The notes below the pieces were generated by a model that worked only from the letters and a program-made list of their open reading frames with translations, was not told the origin of the DNA and did not search any database. A stretch of 64,000 nt of DNA. Origin: Nitrosopumilus sp. (lineage in GTDB: Archaea; Thermoproteota; Nitrososphaeria; Nitrososphaerales; Nitrosopumilaceae). Of this stretch, positions 1 through 64,000 are shown piece after piece (positions within the stretch are counted from its first letter, which is position 1; each line of letters starts with the position of its first letter). The stretch is taken from the NCBI GenBank assembly GCA_965249555.1, contig OZ252243.1, positions 352,001 to 416,000 of the forward strand, written 5' to 3'. The position numbers and the translations under genes were made by a program.

Positions 1-166
1 GGTTACAAATATTCTACGTGTCAAAAATCAGAATATACGATCTGATTTTTAGTTTTCTCATAGTTTTACACCTATATTGGTCAGAAATCTTTTATCAGCG
101 ATCAAATTCTATTACTGTAGAATGTTAAGAACTTTTAAGAAAATGTCAAAAATGAGGCAAAAACAG

Positions 167-613
167 ATGATAAAAACTAAATCCATTTACAAACCCGTCG
201 AGGAAGAAGATGGACTTCGAGTGTTGATTACTAGATGGTATCCAAGAGGAGTCAAGAGAGAGAAATATGATATTTGGGTGCGAGAACTAGCTCCAAGTGC
301 CGAACTACTAAAAAGATATAAAAATTCTGAAATTGAATGGGCTGATTTTACATCTACTTTGTTATCCGAAATACAAGATAGCATGGACAGTATTGAGGCA
401 ATACATGCGTTACAAACCCGAAGCAATATGCAAGACATAACTTTACTCTGTCATGAAAAAGATGGATGTCCTTGTCACAGACACATGATTAGAGATTTGA
501 TTGAAGATCCTAGATTGTTGCAATCAAACTTTGTACCTGAAAATACTAATGATCAAAAACTTATTCCTATAACGATTCATGTTTCCGACAAGGAAACATT
601 GGTTATACCCTGA
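167..613 (+). CDS. DUF488 (YeaO-like) family protein; start moved from 77 to ATG 167
   Basis: Motifs IY-x5-DGLRVLITRWYPRGVK, WVRELAPSAELL and TLLCHE...CHR match DUF488. The 3' end overlaps the convergent ORF by 90 bp. Confidence 0.85.
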   Translation: MIKTKSIYKPVEEEDGLRVLITRWYPRGVKREKYDIWVRELAPSAELLKRYKNSEIEWADFTSTLLSEIQDSMDSIEAIHALQTRSNMQDITLLCHEKDGCPCHRHMIRDLIEDPRLLQSNFVPENTNDQKLIPITIHVSDKETLVIP

Positions 614-1306
614 TTCTCCTATGTGGAGATTATCCCATACTTGTTCCATATTTTTATTATTGCGAATCCATTCATAAACTCCCCATTCTAACACTCCTTG
701 TGTATGATGTCCTTTCTTGGCTCTACAGGTTGGACATTGATATGTAATTGTAGGACGAACTTCATAATTATTGATTGTAAGAAATGGATCTCTATTTTCT
801 AATGTAGTTTGTATTGTTGTATCTGTCTCTTTTCTTTTTTCTAATTGTTTGGAAACAATTTTTGGTACAATAATTCCCAGACTTAGTTTTTTGTCATTAA
901 TATCTTCAATACAACCGTATCCATAATTTGTTTTCAGTTCTTCAATTAATGCAACCCATTCTTTTCTTTCAAGTTTTCTCTTAACTTTGATTTTGTTTGA
1001 TAGTGTATCCCATTCAGATTTTGAACCCTGAATTTTCCAGCTTTCATCTCTGCTATCCTGTTTATTACGTTCAAGAGGAATTGAAATTATGTTCCAGCGT
1101 TTCATTGGAGAGCTTGGCGGTACTGGATAAATTCTAATCAAGCCATGTTCTTTTGAATATGCAACGGTACACACAGTTTTTCTATTATCGCTAATTTCAT
1201 CAGGTACAGCATTTCCAAGAACTATCAAATCTTCAAAATATTTTTTCTCTATTTCTTCACTACGTTCTATATCATCAAATTGTTTTAGACCATCTGCATC
1301 AGACAT
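524..1306 (-). CDS. Conserved hypothetical protein of the type usually found beside DUF488 genes (possible OB-fold, CxxC)
   Basis: 260-aa ORF with motifs TVCTVAY...IRIYPVP, DSRDESWK, SLGII, CPTC, EWG and FLVGNM..Y...FLIISIF. Family link is from recall. Confidence 0.6.
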   Translation of the reverse strand: MSDADGLKQFDDIERSEEIEKKYFEDLIVLGNAVPDEISDNRKTVCTVAYSKEHGLIRIYPVPPSSPMKRWNIISIPLERNKQDSRDESWKIQGSKSEWDTLSNKIKVKRKLERKEWVALIEELKTNYGYGCIEDINDKKLSLGIIVPKIVSKQLEKRKETDTTIQTTLENRDPFLTINNYEVRPTITYQCPTCRAKKGHHTQGVLEWGVYEWIRNNKNMEQVWDNLHIGESGYNQCFLVGNMNRYRNKFLIISIFRYKV

Positions 1307-1350
1307 ATTATTATCTGATCTGATAATGAGTTGTAATATTTAACAACATA

Positions 1351-1758
1351 TCATAGATGAGAAATTCTCCAAATAATCCCTTTAATTTCACGAAATCTTT
1401 TCAAGCCAATATCTTTTTCCATTTGCTTCACCCATTTGTTATTTGGAACTATTTGTTCCAAGCCTAATTTGGTTCTTATTTCAGTCCATGTCATTCCATC
1501 ATCATTATACTGTAAGACATCTTTGATTTTATCACGAAATTCTACATACGACATTTTTAGCTCCTTGTATTTGAGTTTTTTTTCTTTAGATGGTTTTGCA
1601 ATAAAATTAATTACAATTCTATCCCCTATATTCACTACATCTAACTCAGAGCCTGCTTCCCAATCCAATTCTTGAATTATTTCTTCAGGCAGAGTTATCA
1701 CATACTTGAATTGCTCTTTGTCTCCATACTTGTATGCCAAAACCTTTTGGAGTTTCAT
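1351..1758 (-). CDS. AbrB/MazE/SpoVT-type DNA-binding protein with C-terminal HTH-like domain
   Basis: N-terminal KYVITLPEEIIQELDWEAGSELDV is a swapped-hairpin signature. C-terminal GMTWTEIRTKLGL looks like an HTH. Confidence 0.7.
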   Translation of the reverse strand: MKLQKVLAYKYGDKEQFKYVITLPEEIIQELDWEAGSELDVVNIGDRIVINFIAKPSKEKKLKYKELKMSYVEFRDKIKDVLQYNDDGMTWTEIRTKLGLEQIVPNNKWVKQMEKDIGLKRFREIKGIIWRISHL

Positions 1759-1789
1759 ATCTTTGTTATTGAAATATGTGTATTATAAG

Positions 1790-1860
1790 TTATGGTACCA
1801 CAATGTATAAATAATTATGGTACCATAACCTAAACATAATGAAAGAAAGTGGTACCATAA
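1790..1860. promoter_or_regulatory. Three palindromic operator-like sites (consensus TTATGGTACCATAA) at the divergent AbrB/transposase promoter
   Basis: TTATGGTACCACAA at 1790-1803, perfect TTATGGTACCATAA at 1815-1828, AAGTGGTACCATAA at 1847-1860. Confidence 0.65.
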
Positions 1861-3195
1861 AATATAATCACAGAAAACAAAAAGGAATACAGATTGTATC
1901 AGAAAAGAACATCAAAAAAATTACCGCTAATCATTATTTAGTAGAATCACAATCTCAAGACAAAACATACCATGTAAGAAAATTGTCAGCTTCTGATGTA
2001 TGGATTTGCGAATGTGTTGATTTTCATTACAGGTTGAGAACACAAGATAATAAAAACTGCAAGCACATAATCAGTTGTCAAATCTTACAAAATACAATCA
2101 AGAAAGAAAAGAAAATTGAGATAGTAAATTCAGATACAGTAAAGGCATGTCCACAGTACCACAATCAAAAAGAATGGATTTAGAAAACTCAAGGATCAAG
2201 TAAAGAGACAAAGATACTGTTGTAATCAGTGTAATTACAAATTCGTGCTAAATGATTCTAGTTTTCTTAACATGAGGGTTAATCCACAAATAATCACAGA
2301 ATGTCTTAATTTGGTGATGAGTGGAATGTCATATCGTAACATTGCTAGACATGTTTATGCTACACATCAAGTAAAGATTAGTCACGTATCAATAAAGAGA
2401 TGGATAGAAAAATACACATACGTTATCAAGGAATATGTGGAATCATTTTATCCTCAAGTCAGTGATGTTTGGTATTTAGATGAGATGGTTCTAAATGTAA
2501 AAAATACAAAAAAGACAGGTAAGGGATTTCATGACTGGTTATGGAGCATCATTGATCCTAAAACTAGATTCCTCATTGCTACAGAAGTATCAAAGAGACG
2601 TGAAATTAATGATGCAAAGAAAATCATTACATCTGCGAAGAGACTGACAATCAATGATCCAAATTATATTTTGACTGATTCTCTAAACTCTTACCAAAAG
2701 CCAATACGAGATGAATTTGAGAACAGGGTCGCACATATCAAGACAAAATCACTAAAGAATGGATTTGTGAATAGGTCTATTGAGAGATACCACAATGAAA
2801 TTAGAGAACGACTAAAAGCTAGACGTGGTTTGGGTAATGATAAATCCGCACAAACATTCTCAGAACTCCTAAAGATAAATCATAATTTTGTCAAACCACA
2901 TCAAGGACTAGATGGCAAGACTCCTACACAAGCTGCAAATATAGATTTGAATCTAGGTGATAACAAATATCTTGACTTGATAAAACAAGCTGGAAGAAAA
3001 CCAAACTTTGTAAATAATTTGGGAAAGAGAGTTAAGAAAGTCACTATTGTTAATGAAGGTGACTCTATCAAGGTTACACCTACAAGATGGATTGACAAAC
3101 ATATCTGGAGAGAAATAAATGATATTCTAAGACTACATGAGTTTAGTTGGTTATCAAATGGTAAAGATAGTTGTTAGATGAAACTTTTATCTTAA
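1839..3195 (+). pseudogene. IS6-family (DDE_Tnp_IS240-like) transposase with N-terminal SWIM and Zn-ribbon domains, frameshifted
   Basis: SWIM motif CECVDF...CKHI. Frame break at ~2151 (CP|HSTTIKKNGFR...RYCCNQC). DDE core WYLDE, WLWSIID..TRFLIA, LTDSL, NRSIERYH, HNFVKPH. Probable premature TAG at 3175-3177. Confidence 0.8.
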
Positions 3196-3225
3196 TTTTT
3201 TACATTCAAATTGTAAAGTATTGGT

Positions 3226-3483
3226 TTATTCCTTTTGTACCAACCAATCTTTGATGATTGCAGTTGCCTTGCAATCATCTCTGTTGTAATCTAATATCAA
3301 ATCCAACTTGTCTTTGTTGGAGTTTGGTTTCTGAATATATTGATGGTATAGATTAATTGAGTTAAGTGTATTGACTTCTTGTTTGTGTTTCCACTCAAAA
3401 CCCATCCATTTTGCTATTGATTTTATACTTGTATTAGGTAGTTTATTAGTAATTGATTGAATATCTTTTGGTTGAAAAACCAT
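3226..3483 (-). pseudogene. C-terminal fragment of a TM0106/RNase H-like (RNase_H_2) nuclease
   Basis: SIKSIAKWMGFEW...ILDYNRDDCKAT is the C-terminal motif of this family. The N-terminal catalytic part is absent. Confidence 0.65.
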
Positions 3484-3676
3484 ATTTCACTTTAAGTAAT
3501 TTGAGAATCATTTTGTATTGAGCAGGAATTTTTATGTCTGTTTTTAGATTATCAAACGTGTTGATTACGACATATTGGCTTGAAACCATGTTAGAAGTTA
3601 GCTACCTTGATAAATAAAAATAGCGAAATTCACGCATGGAATAATTGTTATATGAGTTAATTAGGATTATTTCAAA

Positions 3677-3967
3677 TTGCAAAAAATTGATTATGAAGGA
3701 AAAGTTTGGGTATTAAATTATAATAATCCTCAACCACTATTAGAGCATACTCTTCACATGCTAGAAAAACACGGAGTTAAGCGTGAAGATATGATAATAA
3801 CTGAAACTCCAACTGCAAAAGTAGGCGCAATAGTAGTTGAGATTTGGCCATATGAGCTTGTCATAGCAAGAGTTAGAACAACTCGCAATGATTCATTTAT
3901 CAGCGGTACTGAATTTACAATTGAACTAAAATTAGATGAAGACGGGAATTATATAGATTATCTTTGA
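3677..3967 (+). CDS. Hypothetical protein
   Basis: 96-aa ORF with host-like codon use, overlapping the next gene by 4 bp. Confidence 0.7.
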   Translation: MQKIDYEGKVWVLNYNNPQPLLEHTLHMLEKHGVKREDMIITETPTAKVGAIVVEIWPYELVIARVRTTRNDSFISGTEFTIELKLDEDGNYIDYL

Positions 3968-4653
3968 AAAAAAAGAAAATTCAAAATATCGCAATTGTTG
4001 TAATAGTTATTCTCATCATTGGATCAATTATAGCATACAATTATTCAGCAGATCAAACCAAACAAAAAGGGTTACAGTTTGGAATTGGGCTAGACCAAAT
4101 TCAAGAAGATGTAAATCAGTTGCAGATAAAATTTTATTCTGAGAAAAATAGTTGGGAAGAAGGAGACATTTCAAAAGAAGAATTGTTGGGATTTTATGAA
4201 AAACATTTAATGGAATTTAAAGAGATAATCTCCAGATATGATGAATTAACTCCACCAGAACTCTTCAAGAGTTCAGTTGAATTGTTAAAGATCTCGTCTG
4301 AAACTCAGTTAGAAAGTGACTCAGAATACATTGAATGGATAAAAACAGGAGATGAATCAGCTAAAGTAAGATCAGACACGCAATTTCAAGAATCTTTAGA
4401 ATATGAAATGTTAGGACTAGTTGAATTCTATTCAGCTAAAACAGGTGTAAAAAATTATGAGGAATCAGAAAAATTCAAAGCACCGCAAATAGGTTTAACA
4501 CAAAAAGTCATTCAAGTATCAGAGAATATGAAAAAACAATGTGAAAAAGAATTTAGAAATGAGTTAGGAGAATTTGATTCAGATAAAATAGAGATTGATT
4601 GGTTCAATTGTATCAATGAGGCTGAAGAATGGGAGATTGAGCACCTTCCTTAA
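3964..4653 (+). CDS. Membrane-anchored hypothetical protein
   Basis: Basic N-terminus plus hydrophobic helix, then an acidic helical domain. Confidence 0.75.
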   Translation: MKKKKIQNIAIVVIVILIIGSIIAYNYSADQTKQKGLQFGIGLDQIQEDVNQLQIKFYSEKNSWEEGDISKEELLGFYEKHLMEFKEIISRYDELTPPELFKSSVELLKISSETQLESDSEYIEWIKTGDESAKVRSDTQFQESLEYEMLGLVEFYSAKTGVKNYEESEKFKAPQIGLTQKVIQVSENMKKQCEKEFRNELGEFDSDKIEIDWFNCINEAEEWEIEHLP

Positions 4654-4687
4654 CTGCAGAAATTTTTATCCCAGAGTACTTTGTGTT

Positions 4688-4813
4688 TTAATTATTTTCA
4701 ATTATGTTCAATAGTTCATTTATAGAAATAGGTTTGAAGACAATTTTACGTAAGTTATAGATCTCTAATGTGTTTAGTTCTTTGTCAGAAATAATTGCGG
4801 CAGTGAGAGCCAT
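4688..4813 (-). pseudogene. C-terminal remnant of a response-regulator receiver domain
   Basis: Manual translation MALTAAIISDKELNTLEIYNLRKIVFKPISINELLNIIENN* contains the LTA and KP receiver motifs. Confidence 0.5.
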
Positions 4814-5123
4814 TTGGAATTCTAATCAATGAGAATTTGGAACTTGAAAACGGTTTGAAATCTTTCTGGCATTTTGTGCATCTCATTCTGTCTCTGCTTT
4901 TCATGATATAGAGATCTTTGTTTTTGCAGAAAATGCAGGAAAGATCCTCAGTATATCTTAATTCTAGGAATTACACTAACTATGATTCAAGTCTGATCAG
5001 AATATTACGGAAATATTCTCTAAACCTAATTCTATTCCATGATTTGGATGGATCTAAAGTCCTTTAGGCATTCTAGTTTTATTATGTTTGAATAGTTAAT
5101 AATAATTGTGAAATTATTTATGC

Positions 5124-5381
5124 CTATTTTTTGAGCATTTTATTTTTCATTCTCACATTGTTTATGTTTTCAATAATTCTAAAAATACCATAACAACATA
5201 ATCCAAAAATAACAAACACCAGTGAAATTCGAAGATAATCAAATAATGTTAAAGTAATAAAATCATCAAAACTAAGTTCAAATATTTTTTTAAATATTAA
5301 TCCGTCTTGGAAAGCAATTACAAATAACACTAGGATTAGAACAATTTTAAAAAAAAGAGAGGTTAGTTGATAATATGCCAA
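5124..5381 (-). CDS. Small two-TM hypothetical protein
   Basis: 85-aa ORF with two hydrophobic segments in very AT-rich DNA. Confidence 0.4.
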   Translation of the reverse strand: MAYYQLTSLFFKIVLILVLFVIAFQDGLIFKKIFELSFDDFITLTLFDYLRISLVFVIFGLCCYGIFRIIENINNVRMKNKMLKK

Positions 5382-5575
5382 GTAAGAACATAATTACCCC
5401 ACCACCATACAGGCCATATATAACTCAACAACTCAGGATTTGGTTCTGGACTTTGAGAATTATATGTATATGTTCCAGTAACAAGACCTTGAGATCTTAG
5501 CTCACCATTATTACAACCAAATGCATTTACGTTTTTGGCATAATCATTTCCATGATGACCCCAAGTTTGTACCAA
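5363..5575 (-). pseudogene. Possible C-terminal gene remnant with a Trp-rich end
   Basis: Ends PELLSYIWPVWWWGNYVLTWH. The frame stays open upstream only to a TGA at 5615-5617. Confidence 0.3.
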
Positions 5576-6240
5576 AGGAGCTGTCTCGTGATGATTGTGT
5601 AAAATTATATCAGGTCATCCCAAATCTATCAAAGGCCGTATCTGTTGCAGAGAAAATCATTCCATTGGATCAGAAATTACGAAGAGAGTATCTCAAGGTT
5701 TTGAGTCATAGTCCAAAAACATCTCATCTCAAGTTGCTCAAGAAAGCAAAGAGTGGATTACAACAGAGAGTTACCATTTTGTTGAAGGGAAATGCCAAGA
5801 AGTTATAGTTTGGCTGTGAGGAAAGATATGGATGTTGCAGAGATTGCAGATGAGATATTTTCTGATTATTTGCAAGTAAATCTAGGCACAAATCATAACA
5901 ATACTGTAAATCAAATCATTGAAAACCACGTACTAAAATCCGCTTTAAACCAATGTTTGGATCATTTTCTGAGATGTAAACATGTTTTTTAGAAGTAAAT
6001 ATTTTTGAAAAAACATCAGTCATTTCAGAATTATCATCAATATGAAAAATTTGCATATTTTGATTAAATTTTCAGCATTTTATTATAATGTATGTCTAAT
6101 GTAAACACCAAGATTCTTTTAATTTTTGAATTCATAAACTAAATTAGAGAACAAATATACTAATTTGTGCCTGTACACAAATAAAAGAGTCAACAGTGCA
6201 TTGCAATAAACTTCTTTAAAGAATACAATGAAAGGGAATT

Positions 6241-6999
6241 ATGGAAAAAATTTTCATGATTGTAATTATTTTTGCTGGAATAACACCATTAGCATTTGGA
6301 GAAGTATTTATCCAAAATGATCAGCAATACATGGGAGATGATGGTGCACTTCATATTGTTGGTGAAATTAAAAATAATTTAGAAGTCCCATTAAACCAAA
6401 TTAATATTCATGTAACTTTACTTGATGAAAATAATCATATAATTGAAACAAAGGATACAAGTTCCCTAGTAAATGTAATCATGCCAGGAATGAAAGGTCC
6501 ATTTGATCTTGTTTTAACAAATGATGAAGCAAAAAAAACAAAATCATATGCACTGAAACTAGACTACAAGATTAGCCCTCCAAAAAATCAGGTCATAGAT
6601 ATTATCGAATCAGAGTTGTCCAGAGACAATTATAATAATTTGATGATAACTGGAACTGTCACCAACAAAGGAGACATTACAGCCAATACTGTGGCAGTGA
6701 TTGCTACACTTTACGACAAAGAAGGAAATGTTGCAGCAGTGTCTAGAGTTAATCCAGAACCAGATTACCTAAGAGCAGAGGATAGTGCATTCTTTGTAGT
6801 ACCAATTCCTGACAAAATTCAAACTAGTGAAATTAATGATTATACTTTGATTGCAGAATCAGAAGAATATGCAGCTGTTCCAGAATTTCCTGTAGGAACA
6901 CTTGTTTTGTTAGTTGGAGCATTATCAGTATATATCGGAATTACAAAATATTCAGGCAGAATCATAACAAACCTGATTTCTGCAGCAAATCTAAAGTAG
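6241..6999 (+). CDS. Secreted FxLYD-domain (Ig-like, two copies) protein with PEF-CTERM-type sorting signal
   Basis: Signal peptide; HIVGEIKNN..VTLLDEN and ITGTVTN..ATLYDKEG repeats; C-terminal VPEFP plus TM helix. Confidence 0.8.
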   Translation: MEKIFMIVIIFAGITPLAFGEVFIQNDQQYMGDDGALHIVGEIKNNLEVPLNQINIHVTLLDENNHIIETKDTSSLVNVIMPGMKGPFDLVLTNDEAKKTKSYALKLDYKISPPKNQVIDIIESELSRDNYNNLMITGTVTNKGDITANTVAVIATLYDKEGNVAAVSRVNPEPDYLRAEDSAFFVVPIPDKIQTSEINDYTLIAESEEYAAVPEFPVGTLVLLVGALSVYIGITKYSGRIITNLISAANLK

Positions 7000-7420
7000 G
7001 AAGAATTTCTTCCAATAATTTTGTTCTTTCTAGAGGTGTTGGTTTTGAGAATTTCATCTGAAAAGTAATGGTCAGCATATCTTGATCAGTATGAGATATT
7101 CTAATAGAGTGAACATTGCGATTGGTTTGAGATAAAAAATTTTTCCATTTTTGTAAATGTCCAGTTACTCGAATTACATTTTGTTCCACTTCAGAAATAC
7201 TAGTATTCAAATCAGTATCAAATAATCTAAACTTGACAAGAGGAACCATAATCAACCCACCTGAAATTTTGTCATGGTTTTTTAACATGGATAAAATAAT
7301 TTCTTCAGAATTTTCTTTTGGATGTAAATCACCATAGTCAGGATCAAAATACCCTGCAATCAACTTTTTAGAATCATATATATGAAAAAAATTTTCTTCT
7401 GATTCTAATTTCCACAACAT
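6962..7420 (-). CDS. Hypothetical protein
   Basis: 152-aa ORF with host-like composition. Confidence 0.7.
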   Translation of the reverse strand: MLWKLESEENFFHIYDSKKLIAGYFDPDYGDLHPKENSEEIILSMLKNHDKISGGLIMVPLVKFRLFDTDLNTSISEVEQNVIRVTGHLQKWKNFLSQTNRNVHSIRISHTDQDMLTITFQMKFSKPTPLERTKLLEEILPTLDLLQKSGLL

Positions 7421-7494
7421 TTAGAGAATAATTCATGAATAAATAAACGATTAATCAAAGACAATTAAATAAACTAGGGAAAGGAGAAAAAGTC

Positions 7495-7842
7495 ATGATA
7501 ATTTCTAAAGAGAATAAAGATTTCATTGATAGTTTAATTGACTATTACATTAGTGAATCAGAATCATATAGACAGATTGCAGAGAATTTTGTACCGGAGA
7601 TAGAATCTGTCCCAGACACAGCATTTGGAATTATCACAGGATGTGTATATTCTGGATTTTTGCAAGCATACCAAAACCAACAACAAACTCCAGGTTTAGA
7701 AGATATGCAAGAATTCAATCAAATAATTAAAGAACGTGCCCCTCTAATCAAAAAAGCCTTACTTGATCCATCTAAGTTGCAAAGTAATGAAAAAGAATCA
7801 GAAAACAAGGATGATCAAGATTCAACAGAAAATGATGCATGA
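7495..7842 (+). CDS. Hypothetical protein
   Basis: 115-aa ORF preceded by AGGAG and a TATA-like element. Confidence 0.75.
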   Translation: MIISKENKDFIDSLIDYYISESESYRQIAENFVPEIESVPDTAFGIITGCVYSGFLQAYQNQQQTPGLEDMQEFNQIIKERAPLIKKALLDPSKLQSNEKESENKDDQDSTENDA

Positions 7843-7849
7843 TTTTTAA

Positions 7850-7939
7850 TTAGAAAGAGTGTCCAATTGGACACCCTTCTGTTGGATATGGTCGTATTAT
7901 CGCAGGTATTTGAATACAGTATAGTTGGCTTGCGATAAC
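7850..7939 (-). ncRNA. Candidate ~90-nt two-hairpin small RNA
   Basis: 5' stem GUUAUCGCA/UGCGAUAAU and 3' stem GAAGGGUGUCC-AAUU-GGACACUCUUU, with G-U pairs on the minus strand. TTTTAA lies ~25 nt upstream on the minus strand. Confidence 0.45.
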
Positions 7940-8045
7940 AAAAATTTGGAATTATCGGTTAAAACATTTACGTAGAAATCAGCAGTAAAATGATTTTCAA
8001 AAAATAATAGTTACAGTTTAATGGTATTTGAGAGAAATGGGAACT

Positions 8046-8138
8046 ATGAAGGTAGATGGGAGTAAAATCATCTTTGGACTAGGAGTGTCCTCAGCTGTAG
8101 CAATAGCTGCATTTGCACTATATTTCTCAATTCGTTAA
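8046..8138 (+). CDS. 30-aa single-TM small protein (not in the ORF track)
   Basis: MKVDGSKIIFGLGVSSAVAIAAFALYFSIR*. Confidence 0.5.
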   Translation: MKVDGSKIIFGLGVSSAVAIAAFALYFSIR

Positions 8139-8169
8139 AGATAAATCATTAAGAAAATCAAACAAAGCA

Positions 8170-8490
8170 TTGTCAGCAACAAATGAATTCAAAATTACAC
8201 AGATTGTAGATAATGGTAATATGATTCAATTGACATTAATTGAAAATGTTTCAACTGAGCCAATTTCACAAAAACAAATGATCATAGAAAATGTTTCAAA
8301 AAAGCTTGATTCAGAAACCAAAGAGCAAGTTATGCCATTACTTGAAGCAATATTGCAATCTCAACCAACTGTCAATATCAAAACATATCAACAAACACAA
8401 ATTACAATAGCAATGCCAAAATCAAGATATGACCATATGGGAAGGCCTAAAGTTGGAAATACAATTGAGATAGATATGAAAAAAATCTAA
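8170..8490 (+). CDS. Hypothetical protein; start moved from 8113 to TTG 8170
   Basis: Open frame. The upstream part of the track ORF overlaps the small TM ORF. Confidence 0.7.
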
Positions 8491-10514
8491 AGATGTGAGT
8501 TTATCTCATCAAGTGTATGTAATGGTAAAGAGCAAGAAAAATCCTTGCAAACAAAAATTGAAGTTTTATCTTCAAAAATTTTCCCTGCAAAGAAAGAATA
8601 CTCGGATAGATTTTCTAACTGGGTGGAATTTTGAATTGTAACCATAAATGAATTGGGCAAATAGGTTGCAAGAAGAGATTTGCAAAGCTCAGAATTTTCC
8701 GTGTTGATAATAGTAATTTCTACAGGTTTTTCTAAATAGATAGAAAGAGTGTTAAGCAAATATCCAAATCCAAATGGATTTTCAGCAGCCATTTGTGCCT
8801 GAGATTCTAGAATTTTTGTGGTAATTTCAAGGAATTTTTGTTCTTGAGACAAATGATACAATCTAAGCATCACAAAAGCAGAGACAGAATTGCCTGATGG
8901 TAAAGACAGATCATAGTTACTTTTTGGTCGAATGATTAGTTTTTCATGTTCATCTGAAGTCATAAAAAAGCTATTGTTCTCAGAATCCCAAAAGTGATTT
9001 ACCAAATGATGTCCCAATTTCAGAGCTAGTTTAAGATATTTTGGTTCAGGTTCAATCTCAAAGATATCTAGTAACGCGTTTGTAAAATAAGAGTAATCTT
9101 CAAGATATCCATCAATTTTTGCAGTTCCATTTTTGTAAGTTCGTAATAGTTTGTCACCTGCAAAAAGATTATTTTCAATTAGAGAAATACAGGCTTTTGC
9201 AGCATCAAGATATCTAGTATCATTTGTTACACGATAACCTTTTGCAAATGCAGTAATCATCAATGAATTCCATGAAACTAAAATCTTATCATCCAAACCA
9301 GGAGGAACTCTAGTTGAACGAACTTTTAATAATTTCTCAGAACATGTGTTTAAAATATCTCTAATTTTTTCTTCTGTAATTCCAAAATTAAAAGCAACAG
9401 TAGAGACATTGAGATTATTACATAAAATGCTGCTTCCCTCCCAATTTCCCCCATCAGTAACATCATAGTAAAGACAAAAGAGATCAGCGTCACTACCAAG
9501 AATTTCTTTTATTTCATTTTTACTCCAAACATAAAATTTTCCTTCAACACCTTCAGAGTCTGCATCATATGCAGAGTAAAATCCACCTTCTGGGGAAGTC
9601 ATTTCACGTAAAACAAAATCAAGTGTTTTTTGTAATACTTCAAGATAAAAAGGATCTTTAGTTATTTGGTATGCTTCTGCATAGTTTACAGGAATTAACG
9701 CATTATCATATAACATCTTTTCAAAATGAGGTACCAACCACTTTGCATCAGTTGAGTATCTATGAAAACCGCCTCCAATCTGATCAAAGATTCCACCCTT
9801 TGCCATTTTCTTGAGAGTTTTGAGCGCAAATTCGTTGAATTGTGAATGGCCTGAAAGCTTTGCATAATGAAACAAAAATGAAACATTTGCAGCATTAGGA
9901 AATTTAGGTGCAGAGCCAAACCCACCATAACTTGAATCACCTAATTGAAGCAAATTCATGGCAGCCTCATCAAGTATTATTCGTTCTAATTTTGATGGAA
10001 CTTTGATTGCCTCTGCTTTGTTTAATGTATCAAGAAATTTCTGAGCTGATTTTTCAATGTCTTTTGGTTTTTCTTTCCATGCTTGTGAGAGTTGTCTGCA
10101 AATACTTCCAAAACCTGGACGTCCATAGGAATCCAATACAGGAAAGTAAGTTCCAGCATAGAATGGTTTTTGATCTGGAGTAAGAAAGATGCTCAATGGC
10201 CAGCCACCTTGACCGGTTGCAATTTGGCATACTTTTTGATAGATATCATCAATGTCTGGTCTTTCTTCTCTGTCTACTTTGATATTTACAAAATTCTCAT
10301 TCATAAATTTTGCAACTTCTTCATTTTCAAATGATTCGTGTGCCATTACATGACACCAATGACATGCACTATATCCAATACTTAGAAAAATTGGTTTATT
10401 TTCCTCTTTTGCTTTTTTTAATGCCTCATCATTCCATGCATACCATTGTACAGGATTGTTTGCATGTTGAAGCAAATAGGGACTAGTTTCTTTAATGAGA
10501 TTATTTTCGGCCAT
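8487..10514 (-). CDS. Thioredoxin-domain protein of the YyaL/SSP411 (DUF255) family
   Basis: [52 protein letters not shown]. Confidence 0.95.
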
Positions 10515-10560
10515 AGTTAATCAAAATCGTTAGAATATTTGTACCTAATTGGGATAATCA

Positions 10561-10803
10561 TTACCAGATGCCCCTTCCTTCTGTAATTTCGTAAATCCGG
10601 ACATTAATTTTTCCAAGTAATTTCACTTTTGATTTATGGGCTTTTTTGTCATGACTGTAATCTTTTTTTTCAACTAGTTCTTGTAATCGCTTTAATTGCT
10701 CTAAAGTTAATTTCTTGAATTCATGTTTGGAATTTGTAATGAGTCGTAATAGTTTTACTCTTTCACGATCGTCCTTTGTAATTTCAGTCATGAAATAATA
10801 CAC
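10561..10803 (-). CDS. Small basic hypothetical protein
   Basis: 80-aa ORF co-oriented with the next gene. Confidence 0.65.
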   Translation of the reverse strand: MYYFMTEITKDDRERVKLLRLITNSKHEFKKLTLEQLKRLQELVEKKDYSHDKKAHKSKVKLLGKINVRIYEITEGRGIW

Positions 10804-10851
10804 AGTACTAGTCCTTTATTTTTCTAATGAGCAAATCTTAAAATTTCGTGC

Positions 10852-11901
10852 TTGATTTTGGACATTATGGTAAAAATGCGTGCAATGGTACTTTCTGAAT
10901 GTGCAAAAATAGAGACAAACCCATTGAAACTCACTGAAATAGATAGACATGAAATTCAAAGATCAAATGAAATTTTATTAAAAATTGAAGCTTGTGGAGT
11001 TTGTCACTCACAGCTTCATGGAATTGAAGGAGATTGGAAAGATATTGGAATTCCACCAACCCTTCCAATAGTTCCAGGCCATGAACTAGTTGGAAAAGTA
11101 GTTGAAATTGGTGAAAATGTTTCAAAATTCAAAGTTGGAGATAGAGCAGGAATCACACCACTGTTAGAGTCATGCAGAGATTGTCAGTATTGTAAAGAAG
11201 GGAAAGAAAATCTTTGTGAGTCATCAACAATTACAGGGGAATCATTCAAGGGAGGATACACAGAATACATTACAGTGACAGAAGATTTTGCAACTAAAGT
11301 TCCAGAAAGTATGAAACCTGAATATGCAGCACCGTTATTTTGTGCTGGAATCACAGCATACAAAGCAGTCAAAGCTGCAGAACCAAAACTAAATAAAAAA
11401 ATTGGAATTTTTGGAATTGGTGGAGTTGGCCACATGGCAATACAGTTTGCCAAGGTGGAAAATTGTGATGTGATTGCATTTTCTAGAACTCAAAATCATC
11501 TAGACGTTGCAAAAAGGTTAGGTGCAATAGATGCAATGACTTTTTCTGAAAATCAACAAGAATTACTTGGTAAACTAAAAGAGAAACACGGAATGCTTGA
11601 TGCTGCCATAGTTTTTGCACCAGCAGATGTTGTAACGGATACTGCGATAAAATCAGTAAAGAAGGGAGGATTAATTGTGATTGCAACAGTTGGAGAAAAC
11701 CCAGCATTTATGGCGTTTGAAGAAAAGACAATCAGAGGAACTCTGATAGGTACAACAAAAGACATGGAGCAGGTAATCAAGATATGTGACGAAAAAAATA
11801 TCGAAGTAATCTCTCAGATATTTCCATTAGAGAGTGCAAACAAAGTACTCAAAAAATTAAAAAATTCAGAAATTGAGGCTAGAGCAGTCTTAATTCCTTA
11901 A
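10852..11901 (+). CDS. Zinc-dependent alcohol dehydrogenase (MDR family)
   Basis: CGVCHS, GHE, structural Zn motif C-x2-C-x2-C-x7-C, Rossmann GIGGVG. Confidence 0.95.
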   Translation: MILDIMVKMRAMVLSECAKIETNPLKLTEIDRHEIQRSNEILLKIEACGVCHSQLHGIEGDWKDIGIPPTLPIVPGHELVGKVVEIGENVSKFKVGDRAGITPLLESCRDCQYCKEGKENLCESSTITGESFKGGYTEYITVTEDFATKVPESMKPEYAAPLFCAGITAYKAVKAAEPKLNKKIGIFGIGGVGHMAIQFAKVENCDVIAFSRTQNHLDVAKRLGAIDAMTFSENQQELLGKLKEKHGMLDAAIVFAPADVVTDTAIKSVKKGGLIVIATVGENPAFMAFEEKTIRGTLIGTTKDMEQVIKICDEKNIEVISQIFPLESANKVLKKLKNSEIEARAVLIP

Positions 11902-11937
11902 CTTTCGGCTTAAATATTGGAGAATTGATTTTTTGAT

Positions 11938-12090
11938 ATGAACTGTAAGAGATGTCACCATACAGATGAAGTACATATACCAAGTGACGATAGCAGTTCA
12001 ATTATCAAGGTAGGTAGATGTCAAATCCCAACATGCACATGCCAACAGTATTTGGATCCGATTCAAAAAATTGATGAAGACCTGTTGTAA
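11938..12090 (+). CDS. 50-aa Cys/His-rich putative zinc-binding protein (not in the ORF track)
   Basis: MNCKRCHHTDEVH...GRCQIPTCTCQQY...*, with TTAAATAT upstream. Confidence 0.7.
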   Translation: MNCKRCHHTDEVHIPSDDSSSIIKVGRCQIPTCTCQQYLDPIQKIDEDLL

Positions 12091-12122
12091 CGATTCATAT
12101 ATCAAAATCTTTTCAGAGTATT

Positions 12123-12356
12123 ATGGATAAACACAAGCCATCAGATGAAATGATTAAAGATCTGGACAACATTCTATCAAAACTCAATGCGATGGAGATT
12201 GTTGCATCAGATGATTATCAAAAAAGTTCGATTAAGATTATGAGAGCACTGGTGGATGGTCAAATGCACTCAATCAATGAATTCCAACATCTGAAAAAAG
12301 CAATGGACTTGTTAATGTTACAATTGTTTGATGTACAAAACAAAGTCAAGAGTTAA
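12123..12356 (+). CDS. Small helical hypothetical protein
   Basis: 77-aa ORF. Confidence 0.7.
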   Translation: MDKHKPSDEMIKDLDNILSKLNAMEIVASDDYQKSSIKIMRALVDGQMHSINEFQHLKKAMDLLMLQLFDVQNKVKS

Positions 12357-12954
12357 GCTTGGTATCACTTATTCCACAACCAGTGCAACGATAAAGAGTG
12401 GATTTTCCAAGAACTTTTTCAGGTTTCATTTCAGAACCACAACAAGGACAAGAAAATTTTTCTGATTCTAAACTTGGTTTTTCTGTTGTTCGAGTGACAT
12501 AATCAGGGGTTACTTTAGGGATGTCATCAGAATTACAAGGTGGTTTGTAATGAGTAATTATCCTTTTGAGTACATTTTGCCTATAATCATTAGTTGATTC
12601 AAACATAGGCAGTATTGCAAGATGTAATGATTTTTCAGATCCTGATTGTTTGATCCAGCATTTGAATTGTGAATGTTGAACAAAAAAAGACTTGTCATCA
12701 GTCTTTTCGCAATCACCAGCATAGACTATTTTGAAATTGTCTTGATCTCTAGACATAACCAGGTAGACCAGTTTTTCCATTGGAGGCCCCCATTCATCAA
12801 GAGGGATAGGTCCAAGAAACTCATACTGAAGAATTTGAATACTCAATAAAGGTATTTTTGAGCACTCTCTTTTCTTTTTTTCCCAAAAAACCACACTGGT
12901 ACCACTAATTTGATCGCAAAATCCAGACTTGAAAAGATTAAATTCAAGAGTCAT
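12346..12954 (-). CDS. Hypothetical protein with GIY-YIG-like fold and C-terminal Zn ribbon; true start probably near 12847
   Basis: LVYLV...IVYAGD...YKPPCN pattern, plus CPCC-x17-CTGC. Confidence 0.6.
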   Translation of the reverse strand: MTLEFNLFKSGFCDQISGTSVVFWEKKKRECSKIPLLSIQILQYEFLGPIPLDEWGPPMEKLVYLVMSRDQDNFKIVYAGDCEKTDDKSFFVQHSQFKCWIKQSGSEKSLHLAILPMFESTNDYRQNVLKRIITHYKPPCNSDDIPKVTPDYVTRTTEKPSLESEKFSCPCCGSEMKPEKVLGKSTLYRCTGCGISDTKLNS

Positions 12955-12967
12955 GGATTTTTCGTAA

Positions 12968-13222
12968 ATGGCAAAGTATGGTAATCATGCACAAGCAGGA
13001 TTTGGCATGATTGTAGTTGCTGCAAGTCTTGCAGCAATTGGTCTCATAGCATTAGGAATTGGTGAGGATGTACTCTTTGCAGATAACATGCAAAGAGAAA
13101 ACACATCTCATTTCAATGAATGCAAGGAAAATGATTTCAACCAAGATGGTTGTGAAGTATACTGGGATAGAATCAACACTGAAATCTCAGGAATTCATGT
13201 AGACCTAGATAATGAAAATTAG
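12968..13222 (+). CDS. Small membrane-anchored hypothetical protein
   Basis: N-terminal TM helix followed by an acidic tail with two Cys. Confidence 0.7.
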   Translation: MAKYGNHAQAGFGMIVVAASLAAIGLIALGIGEDVLFADNMQRENTSHFNECKENDFNQDGCEVYWDRINTEISGIHVDLDNEN

Positions 13223-13929
13223 AGTCCATTAGCATAGTCTTGTAGCATGTTTTGATTTTTTGTAAGTTTATTCATTGCATAAAATGCACCACCAACAATT
13301 CCTGCTTGATAAAAGGTATACAAGAAAACACCAGATGATGTAGGATCGGAGTGTGTGAAGCTTAAAGCAAGCATTGAAAAGAATACAAATGTTCCAACAA
13401 AGGTTACCATTCTATTTAAAAATCCAGTAGTCATTCCAACAACTCTTTTGCTAGCTGCTGCCATCAATGTAATGCTAGTAATTATCATAAAAGTGGCGCC
13501 ACCGTTTGCTGTGACAAATTTATTTAACCAAGGCAAAAGTCCGTCTTCTAAAATTGTGACATCAGGGATTACACTACCTCCATTTATGGCAAAGTTTACA
13601 GAACTAAACATACCGCCAATAACAAAAATAAACAAGAATAGTTTTACGATTGAACTTTTTAATGGACTACGCAGTTCTGAAGGTTTTACTGCTCGCTGTG
13701 TAATTCGAACCCCGTAAAGAAATCCTACTGCCATTGCAGGAATGAACATGATATTGATCAAAATTGGAGATTCTTTGTTTATAGACTCAATTTGAGGGTA
13801 AAAAATTAGAAATGCAATAACTGCAAGGGAGGCTGAACTGCCAAATAATATCATGCCTAGATATTTGTGACTATTTGACTCAGAGTGGCTATTCCAATTG
13901 TACATTTTAAGAATTCTTAAGAAAATCAT
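13219..13929 (-). CDS. Multi-pass membrane protein
   Basis: About six hydrophobic segments. Confidence 0.75.
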   Translation of the reverse strand: MIFLRILKMYNWNSHSESNSHKYLGMILFGSSASLAVIAFLIFYPQIESINKESPILINIMFIPAMAVGFLYGVRITQRAVKPSELRSPLKSSIVKLFLFIFVIGGMFSSVNFAINGGSVIPDVTILEDGLLPWLNKFVTANGGATFMIITSITLMAAASKRVVGMTTGFLNRMVTFVGTFVFFSMLALSFTHSDPTSSGVFLYTFYQAGIVGGAFYAMNKLTKNQNMLQDYANGL

Positions 13930-14008
13930 TAAAGGCTAAATCGAAAAATCATTTGGTCAAATTATCAATTCTGTTTACCCTTTTTAGCAGAAATCAAACA
14001 GATCATTC

Positions 14009-14218
14009 ATGAAAGAAGTAAAGTCACTAGTCACAATAGGCACCATTATCTTGATTTTTGGTCTAATCTTTCACCTTCAAGGACAATCAATAGTAGGACC
14101 AGAGTCATCATTCATGTATTCCAATCCAGATTGGATTGCATATGGAATTCAAATTGCAATAGTAGGAATCATAATAGTTGCAGCAGGAATAGGAATCAGG
14201 ATAATTAAAAGAAATTAG
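14009..14218 (+). CDS. Small two-TM membrane protein
   Basis: Two TM helices around QGQSIVGPESSFMY. Confidence 0.7.
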   Translation: MKEVKSLVTIGTIILIFGLIFHLQGQSIVGPESSFMYSNPDWIAYGIQIAIVGIIIVAAGIGIRIIKRN

Positions 14219-14454
14219 TTTGTCACACGAAGCGTAATAGTGCTCCTAATTTTTTGCATCTTTCTAATTTTAGATGTAATTATTTCATTCATTTGTGAGG
14301 GAGTGTCTGTGACAAATTCTGCAACAATATCATAACTACCATAAGTTATCAAACAACTTTTGACTTCGGGGATCTCTTTTAGCTGGGAATAAAGTAATTG
14401 CTCTTCTCCAATTTCACAACTAATTAGCATGTAGGCTTTGTCCATCTCAATCAC
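14215..14454 (-). CDS. Lrp/AsnC ligand-binding domain protein
   Basis: AYMLI...IPEV...TYGSYDIVA...IRSTITL. Confidence 0.9.
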   Translation of the reverse strand: MIEMDKAYMLISCEIGEEQLLYSQLKEIPEVKSCLITYGSYDIVAEFVTDTPSQMNEIITSKIRKMQKIRSTITLRVTN

Positions 14455-14515
14455 ATTTTCTAAAAAAATACACTAACTTAAAGACATCTAAGAAATCGTT
14501 TTTTCAAAACAGATC

Positions 14516-15712
14516 TCAAAAACCAGCAATAATTGGATCTTTGGGTTTCATTATTTCTCTCAACAAGATTGTTGCAAAAGAACCTCTAGATAATGAAACT
14601 TCTATCGTAGTATCATATGATGAATAATTAGTACAATGTATTGCAGCTTGTCTAAAACCACCTTCGCTACTTACTTCCTGCATCTCTTTTATGAAAAAGT
14701 CCTGGGGGGCAATTTCTTCTTGTTCTAGTATTTTAGAAATTTGATAGTCAAATCTTGTTTTTTTATAATACGAATATCCAACAAACGGTAATGCTAGATG
14801 CTGATCTAGTCCTTTCACATATTTTCCAATTATTCCATGAAAATCAAAACAAACATCACTTGGTTGTGCTTCAAATAGATTTTCACCATCAGAAAAAGCT
14901 GAACTTAGAGACTGATTAAAGAGAAAAGACTGATACGCATGAATGTAAAATCTTCGCAACGATATCTGAATAGAGCGGATTGCACGAAGTGCATCACCGT
15001 GTTTGATCATTTCTTTTAGAACAACTCTTTCAATATCCATTTGATATGGAACCTGATCAAAATATTTTTCATAGTTTTCATCATCAGAGAGTTTTTCACG
15101 AATCTCAGTATTTTCTTTAGAGTCATAGGGTGATGTGAAAGATAAAATCAGATCAACTGCTTTTTTGAAATCCCTCTGCAAAATGGCCTTTCCAATAAGA
15201 TGAGTTACAGGTCTTTTTGAACCAAAGCGCTGATAACCATAAAAATTCAGAATTTTCCCAGAGTCGGTAAAAGAAGACAAATCATTTGAACAGTCAGAGA
15301 TTTTTATTTTGAAATGATTTGATATCATATCTTTTTTAGATAATGGTTTTTTTACAAAGCCGATTTTTTTAAGAGAATACTTGTCAGTGGAAAAATCGTC
15401 AGTTGCTTTTCCTTTATTTCCAGAGCAAACAAATTGTTCAGTTATGGCAGATGCATCTTTTAATCCGAGAGACTTTAAGCGAATTCCTTTTTTCCTAAAG
15501 ACATCAGATAAAGCATGATTGGTATCAATTTTTTTCTTTTTTAGTTTGTAGACGGCATAGCCTTCTGAATCATTTATGGATTTTTGTGCTCTCTCAGAAA
15601 TTATTTCAGATACTTGAAAATCTTCAGGTTCAATTCTAATTTTTCCTCCAATTCCAGTAAATTCTGTACTGTAAACAGTGATACCAATTTGAGAATCTAA
15701 ATTTGGTATCAC
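14516..15712 (-). CDS. truD: tRNA pseudouridine(13) synthase
   Basis: PEDFQVSE, GLKDASAIT, NFYGYQRFG, LSRGSFAT. Confidence 0.95.
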   Translation of the reverse strand: MIPNLDSQIGITVYSTEFTGIGGKIRIEPEDFQVSEIISERAQKSINDSEGYAVYKLKKKKIDTNHALSDVFRKKGIRLKSLGLKDASAITEQFVCSGNKGKATDDFSTDKYSLKKIGFVKKPLSKKDMISNHFKIKISDCSNDLSSFTDSGKILNFYGYQRFGSKRPVTHLIGKAILQRDFKKAVDLILSFTSPYDSKENTEIREKLSDDENYEKYFDQVPYQMDIERVVLKEMIKHGDALRAIRSIQISLRRFYIHAYQSFLFNQSLSSAFSDGENLFEAQPSDVCFDFHGIIGKYVKGLDQHLALPFVGYSYYKKTRFDYQISKILEQEEIAPQDFFIKEMQEVSSEGGFRQAAIHCTNYSSYDTTIEVSLSRGSFATILLREIMKPKDPIIAGF

Positions 15713-17310
15713 TCTATGGTCACTGTAACAAATTTGCTGATTGCAATTTCAGGAGATTGTACTCCAAGTAGAACTTTGTATGTGCCAGGTATAGCATCTT
15801 CTGATGCTGTGATAGTTGTATGAATTGATCTAGAAGCATCAGAATCTAATTGAAATGTATCAGGAGAATCATTGTCAAGATTGACATTCAAAAACTCATT
15901 GGTAGGAGATAGAACTAATGAAACTACCAGTATGTCTTTTTGTGATTTGGGATGTACAACAAAGTTGAAAGGTAGTGTTTCCCCAATGGTAAGATTCACG
16001 GTATCGGATTCTAGTTGAATTTCAATTGGTAGGGGAATAGAGGTATCAACTACTCCAATGTTATTTTCAACCCATTCTGTAAACCAAATTTTCTCACCAT
16101 CTATAGCAAAATCAAAGATTTGAGCCAAACCACAATCATCCAACATCATACCAGTTCCAGGATCACAGTCACCCCAATTGGGATTCTTTGATGGAACATG
16201 ATATTCTACAAGAGACTGAGATTTTGGATCCATCACAGAGATGTTGTTTGAAGTTTGTTCATTAAAAACAAGGCGTCCTTGTTCATCAGCGTCAATCCAA
16301 TAAGGTCTAGAAATTGGGGATTTGATAATTCCTGTTTGATTTCCATATGTACCAGGCAATGGTTCAGATGTAACATATTGAGTGAATTCCTCAGTGTGAG
16401 GATCAAAATTAAAGAAGAAAGACGATGTTGTATCTGCTAACCAAATAGTTCCATCACTAGTTACTACTGCTCCATTTGGGGTAAGTAATTCGGGTGGCAA
16501 TGCATAGACTTCAATAAAGTCAGTTAAAGGAAGAAATTGTTCATTAGAATTTGCAACAGAATCAAAATATCCATTTTGATTAAATTTAACTAAAACCCCA
16601 CCTTGTTGGAATAACCAATTTGTAAACCAGACATTGTCATTTTCATCTATGGTAAAATCTGCAGTTACAGAATTATCAACAGGAGACGGAATACTAAGAT
16701 AATTTACATCACCACTAGATTGAGATGGATCCAAGAATGTAAGTTTGTTTCCAGTAAAATCATTAATAATAATTTGAGAGCCATAGAGTTGAAGTTTTTG
16801 TGGTAAAGAGTTTCCTTCAGTAGGATATCCTAATCGCTCATATTTTTCATCAATAGTTGAGAATTTCCATACTGAATCATATGCTTCATCAGTAAACCAT
16901 ACAGAACCATCTGGCGCATAATCAATTCCCCACATCATAGAACGGCCACCTGGTGGCCATAAAGGATTATCATACTCTGTAAATCTTTCAGTGATTGGAT
17001 CAAATTTTGCTAGTTTACCTGTATTTGTTTGAGTGAACCAAACATTTCCATCATAATCTGTCACAACTGCCAATGGATTTGTACACGGTGTTGGAATTGA
17101 GAATTCTTGAACATAATCAGTAGACTTTGCATTACCAGAACCACAAAACTGAGCACGTTTATCATCAGGAAAATTATCAGCTGGTGTTCCAGTGATAGTA
17201 GACTCTGGATTATCTGAAGGGGGAGGCAACATCATACTTTGCAGCCCAAAACCTGAAGTTACCATAATTCCACCAAAAAAGAAAACCACTACGAGTCCTT
17301 TTTTCTTCAT
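15709..17310 (-). CDS. Secreted Vgb (virginiamycin B lyase)-like beta-propeller protein
   Basis: Repeated DGNVWFT/DGSVWFT/KIWFTE blades, N-terminal TM, C-terminal Ig-like domain. Confidence 0.8.
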   Translation of the reverse strand: MKKKGLVVVFFFGGIMVTSGFGLQSMMLPPPSDNPESTITGTPADNFPDDKRAQFCGSGNAKSTDYVQEFSIPTPCTNPLAVVTDYDGNVWFTQTNTGKLAKFDPITERFTEYDNPLWPPGGRSMMWGIDYAPDGSVWFTDEAYDSVWKFSTIDEKYERLGYPTEGNSLPQKLQLYGSQIIINDFTGNKLTFLDPSQSSGDVNYLSIPSPVDNSVTADFTIDENDNVWFTNWLFQQGGVLVKFNQNGYFDSVANSNEQFLPLTDFIEVYALPPELLTPNGAVVTSDGTIWLADTTSSFFFNFDPHTEEFTQYVTSEPLPGTYGNQTGIIKSPISRPYWIDADEQGRLVFNEQTSNNISVMDPKSQSLVEYHVPSKNPNWGDCDPGTGMMLDDCGLAQIFDFAIDGEKIWFTEWVENNIGVVDTSIPLPIEIQLESDTVNLTIGETLPFNFVVHPKSQKDILVVSLVLSPTNEFLNVNLDNDSPDTFQLDSDASRSIHTTITASEDAIPGTYKVLLGVQSPEIAISKFVTVTIE

Positions 17311-17361
17311 ATCTCAAAAACTATAGAGCCTTGTTATATCTTATTCCAAAAAAGTGTAAAG

Positions 17362-17715
17362 TTATAATAGTTTCAGATCGCCAGTAATTTTATCAATCAG
17401 ATTTTCAGGAGCTGGGCCAATTGAGATACATGTTGTTGTTCCAGGTGCTATCTGTGTATGTCCTGCATCTGTGACTTCAGACCATGGAAGATTCAAATCA
17501 ATTGCGTGTCTTTTAATTTCTTGTAAATCTTTGATACTAGGAACTTTCAGGACAACCTTCTCTTGTCCATTCCACCAGTCACCATACCATTCAGGATGAG
17601 ATTTTCTCACATGCTCTGCACCAAGAACACAAGCATGCCCTACTTGTGCTGCTATCTTTCCTTTCCCCATATCTAGATCAGTTCTAACAATAATTACTTG
17701 TTTGATATCGCCCAT
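17362..17715 (-). CDS. pth2: Peptidyl-tRNA hydrolase Pth2
   Basis: KQVIIVRTDLDMGKGKIAAQVGHA, DAGHTQIAPGT. Confidence 0.95.
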   Translation of the reverse strand: MGDIKQVIIVRTDLDMGKGKIAAQVGHACVLGAEHVRKSHPEWYGDWWNGQEKVVLKVPSIKDLQEIKRHAIDLNLPWSEVTDAGHTQIAPGTTTCISIGPAPENLIDKITGDLKLL

Positions 17716-17982
17716 GTTGTAATCAAATACAGGCTTGATGTAAAACTTTTGATTTACGATAAATAGTGAGTATTAAAAGGAAATTCAGAAAAAGTATCTA
17801 AGCAAAGAGCAGAATCACCCAAAACTAGACAGATTTTTTACGACATTAAACTAATTGTGTAGTGGGATTTTTGGTTCAGTTATGTATGAAATTGAATGAA
17901 TTCAGAATTATTTTGTATTAAGCAAGGTTTTGAAAAATCCAAAAACATTTTCAAAAAATGAATTTTCTTGTGACAGTTTTTC

Positions 17983-18114
17983 ATCTGTTTTAATCGCGTG
18001 ACATAATCCATTTACCAATTCAGTTCCAGCACCACATGTTGGTTCTTTATCTGTTTTAATCGCGTGACATAATCCATTTACCAATTCAGTTCCAGCACCA
18101 CATGTTGGTTCTTT
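17983..18114. repeat. Two exact 66-bp tandem copies encoding KEPTCGAGTELVNGLCHAIKTD
   Basis: 17983-18048 is identical to 18049-18114. Confidence 0.95.
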
Positions 18115-19925
18115 AGATTCAGGTATTGATGGTGATTCAAGGGTATTTGTGGATAAAGATGAAACATCAGAATCATTGTTATCAGAATTCAAAATAGATG
18201 ATACAGATTCATCTAATCCTACAGCTTGATAAATTGAATCATATTGGGAATAATTTGTGTCAAACCATTCTTTGTATGATTCCTCACTGTTGTATCTGTC
18301 AACATAGTATTGAGGATCGTTATCAGGATCTACAAATGATGCAATAGTTTCTGTCAAGTCAGTAGTTGGAATTTCTTCAGCGGTTGTAATAAAATCAAAA
18401 GTAGATTCCACTGAATTGCCCAAATATGTGCTCTTAATAGTATATTTTCCATCTAATTTCCACAATCCACCATCAGTAGAATATTGTTTATCAAAATCAG
18501 TATTTTCAGGTAAAAATTGATCTATAGTTAATTGAGTGTTGAAAGGATCTAAAATTTGTGTAATAAGGTATTCATTAGAAATGACATCACAGAGTTCTAT
18601 CGAAACAGATACTTTTTCACCTTTAGTATATGATGTATCATCTAAATGAATTGAAATTTCAGAGTTATCAATACAAGAACCTTCTGCAATTTCAGTAGTT
18701 GTGTCTGTAATGGTCTCAGTAGTTGTCGTTTCTTCAGATGATACAAACAGTACAGATTTTTCACCATAATATTGTCCATGCTCAATTCTAATTGTGTATG
18801 TGCCTTCAACAAAATTATCAGTGGAATTTACTAAATACTCTGTATTATTAGAAAAAACATCACTTGTTGCAGTAGTTCCAATAGATGTGATAACTATAAT
18901 CGTTGTATCTACTTCTGAAGAATAATCAGGAACAATCCAATTTGCATCTATTGCATCACCCACAACATAAGTGGATTTATCACTATGCACCTTAATTTGA
19001 TCAATGGATCCCAAGATTGCCTCAGAATCGACAATTACTGTAATAGTTCCAGTATTATTTCCGTCAATAATATCATCAATCATATACTCAAATGATGTTG
19101 TACCAAGAAATCCCGAATCAGGGGTAAATGTTATCGTGTTATCGTCGTTGACTGTGGCAAGTCCATCAGGACTAGATACATCAGGAATTGTGACATACAG
19201 TTTATCGTCATTCAAATCGGTGTTATCATTAATTACTGTAAATGATACAGATGTGTCTTTGTTCACATGCTCAGAGAAATCTAATGCGGTGGGCGGGGAA
19301 CCAATTGTTGCTATGATAGAGAAGGATTTTTTATTGTATTCAATTACAGCAGATCTTCCAGATTCTGTTTCTGGATTAATTATTAAATTTGCAGTACCAT
19401 TTTTGTCATAATTTACAAAAGACCCGGAATTAGGCGTTATCTCAGTAAATGTTATTGGATAATAACTGTGAGATATGGTGTCGGTTCCTAAATCTATTGT
19501 GTCATCCGAATTGTCCTTGTTCTCCAAAATAGTATAATCATTGTCTTGCAAAATAACCGCTACATAAGAAGCACTTTGAGAATTTGGGTTTAAAAATAAA
19601 ATACCATTATCATCAAACATCATAGTTGCTAAATTTTGTCCATCTTGAATGTTAATGGCACCTGTTGTTCCATCTGCTTCTTTGTGCCCATCTTCATTAA
19701 ACAATTGGTAATAGAATCCATCTGAATCTGACGTTGAAGCCCATGTCCAAGAATCTTCATCAGTAGGATCTATGTTTAACATGACATCTAAAAGGTCTAT
19801 CTTGACATCCTCCCCTGTACGATAAGATGTCTTAGCTAATGTCATTGTAGCAAATTCACCAGCGGTATCAAATGTCAATTCCACTGATTGAATACCATTG
19901 TGTCGGTCATAGTTTACAGTTACAT

Positions 19926-21293
19926 GAGACTTGGGCATAATGATTTACAAAAAAACCAAGACTTTTCTCTAACAACAAAGCATTCTTTTCACAATCCTTG
20001 GATTCCCACTTCCAATTACACAATTATAATACACTGCCAACTGATACACCAGCACGCAAATCAGCACGAATGATTGTACGTTCTCAAATCCTTTCACCGG
20101 AACTGTTCTAATGTTAAACGTATCCTTGATTATCTCAAAGAGTGGTTCAATTGATATTTTTCTCTGAGAATATAATTTCCGACCAACTGCTGAATTGTAA
20201 AACCCTATCAACTTTATTCTGGCTGGCGGCGTAGACGGGTATTTTTTGACCGGACAGATTAATCTCATGGCATTATTCTTAGTTGACTCGTATAGTTTGG
20301 AATCATCATATGCCGGATCACACAGTATGTTATTCATCAATCCAGAAAGTGACCCAATCAATTTCTCATATGGCTTGCTATCATGGACATTTGCAGTAGT
20401 TACACATGCAGATAATGGAACAACCAGTCTTCCCGTACTGCAACTCATGTGTAGTTTGTATCCATACACCCAACCCTTTGATTTGGAGAATCCCCACTTG
20501 GCATTTGTGTCAATTCCTGCAATTGGTAGGTGATTCTTTTTGATGTCTGATTTGTGCCATACTGGACCTGAAGCTTTTAGCATTGAACTATCAACTGATG
20601 CTGATTCACTATTCACCAATCCTTCTGAGACAAACAAATTTCCTACAGTGCTAATAATTTCATTGATTGGCAAGCATTGAAATCTTCTGTCAATTGTCCT
20701 TCTGTCAGGGATTTGGTTTAATCTGCAAACCTTGAGTAATTTGTCATTGGCACATTTGATTGAGAGAAAATAATGCAGTGTGTTGTTACTTGGAATTCTC
20801 ATCCATGACTTTACGATGAATAACTGAACCATCAGAACAGTTGAATAGACATATGGCCGTCCTCGTCTCACTGCATTCTCATACAGATATAGTGTTCCAA
20901 CCAGATACAAAATACTAATAAGAAATGACTCACATAGAATCTTGTCAGGGATTTTTATTTGTTTTGTAATCATTCCAATGAACAAAACATAATGAGATCC
21001 TTGGCTTTTTCTATTTGAATAATTTGAGAAATCGGTTAAAAATTAGAATGGATTATGCTCATCTATGTGGTATTTTGTTTTCCGCTTACTTTGAGTTAGT
21101 CTGTTAAACGCCCTTGTACATGGCAGTATCCATTCAACTCTCAGGCCCAACAGTAGGTATACATCACAAGATATGAAAAAGATTTCGTATAACGTCTGTG
21201 TAATTAAAAGTGAAAATCCAAGGACTGCGAAAAGAATGCTTTGCTGTTAGAGAAAAGTCTTGGTTTTTTTGTAAATCATTATGCCCAAGCCTC
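19926..21293 (-). mobile_element. 1368-bp DDE insertion sequence with 97-bp imperfect terminal inverted repeats and 8-bp TSD AGTTACAT
   Basis: TIRs at 19926-20022 and 21197-21293 (89/97 identical). TSD at 19918-19925 and 21294-21301. Confidence 0.92.
19969..20985 (-). CDS. DDE_Tnp_1-type transposase (IS4/IS5/IS982-like)
   Basis: VDSS, AKWG...YGYKLH, TANVHD, CDPAYD, Y.QRKISIEPLFEIIK. Intact 338-aa frame. Confidence 0.9.
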   Translation of the reverse strand: MFIGMITKQIKIPDKILCESFLISILYLVGTLYLYENAVRRGRPYVYSTVLMVQLFIVKSWMRIPSNNTLHYFLSIKCANDKLLKVCRLNQIPDRRTIDRRFQCLPINEIISTVGNLFVSEGLVNSESASVDSSMLKASGPVWHKSDIKKNHLPIAGIDTNAKWGFSKSKGWVYGYKLHMSCSTGRLVVPLSACVTTANVHDSKPYEKLIGSLSGLMNNILCDPAYDDSKLYESTKNNAMRLICPVKKYPSTPPARIKLIGFYNSAVGRKLYSQRKISIEPLFEIIKDTFNIRTVPVKGFENVQSFVLICVLVYQLAVYYNCVIGSGNPRIVKRMLCC

Positions 21294-22003
21294 AGTTACA
21301 TCATCGCCAGAAGTAATGTCAAACAGTTGTATTAACGGCCAAACGTCTTCATCAATGCCTATCTGTCCGGTGGAATTTGATTGTGTATTAAGTGCAGGTG
21401 CTTCTCGTACAACGTTGTTGATTAATTGATCAGAGGATGAGACTTCTCCCGTACACGTAACAAATGCTTCTTGACCATTAGAGCTAGAAGAGATATCTCT
21501 TGGGATTGCAAATCCAGAAGTTTCCAATAAACTCAATCCAGTTATAGAAGAATCATTACTACACATTTCACCAAAATCTAGACCATATCCTGGAAGCCCT
21601 ACCAATGAATCAGCCTTTTGCACTTGAGTTTTATCTGCAAAATAGCCATACCATTTTCCGTCATCAGATTGAACCATGGCCAGTCTTTGGTCTCCAACTG
21701 TCACATCCGGTTCTTGTCGAGAACTAGTTAAATCTGAAATGTCAGAATCATCAACTATCACTTCAATGACCATAGGACCTGCAAAATAATTTTCAAATAA
21801 TGTATTTTCTGCTGAAACATAAAGATTGGGATTTGACTGTGCATAAGATACAGATGCAAAAGAAACAAGAGAAAGTAGGAACGTCATAAATAAAGTAAAT
21901 AAAACATAATTTTTCACAATACTATACAAAATAGGATCTTCATAAGTCATTCAATCCTTAGGAATTTGAACTGAGTTAAATAATTGACAAAGAAACAAAA
22001 TCT

Positions 22004-23140
22004 GTGAACTTTGATGCTGTAATTGCTGGTGGAAGTGTTGCAGGACTATTATGTGCAAGAGAAATTGCATCAAATGGATTTTCAGTACTTGTGATTGAAG
22101 AAGATCATGAGATTGGGACTCCTGAACATTGTAGCGGATTAGTCAGTATTGCAGGCTTGGAGGAACTAGGAGTAATCCCATTTAGAAAAACTTTTGATCA
22201 TATGATAGAATCAGCTAAAATCACAGCACCAAACGGGAATAGTTTCACAATTAATTCAAAGAAACAAAAAGTAGTTGAAATTAGTCGAAGAGAATTAGAT
22301 AAGCAGATAGCTTTTCAAGCTCAGAAAAATGGGGCAATAATCAAAGTTAGAACAAGTTTCCAAGAAGTTACAGATGCAGGAGTTAGAACGAATGAAGAGA
22401 CAATTGATTGTAAGATTTTTGTTGATGCAAGAGGAGTTTCATCACTAGTACACAAAGATAGAACCGGGATTTTACTATCAGCGCAATACGAAATCTATGC
22501 AAACTGGATAAAGAAAGGAAAAGTAGAAGTAATTTTTGATCAAGAGAAATATCCAGGATTCTTTGCATGGGTAATTCCATCAGGTGAAGGTAAAGGCAAA
22601 GTAGGAGTTGCAGGAAGAGGAATTAACATCTCTGAAACATTAGAGAAAATTCTTGAAGAGAAAGGAAACTATTCAACAATTAGGAAAATTTTTGCTCCAA
22701 TTTGGATAAAAGGTCCCATTGCAAAGTTTGTTGAAGGAAAAACAGTAATTGTTGGAGATGCTGCAGGACAAGCAAAACCAACAACTGCAGGGGGAATATT
22801 TACCAGTGGAATAGGAGGAGTCTATGCAGGACAAGCAATATCCAAGTTTTTGAAAACAGATAACAGATCAGATCTCGAAGAATATCAAAAAAAATGGATG
22901 AATCAATTTGGTAAAGAATTTGAAAAACAGATATTTGCAAGAAAAATTTTAGAGAGAATAGACAACAATACAATCAATAAATTATTTGAATCAATCACAC
23001 CAGAAATTATAAAAGAGATTTCAGAAAAAGATGATTTTGATTTTCATACTGGCTCAATTATAAAATTATTAGGATTGAAAGGTTCGATAAAAACTGCACA
23101 AACCCTAATTGGTGGAGAGCTAAAAAAATTACTTAGCTAA
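22004..23140 (+). CDS. Geranylgeranyl reductase-family FAD oxidoreductase
   Basis: AGGSVAG, PEHCSG, YPGFFAWVIP, VGDAAGQAKPTTAGGI. Confidence 0.85.
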   Translation: MNFDAVIAGGSVAGLLCAREIASNGFSVLVIEEDHEIGTPEHCSGLVSIAGLEELGVIPFRKTFDHMIESAKITAPNGNSFTINSKKQKVVEISRRELDKQIAFQAQKNGAIIKVRTSFQEVTDAGVRTNEETIDCKIFVDARGVSSLVHKDRTGILLSAQYEIYANWIKKGKVEVIFDQEKYPGFFAWVIPSGEGKGKVGVAGRGINISETLEKILEEKGNYSTIRKIFAPIWIKGPIAKFVEGKTVIVGDAAGQAKPTTAGGIFTSGIGGVYAGQAISKFLKTDNRSDLEEYQKKWMNQFGKEFEKQIFARKILERIDNNTINKLFESITPEIIKEISEKDDFDFHTGSIIKLLGLKGSIKTAQTLIGGELKKLLS

Positions 23141-23193
23141 AATATGCTCAAATTCTAAGGAAGGTATAAATGATGTTTGCAGAAAATCGGGAT

Positions 23194-23373
23194 ATGTCAT
23201 CTACTATTTCATTACCAACATGTAGTTGCTGTCGCAGACACATTATGCCTAATGATAAATGTGTAAAATTCAATTGCCCTGATTGTGGTGTTGATTTAAT
23301 TTGGAGATGTCAAAGTTGCAGAGAAGCAGCAAGAAACTATACTTGTTCTTCATGTAATTTTCAGGGACCTTAA
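23194..23373 (+). CDS. DUF1610/HVO_2753-type Zn-ribbon protein
   Basis: Four CxxC motifs ending in FQGP, directly upstream of aEF-1beta as in other archaea. Confidence 0.9.
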
Positions 23374-23377
23374 GAAA

Positions 23378-23659
23378 ATGGCTCAACTGTTGCTAATTAC
23401 AAAAATTCTTCCTAAAGACATGGATGTAGACCTAGACAAATTAGCAGAATCCATCAAGGCCTCACTAAAAGAAGGAATCGCAATGAAGAGACATCTCAAA
23501 GAGCCATTGGCTTTTGGATTAGAATTTCTAAAGGCAGAATTTGTTTTAGAGGATAAAGAAGGACAAATGGATTCATTAGAAAATTCTGTTAAATCAACTG
23601 AGGGCGTCAGTGAATTTGAGGTTCTCAATATGAGTAGAATGTCAGTTGACATGAAATAA
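23378..23659 (+). CDS. ef1b: Translation elongation factor aEF-1beta
   Basis: KILP...VDLD...EPLAFGL...EGVSEFEV and conserved synteny. Confidence 0.9.
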
Positions 23660-23667
23660 GTGGTTTT

Positions 23668-25836
23668 TTGGTACGCAAAGAAGAGCCTTTCCAAATGCGA
23701 ATTGGAGAAGCAAAGCAAAGAGATGTAGGTAAAAAACGCGCAAGAATTGGGCCTGAAGCCATGGATTTTCTCAAAGTTACACCAGGTGATGTTATTGAAG
23801 TGATGGGTTCAAGATCTAGTTGTGCAGTTGTTTGGCCAGTTGATGAAGATGAAAAGTTTCCAGACATCATAAGAGTTGATGGACAAACAAGAAAAAATGT
23901 TGGTGGATCACTAAATGATATTGTAAAAATTAGAAAAGTGTTAACAAAGTTTGCAAAAACAGTTTCCCTAATACCCGTAAATGATTCAGTTACAGTTGAC
24001 AAAGAGTTTACGGATTTTGTTAAAAACAGATTGAAAGGACTGCCGATTACTCATGGTGATGAAATTTCTGTAATGATTTTGGGAAATTCAATGGATTTCA
24101 AAATTACAAAGACCACTCCAAAAGGAGTAGTCAAAATTGATCGTTCCACAACTCTTGTCATTTCAACAGGGACTGCAGTTGATAGAAAAGTTCGAGTGAC
24201 ATATGAAGAAGTTGGCGGACTAAGACAAGAAGTTAAGGCAATGAGAGAGATTGTAGAGCTTCCACTAAAACATCCTGAATTGTTTGCAAGATTAGGAATA
24301 GAGCCTCATAGTGGAATTTTACTTTATGGTCCTCCAGGATGTGGGAAAACATTACTTGCAAAAGTTATTGCTAGTGAATCAGAAGCTAACATGTTTCCAA
24401 TTAATGGTCCAGAGATTATGAACAAATATTATGGTGAAACAGAAGCAAAACTAAGAGATATTTTCAAAGAAGCTAAAGACAACTCTCCAAGTATAATTTT
24501 CATTGATGAGATTGATGCAATTGCACCAAAAAGAGAGGAAGCTTATGGTGATGTTGAAAAAAGAGTTGTTGCTCAATTGCTAGCGTTAATGGATGGTCTT
24601 GATGACAGAGGAAATGTCATTGTACTTGGGGCTACAAACAGACCAGACAGTGTTGATCCAGCACTTAGAAGACCAGGTAGATTTGATAGAGAATTTGAGA
24701 TATCAGTACCTAATGACGATGGAAGACTTGAGATTCTTTTAATTCACACTAGAGGAATGCCGTTAAGTGATGATATAGAACTAAAGGACTTGTCAGCAGA
24801 ACTGCACGGATATACAGGTGCAGACATCAAATCACTCTGCAGGGAAGCTGCAATGAAGTCCATCAGAAGATACCTACCAGAAATAGATCTTGAAACAGAG
24901 AAAATTCCTTCTGCAGTATTACAATCAATGCAGATCAAGTTAATTGATTTTTACGATGCAATGCACGAGGTGGTTCCCACAGCAATGAGGGAATTTTATG
25001 TTGAAAGACCAAAAGTATGGTGGAAAGATGTTGGAGGATTAGATGAGATCAAAAAAGCACTAACAGACAATCTCATTGTAGCAATGAAAGAGCCAAAGAA
25101 ATTCACAAAGATGGGCATCAGACCGCCAAGAGGAGCATTGATTTACGGACCTCCAGGATGTGGAAAAACACTTCTTGGACGGGCACTTGCTACTGAAACT
25201 GGGGCAAATATGATTTTAGTTAGAGGTCCTGAAATTCTTTCAAAATGGATCGGAGAGTCTGAAAAAGCTGTTAGAGAGATATTTAGAAAAGCAAAAGCAG
25301 CAGCACCATGTGTAGTAATTTTTGATGAACTAGACTCACTAGCACGGAACAAAACAGGAGACAGTGGAGCAAGTGAAAATGTTCTAAGTCAATTGCTAAC
25401 AGAAATAGAAGAAGGTATTTCTGCACGAGTAGTAGTAATTGGGATTACAAACAGACCAGATATTTTAGATAATTCCTTGCTAAGAACAGGAAGACTAGAT
25501 TTGGTTCTATATGTAGAACCGCCAGATGAGAAAGGACGATTAGAAATTATCAAAATTTTAACAAAGAAGATGCCATTGGTAAATGATGTTAAATTACAAG
25601 AGATTGCAATAGCTACACAAAACTATACTGGCGCTGATTTAGCAGCACTTTGTAGGGAAGCAGCAGTTCTAGCAATGAGAAATAATTCACCAAAAATTTC
25701 AAGTCAAGACTTTGCAAATAGCTTGAAGCAAGTTAGGCCATCCATTACTAAGGAAGTTGATCAATGGTACAACACAGTAAGAGAAAGTATATCTAACGTG
25801 GTACCCAAGTCAGGAGATAAAACATTCTACGGATAA
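23668..25836 (+). CDS. cdc48: CDC48/VCP family AAA+ ATPase
   Basis: N-domain, two GPPGCGKT Walker A motifs, FIDEID/FDELD, RRPGRFD. Confidence 0.97.
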   Translation: MVRKEEPFQMRIGEAKQRDVGKKRARIGPEAMDFLKVTPGDVIEVMGSRSSCAVVWPVDEDEKFPDIIRVDGQTRKNVGGSLNDIVKIRKVLTKFAKTVSLIPVNDSVTVDKEFTDFVKNRLKGLPITHGDEISVMILGNSMDFKITKTTPKGVVKIDRSTTLVISTGTAVDRKVRVTYEEVGGLRQEVKAMREIVELPLKHPELFARLGIEPHSGILLYGPPGCGKTLLAKVIASESEANMFPINGPEIMNKYYGETEAKLRDIFKEAKDNSPSIIFIDEIDAIAPKREEAYGDVEKRVVAQLLALMDGLDDRGNVIVLGATNRPDSVDPALRRPGRFDREFEISVPNDDGRLEILLIHTRGMPLSDDIELKDLSAELHGYTGADIKSLCREAAMKSIRRYLPEIDLETEKIPSAVLQSMQIKLIDFYDAMHEVVPTAMREFYVERPKVWWKDVGGLDEIKKALTDNLIVAMKEPKKFTKMGIRPPRGALIYGPPGCGKTLLGRALATETGANMILVRGPEILSKWIGESEKAVREIFRKAKAAAPCVVIFDELDSLARNKTGDSGASENVLSQLLTEIEEGISARVVVIGITNRPDILDNSLLRTGRLDLVLYVEPPDEKGRLEIIKILTKKMPLVNDVKLQEIAIATQNYTGADLAALCREAAVLAMRNNSPKISSQDFANSLKQVRPSITKEVDQWYNTVRESISNVVPKSGDKTFYG

Positions 25837-25838
25837 AA

Positions 25839-26135
25839 ATGGCAATTCCACCACGAAATACAGTATATGACAAGATTAAGGAAGCAAATTCGCTAACGGA
25901 TGTTGAGCTTTTTAAAATCTTAATAAAAGAAGGACATGCACTTCCTGAAGACAAATTCAACAAGATACTTTTAGATTTAGAGATTCTGGGCCTCATCACT
26001 GTAGTATGGATTACAAAAGAGGAACGGAGAATAGAAGTGGTCGTTGTTGAAAAAGAAGTAGACAAAGTTGAAGAACAAAACAAGGAAATGATGGAAAAAG
26101 ATTACGAAGCAAGTTTCCCAGGTTTTGAAAAATAA
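25839..26135 (+). CDS. Small wHTH-like protein downstream of cdc48
   Basis: FNKILLDLEILGLITV pattern; starts 2 bp after cdc48. Confidence 0.75.
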   Translation: MAIPPRNTVYDKIKEANSLTDVELFKILIKEGHALPEDKFNKILLDLEILGLITVVWITKEERRIEVVVVEKEVDKVEEQNKEMMEKDYEASFPGFEK

Positions 26136-26139
26136 TTAT

Positions 26140-27027
26140 TTAGAATAAAGGGATGTGAAATGCTGCATCTAATGCAACTGCTACAAAAATTATTGTAAGA
26201 TAGGGTGCAGTAACTTTGTATGCTTTCCAAGCAAATTCAGATGTAGGATTCTTTGTTAGATTATAGTGGTATACAAGCATCAATCCACCAGAGACTAGGG
26301 CAATTATGGTATAAACAACTCCCATGCCATCTGGAATAAATGATAGTATCAAAGAATATGGAACTAAAATTATCGTGTTTCCTAAAATGAACTTTGATGT
26401 TTTTTGCATACCAATTACAACAGGTAACATTGGAACTCCTGCTTGTTCATATTCATCTTTAATCTTCATTGCAAGACACCAAAAGTGAGAAGGAGTCCAA
26501 ACAAATACCAAGAATCCAACTAAGAATCCTAACAAATCCATACTGCCAGTAGCTGCTGCCCATCCGGCCCATGCAGCTGCACTACCAGCGATTCCTCCAA
26601 TTACAATGTTTGAAGAGTTTAGACGTTTCAGCCAGACTGTGTAAATTATAACATAAGAAAAGATTCCAACGGCAATAAAGAAAGCAGTTACTGCATTTAA
26701 TGCAAAAAATCCATAAATTACAGATATGCAGCTTACAATAACCCCATAAATCAGAACATGAGATGCTGCCATTCGTCCAGAGGGGATAGGTCTGGTACTG
26801 GTTCTCTTCATTTTTGGATCAATGTCTTTGTCATAATAGTGATTTAGTGCACTAGATCCTGCAGATGCTAATGTTCCTGCAATAATTATGTGCAAATACG
26901 ACCAATAATCAAGCTCAGGTACACCATCAACTAGCTTACTTGCGGCATACATGGAAGTTACTGCAGTAATAACCAGAAGAACGACTATCCGGGGTTTGGA
27001 TATCTCCACTATTTCTTTAAATCCCAA
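26140..27027 (-). CDS. cyoE: Protoheme IX farnesyltransferase (heme o synthase)
   Basis: KPRIV, NHYYDKDIDPKMKRTSTRPIPSG, WTPSHFW. Confidence 0.95.
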   Translation of the reverse strand: MGFKEIVEISKPRIVVLLVITAVTSMYAASKLVDGVPELDYWSYLHIIIAGTLASAGSSALNHYYDKDIDPKMKRTSTRPIPSGRMAASHVLIYGVIVSCISVIYGFFALNAVTAFFIAVGIFSYVIIYTVWLKRLNSSNIVIGGIAGSAAAWAGWAAATGSMDLLGFLVGFLVFVWTPSHFWCLAMKIKDEYEQAGVPMLPVVIGMQKTSKFILGNTIILVPYSLILSFIPDGMGVVYTIIALVSGGLMLVYHYNLTKNPTSEFAWKAYKVTAPYLTIIFVAVALDAAFHIPLF

Positions 27028-27125
27028 TTCATTCTATCCTAGTCCAAAGCCATTTAATTTCTTTGTCTAGACGATCTATAATGTTTCAAAAGGAATAAGT
27101 ATCTCAGCCCTACCAGCTATTTTGA

Positions 27126-28217
27126 ATGAGTAATTGGGACCTCATGATGCCAGGAATGGGATTAACAGCCGTAGGCTTGGCTGGCGTTGTGCTATCTTAT
27201 GCAGGTATTGCACATACATTCATTGATGGTTTGCATGCCCTAAGCGGACTTGTCATGTTTGTAGGAATGATTTTCTTAGCAACAGGTATCTTAGATGGAG
27301 GTATTTCAACTAGTAATAGAGCCAAGGCAACAACTTTGGTAGTTTTAGGAATTTCATTATCATTTGGAATGTATGCTTTAGCAATTAACAATACATCGGC
27401 ATTTACAGTTACACTAGCAGGACTTTTAATGGCAATTGCATTCCCAGCAATTATCATAGCATATCTTGCAATGAAGCATCCAGCTATAGTAAAACCAGTT
27501 GGTTCCATTGTTGCAATGGCAGTAGCAACAGGAATTATCATGTGGTTTTCATTTGGATTTGTAAGTCCGGACACATACATGGTTCCACAACAAGTTGAAG
27601 TTGAAGAACATGTTGAAGTTGCATCAACAGGACCAATCTTTGCAATTCAAATTTTAAAAGATTCATTTGAAGAAGGAAATCCAGATTACACGCCAGATGT
27701 GGCAGTTGTTACGCAAGGATATACAGTTGAATGGACAAATGAAGATACAGTAACACACACAGTAACTAGTGCAGTAGACTTTGGAGAAACATTTGATTCG
27801 GGTTTAATGAGTGCAGGTGATGTCTTTAGTTTGGATACAACTAATTTAGCAGCAGGAGAATATGAATATTTGTGTATTGTACATCCTTGGATGGTTGCAA
27901 CATTAGTTATTGAAGAACCAAAAGAACCAGTCAAGGTAGGAATTCCAGAAGGAGCGGGAATTCCAGAAGATGGACAAATCTATTTTGATCCTCAAGTAAT
28001 TGATGTTACAGTTGGAACAACAGTAGTATGGGAAAATCTAGATAGCACAGTACATACTGCAACTTCAGGTGATCCGGCAGGAGGAGTAAATGGATTATTT
28101 GATTCAGAAATGATGGCAGCAGGTGACAAGTATGAATTTACATTTACTAAAGTAGGGAATCAGGATTATTATTGTACATTTCATCCATGGATGCTTGGAA
28201 CTGTTAACGTAGAATAG
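27126..28217 (+). CDS. Membrane protein with two cupredoxin (type-1 Cu) domains
   Basis: About five N-terminal TM helices; HTVTS...CIVHPWM and HTATS...CTFHPWM. Confidence 0.9.
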   Translation: MSNWDLMMPGMGLTAVGLAGVVLSYAGIAHTFIDGLHALSGLVMFVGMIFLATGILDGGISTSNRAKATTLVVLGISLSFGMYALAINNTSAFTVTLAGLLMAIAFPAIIIAYLAMKHPAIVKPVGSIVAMAVATGIIMWFSFGFVSPDTYMVPQQVEVEEHVEVASTGPIFAIQILKDSFEEGNPDYTPDVAVVTQGYTVEWTNEDTVTHTVTSAVDFGETFDSGLMSAGDVFSLDTTNLAAGEYEYLCIVHPWMVATLVIEEPKEPVKVGIPEGAGIPEDGQIYFDPQVIDVTVGTTVVWENLDSTVHTATSGDPAGGVNGLFDSEMMAAGDKYEFTFTKVGNQDYYCTFHPWMLGTVNVE

Positions 28218-28219
28218 AG

Positions 28220-28612
28220 TTGCAGAAAATCATTTTATCAGAATCAGATAAAAAAATTCTAACTAAACACGCAGAAAATGAAAAACCCAATGAATCATGT
28301 GCCATACTATTTGGAAAAGGTAATCTTGTTTCTGAAGTATTTTTAACTAAAAACATTGACGAGTCATCAGTAAATTTTACAATCTCAAATGAACAACTAA
28401 TTGAAGGATACAAGATTGCAGAAGAGAAAAAGACAGAAGTGATCGGTATATTTCATTCTCATCCTAATTCAGAGGCGTACCCATCAAATACAGACAAAAA
28501 ATTCATGCATAGTAATCCTGTGGTATGGGTAATTTACTCTGGCATCAACAAGGATTTCAAAGCATACTTGCTTGAATCAGATATCATAGAAATTTCAATT
28601 GAAGAAAGGTAA
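28220..28612 (+). CDS. JAMM/MPN+ (M67) metallopeptidase
   Basis: PNESCA...FHSHP...PSNTD. Confidence 0.92.
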   Translation: MQKIILSESDKKILTKHAENEKPNESCAILFGKGNLVSEVFLTKNIDESSVNFTISNEQLIEGYKIAEEKKTEVIGIFHSHPNSEAYPSNTDKKFMHSNPVVWVIYSGINKDFKAYLLESDIIEISIEER

Positions 28613-28695
28613 TTCAAGGTTTTGATCTGTAGTTTATTTTCGAGAGTTTAAAAAAAGATGCCTGAAAAAGTGTTTTGAATTAAATATCCCTTTTT

Positions 28696-28965
28696 TTGAC
28701 CATAATTATGGAAATTCACGTATATGATACCTATGTCAAAGCAGCAGATGGCCATACCATGCACTTTGATGTTATCACTGGTGAAAAAGATCACGATAAA
28801 GCCATCACATATGGCAAAGAGTGGTTAAAGTCAGTTAATGAGGAAAATGCAGAGATGACAACAAACGAGTGTCAATTCTGCCACTCACAAAACGCACCAG
28901 AGCCTGTAGAGCAGGCAATTAAGGAAAAAGGCTACTTTATCCAAAAAATGGAAGGCTGTCCTTAA
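28696..28965 (+). CDS. DUF2024 family protein
   Basis: HVYDTYV...MHFDV...CQFCHSQ. Confidence 0.85.
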   Translation: MTIIMEIHVYDTYVKAADGHTMHFDVITGEKDHDKAITYGKEWLKSVNEENAEMTTNECQFCHSQNAPEPVEQAIKEKGYFIQKMEGCP

Positions 28966-29021
28966 ACACTTTTTTTTCTTTTTCCAAAAGCTATATTTTT
29001 TAGATTAATAATAAAAACAAC

Positions 29022-29210
29022 ATGTCAGATCACAAGTACTCAAAATGGACTATAGAAGGTGACAAAAAAACAAAATGGATTTGCGGTTGTTTTCTAACAG
29101 TAGATGACTATTTCAAATTCTGCGATGCTCATAATGAAACTTTGAAGAAAGCAATTCAAGCTCAGGTTGATGAATTAGATATGACTCTGCTTGTTGAAGA
29201 TAAAGATTAG
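29022..29210 (+). CDS. Small hypothetical protein (CGC...C..H)
   Basis: 62-aa ORF. Confidence 0.6.
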   Translation: MSDHKYSKWTIEGDKKTKWICGCFLTVDDYFKFCDAHNETLKKAIQAQVDELDMTLLVEDKD

Positions 29211-31246
29211 ATTGCAAGTATTGCAACAAATGCAGATACAAAGACTATAGCAATTGTGTTTAGTAATTTAATGACAGTGTTTAGTGCAGGTCCTGCAGTG
29301 TCTTTGTAAGGATCACCAATAATGTCACCGACAACTGCAATTTTATGTATTTCAGAGCCTTTTTCTCCTTTCATTTCGATTAGTTTCTTTGCATTATCCC
29401 ATGCACCACCAGTGTTTGCCAAGTGGTATGCCAACAAAATTCCAGTAATAACTGCACCCATCAATAATCCAGCTACTGCAGTTGGACCTAACAATATTCC
29501 CAAAATTATTGGGGCAGTAATTGCAACAATTGCTGGTTTCCAGAGTTCTTTAATTGATGCCACAGTAGCAATATCCACACATTTAGCATAATCTGGTTTT
29601 GATGTTCCTTCAAGAATTCCAGAATCTGCTTTGAATTGCCGTCTAACTTCATCTACCATTTTTCCTGCAGCCCTAGATACACCGTTAATGAGTTGGCCTG
29701 TGATAATAAATGGAATCAACCCACCAATAAGCAAACCAACAATAATTGCAGGATTAGTTAAACTGTAATCCAAGTCTAATACACCTGCAAAGACATGAGC
29801 TGCTTCAAACTGAAATGCTTGAATCATGGCAAGCGCAGCTAATGCAGCACTGGCAATAGCAAATCCCTTTGTAACTGCTTTAGTAGTATTTCCAACTGCA
29901 TCAATTTCATCTGTGACTTTGCGATTTTCCTCACCCATTCCAGTCATCTCGACAATACCACCAGCATTATCTGCAATTGGGCCAAATGCATCAATACTTA
30001 GAACAATTCCTGCAAGACTCAACATCGCCATTGCAGTTAAAGCTGTTCCAAATATTCCATACAGTACCGGGTCTGCACCTTCAGGAGCTGCACCAGATGC
30101 AAGGCTGTATGAAACTATAATTGCAACCACTAATGCAATCATGAATGGTCCCGTTGATTGCATGCCTTTGATAATTCCCATCAATGTTAATGATGCATAA
30201 CCCCACTTTGCAGAGTCTGCAATTTCTATTACAGGACTTTTTTGATAACTGGTGTAATAGTTTGTAATTTTTTGAATTATAGGAACAAGAATTACACCAA
30301 TAACAGTAGAGCCAAACAAAGCATATGCTGCATTTGATTCACCAATGAATTGTGTAATGAATACAAAGTTTAATGCAATTGCAATAGCTGCTGAAACATA
30401 AAATGAACGATTAAGCGGCTTCATAACATCTGTGACATTCTTAGAGCCAACAATTACAACACCAATAATTGATGCAATCATTCCAGAAGAACCAATTAAA
30501 AGTGGGTAAAGGAAAAAGTTTGGTGCACCAATTAATGCTGCAATTAGTAATGCCGCAAGTACTGTAATTATATAAGATTCATAAATATCAGAGCCCATTC
30601 CTGCTGCATCACCAACATTATCTCCTACGTTATCTGCAATAGTTGCAGGGTTTCTAGGATCATCTTCAGGAATATTTACCTCAACTTTTCCCACCAAGTC
30701 TGCACCCATATCTGCAGCCTTTGTAAAGATACCGCCACCAATTCTAATGAATAATGCAATAAGACTAGCACCAATTCCAACACCTGCTATTGTGATTGGA
30801 TCTGGGTAAATCATGTAAAGACCAGTAATTGCTAATAGTGCCATAGCAGGAACTACGAGTCCAACTGTAGCACCACCTCTAAAGGCCATGACAAATGTCT
30901 TTCCTAATCCGCTACCACTCAAATTTGCAGCCCTTACTGCTGCTTTAACTGTAATTTTTAATGAAACTATACCTGCAACTGCTGAAAGTGTCGCACCTAC
31001 TGCAAATGCGATTCCATTGGAAGGAGTCAAGAATGCACCAATAATTATGGTCATAGCAATAGCAACCGGAATTATAATTTTCATTTCACGTTTTAGAAAT
31101 GCTGCTGCGCCTTCTTTGACAGCATCTGAAATATCTGTCATCTCTTTTGTACCTGGAGGTTGCTTCATGATCCAAAAAACCAAGCCCCCAGCGACTAAAA
31201 ATGATACAATGCCTGCAACAAATGGCAGAATTTCTGGGATCTCCAT
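29207..31246 (-). CDS. hppA: Membrane-bound pyrophosphatase, predicted K+-independent H+-PPase
   Basis: GGGIFTKAADMGADLVGK, DNVGDNVGD, DAVGNTTKA (Lys variant), GDPYKDTAGP. Confidence 0.95.
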   Translation of the reverse strand: MEIPEILPFVAGIVSFLVAGGLVFWIMKQPPGTKEMTDISDAVKEGAAAFLKREMKIIIPVAIAMTIIIGAFLTPSNGIAFAVGATLSAVAGIVSLKITVKAAVRAANLSGSGLGKTFVMAFRGGATVGLVVPAMALLAITGLYMIYPDPITIAGVGIGASLIALFIRIGGGIFTKAADMGADLVGKVEVNIPEDDPRNPATIADNVGDNVGDAAGMGSDIYESYIITVLAALLIAALIGAPNFFLYPLLIGSSGMIASIIGVVIVGSKNVTDVMKPLNRSFYVSAAIAIALNFVFITQFIGESNAAYALFGSTVIGVILVPIIQKITNYYTSYQKSPVIEIADSAKWGYASLTLMGIIKGMQSTGPFMIALVVAIIVSYSLASGAAPEGADPVLYGIFGTALTAMAMLSLAGIVLSIDAFGPIADNAGGIVEMTGMGEENRKVTDEIDAVGNTTKAVTKGFAIASAALAALAMIQAFQFEAAHVFAGVLDLDYSLTNPAIIVGLLIGGLIPFIITGQLINGVSRAAGKMVDEVRRQFKADSGILEGTSKPDYAKCVDIATVASIKELWKPAIVAITAPIILGILLGPTAVAGLLMGAVITGILLAYHLANTGGAWDNAKKLIEMKGEKGSEIHKIAVVGDIIGDPYKDTAGPALNTVIKLLNTIAIVFVSAFVAILAI

Positions 31247-31282
31247 GTTATACTTTGCTTGCCTCAGTCTGGGAAATATAAA

Positions 31283-31660
31283 TCAATGAGGGAGAATTTC
31301 TTTTCTTTTTTTGTATGGTGAAAATGTTTTTCCTCCAAGTCCTTGCCTTACCAATTTGTTGAATCTTTTACCATGGGATAGATATGGGAATCTCATATGG
31401 ATCAATTCATGAACAACAGTGTTTTCTAGAGTTTTCTCATCTGGGATTTTTCGGACATTAATGAAAACCAGATTGTGTTGAAGATATGAAACTCCATAAT
31501 ACTTGTAGGCAGATGTTCTTAATCCATCTGTCATTTCACGTGGCATGTCAAGTACCTCTTTTGTAACAAACAGGATCTTAGGTTCAGAAATAGAAAACCT
31601 GTTAGAATAAATTCCAACTGTCTCTAGAATTTGCAGTTTGAGATCAGGATCCAGCTTCAC
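31283..31660 (-). CDS. YgjP/DUF45-like HEXXH zincin metalloprotein
   Basis: VVHELIHMRFPYLSHGKRF. Confidence 0.75.
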   Translation of the reverse strand: MKLDPDLKLQILETVGIYSNRFSISEPKILFVTKEVLDMPREMTDGLRTSAYKYYGVSYLQHNLVFINVRKIPDEKTLENTVVHELIHMRFPYLSHGKRFNKLVRQGLGGKTFSPYKKRKEILPH

Positions 31661-31813
31661 ATAGAAAGATCATAAAATGTGTGTTTATTTGGAAATGTCA
31701 ATTGTTATGAGATATTTGGTTTATAATGTTTTGTAGAACGTGCGTATTTTTTTAAATGATAGGCTTGCACGACAAAAATTGTTGAGTAAACATTGGTCAT
31801 CATTTTAGTTCCA

Positions 31814-32449
31814 TCAAGGAAAAATTTCATTTGCAGACACCTTTTTCCAAGCATCTCTTGTGGCAGATTTCTTTGTGTTAACATTGTCTTTCAAACGATA
31901 AAAGTTCAGTTCATTATTTTTCCAGTTGGATAATACCACGTCATCAGCATGATAATATCGTGCTAAAATTTGCATTCTTTTAATATCCATCAATGAGGGC
32001 CAAGATGCACTTCCTCCTTTTACTTGAATCAAAAGCATATCAAACAAGTCTCCAGGTTTTAGTCCAACTTTTTTTACCGTCTTTACATGGTCTTTTCTAA
32101 TTGCAAGAAGATCAACGATTCCAACTGCTTCATGTCCTTTCTTTCCTGTAAATTCAACTAGCTGCCACTTGGTCTTGCTTGTTAATTGATTTATTCTCCA
32201 CTTTGTAATCTCTAATGCAGCTTTTGCTGTATTTTGGGATTTTTCAAGTATCAAATCCCGATTTACTTTTTTCGTATGTGTTTCTTTTTTAATTGATTTT
32301 GTTTTTTTGGATTTTTTGGTTTGTGCTGCTTTGATTGCTGCTTGATGTCTTATTTTATCAATTCTAGTTTTTTCTTCAGCACCAGCATTTAGATAGTTTT
32401 CAAGTCTTGTTTTTGCAGCTTTTTTAGCTGCAGAATTTTTCTTTTTCAT
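31814..32449 (-). CDS. PD-(D/E)XK nuclease-like (Hjc-like) protein with a basic Ala/Lys-rich N-terminus
   Basis: GIVDLLAIRK...LIQVKGG; N-terminal AAKKAAKTR and AAIKAAQTK. Confidence 0.65.
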   Translation of the reverse strand: MKKKNSAAKKAAKTRLENYLNAGAEEKTRIDKIRHQAAIKAAQTKKSKKTKSIKKETHTKKVNRDLILEKSQNTAKAALEITKWRINQLTSKTKWQLVEFTGKKGHEAVGIVDLLAIRKDHVKTVKKVGLKPGDLFDMLLIQVKGGSASWPSLMDIKRMQILARYYHADDVVLSNWKNNELNFYRLKDNVNTKKSATRDAWKKVSANEIFP

Positions 32450-32481
32450 TTAATAGTTCTCCATTTCATACAATCAACCAT

Positions 32482-32922
32482 TCAATCTATTTTTTGTTTT
32501 TTACTCCATTTGTAAAGTGTAATATCAAGACCTTGTTGAGAATCTGTATCCACAAATTTTTTTACAAGGTGTAATTCATGAATATCTTTATCATCACGCA
32601 TTAATCCAAGACCAGTTTTGTTATCAATATCTTTGTCTTGTTTTGTAAGATAGTCAGTCAAAGTATCAGATAGAATTTTTGTCATGTTATCCAAGTCTTT
32701 GATATATTGTCCTTCGATCTTTGTATTTTTGTTAAGATAGTAGATTACATTTAAAGAAAAGAAAATTTTCTCACATTTTTTCTTTATTGTCTCTACATCG
32801 ATTTGTTTTTTTATTTTTTCTAGAAGATCTTTTTTTCTCTCTATAGGGTTATTGTTATCTGTCAGAGGTTCAAAGTTACGTATCTGTACGTGTAAAATAC
32901 GCTTTTTAAATCCAAACATCAT
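32482..32922 (-). CDS. RusA-like endodeoxyribonuclease
   Basis: KDLDNMTKILSDTL...RDDKDIHELHLVK matches the RusA DxDNxxKxxxDxL...DD motif. Confidence 0.65.
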   Translation of the reverse strand: MMFGFKKRILHVQIRNFEPLTDNNNPIERKKDLLEKIKKQIDVETIKKKCEKIFFSLNVIYYLNKNTKIEGQYIKDLDNMTKILSDTLTDYLTKQDKDIDNKTGLGLMRDDKDIHELHLVKKFVDTDSQQGLDITLYKWSKKQKID

Positions 32923-33204
32923 ACAAGATAATACAAATCATTGATTTAACCATTTTCAAAAAAAGAGGTAGCTAACTCCTGATCAGGTTCAAATCTTTAG
33001 AGATTTGAACGGGTTTAGTGATAGTTTTGAATCTATTAAGGCTTGAACCTTTCTTCGGGATAATTTATGATTCAGAAAAGATCAGGTTGTATAATTCTGA
33101 TTGTAGTGTTGAGAGTAAGAGAAAAATTTTAGAAGATATTGTTAATTTGTAGCCAGTGATTAGTGATTGGTATGATTTTTAATCTCTTATAAAAGAATGG
33201 AAAT

Positions 33205-33366
33205 ATGCAGCGGTTAGAACCCACTCTTCGTCATGAAATAAAAATTTCAAATACTGTATGTACTGCAGATTTAAAACAGAAAATCGATATTGGATCATTC
33301 GACAATTATGAATTTCTTAGTTCTAATTTAGAATTGTATAGATGTGGATATGTCAAAGATAATGGG
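33205..33366 (+). pseudogene. Truncated divergent TATA-binding-protein-like gene
   Basis: IKISNTVCTADLKQKIDI resembles the start of a TBP repeat. The sequence switches abruptly to hsdS-derived DNA at 33367. Confidence 0.5.
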
Positions 33367-34039
33367 ATCCATAAAGGGAATCAACACACCAACCTTCAGG
33401 GATTTTTTTTCTAATTTTTTCATCATAAACCATCTTTCCATCATTGGATTTGTAGGAAACCCCATCATCATCATCAGGAAATTCAAAATCAACAAACCAT
33501 AATTTGAAAATCATGTTACCAATTTGTTCAAGAATAATAGATTGTTTCTGAAAATTCTTTATTGATTTATCTAAGTTCCATAAAATATTAGAAATTTTGG
33601 ATTGTTCTCCAATTTCAGGAATTTTTTGTTTGATTGTACCTAAAAAATCCCAATCTGCTCGTGACATTTTAGTTCCAGTAGAACATACATCTGCATAATT
33701 TACAAATTCATGTGATGCCATCCAATAAAACAAAAATTTTTGATCAGTTCCAGGTTTTGCTCCAACTACAAAAATGTCAGTGGAGCAAACACCATCAAAA
33801 TCAGGACAGACTACCTTTCTAAAATAAGGCCTTAGTTTTCCAAAAAGAATATCGCCTTTGTGAAATATGAATTTGTTACTAATAGTTTCAGAACTTGTAC
33901 CAATACCAAGAAGATTCAATCTATCTTGTGCAATATACTCCAATCCCACATATGGTAAATTTTCTGTTTTATTTGGTTTGTAAGTATTTTTTTGTAATTG
34001 TGCACATTCATTAAACTGTTTTAATTTCCAGTTAGTCAT
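33353..34039 (-). CDS. hsdS: Half-length type I R-M specificity subunit (one TRD plus central conserved region)
   Basis: GDILFGKLRPYFRK, CSTDI, GTKMSR, PEIGEQSKI, FKLWFVDFEFP, PEGW, then truncated. Confidence 0.85.
   Translation of the reverse strand: MTNWKLKQFNECAQLQKNTYKPNKTENLPYVGLEYIAQDRLNLLGIGTSSETISNKFIFHKGDILFGKLRPYFRKVVCPDFDGVCSTDIFVVGAKPGTDQKFLFYWMASHEFVNYADVCSTGTKMSRADWDFLGTIKQKIPEIGEQSKISNILWNLDKSIKNFQKQSIILEQIGNMIFKLWFVDFEFPDDDDGVSYKSNDGKMVYDEKIRKKIPEGWCVDSLYGSHYL
33367..33500. repeat. Direct repeat copy 1 (hsdS central conserved region)
   Basis: Matches 37673-37803 except for one substitution and one extra CAT triplet. Confidence 0.95.
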
Positions 34040-37000
34040 ATATCATCACTATAATTACTTACAACCTGACTCATAATAATCGGAACGAATTTTTCAAAAG
34101 ATTCTACAGGAAAATCATATTCGATTAAAATTTTCTTTATACCTGAACGAATCTTTGCTTTGATACTTTCTTGATTAAGCCAATCAACACCAGTATTTTC
34201 TTTCATAAATTCAGTTAGTCTTGTTGCAATTTCTACTAGAGTTTGATCAGATTTTGTGTATTCCTTTCCAGCTGCAATAGCATCATAGAATGTGACTTCT
34301 TGCTCTGTCAATCCAAGTTCTTCTTCACGTTTTTTCTTTGCTGTTACATCATTTGCAACTTCTTCCATTCTACCCCAAACAGTTTCAAAATCTTCAAAAC
34401 GTCCATGATAATTTGATAGTGCTTTTTCTAATCGTTCTCTAAAGGATTTTTGTGCAACCTTATTTCGTTTGAATTTGATTGTAATTGCATCATCAAGTAA
34501 TTTGTGAGCAAGTTCAACTTTGAGGTTTTTCTGTTTTATTTGTCCAATTTTATTAAGATATTCTTCATTTAATTGGAATTTTTCAGGATCATATTCTATA
34601 GAATATTTTTTAAATGCATTTGCAGCCTTTAGATCTTTTTCAATCAATTTTCCAACTGCAGCATCTTTTTCAGGTGGGATATATGGGGTATTTGAGGAAT
34701 TTTTACCAATATAACTTCGGATTGTTTGGAAGAATATCATATCATCGTATACATCCTGACATGCAGGATCAGGAGTACACACATTGTATGCTTTAGTTAA
34801 CTCTGCAACATTTTTAAAATATTCAAGTTTTAATTTTTCACTTTCTTGTATTTCATTTACCAAATTCAAAAACAACTCATCGTATTGCTCAGATGATAAA
34901 CTATCACGATTCTCAATTGGAATCTCAAAGAAGCTCAGTAATTCTGCATGTTTATTTTTCATATATAGAAGAATTTCAGAAGTTGGCTTGAGTGTACCTT
35001 TGTAATCATTTTCATTAAACGATTTAAAAGACTTTTTTAAATCATCTGCAATTCCAATGTAATCAATTACAAGACCAGCAGTCTTTTGTGGTTTCCATTT
35101 TCTATTTACACGAGATGTTGCCTGGAATAAATTATGATCACGTAATGGTTTATCTATATACAAAGTATGCAAAAGTGGAGCGTCAAATCCTGTTAGATAC
35201 ATGTCACACACAATTAGTAATTCAACATCATTATCTTCATCTTTGAAATCTTCAATGAGATCTTTGATCTGTTTTTTTTTTCTGTAATGTTGTTTTAGAT
35301 ATTTTTCTTTTTCTTCTTGTTCTCGTGTGAGATCTTTAGTTTTTGCTGCACTTGAAATTACACAAATACATTTTGGAGGATTTGGTTGAGATGTTATATA
35401 TTCATAATATTTTGCAGCAGCCTTTTTGGTTGTAGCACATAACATCGCTTTTCCTTTTGGAATGACTGCTTTCTTTGAATTAAAATGAAATACAATATCT
35501 TCTGCAATTTCTTCCATTCTTTCTTTTCTTTCAACCAATGTCACCAGATCAGTCCATTTTTTAGATAATTCCCGACTTTGTTCTTCATTTAGACTTTGAG
35601 TAATCTCATCAAAGTCTTTTCCGATGAATTCATTGAGAATATGTTGTGGTAACAATCGTCCTTCATAATTTATCTCAACGGTAGTTCCATCTCTCACTGA
35701 TTCTCTTTGAGTGTAAATTGCAATAGGATCACCGAAGACATCGGTAGTTGAACGATCTTCAGCCTCAATTGGAGTTGCTGTAAAGCCTACTTTAAGAGCA
35801 TTAGGTAAAGCACGCCCAAGATTTTGAGCCATCTTTCCATACTCAGAACGATGTGCTTCATCGGCAATAATGATAATATTTTTCCGTGTGGATAATTCAG
35901 GATACTTTACTTTACCTTCTTTTTCTTTTTTTGTTACTTGGAATTTCTGAATTGTTGCAAAAATAATATTTCCTGCAGGAATTTGTAATTTTTTTCTTAA
36001 ATCTTCAATATCTTCTGCTTCTTGTAACATTGTTTCAGGTTTTCGAAAAGGAAAACCTGCAACTTCAAAGAAATCAGCAATTTGATTATCTAAATCATTT
36101 CTATCAGTAAGTACTACAAATGTAGGGTTATCTAACGATTCTACTTTTGATAACATCTCTGTAAAAAATATCATAGACATTGATTTACCAGAACCAGTAC
36201 TGTGAAAAACTATACCTAATTTATTTTTATTAGGATCATTGTAAACATCTATAGTTTTTGCCACAAGTTCATTAATAGTTTTAATTTGATGTTTTCTTCC
36301 AATTTTTTTAATAATTTGTTTACCATCATCTTCGTATTCTATAAAATGCTCTAGAATATTTAGTAGATTTTCTTTTGGAAATACTTGTTCTATTAAATAA
36401 TCTAGTCTATATCCCTCTATAATATCTTCGTCATCATATTCTTCTCCAAGATCATTTTTTTCGTACCATGTAAAGAAAAATTCAGGTGGAGATTCAAATG
36501 TGCCATATTTTGCATGTTTTCTATCACTAATTACATTAAACGCATTATAATGAAATAATTTTGGAATATATTTTTGATAATCTGTTTTTCCAAGCTGATC
36601 ATATGCTTTTTGAATTGTTGCAGATCTATCAGTTGGATTTTTGTATTCTAATATCACAATTGGAATTCCATTTAGAAATATCACATGATCTGCTCGTCTT
36701 GTTTCAAATTGTTTTACTGTAAATTGTCGCATTGCAAGAAAATTGTTTTTTAATGGCTTAGTCCAATTTACAAAATCAATATGTTCTGTTTGGGTTTTTC
36801 CATGTTGATCAGGAATTTTGACATTAACCCCATTAAGTAATAAATCGTGGAATTTTTGATTACTTACCATCATGTCATTTGATGAAATTGAATATAGTGA
36901 GCCTATTGCTGTATTATAGGCATCATTTGGCAGTCCAGGATTGATGATTTTGAGATTTTCTAGCAGTCTTTTCTCTAAAATCACTTCAGTTAGTGCCTGT

Positions 37001-37122
37001 CTTTCAGGATTTTGTGTTCCTGGATGATAATCTGGGCCCCAAAGAGTATCATATCCTAATTTATCAAATAGATTATGAGCAGATTTTTCTACCCAATTTT
37101 CATCTAATTTTTTAATTGCCAA
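34036..37122 (-). CDS. hsdR: Type I restriction endonuclease subunit R; probable TTG start at 37122
   Basis: ADHVIFLNGIPIVILEYK nuclease motif, HSTGSGKS, ADEAHR, FTATP, MYLTGFDAP, QATSRVNR. Confidence 0.95.
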   Translation of the reverse strand: MAIKKLDENWVEKSAHNLFDKLGYDTLWGPDYHPGTQNPERQALTEVILEKRLLENLKIINPGLPNDAYNTAIGSLYSISSNDMMVSNQKFHDLLLNGVNVKIPDQHGKTQTEHIDFVNWTKPLKNNFLAMRQFTVKQFETRRADHVIFLNGIPIVILEYKNPTDRSATIQKAYDQLGKTDYQKYIPKLFHYNAFNVISDRKHAKYGTFESPPEFFFTWYEKNDLGEEYDDEDIIEGYRLDYLIEQVFPKENLLNILEHFIEYEDDGKQIIKKIGRKHQIKTINELVAKTIDVYNDPNKNKLGIVFHSTGSGKSMSMIFFTEMLSKVESLDNPTFVVLTDRNDLDNQIADFFEVAGFPFRKPETMLQEAEDIEDLRKKLQIPAGNIIFATIQKFQVTKKEKEGKVKYPELSTRKNIIIIADEAHRSEYGKMAQNLGRALPNALKVGFTATPIEAEDRSTTDVFGDPIAIYTQRESVRDGTTVEINYEGRLLPQHILNEFIGKDFDEITQSLNEEQSRELSKKWTDLVTLVERKERMEEIAEDIVFHFNSKKAVIPKGKAMLCATTKKAAAKYYEYITSQPNPPKCICVISSAAKTKDLTREQEEKEKYLKQHYRKKKQIKDLIEDFKDEDNDVELLIVCDMYLTGFDAPLLHTLYIDKPLRDHNLFQATSRVNRKWKPQKTAGLVIDYIGIADDLKKSFKSFNENDYKGTLKPTSEILLYMKNKHAELLSFFEIPIENRDSLSSEQYDELFLNLVNEIQESEKLKLEYFKNVAELTKAYNVCTPDPACQDVYDDMIFFQTIRSYIGKNSSNTPYIPPEKDAAVGKLIEKDLKAANAFKKYSIEYDPEKFQLNEEYLNKIGQIKQKNLKVELAHKLLDDAITIKFKRNKVAQKSFRERLEKALSNYHGRFEDFETVWGRMEEVANDVTAKKKREEELGLTEQEVTFYDAIAAGKEYTKSDQTLVEIATRLTEFMKENTGVDWLNQESIKAKIRSGIKKILIEYDFPVESFEKFVPIIMSQVVSNYSDDI

Positions 37123-38387
37123 ACCTGAATTTTTCCTGAAATTAATTTTGGTAAAAGAGTTTCTCGTAAATAAATCAGATTTGTACATGCAAGATCATTA
37201 CATTGAATTTTGTTAAAAATTGAAAAAGATAAGCTTTGAAATTTATTCAAAATTTGTTTAGATGGAAGAGCTATCATAAATTTTTCCATATCTTTTTTTG
37301 TGATATGACCAAGACCAGTAGTCTGTTTATTACGAGCAATCTCAATCAAAGCAGTTTTCAGATATTTTAATAAGAAAAATATGAAAGGTTTTTGAAATTT
37401 ATTTTGAAAATTGATTTTGAAAATATGTTGGTTAAGAATAGCAGATCCACCAGTCCAAATAAAAACATCGATTGATGAATCTGGACTTCCAGACCATGAA
37501 AACAAAATATCTCCAGTATAAAGTTTGTATTTAGGATCAACATCTTTGGTTGTAAATTTAGTTTCTGGTAGAACGCCATACTTTAATTCAACTATTTTTA
37601 TTATTGGTAATCCTGTTCGATCATCTGAAAAATCAGACATTGTGAATGCACTTCCATTTACATAATTTGCACATCCATAAAGGGAATCAACACACCAACC
37701 TTCAGGGATTTCTTTTCTAATTTTTTCATCATAAACCATCTTTCCATCATTGGATTTGTAGGAAACCCCATCATCATCAGGAAATTCAAAATCAACAAAC
37801 CATGATTTAAAGATGGAATGAATTATTTTTTCAAGATAAAAATTTTGTTTTAGAAAATTTTGAATTAAATTGTCCAAAGATAACAAAATATTTGATATTT
37901 TAATTTGTTCTTTGATGTCTTCTGGGAATGAAATTGGTAATTTTTTCAAAGTAGTTTTTGTAAGTTCCAAAAATGTAGTACCGTTTGAGTTTTGTTCAAG
38001 AAATGATTTATTATTTTTCAACCAATAAAATAAAAAATAATTATGAATTTGTTTTGAGCAATGTAATACAATAAATCCTTGATTAACAGCCATAGGTACA
38101 CTATTGATAACTACTTTACCCACAGGAGCTCTACTAGTTAGTAAAACGCATCCTGCTTCATTTATTCTTCTGGGTCCATTTTCTAGACCAATTTTTGTAA
38201 TCATTTTTTCAGTGTTTTCAATATGAACCGAATTCAGATTTGTTACTTGTTTAGGAGTTAACCAGAGAATTTTACCATTCCAAAAATCTGGATTTTTTGT
38301 ACTAGGTGTACTACCGCCACTAACTTCAACTATTTCTTCAAAAATACGAGTTTTCCATTTAGATTTTAATTCTAATTTAGATTTCAA
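37104..38387 (-). CDS. hsdS: Type I R-M specificity subunit with two TRDs
   Basis: GGSTPST, SRAPVG, NQGF, EQIKI, WFVDFEFP, PEGW, LNQHIFK, LRETLLPKLISG. Confidence 0.95.
   Translation of the reverse strand: MKSKLELKSKWKTRIFEEIVEVSGGSTPSTKNPDFWNGKILWLTPKQVTNLNSVHIENTEKMITKIGLENGPRRINEAGCVLLTSRAPVGKVVINSVPMAVNQGFIVLHCSKQIHNYFLFYWLKNNKSFLEQNSNGTTFLELTKTTLKKLPISFPEDIKEQIKISNILLSLDNLIQNFLKQNFYLEKIIHSIFKSWFVDFEFPDDDGVSYKSNDGKMVYDEKIRKEIPEGWCVDSLYGCANYVNGSAFTMSDFSDDRTGLPIIKIVELKYGVLPETKFTTKDVDPKYKLYTGDILFSWSGSPDSSIDVFIWTGGSAILNQHIFKINFQNKFQKPFIFFLLKYLKTALIEIARNKQTTGLGHITKKDMEKFMIALPSKQILNKFQSLSFSIFNKIQCNDLACTNLIYLRETLLPKLISGKIQVWQLKN
37673..37803. repeat. Direct repeat copy 2 (hsdS central conserved region)
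   Basis: Matches 33367-33500. Confidence 0.95.
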
Positions 38388-39984
38388 ATCCTAATTCCTT
38401 CAAATTAGCTTGAACTTGTTTATCAAGTGTTTTAGATTCTTCAGAAAGTTTTGTATATTCTTTTACATGTCGTTTCATTTTATCCTCAAATGGTTCATCA
38501 TCTTCTTCAAGATCTTTTGCCCCAACAAAACTACCAGGAGTTAATACATTGCCTTTGTCTACGATTTCTTCTTTTGTTGCTTTTTTGCAATATCCAGGAA
38601 CATCTTTGTATTTTGGATATCCTTTTTCACCTACAAATGACAAATAAGTTCCTGCAATCTTTTCTAATTGTTCTTTAGAAAATTCATTTTGAACCCTATT
38701 AATTGGAGTGAAAATCTTTCTAGCATCAATGAATAAAGTTTCACCAGATCTTTTTCTATAGTGTCCATTATCTTTGTTTTTTGTAAAAAACCAGAGACAG
38801 GCAGGAATTGGAGTAGTAGAAAATAATCCTTCAGGTAAAGCAATCATACAATCTACTAAATCAGCGGCAACAATTTTTTTCCTAATTTCTGCTTCAACAC
38901 CTGAAACATTCATCGAGCCATTTGCTAAAACTAGACCCATTCTGCCATTTTTATCATCTAAATGATGCAACATGTGTTGCATGAATGCATAGTTTGCATT
39001 GGTATCTTTTGGAGTACCATAATCCCATCTTTTATCAGCAGATAATTGAGTATAGCCCCATTCTTTGACATTAAAAGGTGGATTTGCTAAAATGAAATTT
39101 GCTTTTTTATCATCTGGAAATTTGTCATGTTTGAGTGAATCTCCAAGATAGATATTGGATATATCAATCCCACGTAATGCAAGATTCATCTTGCAGATAC
39201 GCCAAATTCCATCAATTACTTCTTGACCATAAATTGAGAGATCGGATTTTTTTCCGTTATGAGCATTCAAAAATTTATGAGATTGAACAAACATACCACC
39301 TGAACCACATGCAGGATCAAAAACTATACCTTTGAAAGGCTCTAAGATTTCAACCATTAATCGTACTACTGAACGAGGAGTATAGAATTGTCCTCCACGT
39401 CTTCCCTCACTCATTGCAAATTTCTTGATAAAAAATTCGTATGCTCTACCAAATGTATCGGTATCTAGCGCTTCTTTTGTTCCAAATCCAATTTTTGAAA
39501 ATTCATTAATTAATGCAGTAAGATTTTCGTTTGCAATTTTAGAGTCTGCAAAAACTTGAGGTGTAACATCAGATAATACTGGATTGCTTCGCTCTATTTT
39601 CCGGAGAATCTGATCAATTTTTAATCCAAGATTTCTTTGAGTTGCAGTCCTCATTAAATCAGACCATCTACAACCTTTTTCTAAAAATGGAATATTTTTT
39701 TGTAAATACTCATCTTTATCTTCAACAAAAATTTCTCGTTCTTTATCTGATTTTGCAGATTTTTCAATCTCTTTTTTTCTCTCTTCAAATCTGTCTGAGA
39801 TAAATTTCAAAAACATCAAACCTAGTGCGATATATTTGTAGTTTGAAACTTCAACTGTTCCTCTTAATTGTTCAGCTGTTTCCCATAATGATTCTTCAAG
39901 AGATTTTGGTATTTTTTCTTTTTTTGATTTTGTTGATTTCTTTTTTGATTTAGCTTTAGTTGATTTCTTTTTTGATTTTGCCAT
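38377..39984 (-). CDS. hsdM: Type I R-M N6-adenine methyltransferase subunit
   Basis: LWETAEQLRG, GQFYTPRSV, DPACGSGG, NPPFN. N-terminal duplicated KSKKKSTK. Confidence 0.96.
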   Translation of the reverse strand: MAKSKKKSTKAKSKKKSTKSKKEKIPKSLEESLWETAEQLRGTVEVSNYKYIALGLMFLKFISDRFEERKKEIEKSAKSDKEREIFVEDKDEYLQKNIPFLEKGCRWSDLMRTATQRNLGLKIDQILRKIERSNPVLSDVTPQVFADSKIANENLTALINEFSKIGFGTKEALDTDTFGRAYEFFIKKFAMSEGRRGGQFYTPRSVVRLMVEILEPFKGIVFDPACGSGGMFVQSHKFLNAHNGKKSDLSIYGQEVIDGIWRICKMNLALRGIDISNIYLGDSLKHDKFPDDKKANFILANPPFNVKEWGYTQLSADKRWDYGTPKDTNANYAFMQHMLHHLDDKNGRMGLVLANGSMNVSGVEAEIRKKIVAADLVDCMIALPEGLFSTTPIPACLWFFTKNKDNGHYRKRSGETLFIDARKIFTPINRVQNEFSKEQLEKIAGTYLSFVGEKGYPKYKDVPGYCKKATKEEIVDKGNVLTPGSFVGAKDLEEDDEPFEDKMKRHVKEYTKLSEESKTLDKQVQANLKELGFEI

Positions 39985-40063
39985 AATTTTTCACCTAAAT
40001 TCTAAAATTCTCCTCATTCATAACATCTCAAATTCATTTAAAAACATGATCGGGTTCTTAACA

Positions 40064-40728
40064 TTACACATTTTCAGTATTCCCTGAGATTTTCACTAGT
40101 AGATATCGTAATTTTCCTCTATTGAATGAACCAATCTGTGAGTAATCTGCCCAGTTTAGGTAATAAGTTCCAGAAATATTCAGTGTTTTTTCTCTGCCTG
40201 CAGTAATTCCAGCAGATGCTTTCTCTGACCACTCTAAAGTACCATGAATGATTTTTCCATCAAATATTCTAAAATCAGCATCCACAGTATCATTACTTTG
40301 AGGAACATTCCAATAACTGGAATCATTAGTTAGAATTATTGCAAACCAATAGTCTTTTCATGCTTTGATACAATTTTTTCTAATCGCTCAATATCTTTGA
40401 GATAGTCATATCTACCTAAATCCTGAGCGCACTGATCCATCAATTTGAATTTTTCATCATGTATTGATTCTTCTAGTTTTCTTGTTTTGTATTTGAGTTC
40501 AATTGCATAATTATTTCCAAAATTATCTTTAATCCATAAATCAACAAACATTCTCTTTGAAATGTTTGCAGGTTTGTATTCAAAACGAATATCAAGTTGT
40601 GGATGATCTTTTTGAATTTGCCAAGCTAGTGCATGCTGAAAATCAGCTTCAATGTGAAAGACAGGTCTGCTTTTGGCTAGTTTTGTTATAGATGAAAAAA
40701 TAATATCTTGAAATTCCATACTCATCAT
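40064..40728 (-). pseudogene. PD-(D/E)XK nuclease-like gene split by a 1-nt deletion
   Basis: EADFQHALAW...VDLW...AIELKYK...KDIERLE. Adding one T at 40343-40345 restores IGFAIILTNDSSYW and joins the two track ORFs. Confidence 0.75.
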
Positions 40729-40813
40729 CTTTTGTTTAGTCCCTGTTCTAATCGTAATAGCATATTTTTGATGTCTCGCAATTCACCTAGAATATCATTG
40801 TGTATTGCACTCA

Positions 40814-43378
40814 TCAATCATCACTCCAAGTATAATTTCTTGGTGTGCCAACTGGATTACCGTATCCATAATTTTTGAATCCACGATATTTTATAGATTT
40901 TTCAAGTTCTTCGTTATAATCAATGTCAAGTGACTTTTCTTGATGTTGAGGTGCTAAAACTGATTTATCCAAAATAGTATTTTCAGGAAATGAAGAACCA
41001 TTCATCCAATTGTTTGTAGGAATTTCTTTTTGTTTTGGTTCTGGTTTCTTTACAATGACAGGAGCAGTTTCAGAATTTAATGACTCTAAGATTTTAATGG
41101 CACGATGTTTGGAAAGTGAATCATTGCATCGCTCACAATGATACATGTGAGTACAAAGAGGACAACCTCGAGGTTCTTGACAATTACATTCATTTACCAT
41201 TTGTAATGCTCTACTAAACACTGCATCAAGTTTTCTAAATACTGCCTCGCATGCACCATTTCCACCTTTAACAGAATTATCATAAAGATAGATCATTCCA
41301 TCAGGAGAGGAATATCCAGATACATCAGAACTTGAATTATTGGCAATTGTTAGACTTGCATTAACTAGTAAATGCTCAGTTGCATGAATTCCTGCTGTGT
41401 TTTCACTATTATTTTGAGTACTTCCTAATTCAGGTGCTTTGAAAACAAATCCCACAGTAGGAAATTCAAACTCCATAGGAGTTCCATACATTATGGAGTC
41501 ACCTAATTGCTTGTTTGTTCTTACAGAGATTTTTCCATATCCATAAATTTTGATTTTCATTAATAGTTCACAAAATGTGGCTTCAGTATGTTTTACTGTA
41601 GCAGTCTTGATTATACGCATGATTTGAGGCTTGATTTGAAGAATAGGGATAGTATAGTATGGGTCTACATTGTAACTTTCATAGTTTAATGGCTCTACAA
41701 TTGCTTTAGGATATTTTGATTTAGAAATATAATCAATGACATAGTAATGCTCACCATTATGCATGTAAATGGCTCCACTATAAAATTTAAAAAATGCAAC
41801 AGGAGTTGCACGAGTTCCAATTGTTTTACGATAACCTCGTTTTTCAATGTATACATCATCTCCCATTCCACGAATACTATAGTCTTTGAGTAAAATTTTG
41901 GTTCTATTGTAATCTAGATGATATTTACCATCACGCTCTACAAGATTTTGCTCATCTAAATGATACTTTAAGGTATATTGCAAATCTTTTGCAAGTGCTT
42001 CATCTTTATCGATTGGTTTTGCTGCAGCTAAAAGCAAGAACATTGTTCTTTTAACAAATCTATTAAGTGGATCAACTAGAACAGATTCTTTTGGAATTAG
42101 ATAGTCAGATGGATGATTCTTGTACCATTGTGAAATTGGGTCTTTGCCTAAAACTAGAAATGCGTAACTGCGTTGTTGATTTCGTCCTGCACGACCAAGT
42201 CTTTGTTTGAATCGTGAAAAAGAAACAGTTGATGAAATCACAACATCAACATTACCAATATCAATTCCAAGCTCTAATGTAGGAGTACAAGAGATTGACA
42301 TTATTTTATTCTCTCTGAATTGTCTTTCAATGTCTTCTCGTTCTTTAATTAATAATCCTGCTCTGTGAACTGCAATTGGGATTTTTCTCTCCCTTAATGC
42401 CTTCCAGGCAAAAAGTTCTGCTTTGTCATGAGAATCATGAAAAACAATTGTTTTCTTTCCTTGATGATGGAATTTTTCAAGTAAATCAAGCATAATGTCT
42501 AGTTGTGATGGATCAGTCTCAGTTCCCAGTTCTGAAACAATTGCAAAATCAGTGATTCCAGGCTTGTTTTTCTCCTCAACAAATTCAAATTCTCTGCCAC
42601 CTAGTTTTTCACAAAATTCTTGGGCATTATCCAATGTAGCTGATGAGGCTACAATCTGAAGATTCTCAGATAATCTTTTGAGGGATTTGATGACATAGTG
42701 CACATTTGCGCCTAGAATTCCACCATAATAATGAACTTCATCAATTACCAGAGTCTGAATATTACCAAAAAATGGCTTCCACTGTGAATTTTCATTTTGT
42801 AATTGTACTTTGATAAAATCAAAATTTGTGATGAAAATATCAGGAGAATTATGCAATACATAACTTCTGAGATCCTTGCTTGGAACATCACCATCAACAA
42901 TATTTACTCGCATTTCACATTCATCTACAAATGCTTTAATCTTTCTGTGTTGGTCTTTTGCAAGGGCTTTTGTAGGATAAACAATTAATGCAGATGGTTT
43001 TTGTTTGCTTGGATTATTTAGAATATTTTGAATTATTGGAATTAAGAATGCTTCAGTTTTACCGGTTCCAGTGGGTGCTGAAATTACTACATCATTATGA
43101 TTAATAATTTTAGATATTGCATCTTGTTGATATTCATATAATCCATTTGGGAATTTTTTTATCAATACATTTCGTAAGATACCAGATAGTTCTGTGAGTT
43201 CATTAATTTTTTTACCAATTTTAATTTCAGGTTTTTTTATTGTTTCAAAGTGAGATAGTTTGAATTTGTCTTGAGATGTTCCAATTAAAAGAATGCTTTT
43301 TGTTACATTATCAATATCATGATTTCCAATAATTGCTTTTACTTCAGATGGGATTTGAAGTGGTTTATCAATACTCAA
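40814..43378 (-). CDS. SF2 DEAH helicase with DUF1998 (YprA/MrfA/Hrq1 family)
   Basis: APTGTGKT, YPTKALAKDQ, DEVH, SATL, TPTLELGIDIG, QRLGRAGR, HATEH, LYD...GGNG, CNC-x5-CPLC. Confidence 0.92.
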   Translation of the reverse strand: MSIDKPLQIPSEVKAIIGNHDIDNVTKSILLIGTSQDKFKLSHFETIKKPEIKIGKKINELTELSGILRNVLIKKFPNGLYEYQQDAISKIINHNDVVISAPTGTGKTEAFLIPIIQNILNNPSKQKPSALIVYPTKALAKDQHRKIKAFVDECEMRVNIVDGDVPSKDLRSYVLHNSPDIFITNFDFIKVQLQNENSQWKPFFGNIQTLVIDEVHYYGGILGANVHYVIKSLKRLSENLQIVASSATLDNAQEFCEKLGGREFEFVEEKNKPGITDFAIVSELGTETDPSQLDIMLDLLEKFHHQGKKTIVFHDSHDKAELFAWKALRERKIPIAVHRAGLLIKEREDIERQFRENKIMSISCTPTLELGIDIGNVDVVISSTVSFSRFKQRLGRAGRNQQRSYAFLVLGKDPISQWYKNHPSDYLIPKESVLVDPLNRFVKRTMFLLLAAAKPIDKDEALAKDLQYTLKYHLDEQNLVERDGKYHLDYNRTKILLKDYSIRGMGDDVYIEKRGYRKTIGTRATPVAFFKFYSGAIYMHNGEHYYVIDYISKSKYPKAIVEPLNYESYNVDPYYTIPILQIKPQIMRIIKTATVKHTEATFCELLMKIKIYGYGKISVRTNKQLGDSIMYGTPMEFEFPTVGFVFKAPELGSTQNNSENTAGIHATEHLLVNASLTIANNSSSDVSGYSSPDGMIYLYDNSVKGGNGACEAVFRKLDAVFSRALQMVNECNCQEPRGCPLCTHMYHCERCNDSLSKHRAIKILESLNSETAPVIVKKPEPKQKEIPTNNWMNGSSFPENTILDKSVLAPQHQEKSLDIDYNEELEKSIKYRGFKNYGYGNPVGTPRNYTWSDD

Positions 43379-43944
43379 TTAAAGGAACTCCAAAGAATTT
43401 TTTGTCCTGGTTTTAGTGCTGATGATTTTACTTTATGTTGCATTACTGCTTGTTTTGCAATTGCTTCTTTGACCACTTTATTGTATCTGTTTGATTTTAC
43501 TCTAATAGAAACATCAGTGCATAGTGTGTCGGGATTAATTACTTGCTGTCCAATCTGTTCTGCTACCCTTACCAAGTCTCTATCACAGGTAACTAAAACA
43601 GAATCAGTGAGTATTGCATATGCTAGAATTTGGTTATCAGGAATGTGAAGCAACTCATGATTCTCAACTAATTTTTCTGCAAGGAGTGACATCTCATCTG
43701 TAATCTTACCAACTGAGATCTTCACTCCAAGAGAGGATTCAAGGTTTTCCTTTGCATCATCAAAGTGATAATCTGCTCTTTTTTCAATTTCATAAATTGA
43801 TACGGTAGTAAGAACAACTTTGGAATGCTCCAAATCAACACGAATTTTTAGCATATCAAGATAGTTAGGATATTCGTGTGCCTTTCTTCCAACACAGGTA
43901 TCCAGAGTGAATCTGCTCTCCGATCCAAAGTTCTCTCTTTTCAT
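43375..43944 (-). CDS. PIN-domain (VapC-like) protein with C-terminal extension
   Basis: TLDTCV, IYEIE, HIPDNQILAYA, VLVTCDRDL. 4-bp overlap with the helicase gene. Confidence 0.8.
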   Translation of the reverse strand: MKRENFGSESRFTLDTCVGRKAHEYPNYLDMLKIRVDLEHSKVVLTTVSIYEIEKRADYHFDDAKENLESSLGVKISVGKITDEMSLLAEKLVENHELLHIPDNQILAYAILTDSVLVTCDRDLVRVAEQIGQQVINPDTLCTDVSIRVKSNRYNKVVKEAIAKQAVMQHKVKSSALKPGQKILWSSFN

Positions 43945-43956
43945 ACATTAGTATAC

Positions 43957-43996
43957 CTTTATTCATTAATAAAGATACCTTTATCTACATATAAAG
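43957..43996. promoter_or_regulatory. Twin palindromic operators CTTTAT-N6-ATAAAG with a 22-bp period
   Basis: CTTTATTCATTAATAAAG at 43957-43974 and CTTTATCTACATATAAAG at 43979-43996. Further CCTTTAT half-sites at 44058 and 44079. Confidence 0.7.
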
Positions 43997-44123
43997 CCAT
44001 TATTTCAGTATATATAATCATATAATATCTTACATTTTAGATAATGACCATCGATCACCTTTATTATCATATATTAACCCTTTATTCATAGCATTTTTAT
44101 ATCATAATTGAACATAAAAGGTA

Positions 44124-45383
44124 TTGGCAGAAAAAATTGCTTACTCTGTGCTTGAAATTCACGCACGAAGAATCAGGGAATTAGTTGAAAGTAAAAAATA
44201 CAAGAATCCAGAGGATTTTCTCAAAAATGCTATTGAGATACTGCTAACCTGGGAGAGTGAACATCCTGAAGAATGCATGGAATTAATGAAAACTCTGATG
44301 CCATTTTCACCCCAGCAAGAAGGATTCATGAAGATGACTATGAATCCTGATGAGTTACAAAAACAATTTGGAGGTTTAGAAATTGATAAAGACCAAAGTG
44401 AAGCATTAGAGCAAAAAAGACTTGCTTTACGAGATGATGATCATTTAAAATTACGAGATAATTTTTCACATGCTAAAAAATACATTGAATCATTAAAGAT
44501 TACAACTCCAGAAAACATAATCCCATATGATGGATTTCCTCTGCTGTCAGGTTTTTACAGTAGATTCTTGCCAGTAAAACTAGTCTTAACAACACTTGGT
44601 CATTTGCTTGAAAGAAGCAAGGATACTAAAATTGAATTAAAAGAATTACGTGTTTATGCATATGATATTGTAGAAGAGATTGCTGAAACTTTGAGCAAAT
44701 ATGAAAATGAACATAATATTCCAAGAAATAAAAAAATGTCAACAGGTCTTCCAAAAAAAGGAAGTAAAGACAAAGATGAAGAAAAGATTGCAATGGCTCA
44801 AAAAAGATTTAAAGATCAATTTGTGGGCAAAGTAAGAAAAAGTAGAAGACTAGAATCAAATCACTTTGAAGGAGCATTATCTGCATTAGGATTAATTGAT
44901 GCATTTGAAAAAGATAGTAAAGTGTATGTTTCACTAACTAAATTAGGAAAGGAATTCTTTTTGATTGATAATCCAGTTATGGAAGGAGAGTATGAAAAAG
45001 GACCATTAACAAAACAAGAATCAAACTTTATCTTGAAAAAGTTAATTCCTCAACGAGAATTAGAACAAGAATTTGTAAAAACTGCACTCTCTGTTGTAAA
45101 AAGATTTCAAAAGGGAACTGCTCAACCCAAAGTATTCAAAAACGATTTTGAAAAAGTAACTTATGCCTTAAATGATGAGATAAGAAAGACAGTAATAAAA
45201 TATCTAAAGGAAAATCCAAAGGCTCAAGAAATGTATAATCTTAATCATTTAGATCCTAAAATGGAGGCATCTGAGCGTAAAATCACGCAATGGCGACTTG
45301 CAACTATGGGCAGACTGGCAGAGTTGAAGGTAGTGAATTGGAGAATAAATGAGAAAGGAGATTCAGAGTATTCTCTGAATTAG
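44124..45383 (+). CDS. 419-aa protein with N-terminal ribbon-helix-helix-like domain and an uncharacterised (wHTH-like) C-terminal region
   Basis: RIRELVESKKYKNPEDFLKNAIEILL matches the CopG/RHH pattern (L V x x G/K x Y x S/N x x E/D F). SLTKLGKEF and MGRLAELKVV are wHTH-like. Confidence 0.65.
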   Translation: MAEKIAYSVLEIHARRIRELVESKKYKNPEDFLKNAIEILLTWESEHPEECMELMKTLMPFSPQQEGFMKMTMNPDELQKQFGGLEIDKDQSEALEQKRLALRDDDHLKLRDNFSHAKKYIESLKITTPENIIPYDGFPLLSGFYSRFLPVKLVLTTLGHLLERSKDTKIELKELRVYAYDIVEEIAETLSKYENEHNIPRNKKMSTGLPKKGSKDKDEEKIAMAQKRFKDQFVGKVRKSRRLESNHFEGALSALGLIDAFEKDSKVYVSLTKLGKEFFLIDNPVMEGEYEKGPLTKQESNFILKKLIPQRELEQEFVKTALSVVKRFQKGTAQPKVFKNDFEKVTYALNDEIRKTVIKYLKENPKAQEMYNLNHLDPKMEASERKITQWRLATMGRLAELKVVNWRINEKGDSEYSLN

Positions 45384-47236
45384 GAATCATTTAGAATATT
45401 TTTGAGTTCATCAGGTGACCATAATTCTTCAGCAATTTTTTGATACAATTTTTGTCTTTCATCAATAGCTTTTTTTGTGAATTTTTCATAATGTTTAAAG
45501 GAAAGTCCTGAATCCCTACAATATTTTACAAATCCAGGATTTTTTGTATAACATTTAGAATTCAGAGATTGAGCAAGTAAATTTTGTCCAAAGTAATGAT
45601 CTAGTTTTTCTGAATATGGAGATGCGCCAAAAGATTGATTGATGCCTCTAGGTATCAAAATTAACCCACCTAAACGATTTCTATAATCATCAAAATCAGA
45701 TTCATTTTCAAACTCGTCTTTATGTTCCATGAATTTGTTAGCCCAAATATGTTCAATTTCAAATCTATTTTTTCGTTCACGTTTAACATATGTTTCAAAA
45801 CTAGAATTTGGAATTCCAGATTTTTCTTCGATATGGCTAGTAATTCTTACAAGTAAAAATTTTACAAAACTTTTATTCATTTTTTCAAGACCGTAGTCAT
45901 AGACTTTATCCAATTTTTCTTTCATATCAGTAATATTCTTGGCAAATATTTCAGTTAATTCATCAACAGATTTATCACGAATTTCTGTTACTAGCTGATA
46001 TATTCTAATTCTAACATTAGAATGGCCTATACTACTACCATTTACTTTTCGTCGAATTATAAAAGATTCCAAATACCTTGCAACAAGATCAATTTTTTGA
46101 TCAACAGTGTTTTTATCATCGGAAATCATAAGTGGGGACATCAACAAAGGAAAGTAAAGAGATGGTGCAAATCTGACATGATCCACATAGAAAACATGTT
46201 CTAAATTTTTATTAAAATTGTGTGCTGCCTTGTAGATTTTTACATAAATCTTTGAAAAAAATACAAAATTGGTTTCTATAAAGTTCCTTTGTTCATCTAT
46301 CTCAGACAATCCAATTTTGTCTTGGTTATCTTTGAACCAGCTATGAGGTTTAGTTGCTATTACTTCAAAATCTTCATCATGGGTATCTCTTGGCTTCCTG
46401 ATTGTTTCGGCGTATTTTGCTCTAAACCATGATTGAATAAACTCCATATCTGCATTTTTGTTAAGGTCTTTGATTTTTGACATGTGTTTTTTCCATAATT
46501 CATTCAACCTCTTTTTTTCATCTTCTTCTGAAAATTTAGATAAAAGATGTCCTTTGAGCATTTCAGGAGGAGTTAGACTCAATCCTCGATCGTTCATTGT
46601 TTCAAAAATTTTGTATGCATCATCATCGGACCATGTTTTAATGACTACAAACATTACATTTTCTTTTAACCAATCAATAAAATAAGGTAAGGCATCATCA
46701 AGTGATAGTTCAGTAATTAATGCTGAGATATCTTCATATCTTTCATAAATGTTTTTCACAGATTCATTTTCATCAGTTGGATCATAATCATTATTATGAA
46801 ATAGTTTCATCATACATTTCTCGCGATCTTTAATTTGTAAATTTAATGAAGACTCTCCATATGCACGAGATGCAATTAATTGATCTAAAGGTTCCTCAAG
46901 ATTTTTTTCTTTTTGTAAATTATTAAGAAAAATCAAAAGTAAAGTAATAGAAGTTAGTCTCTGTTGTCCATCGATAATAGATGAAATATTATCTTTGACA
47001 TTAAGAATAATTGAACCCATGTAATATTTTGAATATGACTTTACTTCTTTTCGATCATGTTTATTTCCAGATTTATAGTTTTCAAAAAATTTTGAAGACA
47101 GATCCTCAATTAGATGTTCAATGTTTTCTTTTTCCCACCTGTACTCTCTTTGAAATACATCCACCTCATATTTTCTGCCAAGAATTTCTCTCAAATTTCT
47201 TGCATCTGCAGTAATGTATGAAGATTGAGAAGACAT
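45380..47236 (-). CDS. DUF262-DUF1524 GmrSD-like modification-dependent (type IV) restriction endonuclease
   Basis: FQREYRW, IIDGQQRLTS, FETMNDRGLSL, EIEHIW, RLGGLILIP..IN. Confidence 0.9.
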   Translation of the reverse strand: MSSQSSYITADARNLREILGRKYEVDVFQREYRWEKENIEHLIEDLSSKFFENYKSGNKHDRKEVKSYSKYYMGSIILNVKDNISSIIDGQQRLTSITLLLIFLNNLQKEKNLEEPLDQLIASRAYGESSLNLQIKDREKCMMKLFHNNDYDPTDENESVKNIYERYEDISALITELSLDDALPYFIDWLKENVMFVVIKTWSDDDAYKIFETMNDRGLSLTPPEMLKGHLLSKFSEEDEKKRLNELWKKHMSKIKDLNKNADMEFIQSWFRAKYAETIRKPRDTHDEDFEVIATKPHSWFKDNQDKIGLSEIDEQRNFIETNFVFFSKIYVKIYKAAHNFNKNLEHVFYVDHVRFAPSLYFPLLMSPLMISDDKNTVDQKIDLVARYLESFIIRRKVNGSSIGHSNVRIRIYQLVTEIRDKSVDELTEIFAKNITDMKEKLDKVYDYGLEKMNKSFVKFLLVRITSHIEEKSGIPNSSFETYVKRERKNRFEIEHIWANKFMEHKDEFENESDFDDYRNRLGGLILIPRGINQSFGASPYSEKLDHYFGQNLLAQSLNSKCYTKNPGFVKYCRDSGLSFKHYEKFTKKAIDERQKLYQKIAEELWSPDELKNILNDS

Positions 47237-47407
47237 GAAATCATTGGATTTGTGGAGAATTTAAAATTATATTAGTATCTAAAGTATGGCTCTGGTCGCA
47301 TATTATTGATTCCAATGAGATTCTGTAAAGTTACAGCCTATCAGATGTGATAGTGTTGAGATTTAGATGAAGGAGATCATTTCACTATTAAAAAATCTAA
47401 AAAATAA

Positions 47408-47701
47408 TTACCAGATTTCTTCATATGCCTTTTTTCTACGTCTTGGTATCAGATAACACGTTTTGATTATTTTTTTTGAAAAATTTACATGAATTATTAA
47501 TCGGAAATTACCGTTATCAAATTTTACTTTATGCTTATTGGACAAAGAACCTTTAAGTGGAATTGCTTCCTTCCATGGGTCGTTCTTAATATCATCTAAT
47601 TTTTGAAACAGAATTATTTTTTTATTGTCCTCTAATTTTTGAAGGCATCTTTGATATTCAAAAGAAGATGTATCTATACTGAATTCTAAAACGTCGTTCA
47701 A
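47408..47701 (-). CDS. RelE/ParE-family toxin
   Basis: KLDDIKNDP...PLKGSLSNKHKV...NFRLI...RRKKAYE. Confidence 0.7.
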   Translation of the reverse strand: MNDVLEFSIDTSSFEYQRCLQKLEDNKKIILFQKLDDIKNDPWKEAIPLKGSLSNKHKVKFDNGNFRLIIHVNFSKKIIKTCYLIPRRRKKAYEEIW

Positions 47702-47710
47702 GACAACCTC

Positions 47711-48424
47711 TTAATATTTTTCAGTTTTTCTAAACAATTCTAATTCTTTTGGGCTTGTCAATATATCTATTGTATCTACATACCCATCAAAGTCAGTATA
47801 ATATTCATATCCTGCATCAAGTATTATACTAAACTTTTTTTCATCTTTGATTTCGCTTATGCCTAATATTACATTCAAGCACATAAACACAAGCAAAGTA
47901 CCATAAAATGATTTTAGAAAATCAGCTTCATCTATTTCTTTAAAAACTTGTAATAGTTTTTCTTCTCTGTTTTGCATTATTTCTAAAATAATCTCAGTAT
48001 AATCCGACAATATATTTATCATATCAATGGCAGATTGTTTTGTTTTTTCACTAAATCGTTGTTGTTTTTTAATATGCTCTATGCTTTTTTTGTAAATATC
48101 TAAATTCAGTCGCCCAAATTGTTGGATGTCTACATCTTTTCTTACTAGTTTAACTGCTTCTGTACAGTAAAAAGTAAAACGTGTAACATCTGATTCTGAT
48201 ATTGGATCATTAGTTTCATATTTTTCTGTCACAATGGGAAGAATGATTTCTTCTGCAACACGAGTGTGAATTTCAGTTAATTGTCTATGTTTATTTTTAT
48301 CTACAATTGCCAAGTTATCTATCTGTTCATTACTAGTAAAAGGCAATAGCATTTGCATTGTCGCAGACATAAGATATCTAATAGATGGCATAATTTCAAA
48401 TAAAAAGTTTTTTTTGTTATTCAT
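47711..48424 (-). CDS. Hypothetical 237-aa helical protein, candidate antitoxin
   Basis: Directly upstream of the toxin. C-terminal DTIDILTSPKELE resembles the ETLEIL.P.L motif of RelB/Phd antitoxin tails. Confidence 0.5.
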   Translation of the reverse strand: MNNKKNFLFEIMPSIRYLMSATMQMLLPFTSNEQIDNLAIVDKNKHRQLTEIHTRVAEEIILPIVTEKYETNDPISESDVTRFTFYCTEAVKLVRKDVDIQQFGRLNLDIYKKSIEHIKKQQRFSEKTKQSAIDMINILSDYTEIILEIMQNREEKLLQVFKEIDEADFLKSFYGTLLVFMCLNVILGISEIKDEKKFSIILDAGYEYYTDFDGYVDTIDILTSPKELELFRKTEKY

Positions 48425-48464
48425 TTACAAAATCCCCAAAATGAGCCGACCCTTGATAAGGAGA

Positions 48465-48500
48465 AGATTCCGTCATTGAGCCTATAACTTGACGGAATCT
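48465..48500. other. Inverted repeat / hairpin AGATTCCGTCA-N14-TGACGGAATCT
   Basis: Perfect 11-bp arms at 48465-48475 and 48490-48500. Confidence 0.7.
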
Positions 48501-48540
48501 CCAATGATCATAGTAAAGTATCTGTAAACAAAGTTTGCAT

Positions 48541-48670
48541 ATGGGAACATATTATCTAGATATTGAAACTAATGGTCTTGATGAGGTAGAAAACAAGATA
48601 GTTACAATTTAATATGTAGAACTTGGGCGTGGAATTGGAAACAATCTTGGAGAATACTGGAGGTTTAGTA
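48541..48670 (+). pseudogene. N-terminal remnant of an RNase H-like / DEDD 3'-5' exonuclease
   Basis: Manual translation MGTYYLDIETNGLDEVENKIVTI*YVELG..., with an Exo I DIET motif and a premature TAA. Confidence 0.55.
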
Positions 48671-48671
48671 A

Positions 48672-48875
48672 TTGAATGAAACAAAACCAACATGTCCAAA
48701 TTGTAATAGTAAAAACATTGCATGTATATTTTGGGGATATCCTGGAGATATGAACGGGTATCTCAAGGGAATAGAATCAAAAGAAATTGTTCCAGGAGGA
48801 TGTATGGTAGATGACCATGATCCAAAATGGGAATGTAACAAATGCAATCACAGATGGGGAGAAAGAGATGAGTAA
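48672..48875 (+). CDS. Small Zn-ribbon protein
   Basis: CPNC...WGYP...GGC...WECNKC. Confidence 0.7.
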   Translation: MNETKPTCPNCNSKNIACIFWGYPGDMNGYLKGIESKEIVPGGCMVDDHDPKWECNKCNHRWGERDE

Positions 48876-49029
48876 TTTCCATGCAGCATATGGCTTTGTT
48901 GGAATAATTTCATTTGCTTGAGGAATAATATTTTTCTGGATTGATGGAATGCTGCTATGGGCTATTCTGTTTATTGTATTGGCAATAATGCTAGTTATGG
49001 TCAAAATAATTTGGAATAATGCAGTTTGA
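48868..49029 (+). pseudogene. Small two-TM protein with an internal TGA
   Basis: MSNFHAAYGFVGIISFA*GIIFFWIDGMLLWAILFIVLAIMLVMVKIIWNNAV*. Confidence 0.4.
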
Positions 49030-49064
49030 CTAGATAATGCAACTAGAAAACTTGGAGATGATTC

Positions 49065-49349
49065 TTGATGAATAAAGAAAGAGCATGTTGTATGTGTGGA
49101 ACTCATAAATTTGTTGGACGTGTCAATGCTGGAAAAAAATACTATTGCGGTAAATATATGAGAAAAATTTCCGATTCAAGAATTGATTACTGGAAACCAT
49201 GTACACAAATAGAATTCTTTGAGAATATGCTATCTGATATGAGAAAAGGAAGTAACAGAAAACCAGGAAACATGTTTTCAAGTATTAGGGAACTGTTTAG
49301 AAAATGGGACAGAAAATACAAAGATAAATGCAGCATTTCTGCAATTTGA
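49065..49349 (+). CDS. Hypothetical protein with a degenerate Zn finger
   Basis: CCMCG...YYCGKY. Confidence 0.4.
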   Translation: MMNKERACCMCGTHKFVGRVNAGKKYYCGKYMRKISDSRIDYWKPCTQIEFFENMLSDMRKGSNRKPGNMFSSIRELFRKWDRKYKDKCSISAI

Positions 49350-49552
49350 TGAGCTAGAAGCAAAAAATAAAGGAAAATAGAGTTTAGAATCTATAATTTT
49401 TTGTAATTACAATTCACTATAGAAATTTGTTCTATTGATTCAAAACTCCGTATGTAACATGACAGGTAATTGGTAATATTCATGAATTAATAGGGTCAGA
49501 GTTTTAGTAGTGTAATCATTAATCATACAGCCACCGTCTCATCACACCCCAA

Positions 49553-50047
49553 TTATTCCATTGAATCAAGCAATTTTTGTGTTTTATTTCGAATTTCTGG
49601 AGTAACTTTGACTATTACCAACCCCTCATTTGGTTGGCCATACAAAACTATAGCATTCTCAGGGGCATAAACGCAAACAGGTATCACCAAAAGATCTTCT
49701 TCACCATTAACACTGATTCTTACTGGAGGCTGCATAGTAAAGGCCTGCTGAATAACGCCTATACTTTGAGAAGTGATTTCTGCGGCAGGGTTATCGACTG
49801 TCAATTCAGTAGCATTTTCTAGTTTTGGTGGTTCTCTTTTTGATCTTTTTTCCATACTATCAATTATTTGCAGAGAGGGAATCAAACCAAATTCAATCAT
49901 CTTTTCAGTGGTTCTATCTCCAACTGTAATTACATAGGAATTTTCTGAAAGATGTTTTTGGATATTTGTTTTATCAACTTGACTTTCAGGTAAGAGTATT
50001 CCTAAAGGAATGTTCAATTGGTCTCTTAGAGAATCAGGTAATTTCAC
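49553..50047 (-). CDS. GTP-dependent dephospho-CoA kinase (DUF359)
   Basis: TVGDRTT, IID, NPAAEIT, GEEDLL, YGQPNEG. Confidence 0.9.
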   Translation of the reverse strand: MKLPDSLRDQLNIPLGILLPESQVDKTNIQKHLSENSYVITVGDRTTEKMIEFGLIPSLQIIDSMEKRSKREPPKLENATELTVDNPAAEITSQSIGVIQQAFTMQPPVRISVNGEEDLLVIPVCVYAPENAIVLYGQPNEGLVIVKVTPEIRNKTQKLLDSME

Positions 50048-50058
50048 AGGAATCGTGG

Positions 50059-51186
50059 CTAGTTAGAAGTACTTACCTCTGGGGTGGTTTCTTTTTCAGA
50101 TTCTGTATTAGAACTTTCAGATGCCATCTCTTCTTGAAGTTTTGCTGCTTGAATACTACATTGTGCTGCAATATTTTTTGCACTTTTTCTAAAAGCAACT
50201 GCACCAGGAGATTCAGGATCTGTAATCATTATCGGTTTACCTGAATCAGAACCAGTCATAATACCAGAGTTTAATGGAATTTCACCTAAGAAAGGCATGT
50301 TAAATTGCTCGCTGATTTTCTTTGCTCCTCCTTCACCAAAAATATAATGTTTCTCATCACAGTTTGGACAAATAAAGTGACTCATGTTTTCAACAACCCC
50401 AAGAAGTGGAACGTTTAGTTTTTCAAACATTCCAACTGCTTTGACTGCAACATTACTTGCAACATCTTGTGGAGTTGTAATAACTAGAATTCCAGTAATC
50501 GGGATTGTTTGTGCAAGGGTTAATGGAATATCACCAGTACCTGGTGGAAGATCTACAATAAGATAATCCAAGTCAGCCCAATTGGTATCAACTAAAAATT
50601 GTTTCAGGATTCCTGAGATAATTGGACCACGATAAATTGCTGCTTGGTGTGATTGCTCTGCAAAGAAACCAAATGAAACAACCTTTAGTCCATTTGATTC
50701 AGCGGGTTGAAGTTTATTTTCTTCTACTTCCATGAATGCATCTTTCATTCCAAGCATCAATGGAATACTAGGACCATAGATATCAGCATCTAATAATCCA
50801 ACTTTAGCTCCTGTTTGAGATAATGCCAAAGCTAAATTCAATGAAACAGTTGATTTTCCTACTCCTCCCTTTCCACTTGCAACGCCAATAATGTTCTTGA
50901 CAGTTGCCATTCCAGTATCTGCATCAAGTGAACGACCCTCCATTACTTTGGCAGTCACATTCATATCAAAATCTTTCAGCTCAGAAATTTCGCCGATTGC
51001 TTTTCTAACATCCTCTTCGATTTCTACATTGAAAGGACATGCAGGAGTAGTTAGTTCTAAAGTAAATTTTAGATTACCATCATTTAGTTCTAGGTCTTTT
51101 ATCATACCCATTGATACGATATCTTTTTTCAAATCAGGATCAATGACTGTACTTAATTTTTCAAGAACTTGATCTATTCCTACCAT
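50059..51186 (-). CDS. mrp: Mrp/NBP35 (ApbC) Fe-S cluster carrier ATPase
   Basis: N-terminal DUF59 (TTPACP), GKGGVGKST, DADIYGPS, DLPPGTGD, ENMS..CPNC. Confidence 0.95.
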   Translation of the reverse strand: MVGIDQVLEKLSTVIDPDLKKDIVSMGMIKDLELNDGNLKFTLELTTPACPFNVEIEEDVRKAIGEISELKDFDMNVTAKVMEGRSLDADTGMATVKNIIGVASGKGGVGKSTVSLNLALALSQTGAKVGLLDADIYGPSIPLMLGMKDAFMEVEENKLQPAESNGLKVVSFGFFAEQSHQAAIYRGPIISGILKQFLVDTNWADLDYLIVDLPPGTGDIPLTLAQTIPITGILVITTPQDVASNVAVKAVGMFEKLNVPLLGVVENMSHFICPNCDEKHYIFGEGGAKKISEQFNMPFLGEIPLNSGIMTGSDSGKPIMITDPESPGAVAFRKSAKNIAAQCSIQAAKLQEEMASESSNTESEKETTPEVSTSN

Positions 51187-51333
51187 TGTTGAAAAAGTCT
51201 GTTTACATTATTTAAACATAGGTTAGACAACGAAAGAAATTGTCAATTATTTGAGAAATTAATCAAATCTTTGGAAATTTAAGCCTAAATCATCCAAAGA
51301 TTCATAAATTGAAATTCAAAAAAAATATCACAC

Positions 51334-51930
51334 TTGTTTTCTATATCTACCCTAGTTGATGTCGTTAGGATTCCTCCAAGCTTGTTTGGAACTACACTCA
51401 AAAAGGCAGGAATGAACATTCTCAAAGAAAAGTACGAGAGTATGATTAGTGCTGACTTGGGTTACATCATTATGATTTTAGATGCTAAAGTTGATGAAAT
51501 GGGAAAAATGATTGCAGGTGACGGCGGGACATTCCACAAAGTAGAATTTGAAGTATTAACATTTTATCCAAAATTGCAAGAAATTGTTCTAGGGGAAATT
51601 GTAGATATTACAGACTTTGGTGCATTTGTAAGAATTGGTCCAACTGATGCACTACTTCACTTGTCACAAGTGATGGATGATTATCTTAAGAGTGATGTAA
51701 AATCCGGAATGATTTTAGCTAATCAAAGTGGTAGAACACTCAAAGTTGGTTCTACACTTCGCGCAAGAATCACTGCAGTCTCATTAGGTAAAGCTGCTTC
51801 AATGGGCAAGATTGGAATTACATGTAGACAACCATTCCTTGGTGCAGACGCATGGATTGCTGAAGAGATTAAGAAGGCAGATAGTGGTTCAGATAAACCT
51901 GTAAAAGAAGCTAAAGTAGAGGCAAGTTAA
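51334..51930 (+). CDS. rpoE1: RNA polymerase subunit E' (Rpo7)
   Basis: VRIPP..FG, GDGG, FGAFVRIGP.DALLHLSQ, RQPFLG. Confidence 0.95.
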   Translation: MFSISTLVDVVRIPPSLFGTTLKKAGMNILKEKYESMISADLGYIIMILDAKVDEMGKMIAGDGGTFHKVEFEVLTFYPKLQEIVLGEIVDITDFGAFVRIGPTDALLHLSQVMDDYLKSDVKSGMILANQSGRTLKVGSTLRARITAVSLGKAASMGKIGITCRQPFLGADAWIAEEIKKADSGSDKPVKEAKVEAS

Positions 51931-51931
51931 G

Positions 51932-52120
51932 ATGGCACGAGAAATGGCATGCAGAAAATGCAAAGCTGTAACAACTGGAAAAATTTGTCCGGTTTGCAAA
52001 TCATCAGACTTGACACCTGATTGGAATGGAATTGTACTTGTAGTTGATCCAACAAACTCAGAAATTTCAAAAACACTCGGCATTACCCAGAAAGGCAAGT
52101 ATGCCATCAAAGTAACATAG
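51932..52120 (+). CDS. spt4: Transcription elongation factor Spt4 (RpoE'')
   Basis: ACRKC..CPVC..W.G...S.I...GKYAIKV, immediately after rpoE1. Confidence 0.95.
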   Translation: MAREMACRKCKAVTTGKICPVCKSSDLTPDWNGIVLVVDPTNSEISKTLGITQKGKYAIKVT

Positions 52121-52162
52121 AATATTTCTAAATCTTTAAAATCACACTAGTATTTTATCATC

Positions 52163-52981
52163 ATGTTGTCATTTAATTCAAAAAAACAATTATCACAATT
52201 CCTTACTGAGGATATAGGTAAGGGAGACATTACAAGTGTCCTTTTACCTAAGAGAAGAATTTCAGCTAGAATTATTTCAAGAGAAAATGGAATTGTTGCA
52301 GGTACAGTCTATGCAAAAGAAATTTTCAAACTCAAGGGATGCAACTCTCGAATTTTAAAAAAAGACGGCTCTAAAATAAAACCAAATCAAACTATTATGA
52401 GCATTACAGGGGATGCGGGAAAGATTTTGATGTGTGAGAGAACAGTACTGAATCTCCTAACCAGAATGAGTGGAATTGCAACACAAACAAATGAACTTGT
52501 TAAAAAAATCCCAAAGAAAACAAAATTGTATGCAACAAGAAAGACAGCCCCTGGTCTTCGATACTTTGACAAAGAGGCAGTTGAGACAGGAGGAGGTAGC
52601 AAACACAGACTTGGGTTAGATGAAATGGTGATGATTAAAGATAATCACATTGCAGTTGAAGATTCATTATTATCCATAATTAAAAAGGCAAAGAGAAAAT
52701 ATAAAAAATTTGAAGTTGAAGTTGAAAATACTTTAGATGCAGTTCTTGCGGCAAAAGAAGGTGCAACAATAATTATGCTAGATAATTTTTCTCCATATCA
52801 AATCAAAAACACAATCAAGGTTCTCAAGAATCAGAAATTACGAAATAAAGTAATGCTTGAGGCATCAGGAGGAATAAATTCCACAAACATATCCAAATAT
52901 GGCCAAACAGGGGTAGATATTATTTCAGTGGGCAGCATTACAAATTCAGTCAAAGGAATTGACATGAGTTTAGAAATTTAA
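52163..52981 (+). CDS. nadC: Nicotinate-nucleotide diphosphorylase (quinolinate phosphoribosyltransferase)
   Basis: EDIGKGDITS, TRKTAPGLR, HR.GL...MIKDNH, IMLDN, EASGGI. Confidence 0.96.
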   Translation: MLSFNSKKQLSQFLTEDIGKGDITSVLLPKRRISARIISRENGIVAGTVYAKEIFKLKGCNSRILKKDGSKIKPNQTIMSITGDAGKILMCERTVLNLLTRMSGIATQTNELVKKIPKKTKLYATRKTAPGLRYFDKEAVETGGGSKHRLGLDEMVMIKDNHIAVEDSLLSIIKKAKRKYKKFEVEVENTLDAVLAAKEGATIIMLDNFSPYQIKNTIKVLKNQKLRNKVMLEASGGINSTNISKYGQTGVDIISVGSITNSVKGIDMSLEI

Positions 52982-53370
52982 GAATTAAGTTGTTTTAATA
53001 ATTCAGAAACTTTTTTGTTTTTTGGATTAATTTCTTGAATTTTGCTGCAACATTGAATTGCCTGTTTGTTTTCATCTAATTTCTGGTGTGAATATGCTTT
53101 CAAAAGCAAGACATCAACATCATAAGAGCCAATTTCTAGAGATTTATCAAAGTAAGAAATAGCAATTTTGTACTTGTTTTCCATATAGTAAATTCCACCC
53201 ACCATAAACAAGACATCATGATGATGAGGGTTTTTTTTCAAATATTCTGTGCCTGATTTTAATGCATTTACATACTTTTTTTCTTTGATTAGTTTTTTGA
53301 TTTCTTTGAATTTTTGAATATTTTCTTTTGCTTGAGGATCTTTTGGTGTTCGACTAAATAATCCAACCAA
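52978..53370 (-). CDS. TPR-repeat protein
   Basis: Helical repeats AISYFDKSL and AIQCCSKIQEINP. Confidence 0.8.
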   Translation of the reverse strand: MVGLFSRTPKDPQAKENIQKFKEIKKLIKEKKYVNALKSGTEYLKKNPHHHDVLFMVGGIYYMENKYKIAISYFDKSLEIGSYDVDVLLLKAYSHQKLDENKQAIQCCSKIQEINPKNKKVSELLKQLNS

Positions 53371-53384
53371 AACAATTACACAGT

Positions 53385-54350
53385 TTATTTAATTTCAAGC
53401 ATTCTACTAATTGCCAAACGAGCCTTGTCAGCAATTTCTTTAGGAACAGTGACAACATGTTTTTCATTTACTAATGCATCATACACTTTTTCAAGTGTTA
53501 TCATCTTCATGTATTGACATTCAGCTTTATCTGATGCAGGAATGAATGTTTTAGTAGGATTATCTTTTCTCATTCTATACAATATTCCAGTTTCAGTAGC
53601 AACAACAAAGTTCTTTGATTTTGACTTATTGACATGTTTTAACATCCCTTCGGTAGAAAGAATTGAAACTTTTTTATCATCAAAACTTCCATCTGCAACA
53701 TCATATATCATTGGAGTGGTACAACCACACTCTGGATGAATAACAAATTCAGTATCTTTCATTGAATCTAATTTTTTTATGATATCTTCAGGAGTAATTC
53801 CTGCATGAACATGACATTCACCGGCCCATATGCGCATATTTTTTCGTCCAGTCATTTTTGCAACATAAGAACCAAGAAACATATCAGGTAAAAACAAAAT
53901 TTCTTTATCTTCAGGGATTGATTTTACAACATTTACAGCATTTGATGATGTACAACAATAATCAAGTTCTGCTTTAATTTCTGCAGTTGTATTGACATAA
54001 CCTACTACAATAGATCCTGGATGTTGTTTCTTCCAATTTCGTAATTCATCAACAGTGATAGAGTCAGACAATGAACATCCAGCTTCCAAATCTGGAATCA
54101 ACACTTTTTTTTCAGGACTAATTATTGCAGCAGTTTCTGCCATAAAATTTACACCGCAAAATAGAATTGTTTTTTGTTTGACTTTTGCTGCTTGTCTTGA
54201 AAGACCCAAAGAATCACCTGTGAAATCAGATACGTCTTGGACATCTGGAATCTGATAATTATGTGCCAAAATGATCACATCTTTTTCTTTTTTGAGTCTC
54301 AGAATCTCATCTTTGAGTTTGGAATCTTGTTGTACTAGCATAAACCACAA
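53385..54350 (-). CDS. nadA: Quinolinate synthase
   Basis: ILAHNYQ, GDSLGL, FCGVNFMAE, AGCSLSD, YVNT, HPEC, CQYMK. Confidence 0.97.
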   Translation of the reverse strand: MWFMLVQQDSKLKDEILRLKKEKDVIILAHNYQIPDVQDVSDFTGDSLGLSRQAAKVKQKTILFCGVNFMAETAAIISPEKKVLIPDLEAGCSLSDSITVDELRNWKKQHPGSIVVGYVNTTAEIKAELDYCCTSSNAVNVVKSIPEDKEILFLPDMFLGSYVAKMTGRKNMRIWAGECHVHAGITPEDIIKKLDSMKDTEFVIHPECGCTTPMIYDVADGSFDDKKVSILSTEGMLKHVNKSKSKNFVVATETGILYRMRKDNPTKTFIPASDKAECQYMKMITLEKVYDALVNEKHVVTVPKEIADKARLAISRMLEIK

Positions 54351-54434
54351 AAAATTGCCGGTGTAGGGATTTAAAGAATGGGAAGTAGTCTATAATTCTC
54401 TAAAAAACTAGCAAATGTGGCAATTATTGCCATA

Positions 54435-55253
54435 TTAGGTACCAATCTGAATATCATCTGAGCAGTATTTTCGTAGAGTTTCAATTGCAGACAAAATTGC
54501 CAACCTACTTGTTTTTGGATTATTTGCATCTGGAAAATTTTCAATTGTAAAGGTCATCTTTCCAAATTTTCCAGAAGCTTCTATGTGATGAGTATTTTTG
54601 TCAGTGTTTGGATCAGCGACAATTTTTACACCTGTTTTTTCACTACCTATTCCAGACAATGATAAAAGTGCTGCAACGTTGATGTTGGCAGGAAACAAAG
54701 AGACAGCCTCTTTGGCAGTTCCCTCAAAGATGGTTGTGGGTGAGTTGATTGCATCTAAATCAATTTCAGATGTTTCAAAAAACTTGGCACCTTTAAGAGA
54801 ACGGGGATGCTTTGTTGTAGTAATAGATAGTGATTCCAACTCATCTTTGATTGATTTTATTCCATCTAATCCAGCAATTGCACCTGAAGGAAGATAAATT
54901 GTTTTTTTGAAATCACTGCATGCATCTGACAAAATATCATAGATTGATTCATCAAGTAATGCACCGACACTCATTATCATCAAGTCACGTTTATTTTGTA
55001 AAACACTTAGTGCTACATCTTTTACTGCATCCTGGGAAGCAGCTTCAACTACAATATGTACCGGATGTGAGGATAAAAGATGGGAGTTTTCCACAATTTC
55101 GGGCTTTGTATTTAATTTTGAAACAAGCTCAACTGCAGCATCTTTAGAACTGTCATAAACATGGGTTAGAATAGCTGGAATCTTACCTGAATCAATTGCA
55201 AGGGCTATTTGAGTACCTATTGCTCCACAACCCAATAAACCGATTTTTTTCAA
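54435..55253 (-). CDS. nadX: L-aspartate dehydrogenase
   Basis: GCGAIG, VEAAS, SVGAL, SGAIAGLD, FPANINVAA, NPKTS. Confidence 0.93.
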   Translation of the reverse strand: MKKIGLLGCGAIGTQIALAIDSGKIPAILTHVYDSSKDAAVELVSKLNTKPEIVENSHLLSSHPVHIVVEAASQDAVKDVALSVLQNKRDLMIMSVGALLDESIYDILSDACSDFKKTIYLPSGAIAGLDGIKSIKDELESLSITTTKHPRSLKGAKFFETSEIDLDAINSPTTIFEGTAKEAVSLFPANINVAALLSLSGIGSEKTGVKIVADPNTDKNTHHIEASGKFGKMTFTIENFPDANNPKTSRLAILSAIETLRKYCSDDIQIGT

Positions 55254-55474
55254 TCAACAATACTAGAAACAATCACTTAATTAATTCTAGGTAGTCCTAA
55301 GACAAAATAAATAATGGTTTGAATAGATCAGTTTTGTCAAGGTTTAGTGTAACCTAAAGAATTTATTCAATCCAGATAACACCATTGTTGTGCTTAACAC
55401 CATATACAAAGATACAATTGAAAATAGTCAAGAAACCATCCCATTTCTAAATAATCCAGAAGGAGAGAAAAAAC

Positions 55475-56572
55475 ATGGTTAAAGATCCAATAAAGAGTTT
55501 GATTGAGGAGTTAGGAGCCCATCTTTCTCAAAAGGAGCACTCAGATATTGTGTTGAATAATGGTAGTGGAAAACAGTTTGAGATAATTCCTTCCGAGTTT
55601 AAGCAGATTAACCTAATAAAGATGCCAAGAAAGATTGCATTTGTAGATGGAGGTGATGCACTACTGGATGAATCACCAAACTATTTAATTATGCTTAATC
55701 GAATTTACTTTTCAATATTTTGTGGGAAAAAAAGAGTAAAACCTGTCATGTCGCCTCGTGTTCAATTTTTGTCATTTGTAATATCAAAGGTCGATACAAA
55801 AGATGGTAAAAAGAAAGTAAGTTATGATACAAAATTGTTTCCTCATAACGAATCAGACAGAGAATTTCTGCCTGCAGAAGTGGATTTGGCATCAGTTACT
55901 GATGGGGCAACAGTGCTGCAAGGCTCCAGACTAAATTCACTGGCAAGGAGATTTGCAGAATGGCAGTTAGCTTACAAAGTTGTTGAGAAAGAATTAGATG
56001 CTGGAGACATTCTAGTGATTGATGGTTCATTACAGACTAGTTTTAAAAATGAAACAAAGTATGCAAACAAACTATATGATTTGGCAATTAAAAAGGGAGT
56101 AATTATTTGTGGTTTGGCAAAGACTAGCAGACTAATTACAGAGTCTGGCGACCCATTGCTTGCAAGAATTGATGAGATTGCAGCTGATGTAAAGTATGAT
56201 AAATGGTATGTGAAAGTTGCTGAAGAAGTATCATCAGATGACAGAGGATTCATGCTTGCAGTAAAGTTTCATCCAAATTCTAATTTTGTATTTCGATTTG
56301 AGATTTTGCGAGAGCAGTTTGCAAAGATGGATGATTCAGAACTCAATTCAGTTCTTGCGAGCCTGGCTGAAAACTCTCAGGATGTGGCAATGCTTGGCTA
56401 TCCGTATGGTGCAATTGATGCAGACAGATTTGCGCAGGTGCGACTCCATGAATCAAACATGTATCGTGGAATTATTTTAGCTGAGCGACTGCAAAATCCT
56501 GAATGGAAGAGACTTGAAAAGTATAGTGCCAGTCTTGTAGCACATGATGTTCTAAATTTGGTGACCAGCTGA
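55475..56572 (+). CDS. nurA: NurA 5'-3' nuclease
   Basis: [33 protein letters not shown]; first gene of the operon. Confidence 0.88.
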
Positions 56573-58128
56573 TGGATGAGATCTCAATTGCAGGTCAGGT
56601 AGTTGGAGGAAAGTTTGGAGATATTGTAATTCGCCAAAAGTCTGGAAAAAATTTGGAGATTGGAGACTTGATGGTCTCTGAAGAGAATGGTTCATTCTTG
56701 ATTTTGCAAGTGTTTGTATTGGAGTATGGCAGTCAAATTCAAGACCGAATGCAGCAGATGATGTCGGGAGTTAATTTGGAGCAGGGTTCGAATGCTCAAT
56801 TTTATGAGCCGGAGTTTGTCAATTATGTTTTGGCTCGAATCAAACCGCTGGCTCGCGTGTTCAAAGAGAATTGTGAAGTCAGAATTCCAAAGTCGTTGCC
56901 TTCATTTTTTAATAAATTGCGATTAATTTCCAAGGATGATCTTAAATTTTTACAAAAGAAGGAAGATTCAATCTTTGTCGGATACATTAGAAGCGGCAGT
57001 AAAGTAATCAAGGAAGCTGAAGTGTGGCTGCCAGCTGAGGATATATTCTCACATCATGTGTTGATTCCAGCAACGACGGGTCGTGGAAAATCAAATTTGG
57101 TCAAAACAATTTTGTGGCATGTGCTTGATTCAAACAAGGTTGGCGCGCTAGTACTTGATGCACATGATGAGTACTTTGGTCGTCAGGGTGTTGGATTGAA
57201 GGAGCATCCCAGAGCCAAAGATAATCTGGTGTACTACACGCCATCCAATCCACCAGTTGGTGCGAATCGTCTTACAATTAATTTGCAGTCAATCAGACCT
57301 GAGCACTTTGAAGGAATTGTTGATTTCTCAGATGCCCAGTTCCAGGCAATCAGAACATACCATTGGAAAGGCAAGGATGGATGGCTCACAACACTAATGC
57401 TGACAGACCCGGATTCTGCAACAGACAAGATTGCAGCATCAACAATGAGCGTAATTCAGCGAAAAATGAGGCTAATTTTGGGATTAGTCAAGGATGAGGA
57501 GGGGCATCTGGTCTCAAAGCATGAGGTGTTTGATTCAGCAACGAAGGGATTCACCACAGTTGATGATATCGTAAAAGACATCGAGCATGGAAAAGTTGTG
57601 ATTCTTGATACATCACGATTGGGTGATGAAGCAGAATTAATTGTTGGAAACATTATTGCATCAAAACTATTTGAAAAATACAAAGCATACAAAGCAGTTG
57701 GTGAATTGGCAAGAAAGCCTGTAGCTACTGTAATCATTGAGGAGGCGCCGCGTGTTATTGGTGTTGATGTGCTGACTAGAAAAAATGACAACATCTATGC
57801 AACAATTGCAAGGGAGGGTCGTAAGTTCAAGGTTGGACTGATGGCAATCACACAATTAAGTAGTGTCATTCCACGAACTATTTTGGCAAACATGAATACA
57901 AAAATTATTTTAGGAAATGAGATGAAGCAAGAGCGAGAAGCAATTATTCAATCAGCATCTCAGGATTTATCAGAGGATGACAAAAACATTGCAAGCCTGG
58001 ATAAGGGGGAGGCAATCATTTCAAGCATCTTCGTTCCATTTGCAATGCCCATAAAGATTCCCCTGTTTGAAGATATTGTAAAAGAGAAAGGCAGTCAGGT
58101 AAAAACAGAGAAGACGAAGGTGTTCTAG
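56572..58128 (+). CDS. herA: HerA bipolar helicase/translocase
   Basis: HAS-barrel N-terminus, [32 protein letters not shown]. Confidence 0.92.
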
Positions 58129-58129
58129 T

Positions 58130-59386
58130 TTGTTATTTGCGCATCTCTCAGATATTCATCTGGGTTTTCAAAAGCATGAATCGTTGCAGCAAACAGAGCA
58201 GGATGTATTTGAGAAAGCATTGGATGAATGCATTTCGAGAAAAGTTGATTTTATTTTAATTTCTGGAGATATGTTTCATGTAAATATTCCAGAGATGCGA
58301 GTGCAAAAGTTTGCATTTGCAAAGTTTCGTCAGGTGCACGAAGCTGAAATTCCAGTGTATGTTGTTTATGGAAGCCATGACTTCTCTCCAGTTTCTAATT
58401 CTGTAATTGATTTGCTGGTTGCAATTGGTTACATCAGCAAAGTTACCAAAGTGAAGGATTCTGATGATGAAAAAATAGTCCTGGATTTTTTAGTAGATCT
58501 GAAAACGGGTGCCAAAATTTATGGATTATCCGGACTCAAGATGGGAAAAGACCGAGAATACTATGAAAATCTAGATAGAGCCTCACTTGAGGCTGAATCG
58601 GGCTTTAAGATATTCCTATTTCATGGCGGAATTTCAGATATGAAGACAGAATCAGGCATCGATGGGGATCACATGCCACTATCTTTGCTGCCAAAAGGAT
58701 TTTCATATTATGCAGGAGGTCACATGCACAAATTCAATCATCAATCATTTGATGGGTATTCGCATGTCGTATATCCTGGAACTCCATTTGCAGGATTTCA
58801 TTCTGATTTGGAGGAGAATTCAAAGGGTCAAAAACGAGGATTGGTTTTAGTCGAGTTTGAAGATGAGATTAAGGATGTATCATTTATTGAATTGGAAAAT
58901 ACTGAATATGAAATCATTGAGATTGATGCAAACAATCGTAAAACAGATTCAATTAACAAAGAACTATTAGAAAAGACACAAGAGATTGATCCTGGTAATA
59001 AAATTGTAATAATAAAGATTGGCGGTGAGATGACATCAGGAAAAACATCAGATGTTGATATTTCTGCAATTCGAGAGTCGCTATATCAGCGTAAAGCCAG
59101 CGCGGTGGAGATTAGTAAAAGCAGATTGACATCTCTAGAATACAGCATCACTGAAGCTAAAGGTGAGAACAAAGTAGAGATTGAGGCGAATGTATTCAGT
59201 GAAAATATTGGTCAATTGCGATTCAAGCAAAAAAATCTGATTGGTGATGCGGGAGTTGCTCTTGCAAAAAAATTACTATCAAAACTGGGACAGGCAGGAC
59301 TTGAAAATGAAAAGAAGGCAGACTATGCATCAAGAATAAAACAGGATGCGATTGGAGTATTGGGATTGAAGATAGATGATTCTTAA
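58130..59386 (+). CDS. mre11: Mre11 nuclease
   Basis: SDIHLG, GDMFH, GSHD, FLFH, GGHMH, YPG. Confidence 0.92.
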   Translation: MLFAHLSDIHLGFQKHESLQQTEQDVFEKALDECISRKVDFILISGDMFHVNIPEMRVQKFAFAKFRQVHEAEIPVYVVYGSHDFSPVSNSVIDLLVAIGYISKVTKVKDSDDEKIVLDFLVDLKTGAKIYGLSGLKMGKDREYYENLDRASLEAESGFKIFLFHGGISDMKTESGIDGDHMPLSLLPKGFSYYAGGHMHKFNHQSFDGYSHVVYPGTPFAGFHSDLEENSKGQKRGLVLVEFEDEIKDVSFIELENTEYEIIEIDANNRKTDSINKELLEKTQEIDPGNKIVIIKIGGEMTSGKTSDVDISAIRESLYQRKASAVEISKSRLTSLEYSITEAKGENKVEIEANVFSENIGQLRFKQKNLIGDAGVALAKKLLSKLGQAGLENEKKADYASRIKQDAIGVLGLKIDDS

Positions 59387-61799
59387 TTCACTGGTGTTGG
59401 AGAATATTCGAAGTTATTCCCATGAAGAGGTGGAGTTTCCGCGTGGCATTACTCTGTTTGAGGGAGACATTGGCTCTGGAAAATCTACAGTATTGATGGC
59501 AATAGAGTTTGCATTATTTGGTTTGGGTTCTCAAAAAGGAGAATCGCTTCTTGCAAAAAAAGCCGATGAGGGTTTTGCTATTTTAGAATTTACAGTAGAT
59601 GGTCAGAAATATGAGATCAAGCGAGCACTCAAAAGAAAAACAGCTGGGGTGAATCAGAATCCAAGAAATTCGTACATCAAAACAAATGATGAGAAAGAGC
59701 CTCTCTCACCATCAGAGTTGAAGCAGCGAATACTTCAGATTCTCAAATTTGATGAGCCTGGAGACGCACGCTCTGAGAGTAGGATATACCGCTATGCAGT
59801 GTATACACCTCAAGAAGAGATGAAGAAAGTTCTGAGTGATGCCAAAACTCGATTAGAGACAATACGACGAGCATTTGGAATTGAAGATTATGCTATAGCT
59901 GCTGCCAATGCGAATGATGTTGCAACATCAATAAGATTGCAGGTGGCTCGATTTAAAGAGAGATTTAGTGATACTGCACAATTAGAAGATGAGAATGCAG
60001 CATCAAAAAATTTAGTTGATGGGATCCAGATAGAAATTTCTCAATCAGATAAAAAAAGAAAAGATTTAGAGTCAAAAAATATTCTCGTTGATAAAAAATT
60101 AAAGCAACTACAAAAACAAAATCTAGAAAAAGTAAAGCTTGAAGGCATCAAAGAAAAACTGGAAGAGAGAATCACAGATGATGAATCAGATATTGAATCA
60201 GCCAATTCAGATATTAATGATGCACAAGAAGAGATGGGTGAATTTAAAGAAAAGTTGAATAAATTAAGTAAAATTAAAAAACCAACTGTAAAAACAGTTG
60301 TGCAAATCAAAAAAGAGATTGAAAAATTCCAAAAAATCAATGATGATCTGGTAAAATCAAAAGCTATTGTTTCAGAATTATCATCATCAATTTCAAAATT
60401 AAGTAGGGTATCTGGTAAAAATAAAAAAGAGATTCAAGAAGAAACAATCAGTAAAGAGAAAACCCTGAAAAGCATTAGAAAAACACTTGATGAGAGTGAA
60501 GAAGAAATCAATCATCTACAAGAGCAGATAACCAAATGTAAGACAAATATAGAAAATTTACAGGGAGATAGTGATAAATTTGCAAAACTTGGAGAAAAGT
60601 GCCCAGTATGTGAGCAAAAAATTACAGCAGAGCATTTGAAAGATTGGGAGAGTGAGCGAAAAACAAAACAGGACAAATTAAATGCAGAATTAAAAAAAAT
60701 TAAAGATCCATTTTCTGATACAAAAGAACATCATAAAAAACTATTAAAAGATACTAGCAATCTAGAATCCGAAATATCTGAGAATCGGCAGATGATTCCT
60801 CAAATTGAAGAGTTTGATGAAAAATCTGCAAAATTTGCTCAAATTGAGGCTAAAATTAAGGAATTGCAGGCACAAAACAAGATTCCAAAGGAGAAATTTG
60901 AGTATGAATCTGATGAACCAGTAGAGTATCTTTCTGCACTTAAAGATGCTCTAGTAGAATATGAGAATTCTTTGGCCATGATAGTAGAGACAGAAAAGAA
61001 TCAGGAGAAAACTCTGAAATTTATTTCAAAGTATCAGAATGATTTGAAATCATCAGATGCAAATATTGCAAAAAACAGAAAAGAGATTCAAAGTATTGAA
61101 GGGCAGATAAAATCATTTACGAACATTGATGATGAAACAAGATCGACTGAGCAAGAATTTAAAGCAAATAATGAAAAAATTACTAAAGTGTCTGCTTTGA
61201 GTGCATCATCAAAACAAAATCTAAAAAATGAGCAAGAAAAGATTTCAATCAACAGAGAAAAGATTGCTGAATCTCAAAAATGGAAGATTGAGCATGACAA
61301 ATTTTTAGAATATTATGAATGGTTGACTACATTTTTCATTCCCACCATATCTCAGATTGAAAAGCAGGTGCTACTATCAATTTTGCAGAGCTTTAATGAA
61401 ACTTATCATCGATGGTATTCAATTCTGGTTGAAGACCCCACCAAAGAGTCTAGAATTGATGAGGACTTTACTCCAATTGTAATTCAGGACAGATATGACC
61501 AAGAGATTGAATACTTGTCAGGAGGTGAGAAGACCAGCATTGCATTGGCATATAGATTGACTTTGAATTCACTGATGAGAAAAGAGACAGAGTCATTAAA
61601 GTCAAACTTGTTGATCTTAGATGAGCCAACTGATGGCTTTTCTAAAAACCAATTAGGTAAAATCAGAGAAGTTCTTGATGAGTTAAAATCACAGCAAATT
61701 GTGCTTGTATCTCATGAAAAAGAGCTTGAAGCGTATGTGGATAACATATTTCAGATTTCAAAGGAAGATGGAATTTCTAAAATATCCAGAATGAACTAG
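59376..61799 (+). CDS. rad50: Rad50 SMC-like ATPase
   Basis: GDIGSGKST, coiled coil, CPVC zinc hook, LSGGE, LILDEPT, VSH. Confidence 0.93.
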   Translation: MILNSLVLENIRSYSHEEVEFPRGITLFEGDIGSGKSTVLMAIEFALFGLGSQKGESLLAKKADEGFAILEFTVDGQKYEIKRALKRKTAGVNQNPRNSYIKTNDEKEPLSPSELKQRILQILKFDEPGDARSESRIYRYAVYTPQEEMKKVLSDAKTRLETIRRAFGIEDYAIAAANANDVATSIRLQVARFKERFSDTAQLEDENAASKNLVDGIQIEISQSDKKRKDLESKNILVDKKLKQLQKQNLEKVKLEGIKEKLEERITDDESDIESANSDINDAQEEMGEFKEKLNKLSKIKKPTVKTVVQIKKEIEKFQKINDDLVKSKAIVSELSSSISKLSRVSGKNKKEIQEETISKEKTLKSIRKTLDESEEEINHLQEQITKCKTNIENLQGDSDKFAKLGEKCPVCEQKITAEHLKDWESERKTKQDKLNAELKKIKDPFSDTKEHHKKLLKDTSNLESEISENRQMIPQIEEFDEKSAKFAQIEAKIKELQAQNKIPKEKFEYESDEPVEYLSALKDALVEYENSLAMIVETEKNQEKTLKFISKYQNDLKSSDANIAKNRKEIQSIEGQIKSFTNIDDETRSTEQEFKANNEKITKVSALSASSKQNLKNEQEKISINREKIAESQKWKIEHDKFLEYYEWLTTFFIPTISQIEKQVLLSILQSFNETYHRWYSILVEDPTKESRIDEDFTPIVIQDRYDQEIEYLSGGEKTSIALAYRLTLNSLMRKETESLKSNLLILDEPTDGFSKNQLGKIREVLDELKSQQIVLVSHEKELEAYVDNIFQISKEDGISKISRMN

Positions 61800-62001
61800 T
61801 CACCTTTTTGGAAAGAAAAAAGATGCAGTTATTCAAAATCCTTTAGTTTAGGAAGGATCATCTCATCAAATATTTGATCACCACTTAACCAGATACAAGG
61901 AAAGTTATTGTCTTTGCAGTTCAGAAAATGGGACGAACAGGATGTAAAAATAAAGGCAGTATTCCTGCAATTTGATAAAGAAGAGTCAAAAATAAAAAAA
62001 A

Positions 62002-62628
62002 TTAACTAACATTAACAATTCCGGTCATCCAAGAATGAACCACACAAAAGTAATCAAAAGTTCCTGCATCATTAAATGTGAATTCAAAAGAGTCACCAGA
62101 CATGAATATACCAGAATCAAATAATTCACCGACCACACTTGAAGGATTTCCACTAGTTACAGTATGTATAGCAGTGTCACCATTATTCCAAGTTACTGTT
62201 GTGCCAACTGCTACATTAACTTCGTAAGGCAAATAACATTCGGTAGTTGTTTCACATCCAGGAACTCCAACCCCTAAAGGAATTGAAATTGTTTGTGACA
62301 TTGGCGATGTTTCTGCTTCGGGTTCAGGTTCTGCAGTCACACATTCACCTTCATAGTCTAATTTAACATCAACAGCATCTAACATACACAAATTACCATA
62401 AGTTTCACCATCAATACCACACATAGGATCCCATTGCATTGTACAAACAGTCAGATCTTCTTCAGGTTCTGTAACTGTTGTTGGTTCTGATTTAATTTCC
62501 ATTTCTTCATCAGAGACAATTCTTGGTTGGATTATTTCATCTGGAGATGATGCAATTAATCCTAAAATTATTGCAGCAAGAACACCAACTATTATTATTA
62601 CACCTAAAGGAAAATTTATCTCATCCAC
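62002..62628 (-). CDS. Membrane-anchored Kazal-domain plus cupredoxin protein
   Basis: N-terminal TM; CTMQWDPMCGIDGETYGNLC...YEGEC; HTVTSG...CVVHSWM. Confidence 0.88.
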   Translation of the reverse strand: MDEINFPLGVIIIVGVLAAIILGLIASSPDEIIQPRIVSDEEMEIKSEPTTVTEPEEDLTVCTMQWDPMCGIDGETYGNLCMLDAVDVKLDYEGECVTAEPEPEAETSPMSQTISIPLGVGVPGCETTTECYLPYEVNVAVGTTVTWNNGDTAIHTVTSGNPSSVVGELFDSGIFMSGDSFEFTFNDAGTFDYFCVVHSWMTGIVNVS

Positions 62629-63109
62629 CTGTTAACTTTGCAAACTTTTCGTTCTTACTTAACTTTTCCATAAATTGAATATTAGATAATGCAATAATTG
62701 CAGATTCAACTACTGCTTTATCAGGATCATTTAATGCAGTTTCCAGAGTTTTTTTTGCTTCTTTGGAGCCAACAACGCCCAAGGCAATAGCTGCTTCGTG
62801 TCGTACAAACATACTTGGATCATTGAGTGTTGCATCAGATAGTGAAAGTATTGCACTAGAGTAACACAGCTGACCTAATGAGAATGCAGCCTCATGACGT
62901 ACCAATTCATGTTCATCATTTTTTAAAACTTTGGCAATATAGGGAATTTTATCCTCTCCGCCAAAATCAACCAAAATACAGGTGGCTCTTGTTCTAATCA
63001 CATAATCAGGATGATCTAAAAGAGAAACAAAATACTCTGTATCTTTTTGTTCATATTTTGACTCCATTTCAACAAAAAGTGCTAATCGATCAGAAGTTAC
63101 TGCTTGCAA
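62621..63109 (-). CDS. HEAT-repeat (PBS lyase-like) protein resembling half of deoxyhypusine hydroxylase
   Basis: VRHEAAFSLGQ and MFVRHEAAIALG, then VVESA. Confidence 0.8.
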   Translation of the reverse strand: MQAVTSDRLALFVEMESKYEQKDTEYFVSLLDHPDYVIRTRATCILVDFGGEDKIPYIAKVLKNDEHELVRHEAAFSLGQLCYSSAILSLSDATLNDPSMFVRHEAAIALGVVGSKEAKKTLETALNDPDKAVVESAIIALSNIQFMEKLSKNEKFAKLTGG

Positions 63110-63184
63110 TTTGTTTTGAGATTTTCTGTGTCCTATATTAGGTTACTTGAGAAAAAATTCAAAATTAGATGAGGTATCTATTTA

Positions 63185-63874
63185 ATGGAAAAAATATGGA
63201 AATTTACTATGAGTGTAGTAATAGGTGAAAAGGCGCCAAATTTTGGAGTTTCAGAATGGATACAAGGTGCTCCAACTAATTTTGATCAAGAAAAAGATCA
63301 TGTTGTTTTATTGGAAGTCTTTCAAGTCAATTGTCCCGGATGTTTTATGAATGCAATTCCTGAGGCAATTAACATCTACAACAAATACAAAGATGATGGA
63401 GTTCGAGTTTTAGGTCTTGCTACTGCTTTTGAAGATTTTGATAAAAATACACTAGATAATTTGAAAATGCTTGCAGAAACTGGTGAAGTAATAGGAGAAA
63501 CAAAGAGTGCACTTTCAATGAATGGTAAATTACAAGAAGGAAACAAGTTACATTATAAAATTCCATTTCCATTAGGAATGGATAATCTAACAAGGACCAC
63601 AGGGGAAATCAGTCAAGAAAAAATCATGGAATTTATCTATCCGCAGATTCCTGAATTTGATTCACAGCCAGAGGATTACAGAAATCAAATTATTCAAAAA
63701 GTGAAAAGTTACATAAAATCAAAAGAATATTCGGCCGAGACATTTGAAAAATTTTCTCTGCAAGGGACACCGTCAGCCATTTTAGTGGATAGAAAAGGAA
63801 TTCTTAGAGATGTGTCATTTGGACAATCAGGACATGTGGATGCGATGATTCAAAAATTACTTGACGAAGATTAA
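63185..63874 (+). CDS. Thioredoxin-fold redoxin (TlpA/AhpC-like)
   Basis: IGEKAP, FQVNCPGC, QGTPSAILVDRKG. Confidence 0.85.
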   Translation: MEKIWKFTMSVVIGEKAPNFGVSEWIQGAPTNFDQEKDHVVLLEVFQVNCPGCFMNAIPEAINIYNKYKDDGVRVLGLATAFEDFDKNTLDNLKMLAETGEVIGETKSALSMNGKLQEGNKLHYKIPFPLGMDNLTRTTGEISQEKIMEFIYPQIPEFDSQPEDYRNQIIQKVKSYIKSKEYSAETFEKFSLQGTPSAILVDRKGILRDVSFGQSGHVDAMIQKLLDED

Positions 63875-63875
63875 A

Positions 63876-64000
63876 TCATTCAGTTTTTGTTATTTTCTTT
63901 TTTTTTATCTTCATTATGACATACGCTGCAATAACAATCAAAGATCCAGCCAAGGCCCACCAACCCAAAGAATCGTCGAATGTTTCTCCTTTTTGTAGTG
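63876..64000 (-). CDS. 3' end of a membrane protein gene running off the window
   Basis: Manual translation ...LQKGETFDDSLGWWALAGSLIVIAAYVIMKIKKKKITKTE*. Confidence 0.55.
   Translation of the reverse strand, partial: LQKGETFDDSLGWWALAGSLIVIAAYVIMKIKKKKITKTE

Follow-up and report, generated by a model that had tools for sequence, protein, structure and literature searches.

A divergent pair of genes, encoding a PIN nuclease and a 419-aa protein (p419), was found by comparative genomics to be a conserved unit in Nitrosopumilaceae. In the window (the whole 64,000-nt stretch of Nitrosopumilus DNA analysed) the pair is followed by an accessory YprA-type helicase. We give an even chance to the reading that p419, PIN and the helicase form the core of a new YprA-helicase defence variant, with the restriction-modification (R-M) and GmrSD genes as neighbouring layers. 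The three-gene unit is previously undescribed. Its host is a marine ammonia-oxidising archaeon, and the island that carries it is variable. The features are the following.

31661–49552, no strand: genomic island, about 17.9 kb, lower G+C (G+C and comparison of flanking core genes)
33353–34039, minus: half-size HsdS, 228 aa, one target-recognition domain (Methylase_S 2e-10; PADLOC Specificity_I 3e-38)
34036–37188, minus: HsdR, 1050 aa (TIGR00348, 537 bits, cut-off 285; Pfam HSDR_N, SWI2_SNF2, T1R_D3, T1RH-like_C)
37104–38387, minus: HsdS, 427 aa, two target-recognition domains (Methylase_S, two stretches, 2e-37; PADLOC Specificity_I 8e-86)
38377–39984, minus: HsdM, type I methyltransferase, 535 aa (N6_Mtase 2e-102, HsdM_N 2e-19; PADLOC MTase_I 1e-141)
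40064–40728, minus: small PD-(D/E)xK-like protein, 221 aa with an extra A (homologue alignment, reads); in the record 40728..40336 (130 aa) and 40285..40064 (73 aa)
40814–43378, minus: YprA/MrfA-type SF2 helicase, 854 aa (Pfam DEAD, Helicase_C and MZB/DUF1998, PF09369, E 7e-13)
43375–43944, minus: PIN nuclease, 189 aa (PF01850, E 7e-7, 30.3 bits, cut-off 23.6)
43945–44123, no strand: divergent control region, 179 bp between PIN and p419
43957–43974 and 43979–43996, no strand: palindrome CTTTAT-N6-ATAAAG, 18 nt, two adjacent copies (pattern scan)
44124–45383, plus: p419, 419 aa, predicted family-specific DNA-binding protein (AF2 model, fold matches, family names)
45380–47236, minus: GmrSD-type (type IV) restriction endonuclease (GmrSD_N 9e-34, GmrSD_C 1e-10)

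Gene run, control region and island

The first-pass annotation described seven co-oriented minus-strand genes facing a 419-aa gene across adjacent palindromes, and the ORF listing bears this out. The PIN and helicase genes share 4 bp (43944..43375 and 43378..40814), as stated there; hsdM and hsdS overlap by 11 bp, and hsdR and half hsdS by 4 bp. The other gaps are indeed under 90 bp (85 bp between helicase and nuclease, 79 bp between nuclease and hsdM). The true hsdR start is possibly a TTG at 37107, abutting the hsdS stop. The GmrSD gene, unmentioned in the annotation, is convergent with p419 and overlaps it by 4 bp.

In the record, a frameshift splits the small nuclease into two ORFs that are read in different frames. 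Alignments of five full-length homologues (207–216 aa) start in frame -3 and go on in frame -2, switching near 40345–40351. Three public runs come from two samples of one study and may be the source of the assembly; the contigs of all three carry an additional A after position 40342. With this base the gene is a single 221-aa ORF, which aligns over its full length with each of the five homologues; because the extra A joins the two ORFs, the single nuclease gene and small gaps described earlier were right. Residues E22, D24, D58 and E72-x-K74 are invariant in the five homologues. Searches of the small nuclease against Pfam, PADLOC and PDB sequences gave no match.

The palindrome occurs exactly twice in the window, up to one mismatch being allowed, and both copies, which are putative operators, lie inside the 179-bp region. 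The number expected in the whole window was 0.64, and two or more were found anywhere in 15 of 100 shuffles. The sequence ACCTTTAT is present as four exact words in the window, three of them within this same region, which also holds TATA-like stretches and more copies of ACC(C)TTTAT. Exact palindromes were found at the homologous place in loci of four other organisms (L015, L036, L037, L041); the remaining matches in 100 fetched loci were duplicate fetches of those places or of this genome. Conserved blocks are present across 13 aligned p419–PIN intergenic regions, and the intergenic length is 176–192 bp in 14 of 22 loci.

The island is bordered by a core 125-aa gene (31283–31660) and a core DUF359 gene (49553–50047), which in genome G308 are only 143 bp apart. 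Its G+C content is 0.28–0.33, versus 0.35–0.37 for the flanks, and no flanking direct repeat of at least 14 nt was found. The distance from PPase to Mrp in six genomes of the genus is 1.8, 2.6, 10.3, 11.4, 18.8 (this genome) and 51.5 kb. The island thus sits in a hypervariable hot spot, which also holds GmrSD. Together with the GmrSD and type I R-M genes present both here and in L015, this is a defence-type setting.

The p419 and PIN pair

Of 401 Nitrosopumilaceae genomes, 31 were found to encode p419 homologues (409–466 aa); the pair is confined to this family, where its distribution is patchy. In 19 of 20 loci fetched from the 31 genomes, and also in the metagenome contig L015, the adjacent gene divergent from p419 encodes a PIN homologue, so that the pairing holds in 20 of 21 other loci. 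In the reverse direction, the best 23 full-length PIN matches fell in 22 genomes, 21 of which have p419. In L091 a CARF/Csa3-like wHTH regulator takes the place of p419 beside PIN, and a regulatory role for p419 fits this swap.

The AF2 model of p419 (pLDDT 84, pTM 0.79) has a coil and two helices at residues 1–44, followed by a helical linker; winged-helix units in tandem make up about residues 136–419. The RHH label given in the first-pass annotation is unconfirmed by Pfam, NCBIfam and PADLOC, none of which matched p419, but it agrees with the model, in which residues ~1–44 appear RHH-compatible, and with the JGI name Arc/MetJ RHH of four family members. The family counts 267 clusters, and all named ones are thaumarchaeal. 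For the label "sensor" we found no sensing evidence, the large C-terminal part resembling tandem winged-helix DNA-recognition modules. The VIA-wide fold matches were the FokI recognition domain (Z 8.7, 181 aligned), N.BspD6I (Z 8.0), BrxA (Z 7.8) and BpuJI (Z 7.4), a middling likeness to FokI and BrxA (Z 7.4–8.7) in a range where helical models often score by chance. Residues 311–419 gave many wHTH fold matches, the Atlas leads at 0.75 were the FokI and AlwI recognition domains, and a Foldseek search with p419 found nothing. A role as regulator and/or DNA-recognition subunit is proposed for p419.

PIN has a VapC-like fold (AF2 pLDDT 85.9); it also has a helix at the C-terminus and a tail, KPGQKIxWRSF, that is conserved. 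Its acidic tetrad (D15, E52, D103, D121; D-E-D-D) is invariant in 22 sequences, and Foldseek returned archaeal and bacterial VapC structures (E 6e-6 to 1e-4). It is proposed to be the effector nuclease. Between the window and L015, PIN is 41% identical, whereas the genes on either side are 77–82% identical, which suggests that PIN evolves much faster than its neighbours. No PADLOC model matched PIN or p419; this fits novelty and equally fits a role outside defence.

Helicases and cassettes next to the pair

The window helicase ends in an MZB/DUF1998 zinc module and matches TIGR03817 over its full length (E 2e-81, under the cut-off of that model); GTGKT, DEVH, QRLGRAGR and six Cys are invariant within its clade. 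It is not the genome's only, vertically inherited Hrq1 orthologue, the case that would have spoken against the first-pass interpretation: a second MZB helicase, 39% identical, lies at G000:475721-477967, and this gene, not the window copy, is the genus-wide YprA orthologue. Genomes hold two to three MZB/DUF1998 helicases each. The window copy shares no more than 41% identity with any of the 40 relatives compared, and only two closer clusters (77–78%) were present among 5.8 billion proteins. In the tree its clade is nearest to the housekeeping clade, yet on a long stem. Fixed synteny without a PIN gene characterises both the housekeeping YprA and a third clade of YprA.

An MZB/DUF1998 helicase is next in 9 of the 22 p419 loci, window included, although these loci are related and stand for about three independent junctions, not nine. 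Eight are behind PIN and one is behind a non-PIN ORF that occupies the PIN position (L046). Three helicase kinds are involved. The rare window clade is found here and in L015 (854 aa). A second clade of 820–906 aa (support 100) comprises L036 and L046 (820–825 aa, in both cases with a Cys-rich ORF of 70 aa in front) and L048 and L049 (902–906 aa). The third kind, a DISARM-like fused DrmA-DrmB with DrmC, is represented by 2181–2216-aa proteins in L042, L044 and L045; the L042 protein matches DrmA (1e-289) and DrmB (6e-105) and is followed by DrmC (2e-18). In 12 of the 22 loci no intact helicase follows the pair, L043 having a DrmA fragment only, and given these loci the helicase may be optional cargo. 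The minimal form is seen in L048 and L049, where the genes for p419, PIN and helicase are by themselves, surrounded by his, GSDH and TiaS genes. L015 also carries CARF-wHTH, NERD and UvrD-PDDEXK genes, L041 has OLD with UvrD and a PD-Lambda-5_B-like methyltransferase, and L046 and L050 have SNF2 clusters.

The layout of the window recurs in L015, a contig of another organism. Type I R-M genes, however, lie behind the helicase only in L015 among the eight other helicase-bearing loci, which does not support R-M as an integral part; being only 26–33% identical to those of the window, they are a different cassette or family. The GmrSD of L015, at the corresponding place, has no BLAST match to that of the window at E 1e-3. 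Nor does the nuclease appear to be a partner of the helicase: its family occurs in five other genomes and never adjoins PIN or p419. Its homologues lie at the 3' end of a type I R-M (L067), ahead of a type III-like R-M (L065), near type I parts (L066) or among housekeeping genes (L068, L069). It is probably an independent gene or an R-M-linked one. L015 carries an unrelated small PD-(D/E)xK-like ORF (113 aa) at the same position. The presence of such an ORF and of type I R-M behind the helicase in both window-clade loci could mean coupling, but is treated as coincidence.

Proposed mechanism and alternatives

The following steps are all proposals drawn from protein families. A p419 dimer, with its RHH-like N-terminus and FokI/BrxA-like winged-helix array, would bind the twin palindromes in the divergent promoter region and so control the PIN-helicase operon; it may additionally recognise DNA as a component of the system. 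The helicase would be translationally coupled to PIN; like MrfA and DrmAB, it would be loaded where invading or damaged replicons expose single-stranded DNA, and would translocate 3' to 5'. PIN, with its intact D-E-D-D site, would be the effector. The hsdM-S-R genes with half hsdS, the 221-aa nuclease gene and GmrSD would be separate swappable cassettes of the same hot spot, acting as parallel layers.

It is unlikely, though the strongest of the alternatives, that p419 and PIN form an unusually large toxin-antitoxin pair of the VapBC kind, stabilising islands or acting by abortive infection, with helicases and R-M as mere cargo. VapC toxins are the best matches of the PIN model, the tetrad is invariant, PIN evolves rapidly, many VapB antitoxins have an RHH N-terminus such as p419 may have, and the pair comes with varied cargo and without intact helicase in 12 of 22 loci. 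But the genes are divergent rather than in one operon, and the "antitoxin" would be 409–466 aa long with a large DNA-recognition-like domain. The cargo is non-random as well, three DUF1998 helicase kinds being directly next to the pair in genomes that hold just two or three, with 4-bp overlaps in the window, L015, L036 and L046. The regulator replacing p419 in L091 is unrelated to it, which would leave a toxin without antitoxin.

The first-pass annotation took all seven genes for one system, in which a DISARM-like PIN-helicase-nuclease module would rely for self-marking on the methyltransferase and specificity subunits of the type I system, or back up type I restriction. We regard this as improbable. 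The genes are co-oriented with gaps of at most 85 bp, and L015 has the same succession of helicase, small PD-(D/E)xK-like ORF, hsdM, hsdS and hsdR with non-orthologous R-M and small ORF, so that positions rather than sequences could be selected; moreover, the pair flanks DrmAB-DrmC in L042 and L045, with a C5 methyltransferase on the p419 side. The L042 methyltransferase, however, adjoins an EcoO109I-like endonuclease and thus looks like half of an ordinary type II pair, and no DNA methyltransferase was found within ~9 kb in L036, L046, L048 and L049. The layout is seen in two loci only, both small nuclease families occur elsewhere without PIN, p419 or YprA helicase, and a TTTTTAAAT run in the 79-bp gap ahead of hsdM could be a promoter of hsdM itself or a terminator. 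What stands of that interpretation is the accessory helicase, the recurrence in L015, the p419/PIN pair and the island; R-M and nuclease as parts, and the sensor, are unsupported or weakened, and an abortive or backup task for PIN is purely conjectural. Equally doubtful is a DNA-repair pair, an archaeal counterpart of MrfA-MrfB in which a FEN-like PIN replaces the exonuclease, p419 is a damage-responsive regulator and the place in an island is incidental. The helicase is closest to the housekeeping, repair-type branch, PIN adjoins nurA-herA-mre11-rad50 in L039 and L091, and L048 and L049 are in housekeeping surroundings; we count these surroundings against the defence reading. On the other hand, the distribution is patchy (31 of 401 genomes), the hot-spot island lies beside R-M and GmrSD, DrmAB-DrmC, a defence architecture, is preceded by the same front pair, the ordinary YprA orthologue is retained, and fast evolution is atypical of a repair nuclease.

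Among known systems, the housekeeping "YprA only" type comes closest to the window helicase (39–41% identity); it is linked to repair rather than defence, and Bell et al. assign "YprA only" and MrfAB to a repair branch. In related helicase-nuclease pairs the nuclease role proposed here for PIN belongs to MrfB, DrmC or HamA. In related genomes the same p419/PIN front pair precedes a DISARM-type fused DrmA-DrmB with DrmC.

Gene content and genomic setting of the run

Inspection of the ORF listing revealed the minus-strand gene run described by the first-pass annotation, facing a divergent gene for a 419-aa protein (p419), together with a GmrSD gene absent from that annotation.

Genes of the island in the window (coordinates, strand, product, basis)
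43944..43375, minus: PIN protein, 189 aa (Pfam, PADLOC and NCBIfam agree)
43378..40814, minus: helicase with DEAD, Helicase_C and MZB/DUF1998 domains, 854 aa (Pfam, PADLOC and NCBIfam agree)
40728..40336 and 40285..40064, minus: pair of small ORFs in the record (ORF listing)
39984..38377, minus: hsdM, part of a complete type I R-M system (Pfam, PADLOC, NCBIfam)
38387..37104, minus: hsdS, same system (Pfam, PADLOC, NCBIfam)
37188..34036, minus: hsdR, same system (Pfam, PADLOC, NCBIfam)
34039..33353, minus: half-size hsdS (ORF listing)
44124..45383, plus, divergent: p419, 419 aa (no match in Pfam, PADLOC or NCBIfam)
47236..45380, minus, converging on p419: GmrSD type IV endonuclease (GmrSD_N and GmrSD_C)
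31814-32449, 32482-32922, 47408-47701, 47711-48424 and 48777-49106: five ORFs of 211, 146, 97, 237 and 109 aa, respectively, without significant Pfam, PADLOC or NCBIfam match

The PIN and helicase genes share 4 bp. All three subunits of the type I system are present at full length: HsdR scores 537 bits against TIGR00348 (cut-off 285) and matches the PADLOC family REase_I at 3e-198, HsdM combines N6_Mtase (343 bits) with HsdM_N and matches MTase_I at 1e-141, and HsdS carries two target-recognition domains and matches Specificity_I at 8e-86. The GmrSD protein scores 117.8 bits for GmrSD_N (DUF262, cut-off 33.2) and 41.8 bits for GmrSD_C (DUF1524, cut-off 23).

The G+C content of the island (31661-49552) is below that of its flanks. 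The flanking core genes, one encoding a 125-aa protein (31283-31660) and the other a DUF359 protein (49553-50047), are separated by 143 bp in genome G308, where the site is empty, and in two further genomes the same interval is filled by unrelated inserts, about 9-10 kb in size. The interval between these two core genes is an insertion hot spot. On a larger scale, the distance from PPase to Mrp spans 1.8 to 51.5 kb across six genomes. The hot spot lies near the H+-PPase and Mrp/NBP35 genes and was compared in genomes G308, G002, G009, G021 and G373. Direct repeats of att type were not found at the island ends at a length of 14 nt or more (a single 12-mer only), nor was a tRNA gene found in the window or an integrase domain among the island ORFs scanned with Pfam. 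The accessible text of Krupovic et al. 2019 (PMC6563490) counts the subunits of type I R-M systems with the genes most often carried by thaumarchaeal integrated elements, and names neither PIN nor DUF1998.

Behind the helicase, where the first-pass annotation had a single nuclease gene, the record shows two ORFs of 130 and 73 aa. The alignments of homologues of 207-216 aa from five other genomes switch from frame -3 to frame -2 of the window; therefore, the record carries a frameshift. An extra A behind position 40342 (AAAA versus AAA in the record) was found in the contigs of all three public runs holding the region; these runs were produced by a single study from two samples, and the assembly itself may have been built from them. 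Reading through this extra base gives a single 221-aa ORF that matches the homologues end to end, in agreement with the gene as annotated. The frameshift is likely a homopolymer or assembly error, or a strain variant; a pseudogene was rejected, given that the extra A in the contigs of the three runs restores the ORF. The residues invariant in the five homologues (E22, D24, D58 and E72-x-K74) fit, at the level of motifs, a PD-(D/E)xK nuclease. The family has no match in Pfam, PADLOC or the PDB sequences, and a PDB profile search returned nothing relevant. An Atlas lead to MunI scored only 0.76, and the clusters ranked closest in the Atlas, at 0.97-0.98, consist of hypothetical proteins of 206-231 aa from bacteria. 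This PD-(D/E)xK-like family, whose homologues lie at loci L065-L069 of other genomes, is without a catalogue entry. At L067, the homologue shares 4 bp with the end of an EcoEI-type hsdR.

p419 and PIN as a conserved pair

Homologues of p419 were found in 31 of 401 Nitrosopumilaceae genomes. In a class-wide sample, 20 of 223 genomes inside this family had a match, against one weak partial match in 177 genomes outside it, and every named cluster among the 267 of the p419 family is thaumarchaeal. A PIN homologue is the divergent neighbour of p419 in 19 of the 20 fetched loci, and also in L015, a metagenome contig. The exception, L046, has an unrelated 151-aa Cys-rich ORF (10451-10906) at the PIN position and retains p419, a 71-aa ORF and the helicase. 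In the reverse test, the best 23 full-length PIN matches fell in 22 genomes, 21 of which carry p419; the exception is L091, where a CARF/Csa3-like wHTH regulator substitutes for p419 beside PIN. The conserved unit is p419 with PIN.

Matches to the PIN profile were found in 109 of 401 genomes, and in 30 of 41 in one genus. A related PIN family of shorter proteins (about 140-158 aa), which lack the C-terminal tail, is widespread. The PIN gene and a nurA-herA-mre11-rad50 operon converge, tail to tail, in two genera (L039:1876-8813 and L091:2608-9614); the window's own operon of this kind (55475-61799) is about 10 kb away from p419.

In 14 of 22 loci (the window and 21 others), p419 and PIN are separated by 176-192 bp, and the alignment of this intergenic region contains conserved blocks. 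The twin operators of the first-pass annotation correspond to two palindromes: CTTTAT-N6-ATAAAG has two copies in the 64-kb window, both confined to this intergenic region, and four other organisms have it at the homologous position. Further matches in 100 fetched loci were only duplicate fetches of those places or of this genome.

Residues D15, E52, D103 and D121 of PIN are invariant in 22 sequences. VapC toxin structures are the top Foldseek matches of its model (pLDDT 85.9; E 6e-6 to 1e-4), which matches RNA-free RNase P less well, and outside the PIN fold the protein is extended by a long helix at its C-terminus and by a conserved tail. A PDB sequence-profile search with PIN returned just weak PIN and HARP rows (E 0.03-0.5). 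Among 8000 candidates scored, none was a fusion of PIN to a longer protein, which is weak evidence.

The ribbon-helix-helix (RHH) label given to p419 in the first-pass annotation is compatible with its predicted structure. In the model of the protein (pLDDT 84, pTM 0.79), a coil (residues 1-10) precedes helices 11-22 and 29-44, an arrangement that would fit RHH pairing as a dimer, and four members of the family are named Arc/MetJ-type RHH by JGI; however, this N-terminus has no Pfam or NCBIfam match, and a PDB profile search gave nothing relevant. The C-terminal 280 residues align structurally to the recognition domains of type IIS enzymes, namely FokI (Z 8.7), N.BspD6I, BpuJI and PaqCI, and also to BrxA (Z 7.8), but these fold scores lie where chance arrangements score too. 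We therefore call this part a predicted tandem winged-helix DNA-binding array, and nothing beyond. A protein language-model search listed FokI and AlwI recognition clusters for p419 at a score of just 0.75, and a Foldseek search of the model against the PDB gave no match at E 0.001 or better, the top rows being unrelated helical proteins.

Helicases found behind the pair

The first-pass proposal had depended on the window's helicase not being the sole Hrq1-type orthologue of its genome, and this held, since the genome has a second MZB gene. The total is two, the other lying at 475721-477967; it is 39% identical to the window's and has orthologues of about 836 aa in relatives. A helicase match was obtained in all 41 genomes searched, none of those outside its own genome exceeding 41% identity to the window's, and among 5.8 billion proteins just two clusters were closer (78% and 77% identity). 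The window's helicase is an extra copy and not the sole vertically inherited orthologue. The housekeeping YprA orthologue keeps a fixed synteny with a short-chain dehydrogenase in the loci of 11 relatives examined. PIN as a neighbour of housekeeping YprA was rejected (no PIN profile match in 12 loci), and the PIN profile search was negative in seven loci of a third, syntenic YprA clade.

Pfam finds DEAD (5e-35) and Helicase_C (5e-18) in the window's helicase, and MZB (PF09369) at residues 668-743 with 49.5 bits (cut-off 24.2). It has the motifs GTGKT, DEVH and QRLGRAGR, which do not vary within the three-member clade; the same holds for the cysteines C731, C733, C739, C742, C748 and C751. The TIGR03817 model aligns to residues 80-768 (E 2e-81) with 274 bits, which is below its cut-off of 874, and the protein is therefore taken as a member of the family, not as the equivalog.

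In a tree from a quick maximum-likelihood search, rooted at the midpoint and with long branches flagged, the window's clade adjoins the housekeeping clade on a long stem, the helicases of L036, L046, L048 and L049 form a clade of their own (support 100), and the third syntenic clade, which lacks PIN, stands apart. Orthology of the L048 and L049 helicases with this third clade was rejected by the same tree, subject to its flagged long branches. A locus search with the single helicase protein found no locus in genome contigs or metagenome contigs, and one with the three-sequence alignment found none in genome contigs and one, L015, in metagenome contigs.

An MZB helicase lies behind the PIN position in 9 of the 22 loci, the window counted.

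DUF1998 helicases following the PIN position
Window and L015: MZB helicase, 854 aa, behind PIN
L036 and L046: MZB helicase, 820-825 aa, each behind a 70-71-aa Cys-rich ORF
L048 and L049: MZB helicase, 902-906 aa, behind PIN
L042, L044 and L045 (three genomes, same genus): DrmA-DrmB fusion, 2181-2216 aa

PADLOC divides the large protein of L042 into DrmA (1e-289) fused to DrmB (6e-105), with DrmC next; the large proteins of L044 and L045 are 58-82% identical to it over their full length, and L043 retains only a DrmA fragment of 487 aa. From the tree and the contents of the loci, the DUF1998 helicases that the p419/PIN pair meets are therefore of three kinds or more. At L048 and L049, p419, PIN and helicase stand alone among his, GSDH and TiaS genes, and this is a minimal form without a methyltransferase. 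L041 has a Dam-like or PD-Lambda-5_B-like methyltransferase, with OLD and UvrD nearby, L050 has an SNF2 cluster, and the remaining p419/PIN loci have small ORFs only.

At the three DISARM-like loci, a 181-aa DrmC follows the fusion, and PIN and a conserved 72-75-aa ORF precede it. The Cys-rich ORFs of 70-71 aa (L036:8022-8234 and L046:10906-11121; 66% mutual identity) are zinc-ribbon-like, have no family match, and lie between the PIN position and the helicase with overlaps of 1-4 bp.

L015 has GmrSD, p419, PIN, helicase, small ORF, hsdM, hsdS and hsdR in the order and orientation of the window, followed by a YgjP-like peptidase and a second hsdS. The linkage of PIN, helicase and R-M expected from the first-pass annotation thus recurs, but among the loci retrieved only there, and with an R-M system and a small ORF that are not orthologous to the window's. 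Identity to the window is 82% for p419, 77% for the helicase, 41% for PIN, 33% for hsdM and 26% for hsdR; the small ORFs have no BLAST match to each other, that of L015 encoding 113 aa with its own D...ExK motif. The comparison of the two loci shows that R-M cassettes are exchanged at one fixed position downstream of the helicase. GmrSD is convergent with p419 in both (window 45380-47236, L015:6187-7980), with no mutual BLAST match at E 1e-3; like that of R-M, its position is kept and the gene exchanged. An extra specificity gene follows hsdR in both, a full hsdS behind the YgjP-like peptidase in L015 (18815-20868) and a half hsdS in the window (33353-34039), which may reflect a switching of specificity or what recombination has left behind.

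A candidate module and its relation to known systems

The best fit to these observations is a three-gene accessory module of p419, PIN and YprA helicase, which would be a new variant among DUF1998 helicase-nuclease defence systems; GmrSD, the type I R-M and the gene of the 221-aa nuclease would then be separate cassettes beside it. In such a module, p419 would bind the intergenic palindromes, the helicase may track along single-stranded DNA, as MrfA and DrmAB suggest, and PIN would be the effector, by analogy with VapC-type PIN nucleases. We give a small chance to a bolder version, with p419 as the sequence-reading subunit of a split restriction-like machine and not just a repressor. Its FokI/AlwI-like array would recognise sites on foreign DNA and hand them to the YprA or DrmAB helicase and PIN, and the adjacent methyltransferase (type I HsdM here, C5 methyltransferases at the DISARM-like loci) would supply the self-mark. 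If this were true, p419 and PIN would be a portable front end making defence systems of several DUF1998 helicase clades in ammonia-oxidising archaea.

Three other explanations are less probable. The one closest to the first-pass annotation takes all seven co-oriented genes as a fully integrated system, and each of the two loci of the window's clade does have a small PD-(D/E)xK-like ORF and a type I R-M behind the helicase, even though the ORFs are not orthologous to each other, nor are the R-M systems. Another sees p419 and PIN as a VapBC-like addiction pair with the other genes as cargo. The PIN fold with four acidic residues, the palindromes of the promoter region, and a partner whose N-terminus is predicted to be RHH-like and to bind DNA resemble VapBC. 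However, the genes are divergent, whereas a single operon holds antitoxin and then toxin in VapBC; the partner, with about 420 aa, has a predicted FokI/BrxA-like winged-helix array; and PIN has the C-terminal helix and conserved tail and is predicted to be translationally coupled to the helicase. A small antitoxin gene is absent upstream in the PIN operon, the sole conserved partner being the divergent gene (409-466 aa).

PIN and helicase may also be a repair pair, as in the MrfA-MrfB (YprA-YprB) and 'YprA only' branch (Bell et al. 2025; Roske et al. 2021). With MrfA-MrfB they share the size of the helicase, its DEXH core with MZB, the full-length TIGR03817 alignment and the pairing with a small nuclease gene, and housekeeping YprA proteins are the nearest sequence relatives (39-41% identity). 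Unlike in that pair, the window's nuclease gene lies upstream and encodes a VapC-like PIN in place of a downstream DnaQ-type exonuclease, there is an additional divergent gene for a predicted DNA-binding protein, and the helicase is accessory, island-borne and on a long tree branch. Among the ORFs adjoining the helicase, Pfam found no MrfB-type 3'-5' exonuclease; its neighbours are PIN and the PD-(D/E)xK-like protein.

Ammonia-oxidising archaea rank among the most abundant microbes of the sea, and to our knowledge almost nothing is known of their resistance to viruses. DUF1998 helicases are the engine of DISARM, Druantia, Dpd and ARMADA. Here, a lineage-specific gene pair, a predicted DNA-recognition protein of an uncatalogued family and a fast-evolving PIN, repeatedly joins such helicases. 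If the three-gene module defends, it would bring to YprA-based immunity a type of nuclease and an accessory protein that are both new to it, and three helicase clades behind one front end are a natural experiment on what these helicases sense.

According to the main text of the YprA census of Bell et al. 2025 (bioRxiv 10.1101/2025.09.15.676423), the family has repair and defence branches with their own nucleases; PIN is not mentioned in that main text, and the supplements may list such neighbourhoods. No description of a PIN-YprA or PIN-DISARM pairing was found in the literature searched, including the accessible text of Bell et al. and Krupovic et al. 2019. Bell et al. describe the helicase of the Druantia/ARMADA branch as large, with zinc modules, an insert like BrxA and a nuclease domain at the C-terminus, whereas the window's protein has 854 aa and Pfam finds no nuclease domain in it. 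Hachiman (HamA-HamB), Druantia III (DruH-DruE) and AbpAB, as far as the accessible parts of their descriptions go, share with the module the logic of a sensor helicase with an effector nuclease and the location in defence islands, but their nucleases belong to other families than PIN, and their helicases are of another clade and another size. In PADLOC, the window's helicase matches HamB, DruE and BrxHI over the generic helicase core only, the DruE matches being 3-4 short stretches each.

DISARM is another close comparison, and the layout stands outside its canonical form, as first annotated. The 854-aa YprA of the window matches DrmA weakly and in part (8e-16 and 2e-14), and DrmB does not figure among the best 25 of 81 PADLOC families; DrmA with DrmB is absent from the window and present in L042, L044 and L045. 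The window system has no PLD nuclease (no DrmC/PLD domain in the 16 window ORFs scanned with Pfam), no SNF2 DrmD and no DrmE, its methyltransferase scores as an ordinary HsdM of type I, accompanied by HsdS and HsdR of its own, and PIN and p419, which no PADLOC model matches, are not known DISARM parts. What the two have in common is a central DUF1998/MZB SF2 helicase with nuclease and methyltransferase genes close by and, in three related genomes, p419 and PIN lie directly before the fused DrmA-DrmB and DrmC.
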